DNA of 50,005 nt from an uncultured Treponemataceae bacterium. GTDB taxonomy: Bacteria > Spirochaetota > Spirochaetia > Treponematales > UBA12059. The stretch spans positions 1 through 50,005 of the forward strand of contig CAZNNA010000001.1 in the NCBI GenBank assembly GCA_964573825.1. The letters run 5' to 3'. Positions 1 to 50,005 of the stretch are shown here, piece by piece. Each line of letters starts with the position of its first letter. Positions within the stretch are counted from its first letter, which is position 1. The position numbers and the translations under genes are program-made. Under the pieces are notes generated by a model. The model was not told where the DNA came from. It saw nothing but the letters and a program-made list of their open reading frames with translations, and searched no databases.

Positions 1-2
1 TC

Positions 3-1118
3 TACGTCCGCGCGGAGTATCCCCTGGCCGTTAAGCGCGTGCGCGCCGCCGCCGAGGTGGCGGAGGCCGCCGGTCTCCTTGGCAAGGACATCATGGGCTC
101 GGGCGTCGACTTCGAGCTGCGCGTCATGGAAGGCGCCGGCGCCTTCGTCTGCGGCGAGGCGAGCGCCATGGTCTCGTCCATCATGGGCAATCGCGGCATG
201 CCGCGCCCCAAGCCCCCGCGCACGGCGGAGAAGGGCCTGTGGGCCATGCCTACCGTCGTCAACAACGTCGAGACGCTCGCCCAGGTCGCGTTCATAGTCG
301 ACCAGGGCGCCGCCGAGTACCGCCGTCTCGGTACGGCCGGTTCGCCCGGTACCAAGACCTACGCGCTCACGGGCCACGTGGCAAACACCGGCCTCATCGA
401 GGTACCCTTCGGCGCCACGCTACGCCGCGTCGTGTTCGATATCGGCGGAGGCGTCCTCGATAAGGACGGCAAGCCCGATAACGGGGCCTTCAAGGCGGTC
501 CAGATCGGCGGCCCCTCCGGCGGCTGCCTGACCAGGGATCACCTGGACGTGCCCATGGACTTCGATTCGCTCTCCGATATCGGAGCCATGGTCGGCTCGG
601 GCGGCCTCGTCGTCATGAACGACTCGACCTGCATGGTGCAGGTAGCCCGCTTCTTCATGCAGTTCACGCAGCGCGAGTCCTGCGGCAAGTGCGTGCCTTG
701 CCGCGAGGGTACCCAGCAGATCCTGGCCATGCTCGACGACATCATCGAGGGGCGCGCCACGCTCGAGACGCTGTCGCTGCTCGAGGAGCTCTGCGAGAAC
801 GTCGCGGCCAGCTCGCTCTGCGGCCTGGGCGCCTCGGCGCCCAACCCTGTGCTGTCCATGCTCAAGCACTTCCGGGCCGAGTTCGAGGAGCACGTGGTGG
901 ATAAGCGTTGCCCGACCTGTAACTGCGCCGCCCTGTCGCCCCTGCGCATCGACGCGGCGCTCTGCAAGGGCTGTACGGCCTGCGCCAAGAAGTGCCCGGT
1001 AGGGGCGATAAGCGGCGGGCCGAGGCAGCCTCACGTCATCGACGCCGAGAAGTGTATCCGCTGCGGCGCCTGTATCGCCGCCTGTAAGTTCAACGCCATC
1101 AAGAAGGGGAGCGTATGA
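3..1118 (+). CDS. NuoF-like NAD(P)H-binding flavoprotein subunit of a multimeric [FeFe]-hydrogenase (HydB/HndC-like), 5' end cut by the window edge
   Basis: Frame is open to the window start (YVRAEYPLAV...). NuoF-type motifs GAGAFVCGEASAM and ESCGKCVPCREG. Two C-terminal CxxCxxCxxxCP ferredoxin motifs. Stop overlaps the hydA start (ATGA at 1115-1118). Confidence 0.9.
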   Translation, partial: YVRAEYPLAVKRVRAAAEVAEAAGLLGKDIMGSGVDFELRVMEGAGAFVCGEASAMVSSIMGNRGMPRPKPPRTAEKGLWAMPTVVNNVETLAQVAFIVDQGAAEYRRLGTAGSPGTKTYALTGHVANTGLIEVPFGATLRRVVFDIGGGVLDKDGKPDNGAFKAVQIGGPSGGCLTRDHLDVPMDFDSLSDIGAMVGSGGLVVMNDSTCMVQVARFFMQFTQRESCGKCVPCREGTQQILAMLDDIIEGRATLETLSLLEELCENVAASSLCGLGASAPNPVLSMLKHFRAEFEEHVVDKRCPTCNCAALSPLRIDAALCKGCTACAKKCPVGAISGGPRQPHVIDAEKCIRCGACIAACKFNAIKKGSV

Positions 1119-3121
1119 GCGGCTTCGTAACCATAGACGGCATCAAGGTTCCCATCGAGGGTGAGAAGAACCTCCTGGCGATGTGCCGCAAGGCCCACAT
1201 CGATATACCGACCTTCTGCTACCATAGCAAGCTGTCGACCTACGGCGCCTGTAGGCTGTGCCTGGTGGAGATCAACGGCAAGGAGATCGACGCCAGCTGC
1301 GTGGTGCCGCCCAAGGACGGCATGTCCATACGCACCAACACCGCCAAGATCAGGTCGATGAGGCGCATGAACCTGGAGCTCCTCCTCGCCAACCACAGGC
1401 AGGACTGCCCTACCTGCGATCGCTCCGCGACCTGTAAGCTGCGCGACCTATCGGCCAAGATGGGCATACGCGAGCCGCGCTTCAAGCGCCTTCGCGAGGA
1501 GCGCCCGCTGGACGAGGGCTCCGTGGCCCTGATACGCGATCCCAATAAATGCATCCTCTGCGGCGACTGCGTCCGCTACTGCGCCGAGATCCAGGGCGTC
1601 GGCGCCATAGACTTCGCCAACCGAGGCGCCGACGTGGTGGTCACGCCGGCCTTCGGGAAGTCCCTCGGCGAGGTAGACTGCGTCAACTGCGGCCAGTGCG
1701 CCGCTGTCTGCCCCACGGCCGCCATAGTCCCGCGCTCGCCGGTCGATAGGGTCTGGTCCGCCATAGACGACGAGGACACCCTAGTGGTCGCCCAGATCGC
1801 CCCGGCCGTCCGCGTGGCGCTCGGCGAGCGCTTCGGGGCCAGGCCCGGCGAGAACGTCGCCGGCAAGATCGTCACGGCCCTCCGCATGCTCGGCTTCGAC
1901 AAGGTCTACGATACGGCCTTCGGCGCCGACCTGACGGTCGTCGAGGAGGCGGGCGAATTCCAGGCCCGGGCCGCCCAGGGCGGTCGCCTGCCCATCTTCA
2001 CCTCCTGCTGCCCCGCCTGGGTCAAGTACGCCGAGCAGTTCTTCCCCGAGCTCCTGCCCAACCTGAGCTCGTGCATGTCTCCGCAGGCGATGATGGGTTC
2101 CATCATCCGCGAGGACGAGTCGCGCCGCGGAAGCGGCAAGCGCGTCGTCGTCGTGTCCGTCATGCCCTGCGTGGCCAAGAAGTACGAGGTCTCGCGGCCC
2201 GAGCTGAGCCGCGACGGCAAGCGGCTCGTCGACTACGCCATGACGACGGCCGAGCTCGCCTCCATGATAGAGGAGGCCGGCCTGCGCTTCGCGGACCTGC
2301 CCTCGGGTTCCATGGATATGCCCTTCGGCTTCGCCACCGGCGCGGGCCTCGTGTTCGGCGACTCGGGCGGCGTGTCCGAGGCGGTAGCCCGCTACGTGGG
2401 CGCCCCGGTCGATCCGCTCGACGGCAGGGCCCTCGAGCTCAAGGACGAGGTCCCGGGCGGCGGCATACGGTCGGCTACGCTGTCCGTGGGCGGCAAGGAC
2501 CTGACCGTGGTCGTGGTCCAGGGGCTCGGCAACGCCAAGGTCGTCGCCAAGGGTATCCTGGACGGCACGCGCAAGGCCGATATCGTCGAGGTGATGGCCT
2601 GCCCCGGCGGCTGCGTCGGCGGCGCCGGCCAGCCCATCTGCCACGATCCCAGCGTGGTCGCCCGCCGCAAGGAAGGCATGCGCGACGTCGACGGCGCTCG
2701 CGAGCTCAGGGAGGCGAGCGAGAATCCCTTCGTGCCCAAGTTCTACGCCGAGATCCTGGGCGGAAAGCCGGGCGGCCACGAGTCGCACGCGCTCCTCCAT
2801 ACGCGCTATGCCAGCAAGAAGCGCATCCAGGATACGAGCATACCGCTCGTCCGGGGCGGCAAGGCCGAGAAGGTCTCCGTCAAGGTCTGCGTCGGTACGA
2901 GCTGCTTCCTTAAAGGCAGCCAGGCCGTCCTGAGAGACCTCCTGGCCGCGGTGGAGGCCGAGGGGCTCCAGGACTACGTCGACGTGAGCGCTACGTTCTG
3001 CTCCGAGCGCTGCGATCGCGGACCCACCGTGCACGTGGGCTCGGAGACCCTCTTCAAGGCCGACGCCGACGCCGTGATGGCCGTCGTCAGGCCCAAGGTC
3101 AAGGTAGCCGCGAGCGTCTAG
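1115..3121 (+). CDS. hydA: [FeFe]-hydrogenase catalytic subunit with N-terminal 2Fe-2S/4Fe-4S accessory domains and a C-terminal thioredoxin-like 2Fe-2S (NuoE/HndA-like) extension
   Basis: H-cluster motifs FTSCCPAW, MPCVAKKYE and MACPGGCVGGAGQP. HxxxCxxCxxxxxC (HRQDCPTCDRSATC). Two CxxCxxCxxxCP motifs. C-terminal CVGTSC...CSERC pattern. Confidence 0.95.
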   Translation: MSGFVTIDGIKVPIEGEKNLLAMCRKAHIDIPTFCYHSKLSTYGACRLCLVEINGKEIDASCVVPPKDGMSIRTNTAKIRSMRRMNLELLLANHRQDCPTCDRSATCKLRDLSAKMGIREPRFKRLREERPLDEGSVALIRDPNKCILCGDCVRYCAEIQGVGAIDFANRGADVVVTPAFGKSLGEVDCVNCGQCAAVCPTAAIVPRSPVDRVWSAIDDEDTLVVAQIAPAVRVALGERFGARPGENVAGKIVTALRMLGFDKVYDTAFGADLTVVEEAGEFQARAAQGGRLPIFTSCCPAWVKYAEQFFPELLPNLSSCMSPQAMMGSIIREDESRRGSGKRVVVVSVMPCVAKKYEVSRPELSRDGKRLVDYAMTTAELASMIEEAGLRFADLPSGSMDMPFGFATGAGLVFGDSGGVSEAVARYVGAPVDPLDGRALELKDEVPGGGIRSATLSVGGKDLTVVVVQGLGNAKVVAKGILDGTRKADIVEVMACPGGCVGGAGQPICHDPSVVARRKEGMRDVDGARELREASENPFVPKFYAEILGGKPGGHESHALLHTRYASKKRIQDTSIPLVRGGKAEKVSVKVCVGTSCFLKGSQAVLRDLLAAVEAEGLQDYVDVSATFCSERCDRGPTVHVGSETLFKADADAVMAVVRPKVKVAASV

Positions 3122-3141
3122 CGGTATCGGAAGATTCTTAG

Positions 3142-3176
3142 AGCGCCGTTCGGTAAGGCCGGGCGGCGCTTTTTTC
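3142..3176 (+). terminator. Rho-independent terminator after hydA
   Basis: 7-bp GC stem AGCGCCG (3142-3148) / CGGCGCT (3164-3170) followed by a T6 run. Confidence 0.6.
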
Positions 3177-3226
3177 ATGGTACACTCGCTATCGGCCGCA
3201 GACTCGCGTGGGGAGGCGTGTTGGTA

Positions 3227-3448
3227 ATGAAGAGCATCTATGACGATTTAGCCGAAAGGCTCGCGCTCGATCCGAGCGTGGCTAGGCGCACGGGACCACG
3301 ACAGGATATCGGTATCCTGCTCTTCTCCCAGCGCGATGATATAGCGGCGCTCTGGAAGGCCGCCGATCGTAGCCTGCGCGGCCTCGCCGAGCCCGGCGAG
3401 CTCTCCGGCGCGGTCGAGCGCCTGAGGCCCCTCTTCGGCGAACGCTGA
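3227..3448 (+). CDS. small hypothetical protein (73 aa)
   Basis: ORF with GGGGAGG about 10 nt upstream of the ATG. No recognisable family. Convergent with the TetR gene. Confidence 0.3.
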   Translation: MKSIYDDLAERLALDPSVARRTGPRQDIGILLFSQRDDIAALWKAADRSLRGLAEPGELSGAVERLRPLFGER

Positions 3449-3452
3449 CTAG

Positions 3453-4043
3453 CTAGGCGGACATGGCCCTGAGGAGGAGTCGCAGGTCGGCCTCCAGGCG
3501 CTCGCCGAGGTCGTAGGATCCCTCGCGTAGGCACCAGTCGAAGATGATGCCCCTGACCCAGCGTATGATGTCGTCCGCGTAGGCCTCGGCGGTCTTGACC
3601 GGCGCCAGCCCCCCGGCCTCCACTCCCCTGGTAGCGGCCCCTACGACGAGGTCGTAGACCTGCCGTTCCCTGCTCAGGGTATACTTGTCGGCGGCGCCTA
3701 GCATGTAGCGATAGGCCTGGGAGATGAAGAACCAGCCGAGCTCGGTCAGTAGGCGACCGGTCTCGCGCATGACGGCCACGATATCGTCGTCCCAGTCACC
3801 GGGCGATCGGCCCTCGATGCGCTCGGAGAGCATGGCGTCGACCTGGGCGTGGCCTACGTTTATTATGTCTTCCTTGGATCCGAAGTGGTGGTAGAAGGCG
3901 CCGATCGAGATGCCCGCGTCGGCGCATATGTCCTTGATGGTGACCACGTCGTAGCCGCGTTCCTTAATGAGGGCTATCGCCGCCTTCGTTATGCGAAGCT
4001 TCGTGGCCACGGCCTGTCGGTGCCTGTTCGTTCCCGTATCCAT
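3453..4043 (-). CDS. TetR/AcrR family transcriptional regulator
   Basis: N-terminal HTH signature ITKAAIALIKERGYDVVTIKDICADAGISIGAFYHHFGSKEDI. Confidence 0.9.
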   Translation of the reverse strand: MDTGTNRHRQAVATKLRITKAAIALIKERGYDVVTIKDICADAGISIGAFYHHFGSKEDIINVGHAQVDAMLSERIEGRSPGDWDDDIVAVMRETGRLLTELGWFFISQAYRYMLGAADKYTLSRERQVYDLVVGAATRGVEAGGLAPVKTAEAYADDIIRWVRGIIFDWCLREGSYDLGERLEADLRLLLRAMSA

Positions 4044-4139
4044 CTAGCGAACGCTCCTCCCTCTCCTCGGCGCTTGGCGGCGTACCGTACCGACCATCGG
4101 TGGTTCGCCTGTCTTTATCAATAAATAATTAATTATATA

Positions 4140-4193
4140 TTGACAGTTTCGCGAGACCATTGTAGTCTGTTCACCGAACAATATTCGGCGAAC
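4140..4193 (+). promoter_or_regulatory. candidate sigma70-type promoter (TTGACA-17-TAGTCT) plus inverted-repeat operator GTTCACCGAA-N5-TTCGGCGAAC, likely the TetR site
   Basis: Lies in the AT-rich divergent intergenic region. TTGACA at 4140-4145. The 10-nt arms at 4169-4178 and 4184-4193 are reverse complements with 1 mismatch. Confidence 0.45.
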
Positions 4194-4249
4194 GTGTTAC
4201 GGCGAATCCTGCCGTGCCACTGTAGCCTAGCTTCCCGTAAGGAGTATAT

Positions 4250-5785
4250 ATGGCTGATTACGATGTGGTCGTCATAGGCGCCGGCAACGGCGGACTATCG
4301 GCGGCGCTCACCGTGGCCCAGGCGGGGTCGCGGGTACTGCTCCTGGAGCGGCACAACATACCCGGCGGCTGCGGCACGAGCTTCCGGCGAGGCCGCTTCG
4401 AATTCGAGGTCGCCCTGCACCAGCTCAGCTCCATGGGTAGCCCGCAGAAGCCCGGCCCGCTCCGCGAGCTCTTCAGGAAGTACGGCATAGAGCAGGGCAT
4501 TGACTGGATACCGATCGATACGCTCTTCAAGGTCAACCTGCCGGGCGGCCTATCCGTATCCATACCCGCAGACCGGGCCGAGGCCGAGAAGGCGCTATCG
4601 GGGCGCTTCCCCGCGGAGGCGAGCGCCATAGCCGCCTACTTCGACCTGGTCTACCGCTTCAGCAAGGAGAGCGCCGACTTCATGGCCGCGAGCGCCGCCT
4701 CCAAGGGCGAGCCCTCCGCGCTCAAGAAGCTCCTGACCAAGGCGCTCTTCGCCAAGAAGTACCCGGCCCTGGCCGGCTACGGCCTCAAGAGCAGCCAGGA
4801 GGTGCTCGACGAGTTCTTCGAGAGCGAGGAGCTCAAGCGCTGCCTGGACGCCTACTGGTGCTTCATGGGCATGCCGCCCGACCGCTTCCCCTTCTCCATC
4901 CTGGCCCGCTGTACCTCCATCTATATCGAGGACAAGCCCTACTACCTGCGCGGCGGCTCGCAGGTAATCAGCCAGGCGCTGGCGGAGGCCATACGCAGGC
5001 ACGGCGGCGAGCTGCGCTTCAACTGCGGCGTCAAGAAGATACTCCTCGATAACGGCGCGGCCGTCGGCGTCGTCACGGACGAGGGACAGACGATTCGCTG
5101 CAAGCGCATCATATCCAACATCTCCCCGGTCCATACCTACCATAAGCTGCTCGATCCTTCCGAGGTGCCGGAGGCGGCGAGCGAGTACCTCAAGGGCTAC
5201 GCCGTGGGCATCTCGGCCCTGACCTGCTTCATCGGCCTGGACTGCCCGCCCGAGACCATAGGCTTTACAGACTCCTTCAACCTGATATACGACAGCGTCG
5301 ACGCCAACGAGTCCTTCGCCGGCGCCTACGCGCTCATGCCCGAGCGCGATCCCATCATCGCCACCAACTACACGGTGGACGACCCCTCGGTATCGCCGCC
5401 CGGGACGAGCCAGATAACCGCCGGCACGCTCAAGTACGCCCAGCCTTGGACGGAGCTATCGCCCGAGCGCTACTACGAGACCAAGTACGCGGCCGCGGCC
5501 ATGATACTGGAGCGCCTGGAGAAGCGCTTCCCCGGTATCAAGGACCATATCGAGGAGATCGAGGTAGCCACGCCGCTCACCCATATGCGCTACCTGGGGC
5601 ACCCGGGCGGAGCCATCTACGGCTTCGAGCAGGACCTGAAGTCTTCCGTCTTCTTCTTTCCCCGGGACGAGTTCATCAAGAACCTCAGCTTCGCCAGCGG
5701 CTGGGTCAACGTCTGCGGTTTCGGACCGAACTACCTGTACGGTAACGCGGTCGGTACGAGGATAGCCAACGAGGTGCGAGCATGA
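4250..5785 (+). CDS. FAD-dependent oxidoreductase of the phytoene desaturase (CrtI)-like family
   Basis: N-terminal Rossmann motif DVVVIGAGNGGLSAAL...LLLERHNIPGGC. Length 511 aa. AAGGAG RBS at 4239-4244. Confidence 0.85.
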   Translation: MADYDVVVIGAGNGGLSAALTVAQAGSRVLLLERHNIPGGCGTSFRRGRFEFEVALHQLSSMGSPQKPGPLRELFRKYGIEQGIDWIPIDTLFKVNLPGGLSVSIPADRAEAEKALSGRFPAEASAIAAYFDLVYRFSKESADFMAASAASKGEPSALKKLLTKALFAKKYPALAGYGLKSSQEVLDEFFESEELKRCLDAYWCFMGMPPDRFPFSILARCTSIYIEDKPYYLRGGSQVISQALAEAIRRHGGELRFNCGVKKILLDNGAAVGVVTDEGQTIRCKRIISNISPVHTYHKLLDPSEVPEAASEYLKGYAVGISALTCFIGLDCPPETIGFTDSFNLIYDSVDANESFAGAYALMPERDPIIATNYTVDDPSVSPPGTSQITAGTLKYAQPWTELSPERYYETKYAAAAMILERLEKRFPGIKDHIEEIEVATPLTHMRYLGHPGGAIYGFEQDLKSSVFFFPRDEFIKNLSFASGWVNVCGFGPNYLYGNAVGTRIANEVRA

Positions 5786-6948
5786 AGAGCATGAAGGAAA
5801 TCATCATCGGTCGGATGGTCCACGGCGAGGAGACCCTCGAGGAGATCCGCTACGTGCGCAAGAGCCGCGGCGACTATAGCGGCGAGCGGACGCGGAGCGC
5901 CGACATCGTCGGCAGGCTGCACCGCGACTCGCTCAGGCTGCGCGTCTCCGAGATCATCGAGGAGACCAAGGACGTCAAGTCCTTCCGGCTCGTCTCGGCC
6001 GACGGCTACCTGCCGCCCTTCGAGGCCGGCCAGTACGTGAATATCTTCACGGAGATAGGCGGCGTTCGCACGAGCCGTCCGTACAGCATATCCTCGTCGC
6101 CCAGGCAGCGGGCGTATTACCAGATCACCGTGGGGCGCATCCCCAAGGGCTTCGTCTCCGACTACTTCCTTGACAAGGTCGCCGTGGGCGCCGAGTTCGA
6201 GGCCAACGGGCCGGCGGGCTGCTTCCGTTACAATCCCCTGTCCCACAGGCGCAAGCAGCTCTTCCTGGCCGGCGGCACCGGTATCACGCCGTTCATGAGC
6301 ATGCTATCGGAGGCGCTCGATCGCGGCGTCGATAGGGATGCCGTACTCATCTATGGCGTTCGTAGCCAGGAGCTGGCGATCTTCGACGAACGGCTCAGGG
6401 ACTACGCGGCTCGCCATCCCAACTTCTCCTATCACCTCGTGGTGTCGGACGAGAGCGCCTGCTGGGACGGGCGCAAGGGCTTCATAGACGCTCGCTGCAT
6501 AGCCGAGCTGGTGCCGGACTATAAGGAGCGCACCGCCTATATCTGCGGGCCTTCCGTCATGTACGAGTTCTGCGTCAAGGAGCTGCGCGCGCTGGGCATG
6601 GCCGAGAAGGATATCAGGCGCGAGATGTTCGGCGCCCGCCAGGACATCCAGAACGAGCCCGGCTGGCCGCGCGAGCTCCGCGGCACGGAGACCTTCAAGC
6701 TGAGGGTCGGTAAGGACCGCGTCGTCGAGGCCAAGTCAGGCGAGTCCCTCCTCGTGGCGCTCGAGCGGTCCGGCGTCCGCATGAACGTCTGCTGCCGCTC
6801 TGGCGAGTGCAGCCTCTGCAGGGTCAGGCTCGTGTCCGGCAAGGTGTTCCAGCCCCGGGGCGTCCTCCTCAGGCTAGCCGACGAGAAGTACGGCTACGTG
6901 CATTCATGCAAGTCGTATCCCATAAGCGACGTAGAGATCCTGTTGTGA
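5782..6948 (+). CDS. ferredoxin-NAD(P) reductase-like flavoprotein with C-terminal plant-type 2Fe-2S domain
   Basis: RPYSISS FAD motif, GGTGITP NAD(P) motif and C-terminal CRSGECSLCRVRL 2Fe-2S motif. ATGA overlap with the upstream gene. Confidence 0.85.
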   Translation: MKSMKEIIIGRMVHGEETLEEIRYVRKSRGDYSGERTRSADIVGRLHRDSLRLRVSEIIEETKDVKSFRLVSADGYLPPFEAGQYVNIFTEIGGVRTSRPYSISSSPRQRAYYQITVGRIPKGFVSDYFLDKVAVGAEFEANGPAGCFRYNPLSHRRKQLFLAGGTGITPFMSMLSEALDRGVDRDAVLIYGVRSQELAIFDERLRDYAARHPNFSYHLVVSDESACWDGRKGFIDARCIAELVPDYKERTAYICGPSVMYEFCVKELRALGMAEKDIRREMFGARQDIQNEPGWPRELRGTETFKLRVGKDRVVEAKSGESLLVALERSGVRMNVCCRSGECSLCRVRLVSGKVFQPRGVLLRLADEKYGYVHSCKSYPISDVEILL

Positions 6949-6962
6949 TGGAAGGAGTCGAC

Positions 6963-7766
6963 ATGAAGACCAAGGCTTTCTTGCCGGGCCTGGGACGAAC
7001 GGGCCTCTGGGCTCTCGCCACCCTCGCCATAGGCGGCGTGAGCATCCTGACCTCGTTCCAGCCTCTCTGGGCTAACATACCCTTCAATATCGTTGCGCCT
7101 ATCCTGGTGCTCATCTTCCTGAAGACGGTGTTCTTCGAGAAGCTCAAGCTGTCCACCCTGATCGTCATGCGGGCCCTGATAGTCGTGGCGGTCCTGGGCT
7201 TCATTCCCGGGCCGACCTACGTGACCGTAGTGCTGGCCTTCCTGGTCATCAACATTCTCGAGGCGACGCTGACCGACCTCAAGAAGGGCAAGGTCTGGAA
7301 CGCCGTGAGCGGCCTGGCCCTCGCGGCCTCGGTCTTCCTGTTCTTCGGGGGCACGAGCGCCTGGATCGACCCCGATTCCTGGTACGGCCCCTACTACACG
7401 GCAGACGCCCGTACCGGCCTGGCCACGGTCTGCTGGATCATCGCGTACACGATATGGAACTGGCTCTTCGTCACCCACGAGTTCAGCCCGTCTATAGCCT
7501 TCCTGCACGTCGGCATACTCGCAGTTCCGCTGGTCGGGATGATCGGCTTCGCCGACCCCGGCCTCTGGCTGATCCTCCGGGCGAACAGCCTGACCGTCGG
7601 CGGCGTCCTGCAGATCTCGTGCAAGGCACGGCTCGAGGAGCGCCTGGAGAGCGAGCGCATGGCCGGCATCGTGGCCGCCGTCGGGAAGCGGGGGCCGCAG
7701 GTCGTCCTGATGATCCTGAACCTCGCGCTCATCGGCGCGCCCCTGGTCCTAGGGCTGGCGCGCTAG
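6963..7766 (+). CDS. polytopic membrane protein, paralogue of the next gene
   Basis: Multiple hydrophobic helices. GGAAGGAG RBS before the ATG at 6963. Shares INILEA/LNIAEA, WNAVSGLA/WNVMNGVAG and WIIAYTIWNWLF/WIVAYGLWNLSY with 7841..8764. The upstream part of the 6807 ORF overlaps the previous gene and is rejected. Confidence 0.7.
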   Translation: MKTKAFLPGLGRTGLWALATLAIGGVSILTSFQPLWANIPFNIVAPILVLIFLKTVFFEKLKLSTLIVMRALIVVAVLGFIPGPTYVTVVLAFLVINILEATLTDLKKGKVWNAVSGLALAASVFLFFGGTSAWIDPDSWYGPYYTADARTGLATVCWIIAYTIWNWLFVTHEFSPSIAFLHVGILAVPLVGMIGFADPGLWLILRANSLTVGGVLQISCKARLEERLESERMAGIVAAVGKRGPQVVLMILNLALIGAPLVLGLAR

Positions 7767-7840
7767 CGGAAACCGCTTCCCCGAACCCACGGAAGGATTC
7801 CGCGCCGGGGTTCGGGGAAATGCGAAAGGAAGGTACCGTG

Positions 7841-8764
7841 ATGTTTTTCTTTCAAGGCTACACCCCCGCCTCCCTGGCGGCCGCGGTCGGCTTGCTCGCC
7901 GCCCTCCTCCTCGTGAACGAGGTGACGCGAAGAAGCCGCGTCGCTAGCGCGCTCGCCTACGTCGTCGTTCCCGTCGCCTTCACGCTCTTCCTATGGCCGA
8001 GGACGGCAGGCGGCGGCTCCAACTCGGGTTACTGGTTCGCCTGGGTCAAGACCTACTCGGCGCTGGCGGGCGTCGTGGGCTTCATGCTCATTCGCTACGT
8101 CAAGCGCCTCCAGGACAAGCGCGTCGCGCTGGCCTTTCCCGCCTTCATACTCATCCTCAATATCGCCGAGGCCATCTATCGCGAGTTCGAGATCAGCGCG
8201 CTGCGCGGCGTCGTACAGAACGGCCTTATGCTAGAGGGCGGCGCGTGGAACGTCATGAACGGCGTGGCCGGCATTCTGCTCGTGCTTTCCATGAGCGGCT
8301 TCCTGGGCATTCGCGTCGCCAAGACCAAGAGCCAGGACATGGTCTGGCCGGATCAGCTGTGGTTCTGGATCGTAGCCTACGGTCTCTGGAACCTGTCCTA
8401 TTGCTATAACTGCATATCCAATAGGTCGTTCTACGCCGGCTTCGTGCTGCTCGTCGCGGGAACCCTGGCCGACTTCGTTATCAGGCAGGGCGCCTGGCTC
8501 CAGCATCGGGCCCAGACCCTGGCGCTGTTCGCCATGTTCTCGCTGACCTATCCGGGCTACGCCGACATGGCGATATTCTCCATAACCTCGACGCAAGCCG
8601 CGGCTCCCAAGCTGGCGCTGGCGATAGCGTCCCTGGCGTTCAACGCGGCGGTCTTCGCCTACCAGGTCTACTCGGTGGTTCGCTCGCGGAAGAATCCGCT
8701 CACGCAGGATATCCACGCGAGGCTCGCGGCCTATAGGAAGGCGCTATCGGTTAACGGGCTGTAG
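7841..8764 (+). CDS. polytopic membrane protein, paralogue of 6963..7766 (possibly a DUF5692-like family, from memory)
   Basis: Hydrophobic profile. GAAAGGAAGG RBS before the ATG at 7841. The upstream 129 codons of the ORF are Arg/Pro-rich out-of-context sequence. Confidence 0.7.
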   Translation: MFFFQGYTPASLAAAVGLLAALLLVNEVTRRSRVASALAYVVVPVAFTLFLWPRTAGGGSNSGYWFAWVKTYSALAGVVGFMLIRYVKRLQDKRVALAFPAFILILNIAEAIYREFEISALRGVVQNGLMLEGGAWNVMNGVAGILLVLSMSGFLGIRVAKTKSQDMVWPDQLWFWIVAYGLWNLSYCYNCISNRSFYAGFVLLVAGTLADFVIRQGAWLQHRAQTLALFAMFSLTYPGYADMAIFSITSTQAAAPKLALAIASLAFNAAVFAYQVYSVVRSRKNPLTQDIHARLAAYRKALSVNGL

Positions 8765-9621
8765 TCCTTCGAGCCGGTCGCCCGGGCGCTCGGGCGGCGC
8801 ATGAAGCGGTAGGCGAAGTCGGCCGACAGCTCGGGGCCGAAGAGCCAGCCGGCGGCGCGGCGGAGGCGCCAGAGGGGGCGCGGCATGGATATGCGGCGAC
8901 CCCTGCCGGCGTCGCGCAGGCAGAGGGCGGCGGTCCTGTCGGCCGACCAGCCGTGCCTGACCTCGCGGCGGGCGCCCGCGGACGCTACGAGCGCGAACTC
9001 GCTGGCCACCGGGCCGGGGCAGAGGGCGCAGACGCGTACGCCCCGGCCCTTCCATTCCGAGGCGAGCCCGACGGATAGGCTCAGGCAGTAGGCCTTGCTG
9101 GCGGCGTAGACGGCGAAGCCGCCCAGGGGAGCGAAGGCCGCGAGGCTCGCCACGTTGATGACGACGGCGCCCCGGGCCAGGAAGGGCGATAGGCGCGCGC
9201 AGGCCTCGGTGACGGCCCGGCAGTTGATATCGACCTGCCCTAGGCTCAGCTCCAGCGGCGTGTCGTCGAAGTCCCCGTAGGTGCCGAACCCTGCGTTGTT
9301 GACGAGCACCCTGAGCGGTCCCTGTCCCGAGGCCGTTCCGGGCCTTGCAGAACGCATTCGCTCCTCGAGGCTCGCCAGAGCGCCGGGGGCGACGAGGTCC
9401 AGGGCCAGGGCCTCGACCCTGAGGCCGGGCGAGGCCTTCCTAAGCTCTGCGGCCAGGGCCTCCAGCCTGTCCGCCCGCCTGGCCACCAGCCATAGCTCGC
9501 CGAAGCCGGGTATGCCCCGGTAGCTCTCGCCGCTCGCGGCCAAGGCCGCCAGCCTTCGCGCGAAGGCCTCCCCGATACCCGATGAGGCGCCCGTGACTAT
9601 CGCTATTCCCGTGCTATCCAT
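8731..9621 (-). CDS. short-chain dehydrogenase/reductase (SDR) family oxidoreductase
   Basis: TGASSGIG cofactor motif and YAASKAY catalytic motif. Start taken at MDSTGIAIVTGASSGIG. Confidence 0.85.
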   Translation of the reverse strand: MDSTGIAIVTGASSGIGEAFARRLAALAASGESYRGIPGFGELWLVARRADRLEALAAELRKASPGLRVEALALDLVAPGALASLEERMRSARPGTASGQGPLRVLVNNAGFGTYGDFDDTPLELSLGQVDINCRAVTEACARLSPFLARGAVVINVASLAAFAPLGGFAVYAASKAYCLSLSVGLASEWKGRGVRVCALCPGPVASEFALVASAGARREVRHGWSADRTAALCLRDAGRGRRISMPRPLWRLRRAAGWLFGPELSADFAYRFMRRPSARATGSKDYSPLTDSAFL

Positions 9622-9680
9622 GCTTCGATAGTAGCCGCGCCCGCATCGCCCTGTCAAAGGCGCTATCGCTAGGGTTCCGC

Positions 9681-10904
9681 CTAGCGCGCGCTCGCCCCTG
9701 CCTTTCCCGCAGCCGCGCCGCTGGCCGCTCCGTTGGCCGCCACCCTCGCCAGGGTCTCGTAGACCGTCGATACGCTCGACTTGCGGAGCATGTAGTAGTC
9801 CTTGCCGGCCTCCTTGCAGTCCTTCTTGACCCGAAGGCAGGCGGCGTGGCTGTTGACGTCCACGGGACAGAGCACGACGTCCGCCTGGCTGATGAGCGAG
9901 GGTAGTTCCTGGCTGTGGCAGTCCCCGTCGTGGTAGAGGAAGGAGCCGTTCATCTTGTTGACGACGTCGCGGTAGAAGCCCTTGAGCCTATCGAGGCCTC
10001 CGACCACGAGGACCCGGCGCTCGCAGAGGTCGCAGCCGAGACCGTCGGCCTGGCGGACCTTTCCGGAGTGGCAGGAGGTGCCACCATCCGGAGAGGCGAG
10101 GCAGCCGAGCGCGCAGGCGCCTCGCGCGGCCCGGGCTCGCGCCACCGCGGAGAAGAAGGCGTCCATATCGCGCTTGGCCTCGAGGCGCCACTCGTTCTCG
10201 TGCCGTTCAATGGCCTGGAGGCGCCTGACCTCGTCGCGGAGGGCGAAGGCCTCGCGCCTCAGGGCCTGGGCCTCCGCCTCGAGGGCTTCGTTCTGGGCCC
10301 TGAGCGCCGAGGCGTCCGTACCGGCTGCGGGCCTCGCCGGCTCGGCTCGTACGGAACAGCTGACTCGGTGAAGCTTCTCGAGTTCCTTCTGGGTATCCTT
10401 AAGCCGTCGCCTGTAATCATCCCTGGCCGCGGCTAGCCTTTCCTCGCGCTTCGCGGCTGCCGCTAGCTCCGCCTCGGCGCGCTCGAGCTCGTCCCTCAGG
10501 GAGTGCGCGTACATATGGACGAGGCCGTAGAGCCTATCGTTTTCCTTTTTACCGAAGCGCGCGTACTTGGCCGTGATCCAGATGAAGGCGCCGTAGCCCG
10601 TCGCGCAGAGCAGCTCCTCCACCGCGGCCAACCACGAGCCGAGCTCGACGTGGCGCGCCCGGTCGAGCTCCTTGGCGTGCTTGGCGTCCAGGAGTCGCTC
10701 CACGCGAGAGGCGGCCGCGCCCTCCCGTACGCCTAGCTCCTTGACGAGCCATTCATGGAGGGCGATGCCTTCGAGGCGCGGCGCGGGGGCCGCTACTGAC
10801 CGTCGGTGGACGCTCCTCCGCTCTTCCTCGCTCAGGCAGAATCCTACTATCGGACAGAAGTAGGCTCGGTCTATGTCCCATATCCGTCTCTCCGCCTCTA
10901 GCAT
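9681..10904 (-). CDS. DUF2325-like protein with central coiled coil and Cys-rich segment
   Basis: C-terminal VLVVGGLDRLKGFYRDVV...VVLCPVDVNSHAA...KKDCK resembles DUF2325 (from memory). Preceded by the Cys cluster CALGC...C...CDLC. AAGGAGAG RBS before the ATG at 10904; the ORF-track GTG at 10925 is less likely. Confidence 0.75.
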   Translation of the reverse strand: MLEAERRIWDIDRAYFCPIVGFCLSEEERRSVHRRSVAAPAPRLEGIALHEWLVKELGVREGAAASRVERLLDAKHAKELDRARHVELGSWLAAVEELLCATGYGAFIWITAKYARFGKKENDRLYGLVHMYAHSLRDELERAEAELAAAAKREERLAAARDDYRRRLKDTQKELEKLHRVSCSVRAEPARPAAGTDASALRAQNEALEAEAQALRREAFALRDEVRRLQAIERHENEWRLEAKRDMDAFFSAVARARAARGACALGCLASPDGGTSCHSGKVRQADGLGCDLCERRVLVVGGLDRLKGFYRDVVNKMNGSFLYHDGDCHSQELPSLISQADVVLCPVDVNSHAACLRVKKDCKEAGKDYYMLRKSSVSTVYETLARVAANGAASGAAAGKAGASAR

Positions 10905-10953
10905 CGCTCTCTCCTTGCTTGACACGGGTAGTCCGTGCGGGTATCATAAGAAT

Positions 10954-10972
10954 GATAATGATTATCATTATC
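10954..10972. promoter_or_regulatory. Fur box in the divergent promoter region
   Basis: GATAATGATTATCATTATC matches the classical 19-bp Fur consensus GATAATGATAATCATTATC at 18/19 positions. It sits in the only AT-rich stretch between the two divergent genes. Confidence 0.7.
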
Positions 10973-11000
10973 ATAATAAGGCATGTCAAGGAGTCTCGAT

Positions 11001-11435
11001 ATGAGCGTACTTAAGGTTATCTACTGGAGCGGTACGGGTAATACCAAGGCCATGGCCGAGGCCGTGGCCAAGGGGGCCCGGGCGGCGGGCGCGACCGCCC
11101 AGCTGCTCGACGTCTCCGGCGTCGACGCGGCCAAGGCCCTGGAGGCCGACGCCTTGGCCCTGGGTTGCCCCGCGATGGGCGCGGAGGTGCTCGAGGAGGC
11201 TGAGATGGAACCCTTCGTCTCGGCGCTCGAGTCCGCCGGCCTCGGAGGCAAGCGCCTCGGGCTCTTCGGCTCCTATGACTGGGGCGACGGTCAGTGGATG
11301 CGCGAGTGGAAGGAGCGTATGGAGAAGGCCGGCGCGTCGGTGCTCGGCGAGGGCGTCATGGCCAACAACGCGCCCGACGCGGCGGCCCTCGGCGCCTGCG
11401 AGGCCCTGGGCGCGGCCCTGGCCGGAAAGGCCTAG
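11001..11435 (+). CDS. short-chain flavodoxin
   Basis: VIYWSGTGNTKAMAE FMN phosphate-binding loop, LGCPAMG and FGSYDWGDGQWM. Collinear with clostridial flavodoxins. AAGGAG RBS at 10988-10993. Confidence 0.95.
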   Translation: MSVLKVIYWSGTGNTKAMAEAVAKGARAAGATAQLLDVSGVDAAKALEADALALGCPAMGAEVLEEAEMEPFVSALESAGLGGKRLGLFGSYDWGDGQWMREWKERMEKAGASVLGEGVMANNAPDAAALGACEALGAALAGKA

Positions 11436-11440
11436 GCCCC

Positions 11441-12070
11441 ATGACGGAAGGCGCGGTCCCGGACCGCCTGGGCATCGAGCTCTACTATGCGCTCGATGCC
11501 TTGCCCGCGGAGGAGCATCTGTTCTCACTCATTGCGTATCATGGCGCGCCTACCGTCTCCGGGCTCAAGCCCGCGACGATGCTCTGCTTCGGGAATGGCC
11601 GCAAGGCCCTCCTGGACGCCTGGCGCGCGCGCGGCGCCTCCGCCTGCGCTGAGCTCGGGTTGGCTTGCACCGAGCTGCGCGGCGGAGAGACCGGTATCAA
11701 CGTCCTGCTCTATAGGGCCGGGGCTCTCCTCGGCGCCCTGGAGGAGCCCGAGGCGACGGCCTTGCTCCGGGAGCAGGGCTACGACGTTCCCGCCTCGCTC
11801 GAGCGCTACCTCGAGCGCCTCTCGTTCCGCTTCGCGGATGCGTGCCCGCACGAGGTCGGCGTCTTCCTGGGTATCCCCGCGGAGGACGTGCGCGGCTTCA
11901 TGCGGCACGGCGGCATGAATTGCCATTTCTGCAGCTATTGGAAGGTGTACCACGAGCCAGAGGCCGCCCGGGAGCGCTTCGCGCGCTTCGACGAGGCTCG
12001 CCGGGCGGTGGGCCGGGCCATACTCGCCGGTAGGCTCCGCGCCCCCTGGGCGGAACGAGCGAGCGCCTAA
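11441..12070 (+). CDS. DUF3793-like protein
   Basis: GAPTVSGLKPATM...CPHEVGVFLGIPAEDVRGF...C.FCSYWKVY resembles DUF3793, which I recall as often flavodoxin-adjacent. The ORF-track N-terminal extension overlaps the flavodoxin gene and is rejected. Confidence 0.7.
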   Translation: MTEGAVPDRLGIELYYALDALPAEEHLFSLIAYHGAPTVSGLKPATMLCFGNGRKALLDAWRARGASACAELGLACTELRGGETGINVLLYRAGALLGALEEPEATALLREQGYDVPASLERYLERLSFRFADACPHEVGVFLGIPAEDVRGFMRHGGMNCHFCSYWKVYHEPEAARERFARFDEARRAVGRAILAGRLRAPWAERASA

Positions 12071-12897
12071 TGAGCATACGCAAGCTGGCCGTCTACGGTA
12101 AGGGCGGTATAGGAAAGTCCACCACGGTCTCCAATCTCTCGGCGGCGCTCGCCGTGGCGGGGTATAGGGTCATGCAGATCGGCTGCGATCCCAAGTCCGA
12201 TTCCACGACCAACCTCCTGGGCGGCGAGCGCATGGCGACGGTGCTGGACGCCATGCGCGGCTCGCGCTCGGTGGTCCTTAAGGACATCGTCAGGGAGGGG
12301 TTCGGAGGCGTCCTCTGCGTCGAGGCGGGCGGACCGACGCCAGGCATAGGCTGCGCCGGGCGCGGCATCATAGCGGCCTTCGAGAAGCTCGAGGAGCTCG
12401 ACGCCTTCGGCCGCTATCGGCCGGACGTCGTCCTCTACGACGTACTCGGGGACGTCGTCTGCGGCGGCTTCGCCATGCCCATGCGCAGGGGCTACGCCGA
12501 CGAGATCGTCATAGTCAGCTCGGGCGAGATGATGGCGCTCTACGCGGCCGGCAACATCGCCGGAGCGCTGCGGAACTTCCAGGGACGGGGCTACGCGACG
12601 CTCCGGGGCCTCGTCCTCAATCGACGCAACGTCGATGACGAGCGGGCCCTAGTGGAGCGCGCGGCGTCGGAGATGGGCGCCTCCATAGTCGGCGAGGTGC
12701 CGCGCTGCGGCCTCGTGCAGGAGGCCGAGGCCGAGGGCAAGACCGTGGTCGAGCGCTTTCCCGATAGCGACATGTGCGCCGTCTATCGAGCCCTGGCCCT
12801 CGAGCTCGTGGAGGTAGAGGCCGCGCCTCAGGCCGCGCCTCAGGCCGCGCCTTTGAGCGCGCCTTTGGGCGACGGCTCCGGGGAGCTCGCCTCATGA
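12070..12897 (+). CDS. NifH/BchL/CfbC-family ATP-dependent reductase component (nitrogenase iron protein-like)
   Basis: Walker A YGKGGIGKST, switch I CDPKSDST, and both 4Fe-4S ligand contexts GIGCAGRGI and YDVLGDVVCGGFAMPMR. C-terminal AAPQ/AAPQ/AAPL/SAPL tail. TAATG overlap with the upstream gene. Confidence 0.95.
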   Translation: MSIRKLAVYGKGGIGKSTTVSNLSAALAVAGYRVMQIGCDPKSDSTTNLLGGERMATVLDAMRGSRSVVLKDIVREGFGGVLCVEAGGPTPGIGCAGRGIIAAFEKLEELDAFGRYRPDVVLYDVLGDVVCGGFAMPMRRGYADEIVIVSSGEMMALYAAGNIAGALRNFQGRGYATLRGLVLNRRNVDDERALVERAASEMGASIVGEVPRCGLVQEAEAEGKTVVERFPDSDMCAVYRALALELVEVEAAPQAAPQAAPLSAPLGDGSGELAS

Positions 12898-14243
12898 GGG
12901 CCGACGCCACCGACGAGATGACCATAGGGCGGCTGGCCGGCGATCCGGGGCGGGTCCTGGGCACGGAGGCCTCCGATTCCACGCTCCACTACTGCTCTCC
13001 GGCCCACGGAGGCTGGGGCGTCGTACGGACGGCCCTCCTCGTGCCCGAGACCTACCTGCTCTTCGCCTGCCCCGCGGCCTGCGGTCGCCACGGCGCCATA
13101 GCCGCCATCGAGCAGGGTTACAAGGACCGGGTCGGCTACCTCTGCCTGGAGGAGGACGAGATAGTCCTCGGCGGCTACGAGCCCGAGATCGAGCGCGGGG
13201 TCGGCGAGGCGCTCGCGGCCCTCAAGGCGGCCGGCCGAGCCCCCCGGGCCCTGATGCTCTGCGTGAGCTGCATAGACGACCTCCTGGCTACCGACCATGA
13301 GGCCGCCCTGGCGAGGCTGGAGGCCGAACACGGCCTGCCCGTCCGCCTGGCCCGCATGAACCCCATCATGATCGACGGGAAGCTGCCGCCGGCCCAGCGC
13401 ATCCAGCGGACCATGTACGAGTTCCTCGAGCCCGCGACTGATCGCGACGACGGCGTCCTCCTCCTCGGGAGCTTCGTTCCGCCGGCCCGCTCTTCCGAGC
13501 TCGCCCGCCTCGTCTCCGCCCTGGGCCTCGGGCCGCTGCGCCATCCGTCCTTCTACGATAGCCTCGAAGAGTTCCGCGCCTCGGCGAGAAGTCGCCGGGC
13601 CTTGGTCCTCCGGCCGGAAGGCGCCGCGGCGGCCGCCTATGCGGAGGAGCGGCTCGGGATTTCCTGCCTGGCCGCGCCGGTGGCCTATAGCGAGGCCCTC
13701 GTGGCCGAGCGGTATCGGGCGATCGTCGACTTCCTCCTGCCCGTGGGCGCCGAGCGCGCCCTGGCCTTGGCCCTGGCGAGGCGAGGGGCCGAGGAGGCGG
13801 CCGCGGCGGCGGAGCGCGCGGCCCGCGCCCTCCTGGGCGCGCGGGTGGCTGTCGACTCGACGGTCAGCGCCTCTCCCTTCGACCTGGCCCTGGCCCTGGT
13901 CGAGGCCGGCGTCGACGTCGAGCGGATCTACGCCGAGCGCCTCCCCGCCCATGAACGAGCCTCCTTCGATCGCCTGGCCAGGCTGAGGCCAGGCCTCGTC
14001 GTCTCCAACCCGAGTCACATGAGGCGCCATGCCGGGCGGCCCGAGCGGCCCCTGGCGGACCTGGCCCTGGGCTTCGCCGCCGCCTACGCCTCCGGCGCGC
14101 CTCGGACGGTGCCCCTGGCCTTCGACGAGGGGCTCTACGGCTACGAGGGCAGGCGCCTCGTCATGGAGGCCCTCGAGGCGGCCAGCGCCGGGGACGCGCC
14201 TGACCTGGAGAGCCAGGTGCGCGACTACGGGCTCGTCGTATGA
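12894..14243 (+). CDS. nitrogenase component-1 type oxidoreductase, NifD/NifE/BchN-like subunit
   Basis: ATGA overlap with the nifH-like stop. Cys pattern YCSPAHG-x25-FACPAAC-x(63/66)-LCVSC is spaced like the NifD/NifE cluster ligands. General Oxidored_nitro-like layout. Confidence 0.8.
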   Translation: MRADATDEMTIGRLAGDPGRVLGTEASDSTLHYCSPAHGGWGVVRTALLVPETYLLFACPAACGRHGAIAAIEQGYKDRVGYLCLEEDEIVLGGYEPEIERGVGEALAALKAAGRAPRALMLCVSCIDDLLATDHEAALARLEAEHGLPVRLARMNPIMIDGKLPPAQRIQRTMYEFLEPATDRDDGVLLLGSFVPPARSSELARLVSALGLGPLRHPSFYDSLEEFRASARSRRALVLRPEGAAAAAYAEERLGISCLAAPVAYSEALVAERYRAIVDFLLPVGAERALALALARRGAEEAAAAAERAARALLGARVAVDSTVSASPFDLALALVEAGVDVERIYAERLPAHERASFDRLARLRPGLVVSNPSHMRRHAGRPERPLADLALGFAAAYASGAPRTVPLAFDEGLYGYEGRRLVMEALEAASAGDAPDLESQVRDYGLVV

Positions 14244-14256
14244 GAAAGGCGCAGCA

Positions 14257-15474
14257 ATGAGTAGGCTCCTTCAGACCCTGCCGCCCCTGTCGCCCGACTA
14301 CTCGGGCGTGGCCTCGGCCCTGCACGATCTCGGCGCGCTCACGGTCATCCACGACGCCTCGGGCTGCACCGGCACCTACGCCGGCTACGACGAGCCGCGC
14401 TGGTTCGGCAGCCGGAGCCCGGTCTTCTGTTCGGGTCTACGGGACCTGGACGCGGTCATGGGCGACGACGAGAAGCTCCTTTCCAAGCTTCGCCTGGCCG
14501 CTGCCGAGGCGCGGCCGCCCCTGGCGGCGGTGGTCGGGAGCCCCGTGCCCATGGTGGTGGGCTTCGACTTCCAGGGCTTCGCCGCGCTGGCCGAGCGCGA
14601 GACGGGCGTACCGACCCTCGGCTTCCCGGCCAACGGCCTCGGGCTCTATGACGACGGGCAGCGGGCGGCCTACGCGGCCCTCTTCGAGCGCTTCCTTCCC
14701 GACGGGATCCCGCGCGAGCCGCGGACCGTCAACCTGCTCGGCGCCTCGGCCCTCGACGGCTTCGATGACGAGGCCCTGGACCTGCTCGAGGCCCTGGCTT
14801 CCGAGGCCGGGCTCCGGCGCCTGGCCGTCTGGGGCGCCCGCTCGCCGCTCTCGGAGCTTACGAGGAGCGGGGCGGCCGCGGTCAATTGGGTCGTGACGGC
14901 CGCGGCCCTGCCCTTGGCCAGGCGGCTCCGCGAGCGCTACGGCACGCCCTTCGTCGTAGGGCTGCCCATAGGCTCCCGCGAGCGCAGGCGCCTGCTGGCA
15001 GAGCTGGCCGCTATCGGGGGCTCGGTCGGAGCGCCTCTTATGGCCAGGGAGAGGGAAGGGGAGACCCTGGCCGACGCTCGGGACGGCGAGGCCGCTCGCT
15101 CGGCGCGCCGCCGGGTCCTGGTCGTCGGCGAGCGGCTGCTCTGCGAGTCCCTGAGAGCCTGGCTCGAGGGCGAGCTCGGCCTCGGGCCCGTCGCGGTCGC
15201 CGGCTTCTTCTCCGACGACCCGTACTACGCCCGCAGAGGTTATAAAAAATATATAACAGAAGCCGAGGCCTCGAACGCGCTCCGCGAGCCGGGCCTCGAG
15301 CTCGTCATAGGGGATCCGCTCCTTTCGGGCCTCCTATCTTCGGCTCGCCTCGTACCCCTGCCGCACGCGGCCCTGTCGGGCCGCCTCTACCGGGAATCCC
15401 GCTCCCGCCTCTTCGAGGCGCGGGGCCTTGCATCGTTAACGTCTCTCCTAGGAGGTTCTCATGATTACGCATAG
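14257..15474 (+). CDS. nitrogenase component-1 type oxidoreductase, NifK/NifN/BchB-like subunit
   Basis: Starts at MSRLLQTLPPLSPDYSG. Contains HDASGCTG...VFCSGLRDLDAVMG. The third canonical Cys position reads GSPVPMVVG (no Cys). Confidence 0.75.
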   Translation: MSRLLQTLPPLSPDYSGVASALHDLGALTVIHDASGCTGTYAGYDEPRWFGSRSPVFCSGLRDLDAVMGDDEKLLSKLRLAAAEARPPLAAVVGSPVPMVVGFDFQGFAALAERETGVPTLGFPANGLGLYDDGQRAAYAALFERFLPDGIPREPRTVNLLGASALDGFDDEALDLLEALASEAGLRRLAVWGARSPLSELTRSGAAAVNWVVTAAALPLARRLRERYGTPFVVGLPIGSRERRRLLAELAAIGGSVGAPLMAREREGETLADARDGEAARSARRRVLVVGERLLCESLRAWLEGELGLGPVAVAGFFSDDPYYARRGYKKYITEAEASNALREPGLELVIGDPLLSGLLSSARLVPLPHAALSGRLYRESRSRLFEARGLASLTSLLGGSHDYA

Positions 15475-16560
15475 GACGGCCCCACGGCTCGCCCTCGTCA
15501 CCCTGCTCCTGGCCGCGGCCCTGGCCTCGGCCTTCGGGCAGGCGGGCCGGGCCGCTACCCGCGCCATAGTCGACCAGACCGGCGCCACGGTCGTCATTCC
15601 CGCCAAGGTGGAGCGGGTGGTCATCACCTCGCTCTGGCCCCTGCCCTCGGTCTTCTGCCTGGTCGACGGCTCCGGCAAGCGCCTCGTCGGCATGCATCCC
15701 GCCTCGCTCAGCGCGGCCAAGACCTCGATGCTGGCCAAGACGACGCCCTCAAGGCCTCGACCTCCTTCATGAAGGGCAGCTCGCTCAATATCGAGGAGCT
15801 CCTTAAGCTACGCCCCGACGTGGTGCTCTACAGCGCCGTCAATACCGGGGAGCGCGAGCTGCTCGAGAAGGCCGGGCTCAAGGCCGTAGGCTTCAGCACG
15901 ACGGTGGCCGAGTTCAACACCCTGGAGACGGTCGTCTCCTGGATGGATCTCCTCGGAGAGATCCTGGACAAGAAGACTCGTGCCGAGGATATCAAGCGCT
16001 ACGGCTACGAGGCCCTCGGCTCTATCTATTCCCGGACCTGGAACCTCTCCGACGCTAAGAAGCCCCGGGCGCTCATACTCTTCCGCCATAGCGATAAGGA
16101 GATTGTCGCCACGGGCAGTAACTTCTTCGGCGACTTCTGGCTACGCTCCACCGGCGCCATCAACGTGGCGGCCTCGCTCAAGGGCAACCAGCCGGTCAAC
16201 ATGGAGCAGGTCTACGCCTGGAACCCCGATATCATCTACGTGACCAATTTCAGCGCCTCCCTGCCCGAGGACTTCTACGCGGGCAAGATAGGGGGCCAAG
16301 ACTGGAGCAAGGTCGCGGCGGTCAGGAACCGCAAGGTCTACAAGTCGCCGCTCGGCCACTATCGCTGGTTCCCGCCGAGCTCCGACGCCCCGCTCATGCT
16401 GCTCTGGATGGCCACCAAGAATCAGCCGGAGCTGTTCAAGGACGTCGACTTCGAGCGGCGCCTCCGCGACTACTTCCTTCGCTTCCACGACTACCGCCTG
16501 AGCGACGAGGACATACGCTCCATCCTCAATCCGCCGCGCGAGGCCGCCGACGGTGTTTGA
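15461..16560 (+). pseudogene. periplasmic binding protein of the FecB/BtuF/HmuT class (Peripla_BP_2-like), interrupted by a frameshift near 15740
   Basis: The N-terminal part (signal peptide, ...VVITSLWPLPSVFCLVDG...HPASLSAAKTSMLAK) is in one frame. The continuation ...DALKASTSFMKGSSLNIEELLKLRPDVVLY... is in the frame of ORF 15769..16560. Together they make one normal-length binding protein. Confidence 0.75.
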
Positions 16561-17620
16561 TCCCGGTCCGGGCACGGCCGCCGGGGTCGCCGCCGGGCGG
16601 CGGTCCCGGGCGCCCGCCCTCGTCCTGGCCTTCGCCCTCCTCGGGCCCCTGGCCGTCGCCTGCCTCGGCCTCGGGCGGCTCTGGGTTCCGCCCTCGCGCA
16701 TCGTGGGCATCCTGGCGGCCAGGGCGGCTCCGTCCCTGGCTCCGACCGAGCCGGCCTGGGCCGACTTCGAGGAGGCGGTCATCATGAACGTTCGCCTGCC
16801 GCGCATCCTCATGGCCATGCTCGTGGGCGCCGGGCTCGCCCTGGCGGGAGGCGCCTTCCAGGGCCTCTTCGCCAACCCGCTGGCCACGCCCGATACCCTC
16901 GGCGTGGGGGCGGGCGCCTCCTTCGGCGCCGCCTTGGGCATACTGCTGTCGGAAAGCTTCCTCGTCGTGCAGGCCTGCTCCCTCGGCATGGGCCTCGTCG
17001 CCATGGGCCTGACCTATGCCGTCAGCAAGGTCAAGGAGCGCCGCTCCGTCCTCATGATTGTGCTGTCGGGCATAGTGACCGGCGCCTTCTTCCAGGCCCT
17101 CATCTCCCTCACCAAGTATGTGGCCGACCCGGAGACCAAGCTCCCGGCCATCACCTACTGGCTCCTCGGCAGCATAGCCGACGTGTCCTACGCCAGCATC
17201 GCCATGGGCGCGCCCGCCATCATCCTCGGCATGGCCGTCATCGTGGCGCTCCGCTGGCGGCTGGATATCCTCTCCCTGAGCGACGACGAGGCGTGGTCCC
17301 TGGGCCTCAACGTGCCAGTCCTGCGCTGGGCCGTCATAGGCGCCTCCACGCTTATCACCGCTTCCGCCGTGTCGCTCTGCGGCCAGGTCGGCTGGGTCGG
17401 CCTCGTCGTGCCGCACGCGGCCAGGATGATCGTGGGCAGCGACCACAGGACCATGATCCCGATGAGCGCGGCGCTCGGCGCCGGCTTCCTCCTCGTCGTC
17501 GACACCTTCGCGCGCTCGGCCACGGCCGCGGAGATACCGCTGTCCATCCTGACCGCCATGATAGGGGCCCCGTTCTTCGCGGCCCTCCTCAGGAAGACCC
17601 AGGGGGGCGCATGGAGCTGA
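16553..17620 (+). CDS. FecCD/BtuC-family ABC permease
   Basis: About 10 hydrophobic segments with typical FecCD sequence (RLPRILMAMLVGAGLALAGGAFQGLFANPLATPDTLGV). GTG start overlaps the upstream stop. Confidence 0.9.
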   Translation: MFDPGPGTAAGVAAGRRSRAPALVLAFALLGPLAVACLGLGRLWVPPSRIVGILAARAAPSLAPTEPAWADFEEAVIMNVRLPRILMAMLVGAGLALAGGAFQGLFANPLATPDTLGVGAGASFGAALGILLSESFLVVQACSLGMGLVAMGLTYAVSKVKERRSVLMIVLSGIVTGAFFQALISLTKYVADPETKLPAITYWLLGSIADVSYASIAMGAPAIILGMAVIVALRWRLDILSLSDDEAWSLGLNVPVLRWAVIGASTLITASAVSLCGQVGWVGLVVPHAARMIVGSDHRTMIPMSAALGAGFLLVVDTFARSATAAEIPLSILTAMIGAPFFAALLRKTQGGAWS

Positions 17621-18411
17621 GCTTTCGCGTAGAGGACGGCGCGTTCTGGTACCGCAGCGACCGGGTCCTGTTTTCCGGAGTCGGCTTCGAGCTCGGGCGC
17701 GGCGAGATAGCCGCCATACTCGGCCCCAACGGCGTCGGCAAGACGACCTTCCTGCGCTGCGCCATGGGCCTTCTCCCGTGGCGCCGGGGCCGCTCGACCC
17801 TGAACGGCCGCGACGTCCGGAGCCTGGCCCCGGGGGAGCTCTGGAGGATGGTGGCCTACGTGCCCCAGGCCCGGGCCCTGCCCTTCGCCTTCTCGGTCAT
17901 GGACGTGGCGCTGATGGGGCGGAGCGCCCACCTAGGGGCCTTCTCCCAGCCGGGTCCCGACGACCGGCGCCTGGCGGAGGCGGCGCTCGAGCGCATGGGC
18001 GTGCTTAGGCTCCGCGACAGGCCCTTCGCCGAGCTGAGCGGCGGAGAAGCCCAGATGGTCTTCATCGCCCGGGCCCTGGCGGCCCGCCCCCGGCTCATCG
18101 TCCTCGACGAGCCCGAGTCCCACCTGGACTTCCGTAACCAGCTCGTCATCCTGGGGGCGCTCCGGGATCTGGCCCGCGAGGAGGGCATAGCCTGCGTAGT
18201 CAATACGCACTTTCCCGAGCACGCGCTCCGGATAGCCGATAGGGCGCTGATCCTCGGCAAGGACGGGGCCGGCCACCGCTTCGGCCAGGCCGATGACCTC
18301 ATGGACGAGGAGACCCTCGAGGCCTTCTTCGGCGTACGCGTACGCCGACTGGATTTCTCCGACTCGGGCGAGCCGTACCGCGCGATCTATCCCCTGGAGC
18401 CCGTATGCTGA
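17611..18411 (+). CDS. ABC transporter ATP-binding protein (FepC/FecE/BtuD-like)
   Basis: Walker A GPNGVGKTT, signature LSGGEAQM and Walker B LIVLDEPE. Start overlaps the permease stop. Confidence 0.9.
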   Translation: MELSFRVEDGAFWYRSDRVLFSGVGFELGRGEIAAILGPNGVGKTTFLRCAMGLLPWRRGRSTLNGRDVRSLAPGELWRMVAYVPQARALPFAFSVMDVALMGRSAHLGAFSQPGPDDRRLAEAALERMGVLRLRDRPFAELSGGEAQMVFIARALAARPRLIVLDEPESHLDFRNQLVILGALRDLAREEGIACVVNTHFPEHALRIADRALILGKDGAGHRFGQADDLMDEETLEAFFGVRVRRLDFSDSGEPYRAIYPLEPVC

Positions 18412-19298
18412 GCCCCCGCCCCCGCGACGATTCCGCCCGCCTCTTCGCCGACCTGCGGGCCGGAACGCGCCTTAGGGTCCTCGTGGCCCCCGTAGCCCAG
18501 GCGCGCCTCCCTGAGTTTAACCGTTTCCTCGGCTACCTGCGTTCCCTCGGCGCGCTCTCCTTTCATGCCGTGCTGCCCCGGGCGGATATAGCCGCCTGGC
18601 TGTATTATAGAACGATTACTAAAAGCGATTCTCCCCTCATAGCCTCGGCCTGCGCCGGCGTGACGAGCGGACTCCGGGCGCGGGAGCACCCGGCCCTGCG
18701 TTACCTGCCGCCCATACCGAGCCCCCTCCTCTGCACGGCCATCTACCTGCGGCGCTACCTCGGCTACCGCGAGCCCTTCGCCTTTCTCTCGCCCTGCGCC
18801 CTCAAGTGGACGGAGTTCTCGCCCGGAGGCGTCGAGCTCGTCAGGTACAACGCGACCATACGCGGCATCAAGGCTCGGCTCGAGGCCGAGGGCGTGGACC
18901 TGGGGAGGTTTCCGGAGCTTTACCTGGACGACGAATCGAGGGGCTTGACCGTAGGCGCCTTCGGCGAGCTGGGCGCCTCCCTCGGCGCGGTCCTACCGGG
19001 CCTACGCTGCCTTACGTCGCACGGCCTCGGGCGCTCCCTGGCCCTGCTCGACGATCCCGCGCGCTTTCCCGGCGTCGAGGCCGAGGCCTTGGATCTCCTG
19101 GAACCCTACGCCTGTCCCGCCGGCTGCGACGGGGGCTCCGGCGTCGGGACCTGCGAGGATTGCCCCATGAAGGATGGCGCTCCCGCCTCCTCGCCGGCTC
19201 CGCGTCCTCGCCCCACGAGGGAGGAGCTTCTAGCCCTCTTCGCTCGTATGGACGACGAGCTTCGCTCGGAGGATTTTATCTACGGCTCGGTCGTGTGA
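18405..19298 (+). CDS. minimal [FeFe]-hydrogenase H-domain-like protein (Fe_hyd_lg_C-like) without accessory cluster domains
   Basis: Collinear with the H-domain of the window's own HydA. VAPVAQARL aligns with IAPAVRVAL, IASACAG with FTSCCPAW, PSPLLCTAIYLRR with MSPQAMMGSIIR, LSPCALKWTE with MPCVAKKYE, and YACPAGCDGGSG with MACPGGCVGGAG. Confidence 0.7.
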   Translation: MLSPRPRDDSARLFADLRAGTRLRVLVAPVAQARLPEFNRFLGYLRSLGALSFHAVLPRADIAAWLYYRTITKSDSPLIASACAGVTSGLRAREHPALRYLPPIPSPLLCTAIYLRRYLGYREPFAFLSPCALKWTEFSPGGVELVRYNATIRGIKARLEAEGVDLGRFPELYLDDESRGLTVGAFGELGASLGAVLPGLRCLTSHGLGRSLALLDDPARFPGVEAEALDLLEPYACPAGCDGGSGVGTCEDCPMKDGAPASSPAPRPRPTREELLALFARMDDELRSEDFIYGSVV

Positions 19299-19383
19299 CC
19301 GCATCGGCTCCTCCCTTGCCCCCGCGGTTCAAAAGGACTAGGCTGTAAGGGCCCCCCTAGGGGGGAGGAGCAAGGAGGTCGCC

Positions 19384-20304
19384 ATGGTCCGACGCATAGG
19401 CGCCGCGAGGCCTATCGTCGCCAGGGGAAACCTGGCCCGAGCCCTGGCCGTCAGCGCCTGGCTCCTGGCGCTTTACGCCTGCGGCGCTCGCCAGGCCGCC
19501 GAGCCTGAGGCCCGGCCGGCCGCGCCCTCGCCGCCGGCTCGGAACGACCGCCAGGAGCGCGGCCTCGCGGGAGAGGTAAGCCAGGTGACGACGCGCCTCT
19601 TCAGGCCTCCCCAGGCCTACGGGAGCGATCCGGCGGAACGTAGCGCCTGGACGCTCTGGTCCTACTCAATAGACGGCTACGGTCGCGACGGCTTCCTTAC
19701 CGAGCAGCGCGCCTTCGACGCTCAGAATCGCCTGACTGGCCTGTCGATACGAGAGCGCGATCGAGACGGCGTGCCGAGCGGCCTGGCCATGCGCGGGGCC
19801 GATGGAAGCCTGGAGGCTCGCTGCGCCTATCGCTACGACAAGGCGGGGCGCCTCGTTCGCGAGGAATGGTACGACGGCTCGGGGACGCTGACGGGCTGGT
19901 ACGACTATGAATACGATTCGAAAGGGCGACTAGCCAGGCGCCGTATGGAGACGAGGTATTCCGACGGTAGCGTTGGTCGCATGGAGACTGCCTACGCCCA
20001 TGACGAGCGGGGGCGACTCGTCGCCGAGGATCATATCGACCCTCGCTATGAAGGAGTTTCCCTGCGCCTCGAATACGCCTACGATGGCGAGCGGCTCTCC
20101 CGGACCCTGCACCTGCAGCGCGGGCGTTGGCTCGAGGGAGTCGTCTTCTTCTCCTACGACGCGCGGGGCAACCTGGCGCTCGAGTCGTCGTACCAGATAC
20201 CGGAGAGCGTCGACGACGCTCCGTTCCGCCGGGCCTCGTCGCCTGGTGATGTTCCCATCGCGTACGTGTCGTCGGAACGACGCTACGAGTATCGCTACTA
20301 CTAG
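19384..20304 (+). CDS. lipoprotein with YD/RHS-like repeats
   Basis: Signal peptide with lipobox LALYAC. Repeated YD-type motifs (YDKAGRLVREEWYDGSG, YDYEYDSKGRL, HDERGRLVAED, YDARGNL). AAGGAGG RBS. Confidence 0.6.
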   Translation: MVRRIGAARPIVARGNLARALAVSAWLLALYACGARQAAEPEARPAAPSPPARNDRQERGLAGEVSQVTTRLFRPPQAYGSDPAERSAWTLWSYSIDGYGRDGFLTEQRAFDAQNRLTGLSIRERDRDGVPSGLAMRGADGSLEARCAYRYDKAGRLVREEWYDGSGTLTGWYDYEYDSKGRLARRRMETRYSDGSVGRMETAYAHDERGRLVAEDHIDPRYEGVSLRLEYAYDGERLSRTLHLQRGRWLEGVVFFSYDARGNLALESSYQIPESVDDAPFRRASSPGDVPIAYVSSERRYEYRYY

Positions 20305-21314
20305 GGCGTGGCCGTCCTGGCTACCCTGAAGCCGAGTCGGAAGACCTGGTCGTAGGCTCCTCGGTAGAAGCGTAGGGCCACGCGGCAGTCGTTGGCCCCG
20401 AAGATCCAGCTGCCGCCGCGCATGACGCGGACATGACCCTGCTCGGGTCCCAGCGGGTTGACCTGAGGCTCCTCTCCGTAGGGGCCGTACCAGTCCTGGC
20501 ACCATTCCCAGACGTTGCCGCTCATGTCGAAGACGCCGAGCTGATTCGGCTTCTTACGGCCGACCGGTTGGGTCGACCTGCCCTTGTAGAGCGCCGCGCC
20601 GTGGTTGGTGTAGTCGACCAGGGACTCGCTGCCGATATATATCCATTCGCCGCCGGAGTTGCCCGAGTACCAGGCCACCTCGTCGACGTCGTCGCTGCCG
20701 GAATACTTGAAGCGAGGACTCGCGGGATCGGCCTTATGCCCGCCCATGGCCGCGTACTCCCATTCGGCTTCCGTCGGTAGGCGGTAGCCTTCGACGGCCG
20801 TGATGTCGCGAGTCGGTCGACCCGAGGCGTCGATCAGGCGGTACTCCTTGTCATAGGCGGGACGCAGTCCCTCGAGCGCGCTCAGCCAGTTGCAGTAGTC
20901 GGCCATGTCCCACCAGGTCAGCCGCATCACCGGCCTATCCTCCCGTCCCCAATCGAAGTCGTAGAGCCGGTGACGCCCTACGGCGTCGCAGTAGGCGTCG
21001 AACTGGGTAAAGGTCACCTGATAGGTGCCGAGGAGATAGTCGTAGGTCAAGGTTACCCTATGCACCGGCCTACATTCCGGCCAGAGGTCTCCGTGCTCGT
21101 CCCCCATCGAGAAGGAGCCTGCCTTGACGAGGGTCAGGGCCGGAACGGGATAGGCTCCGGGTTCCGGCTTTTCTTCGCTCCTCGGTGACGAGGCGCAGGA
21201 GGCTCCGGCAAGGCCGAGGGCCGCCAGGAGGAGCGCGGCGCCCAGGCGCCGCGATGTTTTAAGCGCCGTCACGCCACCTGCTCCAAGGCCGGGTGCCGGT
21301 ATTTGCCTGGTCAT
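20301..21314 (-). CDS. formylglycine-generating enzyme (SUMF1/FGE-sulfatase domain) family lipoprotein
   Basis: Lipobox LAGASC. Motifs YRLPTEAEWEYAA, GNVWEWCQDWY and RVMRGGSW. Confidence 0.85.
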   Translation of the reverse strand: MTRQIPAPGLGAGGVTALKTSRRLGAALLLAALGLAGASCASSPRSEEKPEPGAYPVPALTLVKAGSFSMGDEHGDLWPECRPVHRVTLTYDYLLGTYQVTFTQFDAYCDAVGRHRLYDFDWGREDRPVMRLTWWDMADYCNWLSALEGLRPAYDKEYRLIDASGRPTRDITAVEGYRLPTEAEWEYAAMGGHKADPASPRFKYSGSDDVDEVAWYSGNSGGEWIYIGSESLVDYTNHGAALYKGRSTQPVGRKKPNQLGVFDMSGNVWEWCQDWYGPYGEEPQVNPLGPEQGHVRVMRGGSWIFGANDCRVALRFYRGAYDQVFRLGFRVARTATP

Positions 21315-21494
21315 AGAACCTCCTCGTCGCGTATCTCCAAGGGGTAAGCCTCGTGCGAGCGGAACGCGCGCCTAGGTCCTAGGGGCTAACCACGGCGCGG
21401 CGCGGGCTATGAGGCTAGACTGGGCGCGGAGTGCCACGTTCCTATGGAGTCGGGCCCTTGTCAAGCCCTATCCGCTTTCTAGCCCTGGTAGGCG

Positions 21495-23246
21495 TTAGGC
21501 CTCAGGCCTGACCTTCCAGGCATGGGCCTTGCGCTGCTCGTTCCACATGGCCGCGTAGGCGCGGCCCGCTGTCAGGAGCTCTTCGTGACGGCCGCGCTCG
21601 GCTATGCGCCCTTCCTTTAGGACGATGATCTGGTCGGCCCTGGTCACGGTGCTCAGGCGGTGCGCTATCACGATGATCGTGCGGCCCTTGATGAGCTCCG
21701 CTATGGCTTCCTGGATATAGAGTTCGTTCTCCGGGTCGAGCGAGGCCGTGGCCTCGTCCAGGAGCACGATGGGCGCGTCCTTGAGTATGGCCCTGGCTAT
21801 GGAGACGCGCTGCTTCTCGCCGCCTGACAGCGTCGATCCTCCCTCGCCGACCATGGTGTCGTAGCCGTCGGGCAGAGCCGCGATGAAGTCGTGGCAACGG
21901 GCCTGTTTGGCGGCCGCTATGACCTCCTCTATGGTGGCGTCCTTCCTGCCGACGCGTATGTTGGCCAGGATGCTGTCGTTGAAGAGGTAGACGTCCTGGA
22001 AGACCATGCTGACGCTGGCGAGGAGGTCGTCCGTGCGATACTCCGATAAGGGACGGCCGCCGACGAGTACCGAGCCTTCGTTGGTATCCCAGAAGCGCGC
22101 GATGAGTCGAGTTATAGTAGATTTTCCCGACCCTGACGGGCCCACGAGGGCGGTCATGCTGCCCTCGGGTACCGAGAAGCTGATGTTTTTTAGTACGTCC
22201 GTATCGTGGTAGCGGAAGCCGACGCCTCGGAATTCTATGTCGTGACGCTCGGGCGCCGATCCCCGGTCGGGCTCCGGCAGGGGCTTGGTCGCGAAGATGT
22301 CCCGGAGCCTCCGCGCTGATATGGCGTAGTACGATAGCTCGGCGAAGCCTATGAGCACCTTGCTGAGCGGGTCGTACATGCGCGTCCCGACTATCAGGAA
22401 GAAGAGGAAATTCGGCACGGAGAGGCTGCCGTCGACCACGAAGCGGGAACCCGCGAGCATGATCAGGGCCACGCCGGTATAGAGCACGAGCACGCCGAAG
22501 ATCACCGACGGGCCGCTCGAGCCCTCGAGCAGTATGCTCTTCTTCTTCAGATCGACGAAGGAGCGCTCCAGGCGCTGGAATTTATCTCCCTGTAGGTTGT
22601 GGGCCTTGATATGCTTCATGCCGTCCAGGTACTCGAGCATGCGGGACGCCGCCTCGTTCTTGGCCTTGACGTGCTTGGCGCCCAGGAAGGACACGAGGGC
22701 GCGCGAGCCGAGCGCCGCCAGGATCGAGAGCGGTATGGGGGCGAGCGCGATGAGCGTCATGCGCCAGTCTATAGGCAGTAGGAAGGCCGCGAAGACGAGG
22801 GGCAGGGTGAAGGAGCCTATGGCGTCCATGAAGAGGTGGCTGAGCATCGTCTCGACGTTGCCGTAGTCCTGGAGCATCAGCGCCGTAATGTCGCCCGGGT
22901 CTCGGCCCTTGAAGAAGCCCATGGGCAGGCGGCGCAGGTGCTCGCCCAGGGCCAGCCTGCCCTCGCAGGAGAGGGAATAGGCCCCGATATTCTCGACGTT
23001 GTAGGAGGCCCTGCCGACCAGGAAGAGTAGCGCCAGGGACGCGGCGAGCCAGGCGCACAGCCAGGCTAGGGCCTGGACGTCGAGGGCGGTTCCCGGGCTT
23101 GAGAGCGGCTTGAGTAACTCTAGGATAACCATGAGTATGATGAAGTAGGGTTGCCCCTGGAGCATCGACTTGAGGACCTGGAGCCCCAGCGGCTTCCAGA
23201 GCGCCCCGGGCTTGCCGTTGGTTATCGTGTTGAGGAAGCGTTTCAT
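21495..23246 (-). CDS. ABC transporter, fused permease/ATPase half-transporter (B-type, second copy)
   Basis: Six-TM N-terminal domain. GPSGSGKST, LSGGEKQR, LLDEATASLD and VIAHRL. Start at MKRFLN overlaps the upstream stop (ATGA). Confidence 0.9.
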   Translation of the reverse strand: MKRFLNTITNGKPGALWKPLGLQVLKSMLQGQPYFIILMVILELLKPLSSPGTALDVQALAWLCAWLAASLALLFLVGRASYNVENIGAYSLSCEGRLALGEHLRRLPMGFFKGRDPGDITALMLQDYGNVETMLSHLFMDAIGSFTLPLVFAAFLLPIDWRMTLIALAPIPLSILAALGSRALVSFLGAKHVKAKNEAASRMLEYLDGMKHIKAHNLQGDKFQRLERSFVDLKKKSILLEGSSGPSVIFGVLVLYTGVALIMLAGSRFVVDGSLSVPNFLFFLIVGTRMYDPLSKVLIGFAELSYYAISARRLRDIFATKPLPEPDRGSAPERHDIEFRGVGFRYHDTDVLKNISFSVPEGSMTALVGPSGSGKSTITRLIARFWDTNEGSVLVGGRPLSEYRTDDLLASVSMVFQDVYLFNDSILANIRVGRKDATIEEVIAAAKQARCHDFIAALPDGYDTMVGEGGSTLSGGEKQRVSIARAILKDAPIVLLDEATASLDPENELYIQEAIAELIKGRTIIVIAHRLSTVTRADQIIVLKEGRIAERGRHEELLTAGRAYAAMWNEQRKAHAWKVRPEA

Positions 23247-25105
23247 TCTCGATCCTTCGCCTTTCCGGCCGGGGCCGCCGCTTTCTCGAGCTCCCAGCCG
23301 CGCGCCTTGATATGCACGTCCCACATGCCGCGATAGAGGCCGCCCCGCGCCACGAGCTCCTCGTGCGTTCCCGCCTCGGCTATGCGTCCCTTGTCTATGA
23401 CGAGGATGGCGTCGGCGTCGGTGATGGTGTAGAGGCGGTGGGCTATGATGATGACCGTCTTGCCCTGTAGCACCACGGAGAGGGCCTCCTGGATCCTGGC
23501 CTCGTTCTCGGGGTCGGCGTAGGCCGTGGCCTCGTCCAGGACCACGATGGGCGCGTCCTTGAGTATGGCCCGCGCCAAGGCCACGCGCTGTTGTTCCCCG
23601 CCCGATAGGTGGGTGCCGCCTTCGCCTATGCGGGTCGCGTAGCCCTTGGGTAGGCCCTCGATGAAGTCGTGGATCTGCGCCGCCTTGGCGGCCTTGACGA
23701 CCTCGTCGAAGGAGGCCGCAGCGTTACCCATGTGTATATTCTCTTCTATGGTGTCGAAGAAGAGGAACACGTCCTGGAATACGGTGGAGACCATGTCGTT
23801 GAGCCGCGCCACCGGGATGTCCCGGACGTCGACGCCGCCTATGCGTACGGCGCCGGCGCCCACGTCCCAGAATCGGCCGGCTAGGTTGGCTATCGTCGTC
23901 TTGCCGCCGCCCGAGGGCCCCACGAGGGCGGTGACCGTACCGGGCCTCGCGGCGAATGACACGTCCTTGAGTATGTCCGTGTCGCCGTAGGCGAAGGAGG
24001 CGCGGTCGAACTCGACCGAGGCGTCGGCTGGCGTCTTGGGCGAGGATGGCTCGGGAAGCTCGGGGGCCTCGAGGATGTCGTCGATGCACGACAAGCCGGT
24101 CTCTATCTGCCTGGTCAGGGCGGCCAGCCTCATGAGCTTATAGAGGGGTACCGCGATGCCCATGCCCACGTAAAGGAAGAGGAACGTCGTTGAGACGAGC
24201 GTAGCGTAGGCAGGGCCTTCGGCGGAGCGTAACACCAGTATCGCTATCGGGACGACGAAGAGGGCGCTCGAGGATAGGACGGTGAGGAAGCCCGTGAACG
24301 ACGTGGCCGAGACGCGTATCCAGTGTATGGTCAGGTCCCGATAGGCGTAGACGTCGTCGGCGAAGCGCTTGAAGGCGTTGACGCTCTGGTTGAAGACCTT
24401 GACGACGCTCATGCCTCGTATGTACTCGACGATGGTGCCGTTCATCGCCCCGAGCCGCGCCTGCCATTGCTCGTAAAGGCCCATGGACCCTTTGCTGAAC
24501 ATCGACGACTGGGCGATCATGGCGAGGGGCAGGGGAATGGCCACGCCGAGCGCTAGGCGCCAGTCGACGATGAAAAGGGCTACGAGCGTACCGATAGGCA
24601 AGACCGCAGCCTGCACGATATCGATGATGTGGTGGGCCACGAAGAGCTCGATGCGCTCCACGTCATCCGATAGTACCTTCTTGATGCCGCCGTTGGTTCG
24701 CGTGGTGAAGTAGCCCATGGGCAGGCGCGCCAGCTTGGCAGCCAGGGCCTTCCTGATCTCGTAGAGAATATTAAATGCTGCTACGTGGGACATCATGCCG
24801 GCCGCGTAGGTGATGGCGCCGAAGGCCGCCACGCCGCCTATCGTCAGCCAGCCTAGGCGAGCTACGTAGTCCATCCTGATGGCTGCCGGCGCGGTTATGT
24901 TGGCTACGAGCTCCTGGACGAGTAGGAATATCGTGACGTAGGGCGTCATCTGCGCAGCCACGGCCACGATGCCGAGGAGCGAGGCCGCGACGAGGAGCGG
25001 CGCCTTGGTCCCGGCTATCTCGAGGAGCCTGGCTACGCCTTTCTTGCGTCTTGCCTTGAGTTGTGCCTCGAATATCGAGGCGTCCGCCTTGATGGAGTCT
25101 TTCAT
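23243..25105 (-). CDS. ABC transporter, fused permease/ATPase half-transporter (A-type, second copy)
   Basis: GPSGGGKTT, LSGGEQQR, VVLDEATAYAD and IIAHRL. AAGGAGGAG RBS. Confidence 0.9.
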   Translation of the reverse strand: MKDSIKADASIFEAQLKARRKKGVARLLEIAGTKAPLLVAASLLGIVAVAAQMTPYVTIFLLVQELVANITAPAAIRMDYVARLGWLTIGGVAAFGAITYAAGMMSHVAAFNILYEIRKALAAKLARLPMGYFTTRTNGGIKKVLSDDVERIELFVAHHIIDIVQAAVLPIGTLVALFIVDWRLALGVAIPLPLAMIAQSSMFSKGSMGLYEQWQARLGAMNGTIVEYIRGMSVVKVFNQSVNAFKRFADDVYAYRDLTIHWIRVSATSFTGFLTVLSSSALFVVPIAILVLRSAEGPAYATLVSTTFLFLYVGMGIAVPLYKLMRLAALTRQIETGLSCIDDILEAPELPEPSSPKTPADASVEFDRASFAYGDTDILKDVSFAARPGTVTALVGPSGGGKTTIANLAGRFWDVGAGAVRIGGVDVRDIPVARLNDMVSTVFQDVFLFFDTIEENIHMGNAAASFDEVVKAAKAAQIHDFIEGLPKGYATRIGEGGTHLSGGEQQRVALARAILKDAPIVVLDEATAYADPENEARIQEALSVVLQGKTVIIIAHRLYTITDADAILVIDKGRIAEAGTHEELVARGGLYRGMWDVHIKARGWELEKAAAPAGKAKDRE

Positions 25106-25121
25106 TGGATTAATCTCCTCC

Positions 25122-26534
25122 TTAATCCGCTACCGCGATCGGCGCGGCTGTCGATCCCGTTTCCGCTTCCGGCGCGCCGTTCGTGGCTACCCGGGCGCCG
25201 AGGCGCTTGAACTCCGCGAGCACCATGACGAGGGCCAGGAGCACCACCACGGTGTCTATGGCCAGGGAACCTCGGTAGACCCATCCGAGCCCGAAGCGGG
25301 CGGGGACCATGAGCATGACCGGTACGTAGAGGAAGAGCTGGCGCGCTAGTCCCATCATCGCGGCGGGGCCTCCCTTGCCCATGGCGGGATAGAGCGTCAT
25401 GACCATGAAGACGAGGGGCAGCAGCGGAAGGACTGCGATCATGATCCTATAGTTGGCAAGATCTCCCGCCGAGAAGACCGAACCGGGCATCATGAAGCCG
25501 AGGACCGGGGAGGCGAAGGCCGTCAGCGCGGCCCAGAAGGGCACGACGAGGATGGTGGCTATGCCAAGGAAGGTCCAGAAACCGGTCTTGACCCTGTCGT
25601 AGCGGCCGGCGCCGAAGTTAATGCCGACGACCGGCTGGAGCGCCCGCATGAGGCCGAAGATGGGCGTCAGCATGAAGGTCATCAGCCTGAGCGAGGCGCC
25701 GTAGAAGGCGATGTCGAAGCTACCGCCGAGTCGCGATATGACGTTGAAGATTATGGCGCCCTGGATCAGGGTCATGATCGACATGATGAGCGAGGACGAG
25801 CCTGTCGACATGATCTTACCCGCTATCGCCTTGCTCATGCCTATGGCGAAGGGCTTGGCCTCGAACGAGGCCTTGCCTGAGGCCAGGTAGCGGAGTCCTA
25901 CGATGCTGTAGACGAGCATGCCCACGTTGGTGCCCCAGGCGGCGCCCGCGACGCCGAGGCCCAAGGGGCCCATGAAGAGGTAGTTGCAGGCTATGTTGAC
26001 GACGAGCCCGGAGCCCATCATTAATGCGGCCTTGCCCATGCGTCCCTCCGCGCGGACGACCATGTTGACGCCGAGGCCGTGAACGGTGAAGGGCAAGCCC
26101 ACGAGCATGAGCCTGAAGTACCGGAGCGCATGGTCGAGCACCTCTCCCGAGGCGCCCATGAGCCCGAGGAAGGGCTCGGCGATGAGGAGGAGTACGGCTA
26201 TCGCTCCGGCCGAGATGGCCAGCGATAGGCCGTTCAGGTTGGCTATGACCCGCTCCTGCGTCCGCTTGTCTCTCGCCCCTATCGCTATCGAGAGCACCGA
26301 GCCCGCCCCTACGCCGACGAGGGCTCCGAAGCCCATGGCGAAGCTGGTCAGGTTGCCCGCTATGCTGACGCCCGCCAAGGCCGACTCTCCGCAGTAGCGA
26401 CCGACGAAGACCGCGTCCATGACGCCGTTGAAGCCGTAGAGTAGCATGGCGATGATGGCGGGCGGCGATAGCCGCCAGGCCACCTTCCAGAGGCTGTCTC
26501 CCAGGATCATGCGTCGTTGAGTATCAGTATCCAT
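25122..26534 (-). CDS. MATE family efflux transporter
   Basis: 470 aa with about 12 hydrophobic helices and a typical MATE N-terminus (LWKVAWRLSPPAIIAMLLYGFNGVMDAVFVGR). AAGGAGAG RBS. Confidence 0.9.
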   Translation of the reverse strand: MDTDTQRRMILGDSLWKVAWRLSPPAIIAMLLYGFNGVMDAVFVGRYCGESALAGVSIAGNLTSFAMGFGALVGVGAGSVLSIAIGARDKRTQERVIANLNGLSLAISAGAIAVLLLIAEPFLGLMGASGEVLDHALRYFRLMLVGLPFTVHGLGVNMVVRAEGRMGKAALMMGSGLVVNIACNYLFMGPLGLGVAGAAWGTNVGMLVYSIVGLRYLASGKASFEAKPFAIGMSKAIAGKIMSTGSSSLIMSIMTLIQGAIIFNVISRLGGSFDIAFYGASLRLMTFMLTPIFGLMRALQPVVGINFGAGRYDRVKTGFWTFLGIATILVVPFWAALTAFASPVLGFMMPGSVFSAGDLANYRIMIAVLPLLPLVFMVMTLYPAMGKGGPAAMMGLARQLFLYVPVMLMVPARFGLGWVYRGSLAIDTVVVLLALVMVLAEFKRLGARVATNGAPEAETGSTAAPIAVAD

Positions 26535-26555
26535 GGTTCTCTCTCCTTATCGTGT

Positions 26556-28337
26556 CTAGCGCCTGCCGCGTGCGGCCTGGATCGCGTCGCCAGGAGTCCC
26601 GCGGCGCTCGAGGGCCCAGCCCTCGCTCTCCTCCTGGTTGCGCCACATGGAGGCGTAGGCGCCGCCCTTGGCCAGGAGCTCGTCGTGGGTTCCCTGTTCG
26701 ACGGCGCGCCCCTCGTCCAGGACCACGATCAGGTCGGCCGTCTTGACCGTCCTGAGGCGGTGGGCTATGACGAGCACGGTACGGCCCTCGAGGAGGCGCG
26801 CCAGGGCCTCCTGGATGTCTCGCTCGTTCTCCGGGTCCAGGGAGGCCGTCGCCTCGTCGAGTATCACGAAGGGAGCGTCCTTGAGGATGCAGCGCGCGAT
26901 GGCCAGGCGCTGCTTCTCGCCGCCGGAGAGGCTCACGCCTCCCTCTGCGAGCACGGTGTCGTAGCCGTTGGGTAGCCTACGGATGAAGGCGTCGGCCTTG
27001 GCGTCTCGGGCTGCGGCCTCGATCTCCTCGTCGGTAGCGCCCTCGCGGCCTATGGCTATGTTGGCGCGGACCGTGTCGTGGAAGAGGTAGACGTCCTGGA
27101 ATACGACGCTCATGTTGGCCTGGAGCTCCTCGGGCTTGATCGTGGAGACGTCTCGTCCGCCGAAGCGTATCGAGCCGCCTTGGGCGTCCCAGAAGCGCAG
27201 GGCCAGGCTGGCGGCCGTCGTCTTGCCGGAGCCGGAGGCGCCGACCAGGGCGAGGACCGAACCCGAGGGCACGGAGAAGGACAGGCCGGACAGGGCCGGC
27301 CTCGCGCCGTCGTAGGAGAAACTCACCTCGTCAAAGACGAGCGAGGCGTCCCTCGGGACGAAGCCCTCCTCGGCCCAGTCCTGGGCCGGCTCCTCGATGA
27401 TGGAGCTGACCGTCCTGGCGGCCTGTTCAGAGTTGCGGAATTCCGCCTGGAACTGGGATATGGCCCTGAGCGGCTTGTAGAGGTTGAAGGCCACCAGGGC
27501 CGATACTATGAAGTCGGCACCCGAGAGCGAGCCTCCCGACAGGAGCCTCACGCCCACGACCAGGGCCACGGCGAGCCCGACCTCGAGCATGGCCTGGAAG
27601 CCCGCGATGATGGGAGCCATCGAGGCCTCGAGCCTGAAGCTCACGCGCCTTGACTCGTCTATCGCGCCCTTGAGGGTCTCGAGCCGCTCCAAGGCCAGGT
27701 CGTGGGCCTTGAGCGTCCTGATGCCCGAGAGGAATTCCACGAAGGCGTCGTTCATGGTGCCGTTGACCTCGAAGCGACGCTTGCCTGTTTTGGCGAAGAG
27801 TCGCTTCGTGAGGGATAGGAGCGGTAGCCCGAGCGGTATGACCGCGATGGCCGCCAGTCCCATGCGCCAGTCGAGCGCCAGGATGGTAATCGATAGGGCC
27901 AACGAGCCTACGCCCGCCGTCACCAGGTCGGGGAACTGGTGCGTGATGACCGCCTCCACGTCCTGCAGGTTAGCCATGAGGCGGCTCGTAAGGTCGCCCG
28001 CCCTAAAGCGCTGAAAGAAACCGAGCGGTACGCGGCGTAGCCGCTCCCCGACCTCCATCCTGGCCGTACGTATGAAGTCCGCTCCGTTGACCTGGCATTC
28101 GTAGGTCGCCTTGGCCCCGACGAACCAGCGAAGGAGAAGGGCTCCGCCCATGACTCCGAGGGTGATAATCAGGGCGCTCCGGTCGAAGCGCCCCTCGGCG
28201 ATGCGATAGACGACGAGCATGGGCATGCCCGCGACCAGGGCGGATAGGAATCCGTCCGCGACGCTGTAGGCTATGCCCTTGGCGAGGCGCGGCCGCTTGC
28301 CGGGGCCGAGCATGCCTATGGTTGATTCGAATAGCAT
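26556..28337 (-). CDS. ABC transporter, fused permease/ATPase half-transporter (B-type, first copy)
   Basis: GASGSGKTT, LSGGEKQR, VILDEATASLD and VIAHRL. Confidence 0.9.
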   Translation of the reverse strand: MLFESTIGMLGPGKRPRLAKGIAYSVADGFLSALVAGMPMLVVYRIAEGRFDRSALIITLGVMGGALLLRWFVGAKATYECQVNGADFIRTARMEVGERLRRVPLGFFQRFRAGDLTSRLMANLQDVEAVITHQFPDLVTAGVGSLALSITILALDWRMGLAAIAVIPLGLPLLSLTKRLFAKTGKRRFEVNGTMNDAFVEFLSGIRTLKAHDLALERLETLKGAIDESRRVSFRLEASMAPIIAGFQAMLEVGLAVALVVGVRLLSGGSLSGADFIVSALVAFNLYKPLRAISQFQAEFRNSEQAARTVSSIIEEPAQDWAEEGFVPRDASLVFDEVSFSYDGARPALSGLSFSVPSGSVLALVGASGSGKTTAASLALRFWDAQGGSIRFGGRDVSTIKPEELQANMSVVFQDVYLFHDTVRANIAIGREGATDEEIEAAARDAKADAFIRRLPNGYDTVLAEGGVSLSGGEKQRLAIARCILKDAPFVILDEATASLDPENERDIQEALARLLEGRTVLVIAHRLRTVKTADLIVVLDEGRAVEQGTHDELLAKGGAYASMWRNQEESEGWALERRGTPGDAIQAARGRR

Positions 28338-28353
28338 GGGTGTCTCCTATCGT

Positions 28354-30177
28354 TTACTTGGCGGCCGGCCGAGCCTCGGCGCCGCCGTGGGCGACGAGCG
28401 TTCGCGGGGTCTTGCGTCGCTCGCCGCGGGCCGCTCCTACGTTCCAGTCGACGGCGGAGCTCGCTCCTGCCCAGAGCCGCGAGAAGGTGCCTCCGGCGGC
28501 CTCCAGCTCGTCGAAGGTCCCGGCCTCTACCACCCTGCCGCCCTCGAAGACCAGGATTCGGTCGACGCGCCTCAGGGTCTTGAGCCGGTGAGCCACGACG
28601 ATGACGCTCTTGTCGGCGAGAAGCTCGTTCAGGGCCTCCTGGATCAGCCGCTCGTTCTCCGGGTCGGCGTAGCTCGTCGCCTCGTCCAGCACGACGACCG
28701 GCGAGTCCTTGAGCATGGCCCTGGCTATGGCTATGCGCTGGATCTGCCCCCCGGATAGGGTCTTGTCGCCCGAGACCTCGGTGGCGTAGCCCCGAGGCAG
28801 GGCCTCGATGAAGTCGTGGGCCCGCGCGGCCCTGGCGGCTCGGCGTACGTCGGCGGCGCTCGCCGAGCGGTTGCCCATCCGAATGTTGTCCTCGATGGTA
28901 CCCTTGAAGAGCTGCGACTCCTGGAAGCATATCGAGACGCGGCGCATGAGTTCCTTGGTGCCGACCTCGGGATAGGCGAGCCCGCCAATGCGCAGGCTAC
29001 CCTCGCGCGGGTCGTAGAAGCGCGCGGCCAAGAGGGCCGCCGTCGACTTGCCCGCCCCGGAGGGCCCGACGAAGGCCGTGATGGTACCCGGGGCGGCCAC
29101 GAAGGAGAGGCCCGAGACGGCGTCTTCCTCCTCGTAGGCGAAGCTGACGTCGGAGAAGGCGATCCTGTCGTCGGAAGGCAGGGCGGGCCGCTCGGGTTCG
29201 GAGAGCGGCTCGGCCTCGAGCACCTCGCGCAGGCGCTTCACGCCCTGGAAGTTCATGCTCATGTGGCTCATCATGAAATAGACGGTCTTGACCGAGGAGA
29301 CGTAGGCGGGCCCCAGGACCAGGGCTATGAGAAAGGCTGGAAACTCGAGGGAGCCGGCCAGGTAGAGCGGACCGCCCACCGCCAGGATGAAGAAGGCGGA
29401 AGATTCCAGGGCCGTATTGAAGCCCGAGTATATCTTGAGGGCCCTGACCGTCCAGGTCTTCCACATGGCGAAGTACTCGTCCACCGAATTCCTATAGTTG
29501 CCGAAGGATTCGGCGGTGCGGTTGAAGGCTCGAACGACGCTCATGCCGCGTATGTACTCGATGATCGTGCCGTTCATCTTGGCAAAGAGCGCGTAGTACT
29601 TGGGCATGTCCTCGTTATAGGACCGGAAGACCATCGCCATGAAGAAGGGCGCCAGGACGAGCGGCGCGAGCGAGGTGAGCCCGAGCCTCCAGTCGGTCAT
29701 GAAGAGGAAGCCGAGTATGGTCAAGGGCATGACCACTCCGCGTATCAGGTCCGGGATGTGGTGGGCTATGAAGAGCTCGATCTTCTCCACGTCTTCCGTG
29801 AAGAGCTTGCGCGTATCCCCGCTCGTACGCTTGGTGAACCACCCGAGCGGCAGCTCGAGGAGCTTGCGGGCGAGCGAGTAGCGTATGTCGCGGAGCACGC
29901 TGAAGGCCGCCAGGTGGGATAGCACCATCGAGCCCATGAAGGCGACGAGGTAGGCGAGCCCCGCGCCGGCTATGAATACGCCCCACCGGGCCAGCTCGGA
30001 GGCGGCCGCCGTTCCGCCTTGGATCAAGGCTACCAGGCGATACAGCGCGTAGAAGGGCAGGACGGAGAGTATGCCGGAGGCGGCCGCCACGACGACCGTG
30101 GCCGCGAGCATCCACCCGCCCTGGCGAGAGAGCGAGATGAGGTAGCCCAGGGGCGAACCGTTCTTCTCGGATTTCAA
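28354..30177 (-). CDS. ABC transporter, fused permease/ATPase half-transporter (A-type, first copy)
   Basis: GPSGAGKST, LSGGQIQR, VVLDEATSYAD and VVAHRL. TTG start preceded by AAAGGAG. Confidence 0.9.
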   Translation of the reverse strand: MKSEKNGSPLGYLISLSRQGGWMLAATVVVAAASGILSVLPFYALYRLVALIQGGTAAASELARWGVFIAGAGLAYLVAFMGSMVLSHLAAFSVLRDIRYSLARKLLELPLGWFTKRTSGDTRKLFTEDVEKIELFIAHHIPDLIRGVVMPLTILGFLFMTDWRLGLTSLAPLVLAPFFMAMVFRSYNEDMPKYYALFAKMNGTIIEYIRGMSVVRAFNRTAESFGNYRNSVDEYFAMWKTWTVRALKIYSGFNTALESSAFFILAVGGPLYLAGSLEFPAFLIALVLGPAYVSSVKTVYFMMSHMSMNFQGVKRLREVLEAEPLSEPERPALPSDDRIAFSDVSFAYEEEDAVSGLSFVAAPGTITAFVGPSGAGKSTAALLAARFYDPREGSLRIGGLAYPEVGTKELMRRVSICFQESQLFKGTIEDNIRMGNRSASAADVRRAARAARAHDFIEALPRGYATEVSGDKTLSGGQIQRIAIARAMLKDSPVVVLDEATSYADPENERLIQEALNELLADKSVIVVAHRLKTLRRVDRILVFEGGRVVEAGTFDELEAAGGTFSRLWAGASSAVDWNVGAARGERRKTPRTLVAHGGAEARPAAK

Positions 30178-30227
30178 GGGAAGCTCCTTTCGGGATGAGG
30201 GGCGGACGGCCCCTGATGGTAGATGTT

Positions 30228-30246
30228 GATAATGAGTATCAATATC
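30228..30246. promoter_or_regulatory. Fur-like box between the transporter operon and the AraC gene
   Basis: GATAATGAGTATCAATATC matches the 19-bp Fur consensus at 16/19 positions. It lies in the AT-rich core of the 116-bp divergent intergenic region. Confidence 0.55.
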
Positions 30247-30293
30247 ATATATACTCGAGCCTGTATTGTACGAATGCGACAGATTAAGGAAGG

Positions 30294-31232
30294 ATGATGC
30301 GGTATAGGGAGTACGCGCCTTCGAAGGGACTCGCCGACTATGTACGCTATCTCTGGGTCTTCGAGCGGGCGGAGGAGGACGAGCTCTTCGCCTTGGATCG
30401 CTTCATGCCCGAGGCTGGATCCTATCTCGTCTTCCAGCTTGAAGGCGGATGCAGGCGGCTCGACGGCGGCCGGGCCCCTTGCGGCGCTGCCGCCCTGGGC
30501 TCTCTGCGCCAGAGCATCGACGTGGTCTTCGAGGGAGCCACGCTCAACGTCGGCGCGCGCTTCACGGCCGCCGGCGCCGCGGCGCTCGGCGTCTTTAGCC
30601 CGGCCGAGGTCATCGGCCTGAGCGATTTCCACGCGCCTTGGGCCGAGTCCTTGCTAGCGGGCCTCCTAGACGCTCGATCGGCCTCTCCGGGGCGTTCCGG
30701 CAGGGACGCGGCGAGCGGGGCCGATCTGGCGGCCTTGGCGTCTCTCCTCGACGCGGCCCTGGTCTCGAGGGCGCGTCTTCGAGAGCCGGATCCCCTCGCG
30801 CGTTTCCTGGATCGGTGTGGCGCCTGCGCGGGATACGGCCCCGGCCTCGGTTGCGCGCGTCGCGAAGGGCGCCTGGCACCCTCGTGCGAGGCCTGCGCCG
30901 ATACCGACTGTCCCCTTTCGCGCCGTAGCCTCGAAAGAAAGGCTCGCGGGCTGACGGGGTACTCGCCGAGGGAGCTTCTCTCGCTCAGGCGCTGCGGCAT
31001 GGCTCGGAGCGCCCTCTACCTGTTAGGCGAGCCCGACCTGAGCGACCTGGCCCTCTCCCTGGGATATTTCGACCTACCGCATTTCTGCCGCTCGTTCAAG
31101 CGCTGGGGAGGCATGACGCCCGGCGAGTACTCGCGTTTCTGTAGTCCCTACCGCAGGGCCATGAAGGGACCCGACGCCATGATCCACCATGCCGCAGAGT
31201 CCTCCTGGCTCGCGGGCGGACGAAGCCGATAA
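30294..31232 (+). CDS. AraC family transcriptional regulator
   Basis: C-terminal HTH LSDLALSLGYFDLPHFCRSFKRWGGMTPGEY. N-terminal REYAPS..LADYVRYLW type sensor domain. Confidence 0.85.
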   Translation: MMRYREYAPSKGLADYVRYLWVFERAEEDELFALDRFMPEAGSYLVFQLEGGCRRLDGGRAPCGAAALGSLRQSIDVVFEGATLNVGARFTAAGAAALGVFSPAEVIGLSDFHAPWAESLLAGLLDARSASPGRSGRDAASGADLAALASLLDAALVSRARLREPDPLARFLDRCGACAGYGPGLGCARREGRLAPSCEACADTDCPLSRRSLERKARGLTGYSPRELLSLRRCGMARSALYLLGEPDLSDLALSLGYFDLPHFCRSFKRWGGMTPGEYSRFCSPYRRAMKGPDAMIHHAAESSWLAGGRSR

Positions 31233-31306
31233 AGGCTCAACCTTGCCGCGGGCCTTCTCTAGGCCCCGCAAAGAGGCTATGCTTGCCGCGTCCCGGAGGT
31301 TGATGA

Positions 31307-32038
31307 ATGCTTCAGAAATTGCCCGCCTGGGTAGGCTTCGGCGCCTTTATCCTGGCCTTCGCCGCGGGCTCCATGAATGTCTTTACCCTCGAGAGCGCCC
31401 TGCACCAGGCTGTCACCCACCAGTCAGGCAACTCCTCGTCCATGATGCTCGCCCTGTCGCTCGGCCGTCTCGGCCTAGCCGGGCGCTTCCTTGGGCTCAT
31501 CCTGGCCTTTGTCGCGGGCTCGGTCCTGAGCGGCTTTATCATACGCGATTACCACCTGCGGCTGGGCCGTCGCTACGGCGTCAGCCTGATGATCGAGTCC
31601 GCGGCCATACTCGTCGCCCTTGCCCTCGTCGGGCGAGCCCCCTTCGCCGCCCAGCTGCTACTCGCCGCGGCGAGCGGGCTCCAGAACGCCATGGCCACGA
31701 CCTACTCCGGGGCCGTCGTACGGACGACGCACCTTACGGGCGTCTATACCGATCTAGGCGTACTCCTCGGCAATCGCCTGGCCGGCATTCCCATCCCCGG
31801 GCGCAAGCTGCGGCTGCTATCGGGAATCCTGGTCGGCTTCCTCCTGGGCGGGCTGGTCAACGGCCTTCTCTATCCTCGCGTCGGCGACGCCGTACTGTTC
31901 TTGCCGGCGGCTATAACCGGCTCGATAGGCCTAGGCTACTATGCCTATAGGCGCCGCCATCTCGATGGTCCTCACGGACGCTCCCCGGACGGCCCGAGCG
32001 CGTTGCCTGGGGATCCCGATGGCGGGGAGACGCGATGA
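31307..32038 (+). CDS. DUF1275 (YoaK-like) membrane protein
   Basis: AGSMNVFT...VTHQSGN...ASGLQNAMATTYSGAVVRTTHLTGVYTDLG is characteristic of the family (from memory). Confidence 0.75.
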   Translation: MLQKLPAWVGFGAFILAFAAGSMNVFTLESALHQAVTHQSGNSSSMMLALSLGRLGLAGRFLGLILAFVAGSVLSGFIIRDYHLRLGRRYGVSLMIESAAILVALALVGRAPFAAQLLLAAASGLQNAMATTYSGAVVRTTHLTGVYTDLGVLLGNRLAGIPIPGRKLRLLSGILVGFLLGGLVNGLLYPRVGDAVLFLPAAITGSIGLGYYAYRRRHLDGPHGRSPDGPSALPGDPDGGETR

Positions 32039-32619
32039 GACGCCTACCCGCCGCCGGGGTCGCCGGCGTCGCCGCCTTCGCGGTCCTCGCCATCGTCGCC
32101 GCGCTGGCGCTCTCGAGGCCCGGGACCGGTCCAGCGGAAAGGAGCGGCGAGGCGCCCGCGCGCCCCGCGCAGGTAGGCGACGAGCTTGCGGAAGCCTTCT
32201 TGCGCAAGGTTCCCCGGCCGCGGGCCATCGCTGAGAGCGGTACCATAGTCGTTACGGATGAGACCTTCTCGGCCGCCTACGACGAGCTCTACGATAGGCG
32301 CGATACCTACTACGGTCGCGACATAGAGCTTTCCGGCTATGTCCTACGAGAGGACGGGATAGGCCCGGGCGGCTTCCTCCTCGGGCGCGACCTGCTCTGG
32401 TGCTGCGAGGACGACCTCTACTTCATCGGCTTCGTCGTCTTCTCCTCCGGCCCGCTACCGGAGGCCGAGGCGACCGTCCGGGTCAAGGGCCGGATCGAGC
32501 CTCGCCCCTATACCGACCCCGAGAGTGGCAAGACCTTCACCGTGCCCGCCGTGATAGCCGCGCGTATAGACCCCGAGCAAGGCGTGGCGCGACGGGTGTC
32601 ATCCGAGATGAACCGTTAG
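32035..32619 (+). CDS. membrane-anchored protein with DUF1980/TIGR03943-like C-terminal domain
   Basis: N-terminal TM helix. The LLWCCEDDLYFIGFVV (CCxxD) motif is typical of that family (from memory). ATGA overlap with the upstream gene. Confidence 0.55.
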   Translation: MRRLPAAGVAGVAAFAVLAIVAALALSRPGTGPAERSGEAPARPAQVGDELAEAFLRKVPRPRAIAESGTIVVTDETFSAAYDELYDRRDTYYGRDIELSGYVLREDGIGPGGFLLGRDLLWCCEDDLYFIGFVVFSSGPLPEAEATVRVKGRIEPRPYTDPESGKTFTVPAVIAARIDPEQGVARRVSSEMNR

Positions 32620-33041
32620 CCGCCTTGCGCGAGTAAGGCCGCAGCCGCCTCGACGGCCTGGATGATCAAGGTGCCCATGGGCGCCTTCTCCACGCCGACG
32701 AGGGTAAAGTGGGACTGCTGCACCGGGACGAGGAGGAGCCGGCCGCGGGCTGACGTGACCGCCTCGGCTATGGCCGGCGTGATCTCGCCGAGCATGCTGT
32801 TCGGAAGGGCTATGCCGATAGGGCCCATGACGACGTCGCCCAGGCTCGCGGAGACTCGTATGGCATTCTCGCCGGAAGCCGCACGATCGGCTCCCGACCG
32901 GAGCATGCGCTCGGCGGCTGTGGAATTCGTGGCCAAGGCTATGATTTCCACCGCGTCGCCGAGGGCCTCGCGGGCCTTGGCCACGAGCTGGGAGCCGAGC
33001 CCGCCGCCCATCCCGTCTACTACGACTATTGTCTTTCTCAT
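32616..33041 (-). CDS. DUF3842-like protein
   Basis: MRKTIVVVDGMGGGLGSQLV...IALATNSTAA...GPIGIALPNSMLGEITP resembles DUF3842 (from memory). Confidence 0.6.
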   Translation of the reverse strand: MRKTIVVVDGMGGGLGSQLVAKAREALGDAVEIIALATNSTAAERMLRSGADRAASGENAIRVSASLGDVVMGPIGIALPNSMLGEITPAIAEAVTSARGRLLLVPVQQSHFTLVGVEKAPMGTLIIQAVEAAAALLAQGG

Positions 33042-33213
33042 GCGGGGAGCCTAGCCGCCTCGACCGCTAGGGTCAAGGTGCTCCGTTCCGCCTCGATCCT
33101 GAGCGCCCGTCCTCTGTTTTTTCGCCTAAGCCGTCGCGCCGGGATCATCGAGGCTATATACTGTATAGGGGCGCCTAGGGCGATAGCTGAGCCGGCGCTC
33201 TCGGGGAGAGGCC

Positions 33214-35382
33214 ATGAGGAGCCTATTGCGAAGGGCGGGAGAGCTGCGTAAGGCGGCCGGGTCCGAGCTCGGGGCCTTCGGTCCGGCCGAAGGCATATCC
33301 AGGGAAGACCGCGACGAGATTCTCCTCCACATCGACGAGGTCGCCAAGAAGGCTCGCATCATACCGGGCCCGGATAGCTGGAAGGTCAGGCCGCGCCGCC
33401 GAGGCTTCGGCCTGCCTATCGTCGTCAACCTTGCTGGCCTGGCCCTGCTGGCCCTCGGGCTGTTCGCCCTGGGGCGCGTCTTCTCCCCGGCGGAGGCCTC
33501 CTCCGGCACGGCGGCCTCCGCCCTGAGCAGCGCCGAGGGGCAGCTCCTCAAGGAGATCAAGCGCGAGGCCGAGGGACGGCTCCAGGAGAAGGACAGGGAG
33601 ATAGCCTCCATACAGGGTCGCATGGCCGAGCTGGACGCCGAGCGAGCCAGGCTCGCCTCGAGCGTCGAGGATAGGGTCAAGGCCAAGGAGGCCGAGCTCA
33701 AGGCCGCCCTGGCCGAGGAACTGGAGCGGGAGCGCGCCCGCCTGCGCGAGCAGGGGCTCTCCGAGGAGGCCATCCAGGAACGCCTGCGCGACTTCGAGCG
33801 CAAGAAGACCGAGGAATTCCGTAGCCGGCTAGACGAATTCTCCAGGAAGGCCGAGGCCGAGCGTGCGGCCCTCCAGGCCAGCCTGGACAAGGCCAAGGCC
33901 GAGTTCTCCGCTAGCCTCGGTTCCATAACCGCCGAGCGCCAGCGCATACAGGACGAGTCCCGCCGGCGCGAGCTCGAGCTACGCTCCCGGCTCGACGAAC
34001 AGGGCGCGGCGCTCGAGGCTGAGCGCGCCCGGGTCGCCGCGACGCTCAAGGACGCCCAGGCCGAATTGGCGCGCTTAGGCGAGGAGGCTAGGCGCGACAA
34101 GGCGGAGGAGGACAGGCTGCTCGGGCTGTACGCGACGGCGAGGCAGGCGCTCCGGGACGGTCGAGTCGACGACGCCTCCGCGGCGCTCGCCGCGCTCAGG
34201 ACGAGCCTGGCCGATCCCCGCGTCGCCGCCATACCGTCGCTGTCGCGGCGAAGGGAGCTCGACCTCCTGGCCGCCGACCTCCTGGAGAAGGCCGTGGCCT
34301 CGGAGCGGGCCAAGTCCTCCGCCGACGCCGGGCGCCTGACGGCGGCCCTCGAAGCCGTCGCCGCGATCCGGGCGGAGGCCGAGCGCGCCCGCGCCGCGCT
34401 GGCCGCCGGCCGGCCCGCCGACGCGGAGGCCGCGTACCGTAACGCCCTCCGCTCCACGGCCGAGCTGACCGAGGCTTCCACTTTCCTGGAAGCGGCCTGG
34501 AAGGGCCGCCTCTCCGTCGAGACGGCGACCCTGGAGTCGGCCAGGCTCGAGGCACAGGGGCTGGTAGCCGCCGCCAAGGCGCGGGAGGCCCGCGTCGCCG
34601 AGCTCGAGGGCGAGCTCTCCGTCGTGCGCGCCTCGCTGGCGGCCGCCGAGGCACGGGCCGCCGAGTCCGGGGCGGCAGCCCTGTCCGCTCGCTCGGAACG
34701 GGATGCCCGGGCCGCGGAACGCGACGCCGCCCTCGCCTCGCGGGACGCGAGCGGGCGAGAGCGCGACGAGGCCCTAGGCGGCCTAGCCCGGGCCCAGGCC
34801 GAGTCGGCCGCGATGAGGGCCGAGCGGGACGCGGCCCTCGGCGAGAGGGACGTCGCCTTCAAGGAACGCGACGCGGCCCTTGCCGCCGGTAAGGCCGCTC
34901 CCGCGGCGGGAACCGCCGCCACGCTTCCTCCCGAGCTAGCCGCCGAGCCGGCTACCGAGATAGCCTCCCTCAAGGAGCGCGCGGCCGGGCTCGAGGCGGA
35001 GCTGGCCCGCGCCCGCGCACGCTACCAGGCCGTCGAGTCCGGGTACCGGGCCTACGCCGTCGCGGACGACGAGCTGCGAGGCGCCGGGGGCTCGTCGTCC
35101 CTCGTAGAGGCCAGGCGCCGCCTCGACGGTTTCCTGTCGTCGCCCGAGGTCGAGGCCGCCATGCCCGGTTTCCGCGATAGGATAGCCCGCTACCTGGACG
35201 CCTTCCAGTCGGCCGGAGCCGGAGAGGTGCTCTTCAACGCCGCCGACGTCGTGGACGGCGCCGCTCGCATACGGGACCCGGCCGCCCTCGGGCGCTACCT
35301 TACGGACTTGGCTACCCGCTACGAGGGCGACGAGGCCATGACTGAATTCCTCTCGAGCGTGCGCGCGGCCTTCGCTCGCTGA
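33214..35382 (+). CDS. membrane-anchored long coiled-coil protein (Ala/Glu/Arg-rich)
   Basis: One TM helix (GLPIVVNLAGLALLALGLFALG) followed by about 550 aa of heptad-like charged sequence. The protein-like composition contrasts with the Ser/Ala/Arg-rich antisense ORF. Confidence 0.7.
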   Translation: MRSLLRRAGELRKAAGSELGAFGPAEGISREDRDEILLHIDEVAKKARIIPGPDSWKVRPRRRGFGLPIVVNLAGLALLALGLFALGRVFSPAEASSGTAASALSSAEGQLLKEIKREAEGRLQEKDREIASIQGRMAELDAERARLASSVEDRVKAKEAELKAALAEELERERARLREQGLSEEAIQERLRDFERKKTEEFRSRLDEFSRKAEAERAALQASLDKAKAEFSASLGSITAERQRIQDESRRRELELRSRLDEQGAALEAERARVAATLKDAQAELARLGEEARRDKAEEDRLLGLYATARQALRDGRVDDASAALAALRTSLADPRVAAIPSLSRRRELDLLAADLLEKAVASERAKSSADAGRLTAALEAVAAIRAEAERARAALAAGRPADAEAAYRNALRSTAELTEASTFLEAAWKGRLSVETATLESARLEAQGLVAAAKAREARVAELEGELSVVRASLAAAEARAAESGAAALSARSERDARAAERDAALASRDASGRERDEALGGLARAQAESAAMRAERDAALGERDVAFKERDAALAAGKAAPAAGTAATLPPELAAEPATEIASLKERAAGLEAELARARARYQAVESGYRAYAVADDELRGAGGSSSLVEARRRLDGFLSSPEVEAAMPGFRDRIARYLDAFQSAGAGEVLFNAADVVDGAARIRDPAALGRYLTDLATRYEGDEAMTEFLSSVRAAFAR

Positions 35383-35413
35383 GGCCCGGCGGCTAGGCTC
35401 GGTTCTCGGGTAG

Positions 35414-36514
35414 CTAGTCTAGGCTATCGGCCAGCGCCGCTAGTTCCTTCGTCGGTTTCTCGAAGACCTGGAGCCTGAGCGTACCTTGCCCTCCGCTCGT
35501 AGGCGCGAAGGATTGCCCTACGAAGGCGGCGACGAAGGAGGCCGAGGCCTCGTCCCAGCGCTCGTGGGCCAGCCGGAGCGAGCCGAGGCGGAGCGAGTAG
35601 CGCGCCTCGCCGTCGGGTCCGAAGGCGCGGAGGAAGGACCCGTCGCGAGCCAGGAGCGTACCGTCGCTCAAGGCGGCGGATAGCGGATAGGCTATGCCCG
35701 GGAGCCTCTCGGGAACCGCCGCCGGGCCGGCGGGCCAGCGGTAGGTAGCGACTGAGCCGTCCTTACGCCGGAGGGAAAGGTAGGCGGTTCCGCCTATCCT
35801 CGCGGCGTAGCCGGGCGCCCCGAAGGGTTCGGCCAGGGCCTCCGGGGGGGGCTCGAGGTGACTAGCGAGGATCATGGCCGGGAGGCCGGAGCTATAGCTG
35901 AAGGCCGCGAGGCGCCAGGTCCCGCTCGCGTTATCCCTATGGATGACCGTCAGCTCGTCGAGGCCCCGGCTCGCGGCCCTGAAGCCTACGCCGAGGAGGA
36001 GGGCCTCGCCGATGGAGTCCCCTATCGCCGTATCGAGCCTGACGGTTCGCGGCGCATCGCTCGGTTCATAGAGGCGCCCGGTGGCCCACCAGGCTTCCTT
36101 GCCGGTGAGGCCGGCCGCCTCGAGCGGGCCCCCCTGAGCGGTGGCCGGCGAGAGGGCGACGAGGGGACGGTCGGGAACGGAGCCGAAGGGAGAAGCCGGG
36201 ACGGAGAGCCACTCGCTCGCTTGTCCGTTCGCGATGTAGTATGGAGTTATGAGATTATAGGTATTGCTCGTATCCCCGTATCCCTGGAACCAGATGCCGT
36301 CGAGCGGGGCGGCGGCCCTGCGCGGGAGGAATAGCCCCTGCGTCGCGGAACGCTCCTTGATGCCTTCCACCCGTAGGTCGGCCACGCCCGCCATGCCTCG
36401 AGCGGCCGAGGCCGCGTCGGCCAGCCCCGAGTCGAAGGCCGGGCTCCAGCAGGAGGAGAGGAGAAGCGCCAGGAACGCCGGCGAGGCGCGGAGCATTGGA
36501 TTGGCGCGGGGCAT
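35414..36514 (-). CDS. hypothetical lipoprotein (envelope operon gene 5)
   Basis: Signal peptide with lipobox LLLSSC. The start is ambiguous (36544, 36514 or 36496); the 36544 ATG overlaps the upstream stop. Confidence 0.6.
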   Translation of the reverse strand: MPRANPMLRASPAFLALLLSSCWSPAFDSGLADAASAARGMAGVADLRVEGIKERSATQGLFLPRRAAAPLDGIWFQGYGDTSNTYNLITPYYIANGQASEWLSVPASPFGSVPDRPLVALSPATAQGGPLEAAGLTGKEAWWATGRLYEPSDAPRTVRLDTAIGDSIGEALLLGVGFRAASRGLDELTVIHRDNASGTWRLAAFSYSSGLPAMILASHLEPPPEALAEPFGAPGYAARIGGTAYLSLRRKDGSVATYRWPAGPAAVPERLPGIAYPLSAALSDGTLLARDGSFLRAFGPDGEARYSLRLGSLRLAHERWDEASASFVAAFVGQSFAPTSGGQGTLRLQVFEKPTKELAALADSLD

Positions 36515-36537
36515 CCCCGCTCGCTCCGGTAAGCTAG

Positions 36538-37782
36538 CTACCATGCGTATACCCTTACTCCCGCGCGTAGCGGCGAGAATTCCATGAACCAATCGTCTCC
36601 GTAGGCCCGGAAGCCGTAACCCTCGTCCCTCGCGTTCCTGCTCGAGGCCAAGGCGAGGCCGTCGGAGAGCGGGTAGTAGGCGGTACCCAGTTCGAGGAAG
36701 GCGGCTATGCCGTCCGCGAAGCTCCACTCCGCTCCCAGGTAGGCCGTAACGACGAGCGGCGCGAGCGGCTCGACGATCGGCGACGCTCCGGAGCGCGCGT
36801 AGACCCTGAGCGCCGCGGCGAGGCCGAGGTAGGGGCGTAGCGTCGCGTCGGCGGGGAGCGCGTAGCCCCTGGCGACGAGGCGCGGAAGGCAGAGGGGCGA
36901 CGAGGCGAGGAACGGCGGGTCCGGCGCCTCGTACCGCGCGTCCTTAAGGCTGAGCCCCAGGGCGTACTGGCCGAGGCCCGCCCCGAGCCAAAGATACGAG
37001 TCGAGGAAGCCGTAGGCCGCGTAGGCGTCGGGATACTGCAGGGCCTCGGCCCCGAGCTCTATGGCTAGCCTGCGCAGGGGGCGCCCGGGCACGGCGAGCG
37101 TCTCCCCGTTACCCAGTATGGCGGCGATGCCCGAGGCCGGGTACAGTCCCTCGGCTACGGCGCGCCAGCGGAGGCTGGTCGGCGGTTCTACCGCTAGCTC
37201 CCCCGAGCCTTCGCCCGATAGCTCGACCGATCGCCAGGCCGGGCCTGCGTCGTCCTGCCTGAACGAGACTACCGCGCCCGGCGGTCCCGCGATCCTGAGG
37301 ACGGGCGCGTCGGCCGGTCCGAGCCCCGCGGCGGCTCGCTCGGCCGCCGCGACCAGGGGCAGCCACCAGAAGGTCGCCGCGTCGCGATCGGTAGGCGCCG
37401 GTCCCTCGATGACGCCCTCGGCCGTCGGGCCGCGGCTTGCCGAGGCGACGCGCCACTCGCTCCTGGCCTCGCCCGATTCGAGCGGTACCGTCCTCGCCTC
37501 TACGACGAGCTCGCAGCGGGCCCTGGCTGCGGCCTCGGCGAGGCCCGAGGCCGGGCCCTCGTACGGCGCGATCGCCCCCAGGGCCGGCGACCGCGCGAGG
37601 GCCGCGGAGAGCCAGGCCGAGTCTCCCGCCGGGCCCGAGCCCTCGACGCGGAGCATGATCGATGGTAGCCGGGCTGGGTCGGCCCAGGCGCCGGGGAGAG
37701 CCAGGAGTAATGCTCCCGCGAGCGTCAGCGCGCCAAGCGGGGTAGGTATCGCCTTGCATCCGAGTCTCCGAAAGCGCCTCAT
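36538..37782 (-). CDS. hypothetical secreted protein, OMP-like C-terminus (envelope operon gene 4)
   Basis: Start MRRFRRLG overlaps the upstream stop (ATGA). Signal peptide ends LPGAWA. The C-terminal half has alternating aromatic/Gly sequence ending VRVYAW. The upstream 235 codons of the ORF-track entry are Arg-rich overlap and are rejected. Confidence 0.6.
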   Translation of the reverse strand: MRRFRRLGCKAIPTPLGALTLAGALLLALPGAWADPARLPSIMLRVEGSGPAGDSAWLSAALARSPALGAIAPYEGPASGLAEAAARARCELVVEARTVPLESGEARSEWRVASASRGPTAEGVIEGPAPTDRDAATFWWLPLVAAAERAAAGLGPADAPVLRIAGPPGAVVSFRQDDAGPAWRSVELSGEGSGELAVEPPTSLRWRAVAEGLYPASGIAAILGNGETLAVPGRPLRRLAIELGAEALQYPDAYAAYGFLDSYLWLGAGLGQYALGLSLKDARYEAPDPPFLASSPLCLPRLVARGYALPADATLRPYLGLAAALRVYARSGASPIVEPLAPLVVTAYLGAEWSFADGIAAFLELGTAYYPLSDGLALASSRNARDEGYGFRAYGDDWFMEFSPLRAGVRVYAW

Positions 37783-38828
37783 GGCCACCACGTCCTGAGG
37801 GCGTAGAGTCGCCCCGATAGCCTCTCGTAGAGGAACCAGTAGTCGCCGCGAGGCTCGAAGCCGAGTATGTCGATGCCGTCCGTATCGAGTTCCAGGGCCT
37901 CGACGGTAGAGACGGCAGCGGCGGCGGTAGCGGACGGCGAATAGCCGTAAGGGTAGAGCTCGAGCCGGGAGCGACCGTCGCGACGGTAGGCCACGACCCC
38001 GTCGGCCGTCAGCCAGGCCTTGCCGTCGCTCGGCCAGAACGGTCCTGTCCTCTCGGCGGCCGTATCCTCCAAGAGGGGCGTCGAGGCGATGAGCGTCGCC
38101 CGGTCGGCGTAGCCGAGGGCATAGGCGCCGGAAGAGCCGCCGACGAGTATCCGGAGGCGGCCGCCGGTCGCTTCCGCGTCGATGAGCGCGAAGGAAGAGG
38201 ATGCGGCGTCGAACGGGCGGAGCGAGTCGCCTAGGAAGCCGTAGCTCGCGTCGTACTCCGCTATCCTGAGGCCGCCCGTCGCGACATTTCGAATATAATA
38301 GTTGCGTGCCCCCGCCGTATCGGCCATGATACGCGCCTCCCCGGAAGGAACCGTAGCGGAGATCGACGCGGGCCCGGCCTCGAGGTCGTTCGGGTTGAAC
38401 GCCAGCGTACCGCAGACGAAGCCGCCGAGCGTGGCGCCGAGCGGCGGTCCCAGCGGCTCGGGCGACGGGATGGAACGGCTCGTCCACGTCTTACTCGCCG
38501 CGAGCGTGGTTCCGTCGAGGGCGATCAGGGCCGTACCCGTATCGCCGTAGACCAGCGCGCAGGCCAGGGCCGATTCCGTGCCGGAAGCGTTCTCGTAATA
38601 GAATAGCTCGATCCGCTCCACGCCGCGTAGCGACCCTGTGCCGGCTTCGGACGCGGCCGTACGCAGGTCCGCCTTGGCCGCGACGTAGTCGAGCCAGCCG
38701 GGGTAGACGTCTTCCTCGAAGAAGGAGCAGGACCAGGGCGAGCAGGCGACGGCGAGCAAGGCCGCTAGTACGCCGCCGACCCTGGCGCCGCCTGGCTCGG
38801 CGCCGAGCGCGCGTCGCCTCACGGCCAT
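37779..38828 (-). CDS. hypothetical lipoprotein (envelope operon gene 3)
   Basis: Start MAVRRRALG overlaps the upstream gene by 10 nt. Lipobox LLAVAC. Confidence 0.6.
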   Translation of the reverse strand: MAVRRRALGAEPGGARVGGVLAALLAVACSPWSCSFFEEDVYPGWLDYVAAKADLRTAASEAGTGSLRGVERIELFYYENASGTESALACALVYGDTGTALIALDGTTLAASKTWTSRSIPSPEPLGPPLGATLGGFVCGTLAFNPNDLEAGPASISATVPSGEARIMADTAGARNYYIRNVATGGLRIAEYDASYGFLGDSLRPFDAASSSFALIDAEATGGRLRILVGGSSGAYALGYADRATLIASTPLLEDTAAERTGPFWPSDGKAWLTADGVVAYRRDGRSRLELYPYGYSPSATAAAAVSTVEALELDTDGIDILGFEPRGDYWFLYERLSGRLYALRTWWP

Positions 38829-40048
38829 TTGAGCATGACTCCCATCGCCAGGGCCATGGGTCCCGCGCCCGTTCGCCACCAGCCCCTGGCAAGGAGGCCT
38901 CCGGATAGGCCGAGCGAGTAGCCGAGGCGCTGCTCCAGGTATACCGCGAACCCGGGCCAATGCCATTCTATGCTAATGGATGGCAGCTCGAGCGACAGGT
39001 CCAGGTAGGCGTTTGGCCTCGAGGCCTCGGCGCCGAGCATGGTCGCGAGGGCTGCCAGGCCAAGGCCCGCGGAGACGCGGAGGCGCGAGCCCGGGGGCAG
39101 GAAGAGGTAGGCGGCCGCGCCGAGGCGGCCTTCGGCGTGCAGCGACGGAGGCGAGCCGGCGAGCCCGTCGTCGCGCAGCCAGGCCTGTAGTCCCAGCCGG
39201 GCGAAGAGGCTGTCCGGTAGCGGGTAGTAGCGAAGCTCGCCCGCCAGCCCGGCTAGTCGGTTGGGGCTCGTGCCGAGGCCTAGGGAGAGCCCGGACTTTC
39301 GCATGAGTCGAGGCAATGCTCTCTCGCGATCTTCGGTTGGAGCGACGAATGTTACCGGCCAGTAACCATGTTTCGTGACGGTGAGCGATAGGGACCGGCC
39401 CGACGCGAAGGGTAGGTAGTCGGCCTCGACGCGTCCGTCCTTGACCCGGCCCAGGACGGGCCCGCGTTCATCGCCGAGGCGAAGCTCGGCGCCCTCGTCC
39501 CCGGAGCCGTACGACAGCGGTTCCGCCACGAGCCCGGCGGGGAGGCCGCGGTTAGCCGCGGCGTTCGCGCGCCGGGCCGCGGCCCTCGCGGACGCCTCGA
39601 GCGCGGCCACGGCGCTGGCCCCGGCGAAGGCCGAGCCCGTATCCGCGGCGACGAGGGCCGCGTCCCGGGCATCGTAGATCGAGAGGCGCCAGGTCAGGCG
39701 GCGTCCTTCCACCGAGCATAGGATCACCGCGGACCATCCGGCGCTCGCGCCGGCGGCTGCCTTCGCGGCTCGCGCCGCCTCGCTCCTCTCCTCGCTTCCC
39801 GCCTCGATGGCCGGGAGGGACGCCGGGGCTAGGCGGAGCGTATCGAAGCCCTCCGTCGCGAGCTCCCTGGCCGTCGCGTCGGCGAGCGTCGCCGCGTAGA
39901 CTAGGGCATCGCCCTCGGCGAGCGCGACCAGGGCCACGCGGCGTTCGCCCGGCGAGTCCGCCGCCTGCGCGCCAGCCCCGGGCAGGGCCCCCGCGGCCAG
40001 GAAGATAGACGCTAGGAGCGTGGCGGTACGTCGTGTCGTCGCCGTCAT
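38819..40048 (-). CDS. hypothetical secreted protein with PEGA-like middle segment and OMP-like C-terminal half (envelope operon gene 2)
   Basis: Signal peptide ...GAGAQA. SLSLTVTKHGYWPVTFV resembles the end of a PEGA domain. ATGA overlap with the cyclase stop. Confidence 0.6.
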   Translation of the reverse strand: MTATTRRTATLLASIFLAAGALPGAGAQAADSPGERRVALVALAEGDALVYAATLADATARELATEGFDTLRLAPASLPAIEAGSEERSEAARAAKAAAGASAGWSAVILCSVEGRRLTWRLSIYDARDAALVAADTGSAFAGASAVAALEASARAAARRANAAANRGLPAGLVAEPLSYGSGDEGAELRLGDERGPVLGRVKDGRVEADYLPFASGRSLSLTVTKHGYWPVTFVAPTEDRERALPRLMRKSGLSLGLGTSPNRLAGLAGELRYYPLPDSLFARLGLQAWLRDDGLAGSPPSLHAEGRLGAAAYLFLPPGSRLRVSAGLGLAALATMLGAEASRPNAYLDLSLELPSISIEWHWPGFAVYLEQRLGYSLGLSGGLLARGWWRTGAGPMALAMGVMLKWP

Positions 40049-41706
40049 TTCTCGTGCAGGACCTCCACCCCGTTCCAGTCATCGGGCGGCGGTACGCGCG
40101 CGTACTCGTCGCAGCGAGCCGCCATAGAGACCGAGGCGAAGTCGTCGCGGCCGAGCTCGTCGGCCACGCTCCTGAAGAGTATCCCCGCCTCGCGGAAGCG
40201 CCTCGCGTAGAAGGTGGCCATGGCCTCCTCGTGGTCGGCCCAGGCGGCCCGCTCGCGAGGCGTTAGCTCGCGTCGCGCGGTGTATATGCGGACACCCTTC
40301 TTCTTGCCCTTGACCGCCACGGTGTCGAGGAGGCGGCACGGAAAGGAATCCTTAATGCGGCTGTAAAGGAACTCGGAGAAGATCAGCGGCTGGTGGTAGG
40401 GCTTGGTGAGGCCCTCGAGCCGGGAGGCCAGGTTGACCGTGTCGCCTATGACCGTGTAGTCCATCTTCTTGTCGCAGCCTATGTTGCCCACGGTGACTAC
40501 GCCGTAGTTTATGCCCACTCCTATCTTGAACTCCGGCTTGCCCGCGGCCCTCTGGTGGCCGTTGAACTCGTCTAGGGCCTCCGTCATCTCCAGGGCCGCA
40601 TGGACCGACGAGACCGCGTCGTCGTCATGCCGTACGGGGGCGCCGAAGAAGGCCATGATCGCGTCGCCTATGTACTTATCGATGACGCCGTTGCGCCGCA
40701 TGATGATGTCCACCATCATGGAGAAGTAGCGGTTGAGCGAGCTCACGAGGTCGTCCGGCCGCATGGACTCCGATATGGTCGTGAAGGAGCGTATGTCGGA
40801 GAAGAGTATCGCCAGCTCGCGGTTCTCTCCCACGAGCATGGCCTCGGGGTTCTGGAAGAAGCGGTCGATGAGCTCCTGGGGTACGTACTTCTGGAAGATG
40901 TGGCGTATCTTCTCTTCCTTCTTCTGCGCGAGCACCGCGTCGAAGGCGTACTTCTTGATCTGGTCGTAGGCCTTCTGCAGCTCCTCGAGCATCAGGTTGA
41001 AGGTGTGCGACAGGCGCCCGATCTCGTCGGGGAAGACGACCTCGACGCGCTCCGACAGGTCTCCCGAATCGATTATGTGCCTCATGGCGACGACCATCGA
41101 CGCGAGGGGCCTGGTCATGTAGCGCACGAAGAACAGGACCAGGGCCGCCGCCGCCGCGAGCGATGCGGCCAGGATGTAGGCGGTGACGCGGGCCATGGCC
41201 TCTACGTCGCCGTAGAAGGCGCCCCGCTCCTCGGAGACTATGACGTACCAGCCGAAGGGCCCGAAGGGAAAGCCGGAGATGACGCGATCCTTGCCGCCGA
41301 GGCGCAGGCTGGAGAAGCCGCGAGCCCCGGCCGCGTGCGCCGCCGCGAGCGCCCGGGCCTCGGGCTCGCTCGCCTCGGCCGACGAGGTCCGCATGGCCAG
41401 GCTTCCGTCAGGCCGGACGGCGACGATCAGCTCCGTGGGGCTGCCGGCTATCGCCCGGGCGAAGGACTCTACGCCCGCCTGGGCGGCGGCGACCATGTCC
41501 GGCTTGTCCGCCACCCCGTTCTCAACGAGCAGGTTCCACTGGCTCTCGGCGTACTTCTCGAGCTCGGAGGCCTTGAACGACAGGAACTCCGTGGCTATGC
41601 GGGTGATGGCCCGCGAGGCGGCCGCGCGGCTCGCCATGCCCGAAAGCACGACGGCCACGACGAGTATGGGTAGGACGACGAGTACTATCTTCAGTCGTAT
41701 GCTCAC
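40045..41706 (-). CDS. membrane sensor class III adenylate/guanylate cyclase with extracytoplasmic domain and HAMP linker
   Basis: Two TM helices flank a sensor region of about 150 aa. HAMP-like segment RPLASMVVAMRHI. Cyclase core ILFSDIRSFTTISE...IDKYIGDAIMAFFGAP...GDTVNLASRLE. Confidence 0.9.
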   Translation of the reverse strand: MSIRLKIVLVVLPILVVAVVLSGMASRAAASRAITRIATEFLSFKASELEKYAESQWNLLVENGVADKPDMVAAAQAGVESFARAIAGSPTELIVAVRPDGSLAMRTSSAEASEPEARALAAAHAAGARGFSSLRLGGKDRVISGFPFGPFGWYVIVSEERGAFYGDVEAMARVTAYILAASLAAAAALVLFFVRYMTRPLASMVVAMRHIIDSGDLSERVEVVFPDEIGRLSHTFNLMLEELQKAYDQIKKYAFDAVLAQKKEEKIRHIFQKYVPQELIDRFFQNPEAMLVGENRELAILFSDIRSFTTISESMRPDDLVSSLNRYFSMMVDIIMRRNGVIDKYIGDAIMAFFGAPVRHDDDAVSSVHAALEMTEALDEFNGHQRAAGKPEFKIGVGINYGVVTVGNIGCDKKMDYTVIGDTVNLASRLEGLTKPYHQPLIFSEFLYSRIKDSFPCRLLDTVAVKGKKKGVRIYTARRELTPRERAAWADHEEAMATFYARRFREAGILFRSVADELGRDDFASVSMAARCDEYARVPPPDDWNGVEVLHEK

Positions 41707-41823
41707 GCCTTAACTATAGGCGATGGCGCGAGCATAGCAACACCGGGACACGGCGACGGCGGGGTTATCGACGACGCACTAGCCGAGGCGCTCCGGTGGT
41801 AGGCGTCCCGGCTTTCCATGGCC

Positions 41824-43926
41824 TTACTTGAGCGCTCGCGACGCGTTGAGCACGGCGAGCAGGGCTACGCCGACGTCGGCTATGACCGCCTCCCACATGG
41901 CGGCCAGGCCCAGGGCGCCGAGCCCCAGGAAGGCGACCTTGATGCCGAGCGCAAGGACGATGTTCTGGGCGACGATGCGCCTCGTACGCTTGGCTCGCTC
42001 TATGGCCTCGGCAACCTTGCCCGGGTCGCCGCCTATGAGGACCACGTCGGCGCTCTCGACGGCCGCGTCCGAGCCCGAGCCCATGGCAATGCCGGCGTCC
42101 GCGCGGGCCAGGACCGGGGCGTCGTTGACGCCGTCGCCCACGAAGACCACGGAGCCGCGACCCCTCTCCTCGCCGAGCATGGCCTCGAGCCGCTCGAGCT
42201 TGCCTTCCGGCAATAGGCCGTGGTGCAGTTCCGTTATGCCGGCCTCGCCGGCGACGCGGCTCGCGGAGGCGGCCGAATCGCCCGTCAGCATGGCCACGCG
42301 GCGCACGCCCAGGGCCCTGAGCCGCTCGAGGGCGTCGCGGCCGCCGGCCTTGAGGCCGTCGCCCAGCTCGATGCGGCCGGCGTAGCGGCCGGCCACGGCC
42401 ACGTGGATCTCCGTGCCGGTAGCCGGGCGGCAGTCGTGCGGCACGCCCTTTAGGTGCAGGAGCCTGTCGCCGCCCGCCAGTACCTCCCGACCGGCGACGG
42501 TAGCGACGGCGCCGTGGCCGGGCAGCTCGGCGTAGGAGCCGGCGTCGCAGTCCGGCGCCGCCTTGCCCGTCTCGGCCCAGGCCGCGCGGATGGCGTCGGC
42601 CAGCGGATGGTTGGAGTGGGTCTCCGCGGCCACGGCGCCGGCGAGGAGGCTCTCCTCGTCGAAGCCCTCGGCCGGTACGAGCTCCTTGACGCTGAAGCTA
42701 CCGTCGGTCAGGGTACCGGTCTTATCGAAGACTACGGTCTTGGCGTCCGCCAGGGCGTCGAGCACCGAGGCGCCCTTGACGAGTATGCCGCGCCTGGCGG
42801 CCCCGCCGAGGCCGCCGAAGTAGCCCAGTGGAACGCTGATGACGAAGGCGCAGGGGCAGGATATGACCAGCATGACCAGGGCGCGGTAGGCCCAGTCCGC
42901 CAGGCGCTCGCCGGGCACGAGTAGGGGCGGTAGGACTGCCAGGAGGACGGCGCCCATCACCACGGCCGGGGTATACCAGCGGGCGAAGCGCGTTATGAAG
43001 AGCTCGGTGCGGGCCTTGGCCTTGGTCGCGTGCTCCACGAGCGCTATCACCTTGGCGGCGGAGGACTCCGAGGCCGGGCGCTCGGCCCGAATGGTGAGGG
43101 CGGCGTCGACGGCTATGAAGCCTGAGAGGGCCTCCGTCCCGGGCAGGGCCGGGCGCGGGACGCTCTCGCCCGTCATGGACGAGGTGTCGAACGACCCCGC
43201 GCCCTCGACGACTTCTCCGTCAACCGGCACGCGCTCGCCTGGGCGAACGAGGACGAGGTCCCCGGGGAGGACGTCTTCCGGCCGGCAGTCGATCCAGTCG
43301 TCGCCGCGCCGTACGCGGGCCTTGTCGGGTCGCATGGCCACGAGGGAGCGTATGGAGCGGCGGCTCTTAGCCGCGGCCGCCTCCTGGAGCGTCTCGCCTA
43401 CCTTATAGAAGATCATGACGCCTATGGCCTCCTCCATGGCGCCTATGGCGAAGGCGCCGAGGGAGGCGAAGGCCATGAGGAAGAGCTCGTCGAAGACTCG
43501 ACCCTTGGCGATATTGCGAGCGGCCGTAAGGAGGACGTCGCGACCGGCCAGGAGGTAGGCGGCGGCGAAGGCCGCCAGCGAGGCAAGGCCGCGCCAGGTG
43601 CCCAAGGCCTCTCCCCAGTGCTCGGCGCCTCCCGATAGCGCGTAGCCTCCTATGGCTATGGCCGCGGCCGCGCCGAGCAGGAGGAACTCCTTGCGTTGCT
43701 CCTTGCTTATGTACGAGCCCTCGTCCGAGGCTACGCCCGGGGATGCCGAGAAGGCCTCGGCCCGGGCGCGCTCGTGGGCGGCGCAGGAGGCGCAGCAGGC
43801 CTCTTCCTGGCGAGCGTGATCATGGGCTTGGCCGCGATCGTGGGTATGACCGTGGCACCGGTCGTGGCGACGATCATGGGTATGATCATGGGTATGAGCG
43901 TGGCCGTGGTCGTGCGAGCGTTCCAT
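41824..43926 (-). CDS. heavy-metal translocating P1B-type ATPase (Zn/Cd/Pb/Co class)
   Basis: His-rich N-terminus (HDHGHAHTHDHTHD...), CPC motif in ISCPCAFVISVP, DKTGTLT and GDGVNDAP. Confidence 0.95.
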   Translation of the reverse strand: MERSHDHGHAHTHDHTHDRRHDRCHGHTHDRGQAHDHARQEEACCASCAAHERARAEAFSASPGVASDEGSYISKEQRKEFLLLGAAAAIAIGGYALSGGAEHWGEALGTWRGLASLAAFAAAYLLAGRDVLLTAARNIAKGRVFDELFLMAFASLGAFAIGAMEEAIGVMIFYKVGETLQEAAAAKSRRSIRSLVAMRPDKARVRRGDDWIDCRPEDVLPGDLVLVRPGERVPVDGEVVEGAGSFDTSSMTGESVPRPALPGTEALSGFIAVDAALTIRAERPASESSAAKVIALVEHATKAKARTELFITRFARWYTPAVVMGAVLLAVLPPLLVPGERLADWAYRALVMLVISCPCAFVISVPLGYFGGLGGAARRGILVKGASVLDALADAKTVVFDKTGTLTDGSFSVKELVPAEGFDEESLLAGAVAAETHSNHPLADAIRAAWAETGKAAPDCDAGSYAELPGHGAVATVAGREVLAGGDRLLHLKGVPHDCRPATGTEIHVAVAGRYAGRIELGDGLKAGGRDALERLRALGVRRVAMLTGDSAASASRVAGEAGITELHHGLLPEGKLERLEAMLGEERGRGSVVFVGDGVNDAPVLARADAGIAMGSGSDAAVESADVVLIGGDPGKVAEAIERAKRTRRIVAQNIVLALGIKVAFLGLGALGLAAMWEAVIADVGVALLAVLNASRALK

Positions 43927-43928
43927 GG

Positions 43929-44300
43929 CTAGGCCCTCCTCTCGGCCAGGTGCGATGCGGCAATATCGACGATGGCCTTGACGTGCTCGTCGTCCAGGGC
44001 GTAGAAGACCGACTTGCCGTCGCGCCGCGAGCGAACGAGCTTGGCCGCCCGGAGCGTGGCCAGCTGGTGGCTTATGGCCGACTGGCTCATGTCCAGCGCC
44101 TCGGACAGGTCGCAGACGCAGAGCTCGGCGGCCTCCAGCGCGTTCAGGATGCGCAGTCGGCTCGGGTCGCCGAGGACCTTGAAGAGCTCGGCAAGGTCAA
44201 GGAGCTCGGACACGGGCCGCTCGGCGGCCCGCGCCGCCTCGACCGGGACCGTATGTACTGAGGCGCAGGAGCAGCGCTCCGCCCTATCCTCGGATGTCAT
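43929..44300 (-). CDS. ArsR/SmtB family metalloregulator, CadC-like
   Basis: ELCVCDLSEALDMSQSAISHQL wHTH with a CVC site, plus an N-terminal CSC. GGAGGA RBS before the ATG at 44300; the ORF-track start at 44327 is less likely. The stop is 2 nt before the ATPase start. Confidence 0.9.
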   Translation of the reverse strand: MTSEDRAERCSCASVHTVPVEAARAAERPVSELLDLAELFKVLGDPSRLRILNALEAAELCVCDLSEALDMSQSAISHQLATLRAAKLVRSRRDGKSVFYALDDEHVKAIVDIAASHLAERRA

Positions 44301-44320
44301 GGTATCCTCCAGTGAAGTAA

Positions 44321-44342
44321 TGAACATATGAACAAGTGAACA
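44321..44342. promoter_or_regulatory. three direct TGAACA repeats at 8-bp spacing upstream of the ArsR-family gene (candidate operator)
   Basis: TGAACAtaTGAACAagTGAACA at 44321-44326, 44329-34 and 44337-42, about 20-40 nt upstream of the start codon. Confidence 0.4.
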
Positions 44343-44408
44343 TAAGTAAGGTATACTAAGGAGGACGAGGGGATGTCAAGGGCAGTGTTTCTTACAACCT
44401 TGATGAAG

Positions 44409-44837
44409 CTAGAAGAGGATCTCGACCCGCAGCCCCGGGAAGCGCAGGAAATCACGGTCTCCCGTGGCGATCGTCGCGTCCTGTTCCAGGCAGAGGGTTG
44501 CTAGGTGGGCGTCCGTGGTAAGGTTCCCCCCGGTACCCGAGGCGAGTAAGAGATGTCCCAGAATCCCGAGGTGGGCCGTGCCGGGATTAAGGATACGGAC
44601 CGACGGCTGGGCTGCCAGGTCACGGATCCAGTCCAGGGCTTGATCAACCGTCAAGGGCCGCGGAAAGACTCGTTGCGAGGTGGCGAGCCGGAGGAATCCG
44701 AGTATCACGGCCCATGGTAGTCCGATCTCCTCGGTTCCCTCGTTAACGGTCTTCTGGAGCCACGTCGCGGCCTGCTCATGACGCGCCGAGTCCGAGTCGA
44801 TGGCATATAAGAGGACGCTCAGGTCAGGGATAATCAC
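44409..44837 (-). CDS. vapC: PIN-domain type II toxin
   Basis: 142 aa. N-terminal acidic PIN signature (IIPDLSVLLYAID...) and C-terminal TGDRDF. GTGA overlap with the upstream antitoxin gene. Confidence 0.85.
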   Translation of the reverse strand: MIIPDLSVLLYAIDSDSARHEQAATWLQKTVNEGTEEIGLPWAVILGFLRLATSQRVFPRPLTVDQALDWIRDLAAQPSVRILNPGTAHLGILGHLLLASGTGGNLTTDAHLATLCLEQDATIATGDRDFLRFPGLRVEILF

Positions 44838-45091
44838 TTGCGGAGCTCTCGCTTAGCTATCGCCGCCTCGGCCTCCAGGCGCTCCGCGACTGACCAGGCC
44901 TTTTCAAGATCATCCGATGGAGTCCCCATGCGATAGGAAACAGGTCTCCATTGGGCGCGACCGACCGCTACCCGCCCCAGGCCTCGTTCAAGAGCACGAT
45001 TGACCTCTTCCTTCAGGGTCGTAGCGTCCCGAGCCGCGCGTTCTTGAAGATCGCGCATCAATATGTCTGAAATATCGATGGTGGTACGCAT
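44834..45091 (-). CDS. vapB: type II antitoxin (VapB-like)
   Basis: 85 aa starting MRTTIDISDILMRDLQERA, typical of VapB-type antitoxins. Translationally coupled to vapC. Confidence 0.75.
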   Translation of the reverse strand: MRTTIDISDILMRDLQERAARDATTLKEEVNRALERGLGRVAVGRAQWRPVSYRMGTPSDDLEKAWSVAERLEAEAAIAKRELRK

Positions 45092-45305
45092 ATACTCATA
45101 TTACTTCGGCGACCGAAGCCGGGTCAAGGGTTAACTCCAGAATGCCGCTGGATGTACCGCGTCTTGTTTAGATTTCCAGGCCCCTTAGCCAGTCCATCGC
45201 CTTACGCACGACGAGCCCGTCGTGATCAGTATCTAATGAAAGATCGGCTACGAGCTGTATGCCCGGGTAGGCGTAGCGTTCATCCTTGGTTCTCGAGAAA
45301 AATAC

Positions 45306-45403
45306 TATACCTGAAAGGGTATAAGTGCTATTGCGATTCTGTTAGTATACCCGAAATGATATAAAACACATTATAAACTTGTGATTATACCCGAAATGGT
45401 ATA
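45306..45403. promoter_or_regulatory. three HipB-type operator palindromes spaced exactly 40 bp apart
   Basis: TATACCtgaaagGGTATA (45306-45323), TATACCcgaaatGATATA (45346-45363) and TATACCcgaaatGGTATA (45386-45403). The last overlaps an extended -10 element, TGgTATATT (45397-45405). Confidence 0.65.
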
Positions 45404-45413
45404 TTGTAATTGA

Positions 45414-45635
45414 ATGAAAGCGGCGATGAGTCCCTTATCAGTCCTGATCAAGCAGGAGCGAAAACGGACCGGAATGACTCAGGAGGATCTAGCCTTAAAC
45501 GCGGGCGTCGGACTTCGGTTCGTTCGGGATCTCGAGCAAGGCAAGACCACCCTGCGATTGGACAAGGTTGACCAGGTCCTGCGGCTTTTTGGCTACCGTA
45601 CGGGACCCGTACGGATGGATAACCCTAGTGCGTAG
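45414..45635 (+). CDS. hipB: XRE-family HTH protein, HipB-like
   Basis: RKRTGMTQEDLALNAGVGLRFVRDLEQGK HTH. The stop overlaps the next start. Confidence 0.85.
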   Translation: MKAAMSPLSVLIKQERKRTGMTQEDLALNAGVGLRFVRDLEQGKTTLRLDKVDQVLRLFGYRTGPVRMDNPSA

Positions 45636-45963
45636 CCTCCGGGTATACTACCAGGATAAGGACGCGGGACTGCTAGAAGAGACCGACGAAGGGTATCGCT
45701 TTACCTATAACCCTGACTGGGTGGCCGAGGGTCAGGATCCGGTTAGCCTTTCCCTGCCCGTACGTACGGAGCCGTGGGAATCTCGAACGTTATTCGCGTT
45801 CTTCGACGGGCTCATTCCGGAAGGGTGGATGTTGGAGCTGGGACTCCGTAACTGGAAGCTAGATCCCCGAGATCGCTTCGGGCTCCTGGCGGCCTTCTGC
45901 CGGGACGCGATTGGGGCGGTCGGGGTGGAGCCCCATACGAGCGAGGCGTCCGGGAATGGCTAG
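45628..45963 (+). CDS. stand-alone HipA N-terminal subdomain protein (HipS-like)
   Basis: GTG start overlaps the hipB stop. LRVYYQDKDAGLLEE...YRFTYNPDW...VSLSLPV...FFDGLIPEGW matches the HipA N-terminal (Couple_hipA) domain. Confidence 0.75.
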   Translation: MRSLRVYYQDKDAGLLEETDEGYRFTYNPDWVAEGQDPVSLSLPVRTEPWESRTLFAFFDGLIPEGWMLELGLRNWKLDPRDRFGLLAAFCRDAIGAVGVEPHTSEASGNG

Positions 45964-46897
45964 ATGCCTGGCCTGCTTCGCGCCGCTGGGTCCGAACGAC
46001 TCGGGAGAGTACCATAGGCGTTGCGCCAAGAGACTCTTCGATTCAACGACGGCGCCTAGCATAGAGCTGGACATGAAGGCCTTGACCGATGCCGGCCTGA
46101 GCCTGCTTCGACAGTCCGGGACGGTACCCGGCGTCCAGAGGAAGCTTTCCGTAGATTGGCGCCCAAGAGAAAGCCGCAGGATGACCCTACGGGCCTTAGG
46201 CGGTCGATTCATCCTGAAGCCTCAGGTTGATGAGTATCCCCAGCTACCGGAAAACGAAGCGTTCTGCATGGAGGTATCGGCAAGGCTAGGATACCCCACG
46301 GCAGTCCACGGGCTCGCGCGCCTCGCCGATGGCACGTTGGCATACCTATCCCGGCGTTTCGATCGACCGGAGGGCGGGACTAAGGTGCCCCAGGAAGATT
46401 TCTGCCAACTGAGCCAGCGCCCGGCGGCGGATAAGTATAAAGGGAGCCTTGAGGCGGCCGCGAGGGTGCTTCGGTATTCCAACCAAGCGGGGCTAGACGC
46501 GGCGCGGTTCTTGGAGCTGAACCTTCTATCCTGGCTCATGGGCAACGCCGATATGCACCTTAAGAATTTCTCATTGTTTTGCCCGTCGCCGGGGCGATGG
46601 CAACTGACGCCGGCCTATGACCTGGTATCCACGGCGCTGGTACTTCCGGAAGACAAGGAAGAGCTTGCCCTGACCCTTAACGGGAAGAAGTCGCGCCTTA
46701 CGCATGATGACTGGTTGTCGCTCGCCGATAGGCTCGGAGTCGCGCCCAAGGTGTCGGGTAACATCGTAAGGCGCTTGCTTCGAGCGTGGCCGGAGGTGGA
46801 AAGCCTCTGTCGGGCCTCGTTCCTGCCTACTGCAAAGCAAGACGAGTTCTTATCGCGCTGGGTGGATCGGATAGGGCGGCTGACGGTTTCGGGCTAG
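45956..46897 (+). CDS. HipA-family Ser/Thr kinase toxin lacking the N-terminal subdomain (HipT-like)
   Basis: Gly-rich loop PGVQRKLS, catalytic GNADMHLKNFS and Mg-binding PAYDLVST. N-terminal CLAC...YHRRC motif. The start overlaps the upstream stop. Confidence 0.85.
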   Translation: MARCLACFAPLGPNDSGEYHRRCAKRLFDSTTAPSIELDMKALTDAGLSLLRQSGTVPGVQRKLSVDWRPRESRRMTLRALGGRFILKPQVDEYPQLPENEAFCMEVSARLGYPTAVHGLARLADGTLAYLSRRFDRPEGGTKVPQEDFCQLSQRPAADKYKGSLEAAARVLRYSNQAGLDAARFLELNLLSWLMGNADMHLKNFSLFCPSPGRWQLTPAYDLVSTALVLPEDKEELALTLNGKKSRLTHDDWLSLADRLGVAPKVSGNIVRRLLRAWPEVESLCRASFLPTAKQDEFLSRWVDRIGRLTVSG

Positions 46898-46963
46898 GCC
46901 CCTCGGCTCGCGGCGCCTACGGCTTAGGCGTCCACGGTCGTACTGCCGAGGAGGCCCGCCCCG

Positions 46964-48283
46964 TCAGTTCTCCAGTATCGTTATCTCCACCCGCCGGTTG
47001 CGGGCTCGCTCGTCCTCGGTGGCGTTACCGGCGACGGGCTTGTCGGCGCCGTAGCCTATGACGGTGATGGCCTCGGCCGGCCGGGCGCCCAGGCGTATCA
47101 GGGCCTCCGCCACGGCGCGGGCCCGCTGCTCGGACAGCTGCTTGCGGGCGGCCGCGGTACCGGCGAGTGCCGTGTGGCCGCTCACGATGATGTCGCGGCC
47201 GGCTATGCCCTTGAGGACGGCGGCCACGCGCTCGACCTTGGCTAGCTCGCCCGGGAGGAGTACCGCCGAGTCGGCCTCGAACTGGATGCGGTCCAGGCTG
47301 ATGGTCACGCCCCGCTCGTCGCTCTTGACGCTGACGTCCTTGAGGCCTGAGACCGCCTCGCGGACCTCCTTCTCGAGTCCCGGCCGGTCCATGAGCTCGG
47401 CCTCCACGACCTTGGAGCCGGCTACTCCCCGGTACTCCACCGCGCGGCCGTCCGATAGGTCGAAGACGAACCTGAAGCGCTCCTCGTAGCCGGTAAGGCC
47501 GCCGCGGACGGGATCCCAGTAGAGGAGCTGGTCGGAGTAGCCGGCTATCTGCGTGGGGTAGGCGGCCGTCCAGGAGGCCGGCCGAGACGGCCTATGGAAC
47601 ACCGTGTAGGCCGCCCGGACGCGCAGGCAGGGCGTTCCCCCGAACTCGCCCGGTCCTTCGTAGGCGTAGCGGACGTCTATCGGTATGACGTAGGGCTCGG
47701 CTATGCCGAAGTCGTCGCGGAAGTCGTGCCGCTCCTCGCCCGGCGCGTTCCAGGTGTCGCCGGGCGACAGCGCCCGGGCGGGAAAGGTCGGGACGTGGCG
47801 GACGGTGGGCATGTAGAATTCGGGGCCTATCTCGTAGCGCCCGTCCGGGCGCTGCCAGTACTCGGAGCGGTAGATCTTATCGGCCACGTAGGCGAAGCCG
47901 CCCTCGTAACGGACGCTCGTGGAGAAGTCGCCTCGGAGGAGGGACGCGCCGTCCGCCCGGCCGTCGGCCACCTCGAAGGCTATGCGGTTGACGATGCGGG
48001 CGGCGTGGGAGAAGCGCCGGTTGATGTAGACGTCCTCGTCGACCGTGGAGACGACGCGGTACTTGTCGCCGGTACGGTAGGCGAAGCGGAACGTAGTCGC
48101 CGCCGTCGATGGTGCCGTGCCCGTCGTCGCCGGCACCGTCGGGGTCTGCGCCAGGGCGGGGATCGCCAGGGCGGGGATCGCCAGGGCTAGGCCCAGGGCG
48201 ACGAGCGCGGCCCGGGCGATACGGGTAGTCGAGGGCCTTCGACCCTTCGTCGTTTCGTTCGTGTACATCGCTCGCTCGCCCAT
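46964..48283 (-). CDS. OmpA-family protein (C-terminal peptidoglycan-binding OmpA/MotB domain)
   Basis: Signal peptide. C-terminal ...VSGHTALAGTAAARKQLSEQRARAVAEAL...GYGADKPVA...NRRVEITI. GGGAGG RBS. Confidence 0.85.
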   Translation of the reverse strand: MGERAMYTNETTKGRRPSTTRIARAALVALGLALAIPALAIPALAQTPTVPATTGTAPSTAATTFRFAYRTGDKYRVVSTVDEDVYINRRFSHAARIVNRIAFEVADGRADGASLLRGDFSTSVRYEGGFAYVADKIYRSEYWQRPDGRYEIGPEFYMPTVRHVPTFPARALSPGDTWNAPGEERHDFRDDFGIAEPYVIPIDVRYAYEGPGEFGGTPCLRVRAAYTVFHRPSRPASWTAAYPTQIAGYSDQLLYWDPVRGGLTGYEERFRFVFDLSDGRAVEYRGVAGSKVVEAELMDRPGLEKEVREAVSGLKDVSVKSDERGVTISLDRIQFEADSAVLLPGELAKVERVAAVLKGIAGRDIIVSGHTALAGTAAARKQLSEQRARAVAEALIRLGARPAEAITVIGYGADKPVAGNATEDERARNRRVEITILEN

Positions 48284-48394
48284 GGCCGGCCTCCCGGGGC
48301 GCGGACCGCCCCCCTATCATTGTCGGCAGGCCAGGGCCCGAGCCTGAAGCGCGGTTCCGGCCAGAGACCGAGGAGGCCATGCCGTAGCGTTGGC

Positions 48395-49810
48395 CTAGCG
48401 AGCCGGCCTGAGGCAGGACGCCGCGGTATTAATCTCCACGAAGTTGGTCGTGTCGCTCTGGCCGGGCGTGCCGCCTATGACGGCGACGAGGTCCTCAGCC
48501 TCCACGGCCCCGCGCTCCACGAGTCGCTCCAGGGAGCGCGAGACCAGTTGCTCGGTGGTGTTGGGCGCGTCCGAGCGCTCCGAGACCACGCCGTAGCTCA
48601 GGCTGAGCGATCGAACGGTGGCGGCCTGGGGGCTGAAGGCGTAGATGGGCACGTGGCTCCGGTAGCTGGAGATGAGGCGGGCTATGCGCCCGGTCTCGGT
48701 GTCGGCGATGATGGCCTTGAGTGGCAGCCTCAGGGCCGCCATGGCCACGCTCCTGGCAAGGTAGTCGCGGACGCGGTTGCGCGTGGCGTCGCCCTCGGCG
48801 GACTCGCTCCTAGGCTTCTGGCTCTCGGCCTGCGCCGCTATGCGGGCCATGGCCCGTACCGCCTCCAGGGGGTACTTACCGAAGGCCGTCTCGCCCGAGA
48901 GCATGAGGGCGTCGGTGCCGTCGAAGACGGCGTTGGCCACGTCCGATACCTCCGCCCGGGTGGGGCGCGGGTTCTCTATCATCGTGTGGAGCATCTGGGT
49001 GGCGGTGATGACGGGCTTACCCTTCTTGACGCAGGCGGCGATGATGGACTTCTGGATGCCCGGGAGGCGCTCGAAGGGTATCTCCACGCCCAGGTCTCCT
49101 CGGGCCACCATGATGCCGTCGGCGTGATCCAGGATCTCCGGCAGGTTGGTGACGCCCTGGACGTTCTCTATCTTGGCTATGATCCTGGCCCGGCTCCCGT
49201 AGCCGTCCAGGATGCGCCTGACCTCGAGCACGTCCTCCTTGTTGCGCACGAAGGAGTGGGCCACGAAGTCCACCTCGTGCTCCGCGACGAACTTGAGGTA
49301 CTCCCGGTCCTTGTCCGACAGGGCGGGGACGGCCAGGGGCACGCCGGGCACGTTGACGCTCTTCCTGTCCTTGAGGAGCCCGTCGTTCATGGCCTCGCAG
49401 AGCAGCATGCCCGGGGCGGCGTTCTTGACCGCCAGCTCTATGGCGCCGTCGTCTATCAGGATGCGAGAGCCGACCGGTACCTCGTCTATGAAGCCGGGGT
49501 AGGACACGCGGAAGCCCTTGCGTACGTCGTCGACCTTGGGGATGGTGACGGTCTCGCCCGCCTTGAGCTGCAGCGGCTCCTCGAGGCCGCGCACGCGGAC
49601 CTCCGGGCCCTTGGTATCGACGAGCACGCCCATGGTCGCCGATACGGCCCGTACGTTGGCTATGACCTTGGCGGAGCCCTCCGGGCTCTGGTGGGCGGTG
49701 TTGAGCCTGACGACGTCCATGCCGGCGTCCCGCATAGCCGTAAGGAATTCCACGCCGCAGTTGGCGTCCGAGATCGTCGCTACGATCTTAGTGAGCTTGG
49801 TGCTTGCCAT
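48395..49810 (-). CDS. pyk: pyruvate kinase
   Basis: TKIVATI...GMDVVRLNTAHQ, MVARGDLGVEIP and TQMLHTMIENPRPTRAEVSDVANAV. 471 aa. Confidence 0.95.
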   Translation of the reverse strand: MASTKLTKIVATISDANCGVEFLTAMRDAGMDVVRLNTAHQSPEGSAKVIANVRAVSATMGVLVDTKGPEVRVRGLEEPLQLKAGETVTIPKVDDVRKGFRVSYPGFIDEVPVGSRILIDDGAIELAVKNAAPGMLLCEAMNDGLLKDRKSVNVPGVPLAVPALSDKDREYLKFVAEHEVDFVAHSFVRNKEDVLEVRRILDGYGSRARIIAKIENVQGVTNLPEILDHADGIMVARGDLGVEIPFERLPGIQKSIIAACVKKGKPVITATQMLHTMIENPRPTRAEVSDVANAVFDGTDALMLSGETAFGKYPLEAVRAMARIAAQAESQKPRSESAEGDATRNRVRDYLARSVAMAALRLPLKAIIADTETGRIARLISSYRSHVPIYAFSPQAATVRSLSLSYGVVSERSDAPNTTEQLVSRSLERLVERGAVEAEDLVAVIGGTPGQSDTTNFVEINTAASCLRPAR

Positions 49811-50005
49811 GGGCTCTAGTATGGCTAATTACATTAAAAAATGGAAGGCTATTTCATATTTATAAAGGTGACTGTCAATGCCGCTTTCTTTTTGTATCGC
49901 GAAGACCATGCGGCGAATGGAAACAAATTGACGAAGGAGCCTCTAGACGAATGTCTACAGACTAGTTCCGCTATGGGCATTGACTAAAACGGGAGGGGGG
50001 GGGGG

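Follow-up and report, generated by a model that had tools for sequence, protein, structure and literature searches.

A predicted Fur-controlled operon joining a divergent nitrogenase-like reductase to a chelate-class importer in an uncultured Treponemataceae bacterium

DPOR, COR and CfbCD are nitrogenase-like tetrapyrrole reductases that carry a simple [4Fe-4S] cluster (PMC13474568). Clusters in which a NifH-like gene and two NifE/N-like genes lie beside ABC transporter genes were described in Clostridia and other organisms by Dos Santos et al. (2012). The cysteine sets of those clades are reduced, their function was left unassigned, and the authors proposed that metal transport is coupled with the assembly of a cofactor (PMC3464626). 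Among the nitrogenase paralogs of Elusimicrobia that form Group VI (Meheust et al. 2020), the NifH proteins are a sister group of BchL/X, and radical SAM genes abound in the loci (10.1101/765248). The literature searched yielded no paper that gives clusters of nitrogenase-like (NFL) and ABC transporter genes a function or connects them with iron. The original prediction held that no characterised system has the architecture described below; this stands for that literature, although the co-location of NFL and ABC genes had already been reported in 2012 (PMC3464626).

The window, i.e. the whole 50,005-nt stretch of DNA that was analysed, contains nine same-strand genes downstream of a predicted Fur box, from 11001 to 19298 (Table 1). 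The gaps between successive genes are 5, –1, –4, 13, –14, –8, –10 and –7 nt, so that the tight junctions claimed originally (at most 13 nt, or overlapping) were recovered as computed values of –14 to +13 nt, and the genes are presumably co-transcribed. Family models assigned every member of the claimed set, namely the flavodoxin, the DUF3793 protein, the NifH-like ATPase, two D/K-like subunits, a chelate-class importer with its binding protein, permease and ATPase (Peripla_BP_2, FecCD and ABC_tran families) and the hydrogenase-like protein. The nine-gene reading is upheld as to families and packing, and has to be amended in one respect, the binding-protein gene being frameshifted in the window.

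Table 1. Predicted features of the operon and of its upstream region
Feature	Position	Strand	Basis
DUF2325 gene, 414-aa product	9681-10925	–	Pfam DUF2325, 82 bits
Sigma-70-like promoter for operon	10919-10947	+	TTGACA-17-TATCAT, 11/12 consensus positions
Fur box	10954-10972	.	Consensus score; overlaps –10 of – promoter, directly downstream of + promoter
Second promoter-like site	10989-10961	–	TTGACA-17-GATAAT, facing divergent DUF2325 gene
Short-chain flavodoxin	11001-11435	+	PF00258, 76 bits; TIGR01753, 148 bits (cutoff 123)
DUF3793 protein	11441-12070	+	PF12672, 135 bits
NflH, NifH-like ATPase/[4Fe-4S] reductase component	12070-12897	+	PF00142 (Fer4_NifH), 300 bits
NflD, divergent NifD/E-like subunit	12894-14243	+	PF00148 (Oxidored_nitro), 57 bits
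NflK, divergent NifK/N-like subunit	14257-15474	+	PF00148 (Oxidored_nitro), 118 bits
Peripla_BP_2 substrate-binding protein gene, disrupted	15461-16560	+	Two ORFs, 15461-15772 and 15769-16560
FecCD-family permease (type II ABC importer)	16553-17620	+	PF01032, 275 bits
ABC importer ATPase	17611-18411	+	PF00005, 92 bits
H-domain-only [FeFe]-hydrogenase-like protein	18405-19298	+	PF02906 (Fe_hyd_lg_C), 27 bits

The predicted Fur box, GATAATGATTATCATTATC, matches the consensus at 18 of 19 positions on the plus strand, as first claimed, and at all 19 on the minus strand; it contains a perfect 7-1-7 element (TGATAAT-G-ATTATCA). Matches with three or fewer mismatches occurred in none of 100 dinucleotide-preserving shuffles. 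The box lies in a 75-nt stretch with a G+C content of 39%, versus 67% for the window, and three promoter-like sites were observed in the region, where 0.6 would be expected. The upstream region, previously given as 96 bp, is approximately 75 nt long provided that 10925 is the start of the DUF2325 gene. It is common to the operon and to that divergent gene, whose product consists of a Cys-containing region at the N-terminus, a coiled coil in the middle and the DUF2325 domain at the C-terminus, and whose homologues adjoin the nitrogenase-like/importer cluster in four related loci. The predicted Fur box serves a pair of divergent predicted promoters, and the operon is expected to be iron responsive.

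An AGGAG ribosome-binding site is situated 7 nt upstream of the flavodoxin gene, the product of which is the likely low-potential electron donor. The DUF3793 protein has invariant residues at K43, Y114, P136-H137-E138, D149 and Y166-W167-K168; its AlphaFold2 model (pLDDT 91) matched none of the PDB folds with which it was compared. DUF3793 is a recurrent neighbour of flavodoxin. In three related loci (L041, L071 and L085) the order flavodoxin–DUF3793–NFL–importer is retained at 26-48% protein identity; the pair stands alone in a fourth (L087) and lies beside true nif genes in a fifth (L086).

NflH retains all of the NifH catalytic motifs (P-loop, DPKSDST, DVLGDVVCGGF), and in the alignment its Cys95 and Cys131 correspond to the ligands of the NifH cluster, in agreement with the claim of a NifH-like ATPase with both [4Fe-4S] cysteines. 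Its scores against curated models were 330 bits for CfbC (cutoff 402), 321 for NifH (cutoff 394) and 198 for BchL (cutoff 345), and among solved structures MarH was the best match (258 bits), with NifH at approximately 250 and BchL at 161. The catalytic subunits are far more divergent. For NflD there was no NCBIfam match and no PDB chain better than E=0.14; the best solved relative of NflK was NifE (42 bits), followed by BchB (30) and MarDK (21). Against curated models the D/K-like proteins reached 26 bits for BchB (cutoff 490), 16 for BchN (420) and 18 for CfbD (268), and no score exceeded 45 bits in comparisons with the NifE/D, BchB/N and CfbD models and the solved NifEN, DPOR and MarDK chains. 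Membership in Nif, NifEN, DPOR, CfbD or MarDK was rejected on these scores, which are far below every curated or solved reference, and the proteins were thus placed in none of the characterised clades, as had been anticipated. Only four cysteines are conserved among 76-77 family members, C63 (CGRH motif) and C126 (CxDD motif) of NflD and C37 (HDASGC motif, 100%) and C58 (86%) of NflK; H66, D128 and D134 of NflD are also conserved family-wide. This small set suggests that NflD and NflK carry one interfacial [4Fe-4S] cluster, with two cysteines from each subunit. The complex itself would cost approximately 12 Fe, a point counted against the iron-release explanation given below.

A 7-nt deletion (CGGCGCC) near 15741, relative to metagenome contig L002, frameshifts the binding-protein gene. 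The gene is intact (368 aa) in the metagenome contigs L002 and L083, in both of which the proteins show 98-100% identity; owing to the frameshift, the importer may be non-functional in the strain of the window. The binding protein is closest to the solved structure 4ovk (201 bits), and among proteins of known ligand it scored 75 bits with MolA (molybdate/tungstate), the second-best solved relative, 49 with the Ni-binding CeuE of H. pylori and 26-34 with heme binders. The permease fell under the cutoffs of the BtuC, FecC and FhuB models, BtuC being the best, and the best NCBIfam models for the ATPase are all of chelate class (F420-0, corrinoid, heme), again under their cutoffs. Organic chelates are the main cargo of FecCD/Peripla_BP_2 importers. 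Several related loci have two or three binding-protein genes for a single permease, an arrangement that is common in chelate scavenging. The MolA/CeuE-like binding protein and the frameshift were counted against the iron-release explanation.

The last gene product retains the four [4Fe-4S]H cysteines and has invariant residues at C83, C131-K134-E137 and E233-C237-C241. The top Foldseek matches of its AlphaFold2 model (pLDDT 88) were all [FeFe]-hydrogenases (TMq 0.6-0.71), and in a wider comparison it is nearest to multidomain proteins of sensory type (Fer4–H-domain–FeS–PAS/MCP/GGDEF/His-kinase), which have the closest H-domains and share with it the hydrogenase H-domain fold and those four cysteines. 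Unlike them, it has neither a ferredoxin-like N-terminus nor an output domain for signalling; it has SACAG in place of the catalytic motif TSCCPxW, and Ser and Tyr where two Met residues would flank the H-cluster. The description of this protein as HydA-like holds for the H-domain and not for a catalytic HydA, since its nearest relatives are sensory-type.

The family is large: a collection with one genome per species gave at least 560 matches. In 42 of the 45 loci that could be evaluated, a FecCD permease was encoded no more than 8 kb from NflK; these loci span Clostridia, Spirochaetes, Synergistaceae, Chloroflexota, Accumulibacter and Rhodoplanes; it is apparent that the association of NFL and importer genes is conserved across phyla. 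Iron signals (DtxR-type repressors, feoAB, Fur-like boxes and flavodoxin/DUF3793/DUF2325 genes) recur in several phyla. DtxR-family repressors adjoin the cluster in six loci, one of which also has FeoB and two of which have Fur-like boxes with one or two mismatches, and L085 has the order DtxR-feoA-feoA-feoB-DtxR-fld-DUF3793-HD-NifH-D-K-SBP-FecCD. These data support an iron-starvation context that recurs independently of Fur. Of the related loci, only about 10% had a detected iron regulator, Crp/Fnr-type proteins are the commonest adjacent regulators in Clostridia (7-9 loci), and most related loci lacked an upstream site that fits the Fur consensus of E. coli type; all three points were counted against the iron-release explanation, as were the neighbours of the closest D/K relatives. 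The latter, from T. primitia and other termite-gut Treponema, adjoin a Nik/Opp-type ABC transporter, a NicO-like permease, CbiA and a P-type ATPase, so the chelated metal need not always be iron.

The explanation that we favour, at a probability of roughly 0.45, is that of a Fur-repressed operon induced by iron scarcity, whose ATP- and flavodoxin-driven reductase would act on an imported chelate to free iron. The type II (FecBCD/BtuCDF-class) importer would bring a metal chelate into the cytoplasm, and flavodoxin, possibly with the DUF3793 protein, would supply electrons to the NflH dimer. Powered by ATP, this dimer would pass low-potential electrons into a heterotetramer of NflD and NflK with a single interfacial [4Fe-4S] cluster, like DPOR, COR and CfbCD and unlike the P-cluster/FeMo-co enzymes, and reduction of the chelate there would make the iron available. 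Candidate substrates are heme or another tetrapyrrole macrocycle, or a ferric siderophore of too low a potential for ordinary reductases. The H-domain-only protein would be an accessory Fe-S protein serving electron input or sensing. Electron path, substrate and reaction are inferred. The idea, as originally advanced, of a reductase processing a chelate under iron limitation is supported in part, by the clade separation, the importer linkage and the iron context; corrinoid remodelling, one of its options, is disfavoured because a cobalamin riboswitch was found in none of the window and 17 related loci. The reductase–importer pair is probably an unstudied route for using an imported metal chelate under iron scarcity, because the pairing recurs in many anaerobes.

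It is also conceivable, though unlikely, that the operon serves to salvage or remodel a tetrapyrrole or metal cofactor that does not contain iron, such as a chelate of Ni or Co, a compound resembling F430, or a corrinoid. The imported cofactor or precursor would then be reduced for use and not for iron release, and Fur control would reflect nothing more than the flavodoxin or a switch that spares iron. CfbC is the best curated model for NflH, and the characterised [4Fe-4S]-type relatives, DPOR, COR and CfbCD, all act on tetrapyrroles (PMC13474568). The resemblance of the binding protein to CeuE, BtuC as the best model for the permease, the termite-gut Treponema neighbours and a CobW-type GTPase upstream in three loci point the same way. 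Against these stand the perfect Fur box in the window, the DtxR and feoAB genes of L085 and the DtxR-type repressors of other loci, the missing riboswitch, and a neighbourhood survey that revealed no genes of tetrapyrrole biosynthesis. A NifEN-like scaffold or maturase, coupling metal import to metallocluster assembly, e.g. for the hydrogenase-like protein, is rather more doubtful. Such a role has been suggested in the literature (PMC3464626; PMC8890362), NifE is the best solved and curated relative of NflK (42-45 bits), and the binding protein resembles MolA. The hydrogenase-like gene is encoded in the operon and is flanked by NflK and the permease in three related loci, yet it accompanies the cluster in only 4 of approximately 80. 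Only four cysteines are conserved, and neither NifB nor a radical-SAM partner was seen in the window or in the loci surveyed. An Fe-S-rich maturation machine would be an odd choice for induction under iron starvation, and the main cargo of such importers argues against it as well.

Least probable is a chance concatenation behind one promoter of an iron-sparing flavodoxin/DUF3793 pair, an unrelated nitrogenase-like enzyme and an importer, or a system decaying in this strain. The importer genes are closest to Firmicutes versions (at most 64% identity) and the NFL genes to termite-gut Treponema versions (52-57%), which suggests a mosaic origin; the 7-nt deletion and the DUF3793–flavodoxin pairs alone or beside true nif genes fit this explanation too. 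It is opposed by the adjacency of NFL and importer genes across several phyla, by the retained gene order in L041, L071 and L085, and by the intact binding-protein gene in the two contigs with nearly identical proteins.

In comparison with known systems, the operon resembles DPOR (BchLNB), COR (BchXYZ) and CfbCD in having two components, a NifH-like ATPase and PF00148 catalytic subunits, and its small cysteine set fits one interfacial [4Fe-4S] cluster without FeMo-co ligands (PMC13474568). It differs in that all curated models fall well under their cutoffs, and in having an importer and iron regulators as its genetic partners, in place of genes for pigment or F430 biosynthesis; the ligands are three Cys and one Asp in DPOR versus the predicted two Cys per subunit here, and CfbD is homomeric whereas the catalytic part here is heteromeric. 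MarBHDK (methylthio-alkane reductase, Group IV-C) supplies the best solved relative of NflH. Like MarBHDK and IsrBHDK (isethionate reductase, Group IV-F), the present genes would make up an operon for nutrient scavenging, and a transporter is encoded close by (PMC13474568; PMC11423573). NflK, however, scored only 21 bits with the MarDK chains and NflD had no match; the operon has no NifB/MarB homologue and no P-cluster or L-cluster ligand set, its regulatory context is iron (Fur, DtxR, feoAB) and not sulfur, and its transporter is of chelate class, not of sulfonate or taurine class. The Group VI paralogs (10.1101/765248) likewise have very divergent D/K-like subunits without P-cluster motifs and no NifB, and a tetrapyrrole, which may be scavenged, has been proposed as substrate for both, but NflH is much closer to NifH/MarH (approximately 250 bits) than to BchL (161 bits), and radical SAM genes do not recur in the NFL neighbourhoods. 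Matched by description, the NFL genes most probably belong to the same clade as those of Dos Santos et al. (2012), or to a sister clade; the iron-regulatory context, the flavodoxin/DUF3793/DUF2325 module and the hydrogenase-like partner are absent from that report (PMC3464626).

All nine genes of the operon lie on the + strand and are separated by junctions of 5, -1, -4, 13, -14, -8, -10 and -7 nt, in agreement with the tight packing that had been described. The gene assignments of the original prediction were confirmed by Pfam and NCBIfam, which identified, in order, a short-chain flavodoxin, a DUF3793 protein, a NifH-family ATPase, two PF00148 proteins, a Peripla_BP_2 protein, a FecCD permease, an ABC ATPase and, weakly, an Fe_hyd_lg_C (hydrogenase-like) protein. 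The NifH-like, NifD/E-like and NifK/N-like proteins are designated NflH, NflD and NflK (NFL, nitrogenase-like).

Features of the operon and its surroundings in the window
Feature	Position	Strand	Remark
DUF2325 protein gene	9681-10925	-	414 aa; read from the - promoter
Promoter-like TTGACA-17-TATCAT	10919-10947	+	ends seven bases 5' of the Fur box; reads into the operon
Putative Fur box GATAATGATTATCATTATC	10954-10972	19/19 on -, 18/19 on +	match to the 19-nt Fur consensus
Promoter-like TTGACA-17-GATAAT	10989-10961	-	-10 element falls inside the Fur box
Flavodoxin	11001-11435	+	
DUF3793	11441-12070	+	
NflH	12070-12897	+	PF00142, 300 bits
NflD	12894-14243	+	PF00148, 57 bits
NflK	14257-15474	+	PF00148, 118 bits
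Binding protein, first ORF	15461-15772	+	PF01497 gene, broken
Binding protein, second ORF	15769-16560	+	
Permease	16553-17620	+	PF01032
ATPase	17611-18411	+	PF00005
Hydrogenase-like protein	18405-19298	+	
Palindrome GGGCCCCCCTAGGGGGG	19340-19370		GC-rich
RHS-repeat protein	19384-20304		
Gene run with half-transporters	21495-30177	-	
Second Fur-like box GATATTGATACTCATTATC	30228-30246	-	2 mismatches
AraC-family regulator	30294-31232	+	

The G+C content of the 75 nt at 10926-11000 is 39%, as compared with 67% for the window. The + strand match to the Fur consensus that had been claimed for this region was borne out, and the claim was amended in that the match on the - strand is perfect. No match with three or fewer mismatches was obtained in 100 dinucleotide-preserving shuffles. 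The two opposed promoter-like sites around the box suggest that it sits on a divergent promoter pair, from which the DUF2325 protein gene would be read in one direction and the operon in the other. The putative box overlaps a promoter and is located between both promoter-like sites, an arrangement that would place the operon in a Fur regulon. At the other end, no rho-independent terminator with a T-run was found 3' of 19298; the palindrome alone is situated there, with no T-run behind it, within the 85 nt that separate the hydrogenase-like gene from that of the RHS-repeat protein.

The second Fur-like box was observed in a divergent region, between the AraC-family regulator gene and a gene run in which a MatE gene is accompanied by four half-transporters of the ABC-exporter type. 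This region may represent a second iron-responsive unit, for example one for siderophore export or exporter-fold siderophore import.

Membership of the NFL group is defined here by a NifH-family ATPase that has a P-loop, switches I and II and both cluster cysteines (C97 and C132 of NifH), and by a neighbouring pair of PF00148 (component 1) genes. NflH contains the motifs GKGGIGKS (P-loop), DPKSDST and DVLGDVVCGGF, with both switch regions present, and its Cys95 and Cys131 align with the ligands of MarH and NifH, as had been predicted for the two 4Fe-4S ligands. Comparison with solved proteins gave 258 bits for MarH, about 250 for NifH and 161 for BchL; under the curated models, NflH remained below the cutoffs for both CfbC (330 vs 402) and NifH (321 vs 394). 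The C-terminus of NflH (12820-12897) is a low-complexity tail containing AAPQAAPQAAPLSAPLG, owing to which the protein has 275 aa, vs 267 aa in a 92%-identical protein from L002, a JGI metagenome contig.

The two PF00148 genes abut or overlap the NifH-like gene. For NflK the best scores, in bits, were those against NifE (42-45), BchB (30), a MarDK chain (21) and CfbD (18), while NflD had no NCBIfam match and nothing in the PDB better than E = 0.14. Only four cysteines are conserved over 76-77 family members, namely C63 (CGRH motif) and C126 (CxDD motif) of NflD and C37 (HDASGC) and C58 (86%) of NflK. Judged from the alignment, this set is consistent with a single interfacial [4Fe-4S] cluster of the kind present in DPOR, COR and CfbCD, and does not fit a P-cluster plus a FeMo-co-type cofactor, the cluster features of NFL enzymes being those summarised in PMC13474568. 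On the curated-model scores and the comparison with PDB sequences, used here in place of a tree with reference sets, these proteins appear to lie outside the characterised clades, a placement within which would have refuted the original prediction.

The three components of a type II ABC importer (FecBCD/BtuCDF/HmuTUV class) are encoded with them, and no substrate-specific NCBIfam model for the importer reached its cutoff. The predicted importer stands as regards its three components, but in the window the binding-protein gene is frameshifted and broken into two ORFs. In the alignment with L002, which has the gene order of the window and proteins 98% identical to it, the frameshift is caused by a 7-nt deletion (CGGCGCC) near 15741 (15735-15750), at a short imperfect direct repeat. 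The gene is unbroken (368 aa) both in L002 and in L083, a Logan contig whose hydrogenase-like protein is identical to that of the window; the defect is thus particular to this assembly or strain. The best match to the binding protein, at 201 bits, was 4ovk, a structural-genomics entry of which no mention was found in the literature searched. The lesser matches are a mixture of molybdate (MolA, 75 bits), Ni (Ni-binding CeuE, 49) and siderophore binders and of heme binders (26-34), so that homology of the binding protein is indecisive on the substrate.

To determine how far the pairing of NFL genes with an importer extends, a GTDB-based collection with one genome per species was scanned with two NflK motifs, which gave at least 599 matches and at least 560 confirmed relatives, and the proteins of the window were compared by tblastn with the 80 best loci. 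A binding protein, permease and ATPase of the same class precede or follow NflH-NflD-NflK in most of these 80 loci, which supports the neighbourhood conservation that had been put forward for checking. In 45 loci the flanking sequence extends for at least 3.5 kb to either side, and 42 of these have a FecCD permease within 8 kb. The binding-protein gene is present in two or three copies in several loci. The module is carried by, among others, Clostridium butyricum, Tissierella, Christensenella, many Lachnospiraceae, Syntrophomonas, Treponema socranskii, Synergistaceae, Chloroflexota, Accumulibacter and Rhodoplanes. The closest D/K relatives among the matches listed (52-57% identity) are from T. 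primitia, Breznakiella and other termite-gut treponemes, where, as an exception, the D/K genes often adjoin a transporter of the Nik/Opp type that is accompanied by NicO-like and CbiA genes.

When the window (12070-18411) was compared with L003-L082, NflH, NflD and NflK came closest to their counterparts in termite-gut Treponema (52-74% identity). For the importer proteins (binding protein, permease and ATPase), the nearest counterparts were in Firmicutes, at up to 64% for the permease and up to 58% for the binding protein, and those in the termite spirochaete loci (L010 and L011) were more distant (43-50%). The named organisms that match the window best are termite-gut Treponema and other Spirochaetia. 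On these identities the operon looks mosaic in its make-up.

The link to iron is conserved in part. The best case is the ENA contig L085, whose DUF3793 protein is 44% identical to that of the window and whose gene order is DtxR, feoA, feoA, feoB, DtxR, flavodoxin, DUF3793, HD-domain, NifH-like, two PF00148, Peripla_BP_2, FecCD. In L041, a Bacillota MAG, there are genes for a DUF2325 homolog, DUF3793, a flavodoxin and a DtxR-family repressor, with a Fur-like box (2 mismatches) just 5' of nflH; in Syntrophomonas wolfei (L064), genes for a DtxR-FeoA fusion, a DUF2325 homolog and an HD-GYP-type protein were found 5' of the cluster, along with a Fur-like box that has 1 mismatch. DtxR-type genes were further observed in L028, L035, L043 and L078, in L043 together with FeoB and a flavodoxin. 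Most loci display no iron-regulatory marker of this kind, and the commonest adjoining regulator in Clostridia is of the Crp/Fnr type (7-9 loci). When 82 loci were scanned with an E. coli-type Fur consensus, near-cluster sites were found only in L002, L041, L064, L018, L043 and L030, which indicates either that the Fur link is not universal or that the consensus is not transferable between phyla.

Other genes were also observed in the vicinity of these clusters. In L018 (5687-7988) and L023, both from Tissierellia, nflH is preceded by genes for a CobW/HypB/UreG-type GTPase, an additional ABC ATPase and an SBP_bac_6 protein, which in turn follow Fur-like boxes and a regulator of the Crp/Fnr type; homologs of this trio are on the opposite strand in L066. 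HD_5/HD-GYP-type proteins are encoded between the DUF2325/DUF3793/flavodoxin genes and the NFL genes in L064 (5222-6535), L085 (6587-7258) and L029 (6598-7137), and no such gene is present in the window.

The predicted HydA-like protein has the hydrogenase H-domain fold and the four [4Fe-4S]H cysteines, and its catalytic motifs are altered. The H-cluster motifs of HydA are TSCCPxW, MPCxxKxxE and ExMxCxxGCxxG. Those of the present protein read SACAG, SPCxLKxxE and EPYACxxGC, so that the proton-relay Cys of motif 1 is replaced by Ala and both flanking Met residues by Ser (motif 2) and Tyr (motif 3). A catalytic HydA was rejected on account of these changes and of the TIGR04105 score (18 bits vs a cutoff of 450). 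Over 17 homologs, C83, C131-K134-E137 and E233-C237-C241 are invariant; they correspond to the four Cys that bind the [4Fe-4S] portion of the H-cluster and to the Lys and Glu of motif 2. The AlphaFold2 model (pLDDT 88) matched solely [FeFe]-hydrogenase H-domains (TMq 0.6-0.71, 14-19% identity). A profile search gave 2016 matches among 1.8 billion representatives. Past a few stand-alone proteins, the best of them combine a ferredoxin-like N-terminus, an H-domain and FeS with PAS/MCP, GGDEF-EAL or histidine kinase domains, and are by this domain content of the sensory type. The hydrogenase-like gene lies between nflK and the permease gene in L007, L010 and L011, which argues that its link to the cluster is not accidental; that link is limited to a few spirochaete lineages.

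The DUF3793 model, though confident (pLDDT 91), had no PDB match better than E = 0.08 or TM 0.28. The DUF3793 gene adjoins a flavodoxin gene in L087, where NFL genes are absent, and in Desulfuribacillus alkaliarsenatis (L086) is close to true nif genes, among which are NifB and AnfO; the protein is read as a probable flavodoxin-associated factor. DUF2325 homologs adjoin the cluster in L041, L064 and the Chloroflexota MAG L059. In the DUF2325 protein, a CxxxGxC-like motif is conserved in the N-terminal part and the middle is a coiled coil. Nothing relevant on DUF3793 or DUF2325 was found in the literature.

The best-supported interpretation of these data is a Fur-released, importer-fed and flavodoxin-driven NflHDK that makes chelate iron available. 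Under low iron, Fur would release the operon, the importer would take in the chelate and flavodoxin would reduce NflH, which would use ATP to push low-potential electrons via the one NflDK [4Fe-4S] cluster into the chelate, and iron would become available. Heme or another tetrapyrrole is a plausible substrate by analogy, since the known simple-cluster relatives all reduce tetrapyrrole rings; CfbCD, for example, carries out a six-electron ring reduction. Tetrapyrroles are the targets of all characterised [4Fe-4S]-type relatives (PMC13474568). A very low-potential ferric siderophore is also plausible, given the several binding proteins and the coupling to ATP. In its general form, the hypothesis is that this widespread NFL clade is the cytoplasmic half of an anaerobic iron acquisition system, an ATP-driven, flavodoxin-fed and O2-free means of freeing iron by reduction of the heme macrocycle or of ferric siderophores with potentials that ordinary reductases cannot reach; to this tentative proposal we assign a probability of about 0.3.

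The Nik/NicO context in the treponemes would suit salvage of a cofactor other than iron, a reading we consider unlikely; for a corrinoid in particular it is weakened by the finding that neither a cobalamin nor any other relevant riboswitch was present in the window or 17 related loci (Rfam, gathering thresholds). A role as a NifEN-like scaffold, which was put forward in PMC3464626 and taken up again in PMC8890362, appears more doubtful still. Set beside the importer pairing in most of the loci compared and the unbroken binding-protein gene of L002 and L083, the idea that unrelated modules are simply transcribed together, or that the system is decaying in this strain, seems the least probable explanation.

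Dos Santos et al. (PMC3464626) had earlier noted NFL genes that adjoin ABC transporters, as well as clades in which the cysteine set is reduced, and according to a 2026 review several NFL clades still lack a known function, which is one of the main open problems of the field (PMC13474568). A full-text literature search found no papers in which this NFL clade is given a function or connected with iron, nor any tying it to a flavodoxin/DUF3793/DUF2325 module or a hydrogenase-like partner. What is described here is an uncharacterised NFL clade in a well-defined and testable physiological context, and not a categorically new system. The locus and its relatives yield the testable hypothesis of an iron-starvation-induced reductase that works on the cargo of a chelate importer, with a regulatory handle (the perfect Fur box in the window, and elsewhere DtxR and feoAB), flavodoxin as a candidate for the physiological electron donor, and cultured carriers of the module (Clostridium butyricum, Christensenella, Tissierella praeacuta, Syntrophomonas wolfei and Treponema socranskii); in Breznakiella homolactica and T. 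primitia, the NFL genes adjoin the Nik/Opp-type transporter. O2-free release of iron from heme or tight siderophores in strict anaerobes is only partly understood. If the hypothesis is true, it would provide a new route to iron, common in gut and other anoxic communities, and nitrogenase-like enzymes would gain a new physiological role in metal acquisition.

True nitrogenases (Nif/Vnf/Anf) are marked by the six cysteines of the P-cluster, by Cys275 and His442 as FeMo-co ligands, and by nifB/nifEN as partner genes. The present enzyme, with its four family-wide cysteines and 18 bits to the NifD model (cutoff 654), was rejected as one of them; NifB, NifEN and radical SAM genes are absent from the operon and none recurs in the surveyed loci. 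DPOR and COR were rejected by the cutoffs, given in parentheses, for BchL (198; 345), BchX (185; 331), BchB (26; 490) and BchN (16; 420). The Group VI NFL proteins of the Elusimicrobia type, compared by description, have a NifH-like protein sister to BchL/X and a radical SAM-rich neighbourhood; NflH is nearer NifH/MarH than BchL, and no radical SAM family recurs near the cluster. CfbCD was rejected on the CfbC score of 330 (cutoff 402) and 18 for CfbD TIGR03282 (cutoff 268), and it has a single homomeric catalytic subunit where the operon encodes two different D/K-like subunits. MarBHDK was likewise rejected: NflK scored 21 bits to 9d9u_C, NflD had no match and a NifB-like gene is absent. The Mar system has P-/L-type cluster ligands, a MarB/NifB partner and a sulfur-responsive context, in contrast to the operon described here, the context of which is iron.

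Follow-up and report, generated by a model that had tools for sequence, protein, structure and literature searches.

The question raised by this locus is what three nitrogenase-like genes are doing in an uncultured Treponemataceae bacterium, on a 50,005-nucleotide stretch of DNA (hereafter the window) that holds no other gene of this kind among its large ORFs. The three genes, designated H, D and K, have the positions and shared direction first given to them, and their products belong to the Pfam families Fer4_NifH (once) and Oxidored_nitro (twice). Judged from its sequence, the trio is an uncharacterised nitrogenase-like, ATP-driven reductase and not a nitrogen-fixing enzyme. The original prediction took the trio alone; the most informative feature is its operon, which joins it to a flavodoxin and a FecCD importer under a Fur box, in a linkage recurring across phyla. 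The explanation that we prefer, and to which we give about an even chance, is that the trio works on the cytoplasmic side of an uptake system induced by iron starvation, as a reductase processing an imported iron chelate.

Table 1. Features of the H-D-K operon and its control region (positions in the window).
Feature	Position	Strand	Details
Sigma-70-like promoter of the operon, TTGACA-17-TATCAT	10919..10947	+	11/12 hexamer matches
Predicted Fur box	10954..10972	.	19/19 match to GATAATGATAATCATTATC on the minus strand; 1 mismatch on the plus strand
Divergent promoter facing DUF2325 gene	10989-10961	minus	
Short-chain flavodoxin	10983..11435	+	PF00258 5.7e-21; TIGR01753 147.5 bits, above cut-off of 123
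DUF3793 protein	11441..12070	+	PF12672 3.4e-39
H, NifH-like ATPase and [4Fe-4S] electron donor (predicted)	12070..12897	+	Fer4_NifH 300 bits
4 x 12-nt tandem repeat in H tail	12820..12867	+	encodes AAPQ AAPQ AAPL SAPL
D, putative alpha-type (BchN/NifE-like) catalytic subunit	12894..14243	+	Oxidored_nitro 57 bits
K, putative beta-type (BchB/NifN-like) subunit	14257..15474	+	Oxidored_nitro 118 bits
Peripla_BP_2 substrate-binding protein with signal peptide	15461..16560	+	
FecCD-family permease, type II ABC importer	16553..17620	+	PF01032 8.3e-82
ABC importer ATPase	17611..18411	+	best NCBIfam models F420-0, corrinoid and heme ABC ATPases, all under their own cut-offs
Fe_hyd_lg_C-like protein, 297 aa, last gene of the operon	18405..19298	+	PF02906 27.2 bits

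Nine tightly packed genes, from the flavodoxin to the small Fe_hyd_lg_C-like protein, lie behind a near-consensus promoter and the Fur box. A gap of 5 nt separates the flavodoxin from DUF3793, and all junctions from DUF3793 to the last gene overlap or are at most 13 nt apart, with the DUF3793 stop codon overlapping the H start codon (TAATG) and the H stop codon overlapping the D start as ATGA. The flavodoxin, which is probably the low-iron electron donor to the NifH-like protein, is attached in the window's lineage only, which counts against iron release; DUF3793 is found, among 93 loci, in the window and a 99%-identical strain (L011) only. The Fe_hyd_lg_C-like protein keeps the ACPAGCxGG motif of the [FeFe]-hydrogenase H-domain and recurs in nine non-redundant loci including the window, mostly spirochaetal. 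In the window a deletion of 7 bp, between 15740 and 15741, splits the binding-protein gene, which is intact (368 aa) in L011; the system may thus be inactive in this strain, a further point against our explanation. As originally stated, no nifB, nifE, nifN or nifV lies in the window, whose large ORFs contain no further Oxidored_nitro, radical-SAM/NifB or homocitrate-synthase gene.

The promoter search found three sites against 0.7 expected in shuffles. The predicted Fur box (0.00 expected in 100 shuffles) lies closely downstream of the operon promoter's -10 and spans that of the divergent promoter; a weaker match at 10948 overlaps it, and L011 has the identical site. Tissierella has two 2-mismatch boxes in its operon promoter region and Syntrophomonas a 3-mismatch box 240 bp upstream of H, with 0 expected in 200 shuffles in both cases. 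Among 85 loci, no match with three or fewer mismatches was found beyond these two and the window's lineage, and a strong Fur box in only three lineages counts against iron release. Two 5-mismatch sites lie just upstream of a TonB receptor gene in Propionivibrio, and DtxR/MntR-type repressor genes adjoin five loci. In most Lachnospiraceae loci, another point against iron release, a Crp/Fnr-type regulator gene stands divergently in place of a clear Fur box. Neither cobalamin nor Moco nor NiCo riboswitches were found in the window or 16 other loci.

Of 93 loci, about 75-78, from at least six phyla, have the Peripla_BP_2/FecCD/ABC ATPase importer joined to H-D-K, and in about 75 it comes after the trio, the hosts including spirochetes, Clostridia, Synergistetes, Syntrophomonas and Proteobacteria; in Sulfuritalea the trio lies between the binding-protein and permease genes. 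TonB-dependent receptors adjoin nine proteobacterial loci, and the best models for that of Rhodoplanes are heme/hemoglobin receptors (235 bits, under the cut-off of 317).

H, D and K fall under every curated cut-off for NifH, NifD/K/E/N, BchL/N/B/X and CfbC/D. The best model for H is CfbC (329.9 bits, cut-off 402). The scores of the CfbD (17.6 bits, cut-off 268), NifE (TIGR01283, 44.7 bits, cut-off 505) and nifD (TIGR01282, 17.6 bits, cut-off 653) models are likewise under cut-off. NifE is the top sequence match for both D and K, at 17-21% identity. The AF2 models, which are confident (pLDDT 89 for D and 83.6 for K), match BchN, BchB, NifE, NifN and MarD/K about equally (TM 0.6-0.76, 12-20% identity); the top Foldseek match of D is BchN (3aek_A, 2.8e-15), while for K the NifEN chains rank best and BchB gives the highest TM (0.73-0.76). 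For the permease and the ATPase, the top-scoring models are those of BtuC and of corrinoid and heme transport. The nearest named solved relatives of the binding protein are the molybdate/tungstate protein MolA and the Ni-binding CeuE, and heme and B12 binders match it weakly, which also counts against iron release.

Among the Cys, invariance across some 80 relatives is limited to D-C63, D-C126 and K-C37, which correspond to αC88, αC154 and βC95. D-C63, in a PAAC-GRHG context, and D-C126 are 100% conserved, and D is also invariant at H66, D128, D129 and H217. D-C34, present in the window, is conserved in 44%; relatives usually carry an N-terminal CC motif instead, and one or the other provides the first Cys in 81/84 members. 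C34 and C126 of D are at NifE-type positions, and its middle ligand is C63, not C59 (conserved in 60%), to which the originally proposed Cys-x25-Cys-x63/66-Cys spacing leads; D-C123 is not conserved. K, credited earlier with two Cys, has three (C37, C58 and C296). The Cys of its ASGCTG and VFCSGL motifs had both been placed at P-cluster positions, but C37 alone occupies one (βC95/NifN-C44); C58, conserved in 90% and replaced by Ser in 8/78 relatives, lies by hand alignment beside the 'SD..TEDAAVFGG' strand, near βS115, a non-ligand position. At the third canonical position the reading GSPVPMVVG stands, aligned to NifE NTC(124)VPALIG, and SPVPM is invariant in place of the βC153 motif.

Cys are found at 4/6 P-cluster positions in the window, of which three are conserved family-wide, and the five thiolates first suggested give way to a 2+1 invariant set with a movable fourth Cys (D-C34 or the N-terminal CC), that is, to a NifEN-type 3+1 arrangement. 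This pattern fits one [4Fe-4S] cluster bridging the two subunits, of the NifEN or DPOR kind, as had been proposed, rather than an 8Fe P-cluster. The P-cluster and FeMo-co ligand sets are absent from D/K: where αC275/NifE-C250 would be, D reads R-P-E-G, which is invariant, and K reads V-V-T-A, and at αH442 D has F-D-E, in agreement with the earlier failure to find a NifD-like context. Both the original observation and its interpretation are thus borne out in part.

The motifs recognised in H hold throughout the family, its Walker A (G10-T18), switch residues and cluster Cys C95 and C131 being invariant in 83 relatives. The repeat noted in its tail is also real, but is a strain-variable slippage product and no family feature, as L011 has two copies against four in the window and other members lack it.

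Since one operon unites the trio with a metal-chelate importer and a perfect Fur site, the trio would most likely help anaerobes to release iron from a chelate that has been taken up. Under iron scarcity Fur would leave its operator and a single transcript would provide the flavodoxin, H, the D and K subunits (predicted to form a heterotetramer) and the type II ABC importer of binding protein, FecCD permease and ATPase, which would take up the metal chelate. The flavodoxin would pass electrons to the [4Fe-4S] cluster of the H dimer, whose ATP hydrolysis would push them at low potential onto the single [4Fe-4S] cluster between D and K, with D-C34, D-C63, D-C126 and K-C37 as putative ligands, and from there to the D/K-bound chelate. 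An iron tetrapyrrole (heme) is the most likely cargo, with a ferric siderophore as the alternative, and reduction of the cargo would free the iron without oxygen. Flavodoxin is a classic Fur target, and the H-D-K loci mirror the layout of hmuRSTUV-type heme operons, which comprise receptor, cytoplasmic enzyme, binding protein, permease and ATPase. DPOR, COR and CfbCD are three characterised nitrogenase-like enzymes which reduce tetrapyrrole rings (PMC13474568). Against this, an enzyme with three Fe-S clusters is a costly route to iron, and some neighbouring genes point to Ni or Co and not Fe, namely a clostridial GTPase and spirochete Nik/Opp-type and NicO-like genes.

These neighbours suggest instead a metal-cofactor maturase or insertase, in which DK would be a NifEN-like scaffold where imported Ni, Co, Mo or W, free or chelated, is built or inserted into a cofactor, with H contributing electrons or delivering metal at the expense of ATP, helped by GTPase metallochaperones. 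Eight clostridial operons begin with genes for a HypB/CobW/UreG-type metallochaperone GTPase, an orphan ABC ATPase and an SBP_bac_6 protein that lacks a signal. In T. primitia and Breznakiella the divergent upstream genes encode a Nik/Opp-type transporter, a NicO-like protein and a CbiA/ParA ATPase, and genes for P-type metal ATPases are close by. The NifE and NifEN matches of D and K and the MolA and CeuE likeness of the binding protein agree with such a role, and metal transport coupled to cofactor assembly has been proposed before (Dos Santos et al., 2012; PMC3464626). We nonetheless consider it unlikely. Apart from one weak Nitro_FeMo-Co-domain fragment at the edge of the Rhodoplanes locus, neither the window nor the set of gene families that recur around HDK in 85 loci yielded a NifB/radical-SAM partner, D and K lack a counterpart of NifE Cys250, and there is no NiCo or Moco riboswitch in the 17 loci searched. 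The accessory metal genes are lineage-specific, in contrast to the near-universal FecCD importer, and Fur control, flavodoxin and TonB receptors suit nutrient acquisition better than cofactor assembly.

Less probable again is the salvage or remodelling of an imported tetrapyrrole cofactor (a corrinoid, a siroheme/F430-like compound or a porphyrin), whose ring double bonds HDK would reduce as CfbCD and DPOR do, the outcome being a usable cofactor rather than freed iron. The resemblance of D/K to BchN/BchB, the CfbC match of H and the BtuC, corrinoid and heme matches of the transporter speak for it, as do a CobN-like chelatase gene near the Sulfuritalea locus, a SAM methyltransferase gene between D and K in Breznakiella, and the similar proposal that Group VI NFL systems act on tetrapyrroles (10.1101/765248). 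However, the curated CfbC/D and Bch models all score under cut-off, the HDK neighbourhood has no conserved genes for making tetrapyrroles, and Fur control indicates a need for iron and not for a cofactor. The corrinoid importer genes of Firmicutes usually have a cobalamin riboswitch in front of them, and none was found in the 17 loci. Finally, a degenerate or alternative nitrogenase still reducing N2 or another small molecule is very improbable. The H/D/K gene order and NifH-like motifs are retained, and the Group IV-A Nfa enzymes are 'nitrogenase-like' sets that do fix N2 (PMC13474568); but the reduced P-cluster Cys, the missing αC275 and αH442 equivalents, the lack of nifB/E/N/V in the window and the nifD score all argue against it, and a fixed importer linkage makes no sense for a gas substrate.

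The closest published sets are those of a 'nitrogenase-like NifHEN-like' clade, for which ABC-transporter neighbours were noted and the function was unknown (Dos Santos et al., 2012; PMC3464626). Like the present family, these have H and two Oxidored_nitro subunits without FeMo-co ligands, P-cluster Cys reduced and variable in number (2+1 at αC88, αC154 and βC95, with one clade having three Cys in the E-like subunit) and adjoining ABC transporter genes, in their case in Clostridia and methanogens. The Tissierella-type order (ABC ATPase, H, D, K) agrees with that described for C. botulinum and A. oremlandii; the loci named there, CLM_0808/9, Clos_0313/4, Mlab_1039/40 and Dhaf_1539/40, may belong to the present family. 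That study gave no function, regulation or systematic synteny; the present analysis adds the Fur box, the TonB receptors, the occurrence of the six-gene block in several phyla and the relocation of the first Cys.

Among characterised systems, NifEN has a single [4Fe-4S] cluster at its E/N interface with 3+1 Cys (E-C37/C62/C124 and N-C44), positions occupied in the trio by D-C34/C63/C126 and K-C37, and likewise has a NifH-type ATPase as partner. Unlike NifEN, the trio lacks an equivalent of the NifE-C250 site, a NifB partner and a nif context, and its own links are to Fur and an importer. DPOR (BchL/BchN/BchB) and, by extension, COR are ATP-driven L2(NB)2-type reductases with one inter-subunit [4Fe-4S] cluster and a large tetrapyrrole substrate, resembling D and K in structure; BchB, however, has Asp36 where K has Cys37, every Bch model is far under cut-off, and the family has no photosynthesis gene context and occurs mostly in non-phototrophs. 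CfbCD, whose CfbC is the best model for H, has a simple [4Fe-4S] cluster only, as predicted for the trio, and likewise no NifB, and acts on a metallated tetrapyrrole, but CfbD is a homodimer of one subunit type, against two distinct subunits here, and CfbCD belongs to a biosynthetic pathway whereas the trio family is bacterial and importer-linked. The Group VI NFL systems (Elusimicrobia NflHDK; Meheust et al., 2020) also have highly divergent D and K, at most 4/6 P-cluster Cys, no NifB and no FeMo-co ligands, and are equally uncharacterised; they lie amid many radical-SAM genes, which the trio loci lack, and by HMM were found only in Elusimicrobia, Gracilibacteria and Myxococcales, in contrast to the spirochetes, Clostridia, Synergistetes and Proteobacteria of the trio family.

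No nitrogenase-homologue iron-release enzyme was found in the literature searched, and we know of none. The arrangement of the locus is that of the hmuRSTUV/chu heme operons and the fhuF/viuB/fes siderophore-reductase/esterase genes, in which a Fur-controlled importer is combined with a cytoplasmic iron-freeing enzyme. Like the hmuRSTUV/chu operons, the trio loci have a Peripla_BP_2/FecCD/ABC importer, together with a TonB receptor in Gram-negatives, and HDK holds the place of the iron-freeing enzyme, being, unlike the enzymes of those operons, a three-protein, ATP-hydrolysing nitrogenase homologue.

The nitrogenase-like genes H, D and K (together HDK) are co-directional and belong to a nine-gene operon that begins with a flavodoxin gene and ends with a gene for a Fe_hyd_lg_C-like protein. 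The start codon of D (ATG) overlaps the stop codon of H as ATGA; a longer GTG-started ORF for D from 12774 was rejected, as the N-termini of its homologues do not support it. Each of the four genes after K overlaps the preceding gene by 7-14 nt, and no convincing terminator was found inside the nine-gene string. Three of these four encode an importer whose PF01497, PF01032 and PF00005 matches place it in the type II (BtuCDF/FhuDBC/HmuTUV-class) of ABC importers. The flavodoxin and the DUF3793 protein are peculiar to the lineage of the window; searches for the latter found no structural relative and nothing related to it in the literature. The Fe_hyd_lg_C-like protein (~300 aa) is weakly related to the [FeFe]-hydrogenase H-domain, has kept the motifs ACPAGCxGG and SPC, and is found again next to HDK in loci of other spirochetes (L007 225-1124, L012 15448-16356, L014, L020, L021, L024, L027).

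Features of the HDK operon and its control region in the window
Feature	Position	Strand	Details
Near-consensus promoter	10919-10947		TTGACA-17-TATCAT
Predicted Fur box	10954-10972		19/19 vs consensus GATAATGATAATCATTATC; directly after -10 element
Flavodoxin	10983-11435		Upstream of H
DUF3793 protein	5 nt after flavodoxin		Stop codon overlaps H start codon
H (NifH-family ATPase)	12070-12897	+	275 aa; Pfam Fer4_NifH PF00142, 300.5 bits
D (Oxidored_nitro subunit)	12894-14243	+	449 aa
K (Oxidored_nitro subunit)	14257-15474	+	405 aa
Peripla_BP_2 binding protein	15461-16560		Signal peptide; PF01497
FecCD permease	16553-17620		PF01032
ABC ATPase	17611-18411		PF00005
Fe_hyd_lg_C-like protein	18405-19298		297 aa; last operon gene

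H has the features of a NifH/Fe protein, namely Walker A, switch I and switch II and both cluster Cys. They are retained, as had been predicted for Walker A, switch I and the two Cys, with GKGGIGKST, DPKxDST, DVLGDVVCGGF, C95 and C131 being invariant in 83 sequences of relatives; we take C95 and C131 to be the equivalents of Av C97 and C132. Among the curated NCBIfam models no cut-off is reached by H, D or K. H scores 329.9 with CfbC (NF033200, cut-off 402), 321 with nifH (cut-off 394) and 198 with BchL (TIGR01281, cut-off 345), and is below the BchL/X cut-offs too. D matches none of the models and K gives 44.7 bits with that of NifE (TIGR01283, cut-off 505), while scores with the NifD (TIGR01282), Bch (TIGR01278) and CfbD (TIGR03282) models were 17.6 bits, 26 and 17.6, the cut-offs being 653, 490 and 268. 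In Pfam the general Oxidored_nitro family is the sole match of both D (57 bits) and K (118 bits). Comparison of the two by hhalign (E 6e-9) shows them to be distant paralogues.

The Cys pattern was compared across non-redundant loci, which gave 84 D, 78 K and 83 H sequences. D-C63, D-C126 and K-C37 are conserved in 100%, K-C58 in 90% and D-C59 in 60%, while D-C34 is Cys in 44% of D sequences and Ser, Thr or Ala elsewhere. Of the 47 D sequences without C34, 44 have a Cys within 20 residues upstream, usually in an N-terminal M-x-C-C or C-x-C motif, seen ~10 residues upstream in loci L004, L008 and L040-L092. This suggests that the first cluster ligand has moved along the D chain in such members and, with a Cys either at 34 or in the upstream motif, 81 of the 84 D proteins could supply the first thiolate. 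D-C126 and K-C37 were placed by HMMER alignments, in which HDASGC37TG of K is aligned to IACAG of NifE. By motif, K-C37 presumably also corresponds to NifK HGSQGC95, NifN C44 and BchB D36, and our assumed positions for D-C34 and D-C63 come from motif comparison with NifD. Cys is thereby found in the window at the equivalents of alpha62, alpha88, alpha154 and beta95 only, three of the positions being invariant family-wide; the beta153 position is occupied by an invariant SPVPM in K and the beta70 region reads D-Y-S-G-V.

This conservation pattern indicates that D offers three Cys and K one, which is the NifEN arrangement, and supports one bridging [4Fe-4S] cluster between D and K and not an 8Fe P-cluster. 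The original prediction had likewise proposed a single bridging [4Fe-4S] cluster, and this part stands with the NifEN-like 3+1 set; the 3+2 Cys count behind it does not. K was said to have only two Cys and in fact has three (C37, C58 and C296), with C37 alone at a canonical position; K-C58 aligns beside the strand preceding the D-A-[VI]-[MF]-G motif, where a P-cluster has no ligand. The middle Cys that D conserves is C63 (P-A-A-C-G-R-H-G) and not C59, to which the predicted spacing led. Other parts of the prediction were borne out. There is no Cys at the third canonical position of K (GSPVPMVVG, compared with NTC124VPALIG in NifE), and the FeMo-co ligands are absent, the alphaC275/NifE-C250 site being an invariant R-P-E-G in D and V-V-T-A in K and alphaH442 being replaced by F-D-E in D. 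The absence of nifB, nifE, nifN and nifV from the window also agrees with Pfam scans of all its large ORFs, which gave no second Oxidored_nitro pair, radical-SAM/NifB protein or homocitrate synthase, and none of nifB, nifE/N and nifV is among the gene families recurring near HDK in 85 loci. Also invariant are D-H66, D-H217 and D-D128/D129, together with K-D14/H32/D33/D45/E46, all candidates for substrate binding or proton delivery.

The AlphaFold2 models of D (pLDDT 89.0, pTM 0.90) and K (pLDDT 83.6, pTM 0.88) are confident and fall to low values mainly around the D-C34 and K-C37 loops, as is expected when cluster loops are modelled with neither cofactor nor partner. The top Foldseek match of D in the PDB is BchN (3aek_A, E 2.8e-15), followed by NifK, MarD, NifD and NifE/N, all within one order of magnitude. 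With K, NifEN chains (9i0f_A, 9onk_B) have the best E-values and BchB has the best TM scores (0.73-0.76). Sequence identities in these matches are 12-20%, and MarD/K are no more than ordinary matches. The models thus indicate that D is an alpha-type (N/E/D) and K a beta-type (B/N/K) subunit, in a branch that is set deeply apart within the superfamily. Natural D-K fusions of 800-900 aa also occur in the family (P0282, P0302, P0310-P0313 and others) and support the view that D and K work as a heterodimer.

The D family, as found by word-based searches, a genome scan and a full HMMER scan, has ~390 clusters at 50% identity (E<=1e-30) and occurs in at least 111 species of the genome collection. 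Among the spirochetes it is carried by Treponema and Breznakiella of termite guts and by oral Treponema; other carriers include Lachnospiraceae of the human gut, other Clostridia, Tissierella, Synergistaceae, Syntrophomonas and Dehalococcoidia, as well as Desulfobacteraceae, Accumulibacter from wastewater, Sulfuritalea, Propionivibrio and Rhodoplanes. H-D-K is accompanied by the binding protein in 78 of 93 loci and by the permease and the ATPase in 75 of 93 each, the loci without importer genes being mostly cut contigs. In Sulfuritalea and Accumulibacter, HDK lies between the binding-protein and permease genes. A TonB-dependent receptor is added in nine proteobacterial loci; that of Rhodoplanes scores best, below cut-off, with heme/hemoglobin receptor models, and a search of these receptors for the FRAP/NPNL motifs of heme receptors found a generic GFRAPS alone, which is not diagnostic. 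The binding protein has many conserved Trp, a conserved Y-R-W motif and no assignable ligand set for heme, B12 or siderophore; its closest solved structure is 4ovk, which has an uninformative name and of which a literature search found no mention. Transporter pairs of the ABC_membrane type occur at 16 loci and a DtxR/MntR-type repressor adjoins HDK in five. The conserved neighbourhood has no cysteine/methionine synthesis genes and no bch genes, and no radical-SAM family recurs near HDK in 85 loci.

A number of other genes accompany HDK in particular lineages. Clostridial operons are headed by a HypB/CobW/UreG-type GTPase, an orphan ABC ATPase and a signal-less SBP_bac_6 protein (L037 4182-7235 in Tissierella praeacuta, with similar genes in L043, L057, L072, L075 and L084), and a divergent Crp/Fnr-family regulator is found in 17 loci. 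Breznakiella homolactica has a SAM-dependent methyltransferase gene inserted between D and K (L001 11371-12144) and, like T. primitia (L007), a Nik/Opp-type ABC transporter, a NicO/DsbD_2-like membrane protein and a CbiA/ParA ATPase divergently upstream. Three small proteins without a Pfam match (~208, 209 and 174 aa) are found repeatedly near HDK, in loci of Proteobacteria and in a few of Clostridia (L010 7277-9076 and 10566-14179 in Sulfuritalea; L002 1657-3434), and in Sulfuritalea they are followed by a second TonB receptor and a CobN/Mg-chelatase-like gene.

The control region ahead of the flavodoxin gene is a short AT-rich gap in a genome of 67-70% G+C. The predicted Fur box located here extends over the -10 element of a divergent promoter as well, that of a DUF2325 gene. 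It has a chance expectation of 0.00 matches with three or fewer mismatches in shuffles of the window, and its position at the promoter makes the operon a predicted member of the Fur regulon. The divergent gene (9681-10925, minus strand) codes for a 414-aa coiled-coil protein with a C-terminal DUF2325 domain and has a counterpart in L011, a metagenome contig with 99% identity to the window. A scan with the Fur consensus covered 85 loci (~1.2 Mb), relying on matches with three or fewer mismatches alone, since sites with 5-8 mismatches are indistinguishable from chance. All of the matches relied on lie in the promoter region of an HDK operon and each has an expectation of 0 in 200 shuffles; besides the box of the window and L011, they are those of Tissierella praeacuta and Syntrophomonas. 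T. praeacuta has two 2-mismatch boxes in the gap that separates a Crp/Fnr-type regulator gene from the first gene of an operon with the order HypB/CobW-like GTPase, ABC ATPase, SBP_bac_6, H, D, K, binding protein, permease and ATPase, and in Syntrophomonas a 3-mismatch box is located 240 bp upstream of H. A weaker sign is a pair of 5-mismatch sites immediately ahead of the TonB receptor gene of Propionivibrio. Another is the 7-3-7 palindrome TTTCGAA-CGA-TTCGAAT shared by two Rhodoplanes species (L002 6732-6748, L033 4718-4734), which resembles the Irr-binding iron control element (Irr/ICE type) of Bradyrhizobia and lies in the divergent promoter region that separates the importer genes from those of the TonB receptor and HDK. 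A Fur box upstream of H in all loci was considered and rejected, as most AT-rich Firmicute promoters have 5-8 mismatches at best, which is the chance level; most Lachnospiraceae loci lack a clear Fur box and have the divergent Crp/Fnr-family regulator instead.

Flavodoxin is an iron-free substitute for ferredoxin, and importers of the FecCD-type class carry ferric siderophores, heme and corrinoids. Fur control, the flavodoxin, the class of the importer, the TonB receptors and a layout like that of hmuRSTUV all point to the HDK operon being, most likely, an iron-starvation-induced uptake system. HDK would then be an ATP-driven reductase acting on the imported chelate, for example by multi-electron reduction of a porphyrin ring or by chelate reduction at very low potential. 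Judging by their redox potentials, ferric siderophores, which we place second as cargo, would suit a donor of very low potential. An iron tetrapyrrole would come first, in view of the weak heme leaning of the receptor, binding-protein and ATPase similarities and of the three characterised relatives which reduce tetrapyrrole rings, DPOR, COR and CfbCD (PMC13474568). We propose tentatively, rating it somewhat below an even chance, that a Fur-repressed, flavodoxin-fed and ATP-hydrolysing H2(DK)2 complex strips iron from imported heme or ferric siderophore under strictly anoxic conditions, a nitrogenase homologue having been recruited for iron acquisition.

A rival to this proposal is that HDK acts on another metal, as a maturase resembling NifEN. 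Eight clostridial loci have the HypB/CobW-type GTPase, spirochete loci have the Nik/Opp-type transporter and a NicO-like gene alongside, and the binding protein is similar to MolA and the Ni-binding CeuE, all of which would suit a maturase, whereas the lack of a NifB-type partner, the missing cofactor-site Cys and the regulation by iron argue against it. Salvage of tetrapyrroles is also a possible function. Scanned with Rfam, neither the window nor any of 16 related loci has a riboswitch, be it of the cobalamin, Moco, NiCo or another type, and with a cobalamin riboswitch in 0 of 17 loci a corrinoid-specific reading is down-weighted. Nitrogen fixation is for practical purposes excluded; no member of the family offers the 3+3 P-cluster Cys set.

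The window differs from L011 at two points within the operon. The fourfold 12-nt repeat reported in the C-terminal tail of the NifH-like protein (12820-12867) is real, and L011 has two copies (~8200-8230). With a copy number that differs between the two, the tail is a slippage-prone, non-conserved appendage and was rejected as a functional feature; the repeat is a replication-slippage polymorphism inside a coding region. The binding-protein gene has a 7-bp deletion (CGGCGCC, beside the near-repeat CGACGCC) at 15740/15741 relative to L011, which splits it into two ORFs, the L011 gene being intact (368 aa). The gene is either a real pseudogene, in which case this strain may have a defective importer, or the product of an assembly error at this position. 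A second Fur-like box with two mismatches (30228-30246) is situated between a minus-strand ABC_membrane/ABC_tran gene and a plus-strand gene for an AraC-family regulator. The genes around it extend over 21495-31232, four ABC_membrane/ABC_tran genes and MatE forming a block at 21495-30177; transporter pairs like those of this block adjoin the HDK operon in 16 other loci, and the block may mark a siderophore export or import unit. Elsewhere in the window there is an electron-bifurcating-type [FeFe] hydrogenase (39-3121) with a Nuo51-like subunit and a 668-aa HydA possessing Fer2, Fer4 and thioredoxin-like 2Fe-2S domains, indicating the organism to be a fermentative anaerobe. The region 33100-40050 (71-74% G+C) has long overlapping ORFs on both strands, none with a Pfam match.

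Nitrogenase-like NifHEN-type gene sets have been described in Firmicutes and Archaea, including ones with reduced Cys sets of the same 2+1 pattern and with ABC transporters nearby, for which a link of metal transport to cofactor assembly was suggested (Dos Santos et al., 2012; PMC3464626). Neither the existence of such genes nor their lack of P-cluster and FeMo-co ligand sets is therefore new. A recent review lists Groups IV-A to IV-F, V and VI, most clades being uncharacterised, and regards these as the main open problem of the field of nitrogen-fixation-like enzymes (North and Shafaat, 2026; PMC13474568). A full-text literature search found no paper tying a nitrogenase homologue to Fur, iron acquisition, siderophores, heme or a conserved FecCD-type operon. 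While the class of enzyme is known, the physiological coupling and the testable function which it implies appear to be new, the fixed linkage to a chelate importer and the Fur control turning "function unknown" into a testable hypothesis. If true, the nitrogenase superfamily would gain iron release as a new biochemical role, which would fill a gap in anaerobic iron and heme metabolism, and would give a new answer to how obligate anaerobes of guts, mouths and sediments acquire chelated iron without oxygenases. Should HDK instead prove to mature a metal cofactor, it would remain a relative of NifEN that is independent of NifB.

HDK differs from nitrogenase proper (NifDK/VnfDK/AnfDK) in having neither the full set of six P-cluster Cys (alpha62/88/154, beta70/95/153) nor the FeMo-co ligands alphaCys275 and alphaHis442. 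The 3+1 Cys of the interface [4Fe-4S] cluster of NifEN appear to have their equivalents in D-C34/C63/C126 and K-C37; however, NifEN has a cofactor Cys (NifE C250) and a NifB partner, where HDK has Pro in D, Thr in K and no NifB. In DPOR (BchLNB) the fourth ligand is BchB Asp36, in place of which K has Cys37, and the gene context is photosynthetic, whereas no bch genes are near HDK. CfbCD (Group IV-B) has a single CfbD subunit acting as a homodimer, in contrast to the two distinct subunits here. MAR (Group IV-C) has a P-cluster-type Cys set, which is incomplete in HDK, and both MAR and ISR (Groups IV-C and IV-F) have a NifB-like MarB/IsrB and a sulfur-metabolism context, for which HDK has no counterpart. 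Compared by description, the Group VI NFL proteins are alike in having at most four of the six P-cluster Cys, no NifB and no FeMo-co ligands, and differ in their radical-SAM context (10.1101/765248), whose absence at HDK argues against its belonging to that group. In hmuRSTUV-type systems the layout of the operon is the same, with HDK occupying the position of the cytoplasmic cargo-processing enzyme.

Follow-up and report, generated by a model that had tools for sequence, protein, structure and literature searches.

Organization of the locus

The gene analyzed here encodes a 297-aa stand-alone H-domain protein, for which we coined the name HydL. It lies in a window (the whole stretch of DNA analyzed, 50,005 nucleotides) from an uncultured Treponemataceae bacterium. 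The features are listed in Table 1. The HydL ORF contains the strings LIASACAGV, FAFLSPCALKWTEF, and EPYACPAGCDGGSGVGTCEDCP. Its first codon shares nucleotides with the stop codon of the preceding ABC ATPase gene, which suggests translational coupling to the final gene of an operon for a nitrogenase-like (Nfl) system, NflHDK, and a BtuCDF/FecCD-type importer. The best NCBIfam match of NflH was CfbC at 330 bits, which is under the CfbC cut-off of 402 bits. The frameshift in the Peripla_BP_2 gene was recognized by three-frame translation against the intact orthologue in locus L002. For this family of binding proteins, PDB 4ovk is the closest structure. DUF3793 was ruled out as a component of the conserved system by a tblastn of related loci without matches. 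A radical-SAM context defines the Elusimicrobial group VI NFL (10.1101/765248); the window Nfl has no such context, and its identity with this group is thus unsupported.

Beyond the HydL gene, 85 nt downstream and in the same orientation, comes an RHS-repeat gene. The statement of the preliminary description that HydL closes the nitrogenase-like/ABC operon therefore holds for the last conserved gene of the operon, not for the run of genes as such. A group A6 HydA is encoded at 1115-3121, about 15 kb from HydL. In line with the earlier description, which saw no hydE, hydF, or hydG in the window, the domain scan found no HydE/F/G-like domains among the large ORFs scanned. Because the window holds a true group A6 HydA, the maturases are presumably encoded elsewhere in the genome.

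Table 1. Features of the HydL locus and codons of the putative active site (window coordinates)
Feature	Position	Strand	Basis and remarks
Sigma-70-like promoter match, TTGACA-17-TATCAT, 11/12	10919..10947	+	5' of operon; consensus match only
DUF3793 gene, first gene of the operon in the window	11294..12070	+	Pfam
NflH, NifH-like Fe protein	12070..12897	+	Fer4_NifH, 300 bits
NflD-like subunit (Oxidored_nitro)	12900..14243	+	Start approximate, ORF from 12774; Pfam, conserved Cys/His pattern
NflK-like subunit (Oxidored_nitro)	14257..15474	+	Start MSRLL inferred, ORF from 14029; Pfam, Cys/His pattern, orthologue lengths
Periplasmic binding protein gene (Peripla_BP_2)	15461..16560	+	Pfam; frameshift at about 15700-15770
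FecCD/BtuC-type ABC permease	16553..17620	+	Profile matches (Pfam)
ABC ATPase, 266 aa from MELSF	17611..18411	+	ORF from 17293; Pfam
HydL gene	18405..19298	+	ORF, ATG start; Pfam PF02906, PDB profile, AF2, Foldseek
ATGCTGA, HydL start codon overlapping ABC ATPase gene stop	18405..18411	+	Sequence read, ORF ends
Codons A82-C83	18648..18653	+	A82 = Cys299 (proton relay); C83 = [4Fe-4S]H ligand Cys300
Codons S106-P107-L108-L109-C110	18720..18734	+	Ser-Pro324 motif and fifth cysteine; profile alignment, column counts
Codons S129-P130-C131...K134...E137	18789..18815	+	Met353->Ser, Cys355, Lys358, Glu361; all invariant
Codons E233-x-Y235-x-C237-x3-C241	19101..19127	+	Glu-x-Met497->Tyr-x-Cys499...Cys503 (bridging Cys)
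Codons C249-E-D-C252, extra CxxC	19149..19160	+	Three closest sequences only; alignment, column counts

Homology and fold

HydL matched Pfam Fe_hyd_lg_C (PF02906) over residues 41-244 (E 3.6e-6, 27.2 bits; gathering threshold, 22.1 bits), and its relatives reach 55-110 bits against this model. The Pfam scan showed this single domain and no Fer4 match, in agreement with the earlier view that HydL has no ferredoxin-like accessory domains. A pairwise BLAST of HydL against the window HydA aligned the CxxxC segment alone; single-sequence comparison is too weak, and profiles were therefore needed. The profile built from 19 HydL homologues matched T. maritima HydA (7p5h_A) with an E value of 3.5e-15. 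Of the 44 matches listed in the PDB profile search, the 43 with E<=3.1e-5 were all [FeFe]-hydrogenases. The AlphaFold2 model (pLDDT 88.7, pTM 0.88) adopts the H-domain fold, and the best 50 Foldseek matches in the PDB were all [FeFe]-hydrogenases (probability 1.00, query-normalised TM 0.58-0.69). The homology of HydL to [FeFe]-hydrogenases is confirmed as not due to chance: the Pfam score above the cut-off, the profile E value, and the confident fold establish a true H-domain homologue, and the two E values exclude the chance alignment of motifs considered in the preliminary description.

Active-site residues

HydL residues were mapped to CpI numbering from profile alignments to PDB structures. 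Among the three printed alignments, that to 7p5h inserts two residues before Pro-Cys, while the CpI alignments equate S129 with Met353. The 35 HydL sequences compared, from two phyla and with 31-60% identity, share 30 invariant positions. These include the four H-cluster cysteines (C83, C131, C237, and C241), K134, and E137, and, around the last two cysteines, E233, Y235, and G240. The clade thus retains all [4Fe-4S]H and bridging ligands and the Lys358, Glu361, Pro231, and Pro324 positions, with the four cysteines in the L1/L2/L3 spacing that together with Lys358 marks [FeFe]-hydrogenases. Gln325 and Ser232 are replaced; S106-P107-L108 corresponds to Ser-Pro324-Gln325 of CpI.

The preliminary description had read from motifs that the four cysteines, Lys, and Glu are kept and that the proton-relay Cys and both Met residues flanking the H-cluster are replaced; the profile alignments bear out each of these points, with A82 at Cys299, S129 at Met353, and Y235 at Met497. 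Position 82 is Ala or Pro across the 35 relatives. In group A enzymes, TSCCP contains Cys299, and Met353 and Met497 frame the diiron site, features that HydL does not share. In groups C and D, Cys299 is replaced, mostly by Ala, as is Met353 (by Ser/Thr in group D), and A82 and S129 follow this pattern. The position of TamHydS Glu252 is hydrophobic in HydL in our reading of the profile alignment. With Ala/Pro at position 299, an obvious proton relay appears to be absent.

Two further cysteine features were considered. C110, which the preliminary description had not mentioned, is invariant in the 35-sequence set, common to most of the sensory clade, and missing in group A; two additional HydL-clade representatives have Ala at its position. 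A role of C110 as a fifth cluster ligand is unsupported, since Ala or Ser occurs there in some of the sensory relatives and in a few members of the HydL clade. The C-terminal CxxC noted earlier is real in HydL and its two closest relatives but is lineage-specific; its non-conservation in the alignment rules it out as a family feature, and it falls in a region of low confidence in the AlphaFold2 model (pLDDT 53-63 over residues 250-270). HydL residues 1-82 contain no Cys.

Phylogenetic position

The HydL clade is small and uncharacterised, and its members were found only in Spirochaetota and Negativicutes. Named relatives are termite-gut spirochaetes, among them T. primitia ZAS-2, an H2-consuming acetogen. 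The anaerobe lineages bearing HydL are known to carry [FeFe]-hydrogenases. In a neighbour-joining tree of 171 sequences, calculated without bootstrap and leaving out the TmHydS and TamHydS references, HydL is monophyletic and sister to a multidomain signalling clade, neither inside that clade nor in group A. By profile, the nearest relatives are Fer4-H-domain-FeS-PAS-MCP/GGDEF/SpoIIE/kinase proteins (E 1e-60 versus 1e-15 for group A). HydL resembles these multidomain relatives in its C-terminal helix, in SPxxC, and in having Ser at Met353. As to the group placement raised in the preliminary description, both the tree and the profile scores put the multidomain signalling hydrogenases nearest, and not group A or, probably, Nar1-type proteins. 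The link of HydL to characterised enzymes is indirect, because position 299 is Pro in the nearest multidomain clade and Ala in TmHydS and TamHydS. A stripped H-domain had been called unusual in bacteria; the HydL clade is indeed rare, but an active H-domain-only precedent exists in archaeal group E (PMC11216029).

Gene linkage in related genomes

The HydL gene occurs with NflHDK and the ABC importer in nine of 11 distinct spirochaete loci, in four gene layouts. The NflHDK and importer linkage is seen in the window and in L002, L023, L006, L007, L016, L020, L024/L008, L025, and L026, and in T. primitia, where HydL is AEF84207.1, the adjoining importer is of another type. In the spirochaete loci L001 and L005, HydL is not linked to Nfl. 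In Breznakiella, 1.9 Mb separates HydL from the Nfl cluster, and the genes next downstream, in the same orientation, encode a FIST-domain protein and an MCP-signal protein. A CbiA/ParA-type ATPase is also co-encoded in T. primitia and Breznakiella.

In Negativicutes, a ferredoxin-fused HydL (2x[4Fe-4S] domain) is encoded among TonB receptor genes, without Nfl, in a cassette flanked by Crp/Fnr-type regulators. This HydL adjoins or is fused to a protein of ~175 aa, termed dn, a homologue of which (BLASTP 4e-28) flanks an orthologous Nfl-TonB-FecCD cluster in Rhodoplanes. HydL and dn occur together in Sporomusa and Pelosinus, and Nfl and dn in Rhodoplanes and Rhodopseudomonas. The assignment of dn to the FmdE family was rejected (only two of 11 members match, E 0.003), its PDB profile matches are designed repeat proteins and were judged spurious, and a 180-aa gene at the equivalent position in the betaproteobacterial locus L032, considered as a dn/HydL analogue, showed no homology.

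Nfl-importer clusters without HydL were found in Rhodoplanes, a Clostridium, and a betaproteobacterial MAG, and HydL is therefore dispensable for the core reaction. The tie of HydL to the nitrogenase-like system, suggested earlier from its position in the window, is conserved in relatives, but these clusters and the Negativicutes HydL without Nfl show that the link is not strict. No ferredoxin or flavodoxin genes were found in the conserved Nfl-importer clusters, and HydL is therefore their sole extra redox protein. In the literature searched, we found no description of an H-domain protein associated with a nitrogenase-like/importer system.

Proposed function of HydL

We infer, tentatively and at somewhat less than even confidence, that HydL is an H-cluster-type redox entry module, possibly H2-driven, for an importer-coupled reductive system. 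HydL would bind an H-cluster-type centre consisting of a [4Fe-4S] cubane and probably a [2Fe] subsite. The latter would be inserted by HydEFG, whose genes would lie elsewhere in the genome. Slow, high-affinity oxidation of H2, as in sensory-type enzymes, would provide low-potential electrons at this entry point. In spirochaetes, the electrons may pass straight to the NflH Fe protein, because HydL, in common with algal HydA1 and archaeal group E, has no F-domain. The Negativicutes route may lead via the fused 2x[4Fe-4S] domain to the dn partner. The final acceptor would be a metal chelate or a tetrapyrrole-like compound imported by the adjoining transporter. The strong constraint at the ligands, K134, E137, and Y235, the sensory-type kin, and the kept Nfl/importer linkage point to such a redox module, as do the fold and homology, the lack of another electron carrier in the conserved clusters, the triangle of links between HydL, dn, and Nfl, the precedents in groups C/D and E, and the habitat of the relatives. 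The missing proton relay, the indirect tie to characterised enzymes, the Nfl-importer clusters without HydL, and the gene context in Breznakiella speak against it. The ligand pattern is no proof of a [2Fe] subsite, because these four Cys and Lys/Glu are likewise retained in Nar1-type proteins, which hold [4Fe-4S] only. Nor are Cys299->Ala and Met353->Ser an argument against the H-cluster, because they are hallmarks of groups C/D, putative sensory enzymes that bind the H-cluster and turn H2 over slowly (PMC10407848, PMC8163306).

It is also possible, if somewhat doubtful, that HydL holds the [4Fe-4S] cubane only, like Nar1/NARF, and acts as a low-potential electron carrier or as an Fe-S carrier for the Nfl proteins. 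The replacement of the proton-relay Cys, both Met, Gln325, and Ser232 with no substitute relay evident would fit a protein of this kind, as would the maturase genes not found among the scanned window ORFs. The co-encoded NifH-like ATPases, and in T. primitia and Breznakiella the CbiA/ParA-type ATPase, offer a parallel to Nar1, which works with the SIMIBI-class ATPases Cfd1-Nbp35. However, HydL has no Cys before C83 and hence no Nar1 N-terminal cluster, and in the neighbour-joining tree it groups beside signalling proteins of the hydrogenase type and does not form a degenerate lineage apart from them. Its detection only in anaerobes, its absence from proteobacterial Nfl clusters, and the toleration of the H-cluster with identical substitutions in groups C/D (PMC8163306) also weigh against the cubane alone.

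The kinship with signalling proteins leads to another reading, which we consider unlikely: an H-cluster-bound, domain-less sensor of H2 (or redox state) that signals by protein-protein contact with the ABC ATPase, NflH, or FIST/MCP proteins and adjusts uptake, reduction, or chemotaxis in response to H2. All closest relatives are signalling proteins, and both they and HydL have the C-terminal helix that precedes the FeS/PAS modules. The Breznakiella context, with Nfl far off and a HydL-FIST-MCP order resembling a split MCP-linked sensory hydrogenase, favours this role, and the Crp/Fnr-type regulators beside the Negativicutes cassette are in line with it. Yet HydL has neither an output domain nor the Cx2Cx4Cx16C cluster of groups C/D, the Negativicutes members carry an electron-relay F-domain, and translational coupling in a structural operon and fusion to the non-signalling 175-aa protein better fit a catalytic or electron-transfer subunit. 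Least probable by far is that HydL is an ordinary minimal fermentative hydrogenase, ferredoxin-linked and a counterpart of group E, with a meaningless Nfl/importer neighbourhood. Its size and architecture do fit group E (about 286 aa, H-domain only; PMC11216029), and the two unlinked spirochaete loci (L001 and L005) would be expected. Against this stand a spirochaete linkage that outlasts four rearrangements and a swap of the adjoining importer type, the separate importer link in Negativicutes, the loss of Cys299 with no proton pathway, and the group A6 HydA already present for bulk H2 metabolism. A role of HydL outside bulk H2 metabolism, as the preliminary description proposed, is plausible.

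A bolder form of the redox-module proposal, which we regard as distinctly improbable, would make HydL an H2-activating module plugged directly into the ATP-dependent Nfl, so that the imported metal chelate or tetrapyrrole is reduced at the expense of H2 and, for example, its metal is released or remodelled. If true, this would be the first hydrogenase-NFL coupling and would provide a functional handle on the orphan NFL clade.

Significance

With HydL, the [FeFe]-hydrogenase family gains a minimal, sensory-type branch from bacteria. The shell around the active site of HydL is unusual: Cys299 is replaced by Ala/Pro, Met353 by Ser, and Met497 by an invariant Tyr, and there is an additional conserved Cys. 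It may be useful for studying the tuning of the H-cluster by the surrounding protein and how small an H-domain can be. HydL also points to a clade of uncharacterised NFL that is constantly partnered by a BtuCDF/FecCD-type importer, joined in diderms by TonB receptors. Conservation of this orphan clade extends from Spirochaetota to Clostridia and Proteobacteria. A 2026 review named the assignment of functions to orphan NFL groups as a main challenge of the field, with gene context of little help so far (PMC13474568). The importer link, HydL as an accessory, and the fused or adjoining 175-aa protein lead to concrete hypotheses on this orphan NFL, and the cultured organisms indicated are T. primitia ZAS-2, Breznakiella homolactica, Sporomusa aerivorans, Pelosinus propionicus, and Rhodoplanes elegans.

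Comparison with known systems

HydL and group A HydA (the A6 enzyme of the window and CpI) are alike in the Pfam domain and the spacing of the cluster ligands. HydL differs in the replaced TSCCP Cys, both Met, and Gln325, in having no F-domain or small-subunit domain, and in an H-domain that is about 100 residues shorter (TM about 0.6-0.7).

Nar1/NARF (IOP1) proteins are eukaryotic cytosolic Fe-S assembly factors that have an H-domain fold without the [2Fe] subsite and share the four C-terminal cluster Cys with HydL. Their Cys299 position is Ala, in a SACPGW-type motif, and they carry an extra N-terminal four-Cys Fe-S site. Nar1 partners P-loop Fe-S ATPases, and the HydL gene is co-encoded with NifH-like ATPases. 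In contrast to Nar1, HydL lacks any Cys before C83, and its best-scoring relatives are bacterial signalling hydrogenases.

With group C (M2f, TmHydS) and group D (M2e, TamHydS), HydL shares the four cluster Cys, Lys358, Glu361, and a non-protic residue at Cys299, as well as Met353->Ser with group D. These enzymes combine high H2 affinity with low turnover (PMC8163306, PMC10407848). The spirochaete HydL lacks their N-terminal 2x[4Fe-4S] F-domain, whereas the Negativicutes branch has it. The C-terminal Cx2Cx4Cx16C (PF04060-type), which the multidomain relatives have, is missing in HydL, as are PAS and output domains. Met497 is an invariant Tyr in place of Leu/Ser, the residue two positions before is Glu and not Asp, and there is no Glu at the Glu252 position of TamHydS. 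HydL is encoded alongside Nfl/importer genes and not within a hydrogenase operon, and it forms a sister clade of its own in the neighbour-joining tree.

By its published description, the archaeal (DPANN) group E resembles HydL in consisting of the H-domain only, with about 290 aa and condensed loops, and it is reported as sister to the sensory group C (PMC11216029). These enzymes come from archaea, are presumed to be fermentative, and have no reported Nfl/importer context. The figures of the paper describing them label five conserved H-cluster cysteines, C1-C5 (PMC11216029), whereas HydL has no equivalent of Cys299. Group E proteins of about 286 aa were shown to be active (PMC11216029), and small size alone therefore does not preclude catalysis.

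Homology and fold of HydL

HydL, the stand-alone H-domain protein, contains every motif quoted in the preliminary description, and its H-domain homology was upheld by profile searches. Pfam Fe_hyd_lg_C matched residues 41-244 with 27.2 bits (gathering score, 22.1; E = 3.6e-6). A profile built from 19 HydL homologs matched Thermotoga maritima HydA (7p5h_A) best among solved structures (E = 3.5e-15), followed by CpI, CrHydA1, DdHydAB, and CbA5H; every match at E ≤ 3.1e-5 was an [FeFe]-hydrogenase (43 of the 44 listed). The AlphaFold2 model, computed from the 19-homolog alignment, had a pLDDT of 88.7 and a pTM of 0.88, and the best 50 Foldseek matches in the PDB were all [FeFe]-hydrogenases (probability 1.00; query-normalized TM, 0.58-0.69). 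HydL shares significant homology with the H-domain of [FeFe]-hydrogenases. The motif-by-motif alignment with the HydA of the window was also correct, and profile methods were needed for its proof because pairwise BLAST of the two proteins caught only the CxxxC segment. The same protein is present in two SRA assemblies. Invariant positions spanning two phyla show that the gene is neither a chance ORF nor a decaying relic.

Active-site residues

Residues of HydL were mapped onto CpI by profile alignments. A28-P29 corresponds to Ala230-Pro231, A82 to Cys299, C83 to Cys300, S106-P107-L108 to Ser-Pro324-Gln325, S129-P130-C131 to Met353-Pro-Cys355, K134 to Lys358, E137 to Glu361, and E233-x-Y235-x-C237-x3-C241 to Glu-x-Met497-x-Cys499...Cys503. 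The ligand set is retained, and the sequence is strongly constrained: in 35 HydL sequences (19 retrieved in the protein search, 16 taken from genome loci), C83, C110, C131, C237, and C241 are invariant, as are K134, E137, S81, S106, P107, S129, P130, E233, Y235, G240, G244, G246, and the C-terminal helix (F279, L286). At position 82, 20 sequences have Ala and 15 have Pro, and none has Cys. C110, which the preliminary description did not mention, is also common to most sensory-type relatives; an obligatory role as ligand is unlikely because two further representatives of the HydL clade have Ala there and some of the sensory relatives have either Ala or Ser. The further C-terminal CxxC (C249, C252) noted earlier is real in the window protein, within a low-confidence stretch of the model, and is shared only with the two closest relatives; it does not characterize the family.

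Relatives of HydL

A word-indexed search gave only 21 relatives, the named ones from termite-gut spirochaetes (Breznakiella homolactica, Treponema MAGs, and Spirochaetia MAGs). Sporomusa, Pelosinus, Propionispora, and further Negativicutes (32-38% identity) came from a scan of GTDB species genomes. Run against 1.84 billion representatives, an exhaustive HMM search yielded 2108 matches at E ≤ 1e-3, with 395 at E ≤ 1e-30. Of the best 150 of these 2108, only about 20 resemble HydL and carry its signature, S-[AP]-C-A ... SPLxC ... SPC..K..E ... E-x-Y-x-C..C. They are 195-544 aa long; several are truncated, and one is a fusion. Treponema primitia ZAS-2 AEF84207.1, annotated as "conserved hypothetical protein", is among these HydL-like proteins. 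Nearly all others of the best 150 (E, 1e-67 to 1e-47) are mostly 550-1700 aa long and show Q-P-C-P ... SPxxC ... SPC..K..E ... D-x-L-x-C..C. All ten multidomain relatives scanned combine Fer4 with the H-domain, and most also carry a PF04060 "FeS" motif, then a PAS domain, and then an output domain (MCP, GGDEF/EAL, SpoIIE phosphatase, or histidine kinase). Putative sensory [FeFe]-hydrogenases are defined by this architecture.

In a neighbor-joining tree of 171 sequences, with the group A6 HydA of the window as root and built without bootstrap or named reference sequences, HydL is monophyletic and sister to the multidomain clade. Its three sub-branches are spirochaete proteins without the N-terminal ferredoxin-like F-domain, Negativicutes proteins usually with this 2x[4Fe-4S] domain, and a small branch with S-A-C-P/E-x-N. 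A literature search found no description of the HydL clade or of its association with Nfl (nitrogenase-like) or importer genes. HydL belongs to the sensory-type lineage of H-domain proteins, and its minimal form and genomic setting are both new.

Genomic context

The start codon of HydL overlaps the stop codon of the ABC ATPase gene (ATGCTGA), which suggests translational coupling. The binding-protein gene is frameshifted, with the N-terminal ~95 aa (signal peptide included) off-frame from 15769-16560; the L002 orthologue is unbroken (372 aa). The frameshift could be a sequencing error or mark a pseudogene. Neither the DUF2325 nor the DUF3793 protein was found in related loci. In 119 orthologues of the NflD-like subunit, H30-x-C32-x3-H36, C57-x3-C61-x2-H64, C82, and C124 are conserved, a CPxxC-containing pattern that suggests a distinct cluster site.

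Coordinates of the HydL operon, neighboring features in the window, and related loci
Feature	Location	Strand	Remark
NuoF-like subunit, then group A6 HydA	39-3121		NuoF-like gene cut at window start; HydA 668 aa
DUF2325 protein with coiled-coil	9681-10925	-	divergent from operon
Sigma-70-like promoter match	10919-10947	+	upstream of operon
DUF3793	11294-12070	+	first operon gene
NflH (nitrogenase-like Fe protein)	12070-12897	+
Oxidored_nitro subunit (NflD-like)	~12900-14243	+
Oxidored_nitro subunit (NflK-like)	~14257-15474	+
Peripla_BP_2 binding protein (PBP)	15461-16560	+
FecCD permease	16553-17620	+
ABC ATPase	17611-18411	+
HydL	18405-19298	+	297 aa, ATG start
Four ABC exporter genes (ABC_membrane + ABC_tran)	21495-30177	-	in a run, MatE efflux gene mid-run
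Five large ORFs	33214-40048		395-722 aa, partly overlapping
HydL, FIST/FIST_C, and soluble MCP-signal genes (B. homolactica)	L001:10001-12975		same strand, HydL first
Second importer set (T. primitia ZAS-2; B. homolactica)	L026:10924-18827; L030:1209-9044		adjoins Nfl genes
~170-aa multi-pass membrane protein	L011:9304-9816; L015:3667-4173; equivalents		always before Fer4-HydL, Negativicutes
dn family (~175-aa HydL partner)	L011:10952-11482; L015:5273-5827; L022:9806-11449; L029:1657-2184		L022 fused; L029, R. elegans

Elsewhere in the window (GC, 64-71%), the group A6 HydA is of the NADH-dependent type with a C-terminal thioredoxin-like 2Fe-2S domain. By its sequence it is a bona fide bifurcating-type hydrogenase, and the maturases are therefore probably encoded elsewhere in the genome. 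Two ABC exporters like those of the window lie immediately upstream of NflH in L002. The five large ORFs had no Pfam match at E ≤ 1e-5, and some may be spurious in this region of 70% GC.

The proposed link of HydL with the nitrogenase-like/ABC operon holds in related spirochaetes, where the core of NflHDK (NflH with the NflD- and NflK-like subunits), PBP/FecCD/ABC, and HydL recurs in several layouts. The order is that of the window in L002 and L023, and NflHDK-HydL-FecCD-ABC-PBP in L006, L007, L016, and L020; in L024/L008 and L025, HydL is convergent to the importer, which is transcribed divergently. In T. primitia ZAS-2, HydL adjoins another importer type, then divergent NflH-NflD. This set recurs in Breznakiella. 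Besides an SBP_bac_5 binding protein and a CbiA/ParA-type ATPase, it has Opp/Nik-type permeases with fused ATPases and a membrane protein (580-606 aa) that matches NicO faintly and DsbD_2 weakly, a composition hinting that nickel/cobalt or a metallophore is taken up. HydL is unlinked to Nfl in two spirochaete loci, L005 and Breznakiella; the latter has a complete Nfl and double-importer cluster 1.9 Mb away.

The nearest solved relatives of the window's binding protein are 4ovk (an unannotated structural-genomics protein), Haemophilus influenzae HI_1472 (3psa, 3psh), and the nickel/iron-binding proteins 4ino and 4ls3; IsdE and a hemin-binding protein are among the more distant ones. On this basis, the candidate cargoes are a metal chelate and a tetrapyrrole, with an oxyanion as a further possibility.

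All 13 Negativicutes loci have a fixed cassette of the ~170-aa membrane protein, Fer4-HydL, and soluble dn, with no Nfl genes within 10 kb. The membrane protein matches no family; it may belong to a transporter or serve as a membrane anchor. TonB-dependent receptors and Crp/Fnr regulators surround the cassette in both annotated loci, with a FecCD permease near it in L011 and an SbmA/BacA-type ABC gene in L015. Two sequences, L022 (547 aa) and P0031 (544 aa), are HydL-dn fusions. The dn family has no solid Pfam match (weak FmdE match, E = 0.003).

NflD orthologues occur in Rhodoplanes elegans, Rhodopseudomonas sp. WA056, a Magnetospirillaceae MAG, and MAGs labeled Accumulibacter and Sulfuritalea (45-62% identity), and in Clostridium and Tissierellia (36-39%). 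NflHDK adjoins a PBP/FecCD/ABC importer in all three non-spirochaete clusters inspected (R. elegans, an uncultured Clostridium, and a betaproteobacterial MAG), and HydL is absent from all three. The module is conserved in Spirochaetota, Clostridia, and Alpha- and Betaproteobacteria. The Rhodoplanes cluster additionally carries a TonB-dependent receptor, and a clear dn homolog adjoins it (BLASTP 4e-28; 31% identity, full length). Given the cassettes, the fusions, this homolog, and the spirochaete and Rhodoplanes clusters, HydL, dn, NflHDK, and importers are joined pairwise across three phyla. What stays constant is import via a type II ABC or TonB-dependent system.

Proposed function of HydL

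Here, we propose that HydL would carry an H-cluster-type center and act as a redox accessory of the importer-linked reductive system. We tentatively favor a supply of H2-derived electrons, because the conserved clusters lack ferredoxin and flavodoxin genes and the named hosts inhabit H2-rich guts. In addition, with no F-domain, the cluster of HydL would be exposed to solvent and could dock on a partner; algal HydA1 likewise has no F-domain and an exposed cluster able to dock. Such docking has been modeled for H-domain-only group A1/E enzymes (PMC11216029).

Two features weigh against an H2-derived supply: the HydL-free Nfl-importer systems of other phyla and the absence of a visible proton relay. 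HydL could instead be a [4Fe-4S]-only carrier like Nar1, which we consider only slightly less likely; unlike Nar1, compared by description, HydL has zero N-terminal cysteines. The Breznakiella locus, with HydL beside chemotaxis-type genes, also counts against H2-derived supply. Its arrangement resembles a split MCP-linked sensory hydrogenase, and a domain-less H2 sensor is an unlikely reading of HydL. The Negativicutes form, which adds an electron relay and a fusion to a nonsignaling partner, argues for H2-derived electron supply. A minimal fermentative hydrogenase unrelated to the Nfl/importer system, set against the conserved spirochaete linkage, is very improbable.

Comparison with known systems

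A 2026 review (PMC13474568) assigns only Nfa, CfbCD, MAR, and ISR among group IV clades, and finds gene context of little help for the rest. In it, ABC transporters come up solely in connection with sulfonate and taurine uptake, and TonB never does. The importer-linked NFL clade appears to be undescribed. For the NFL field, its setting places an orphan clade in a concrete context that can be tested, and several hosts are in culture.

Cys299 is replaced by Ala in group C TmHydS (A131) and group D TamHydS (A137), which lack the group A proton pathway (PMC10407848). At Met353/Met497, TmHydS has Gly/Ser and TamHydS has Ser/Leu, with Ser/Thr at Met353 conserved in group D (PMC8163306). Both enzymes still assemble the H-cluster and turn over H2 slowly (PMC10407848, PMC8163306). 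The substitutions, earlier taken as signs of a non-hydrogenase, are therefore normal sensory-type features. The stripped H-domain had been called unusual in bacteria; it has an active precedent in archaeal group E (mean 286 residues, H-domain only), placed sister to group C (PMC11216029). HydL differs from all described groups (group E by description only) in its invariant Tyr at Met497 and in having neither a C-terminal Cx2Cx4Cx16C cluster nor a PAS domain. In our alignment, HydL is also hydrophobic where TamHydS carries the proposed relay Glu252. HydL thus offers the hydrogenase field an unusual active-site shell.
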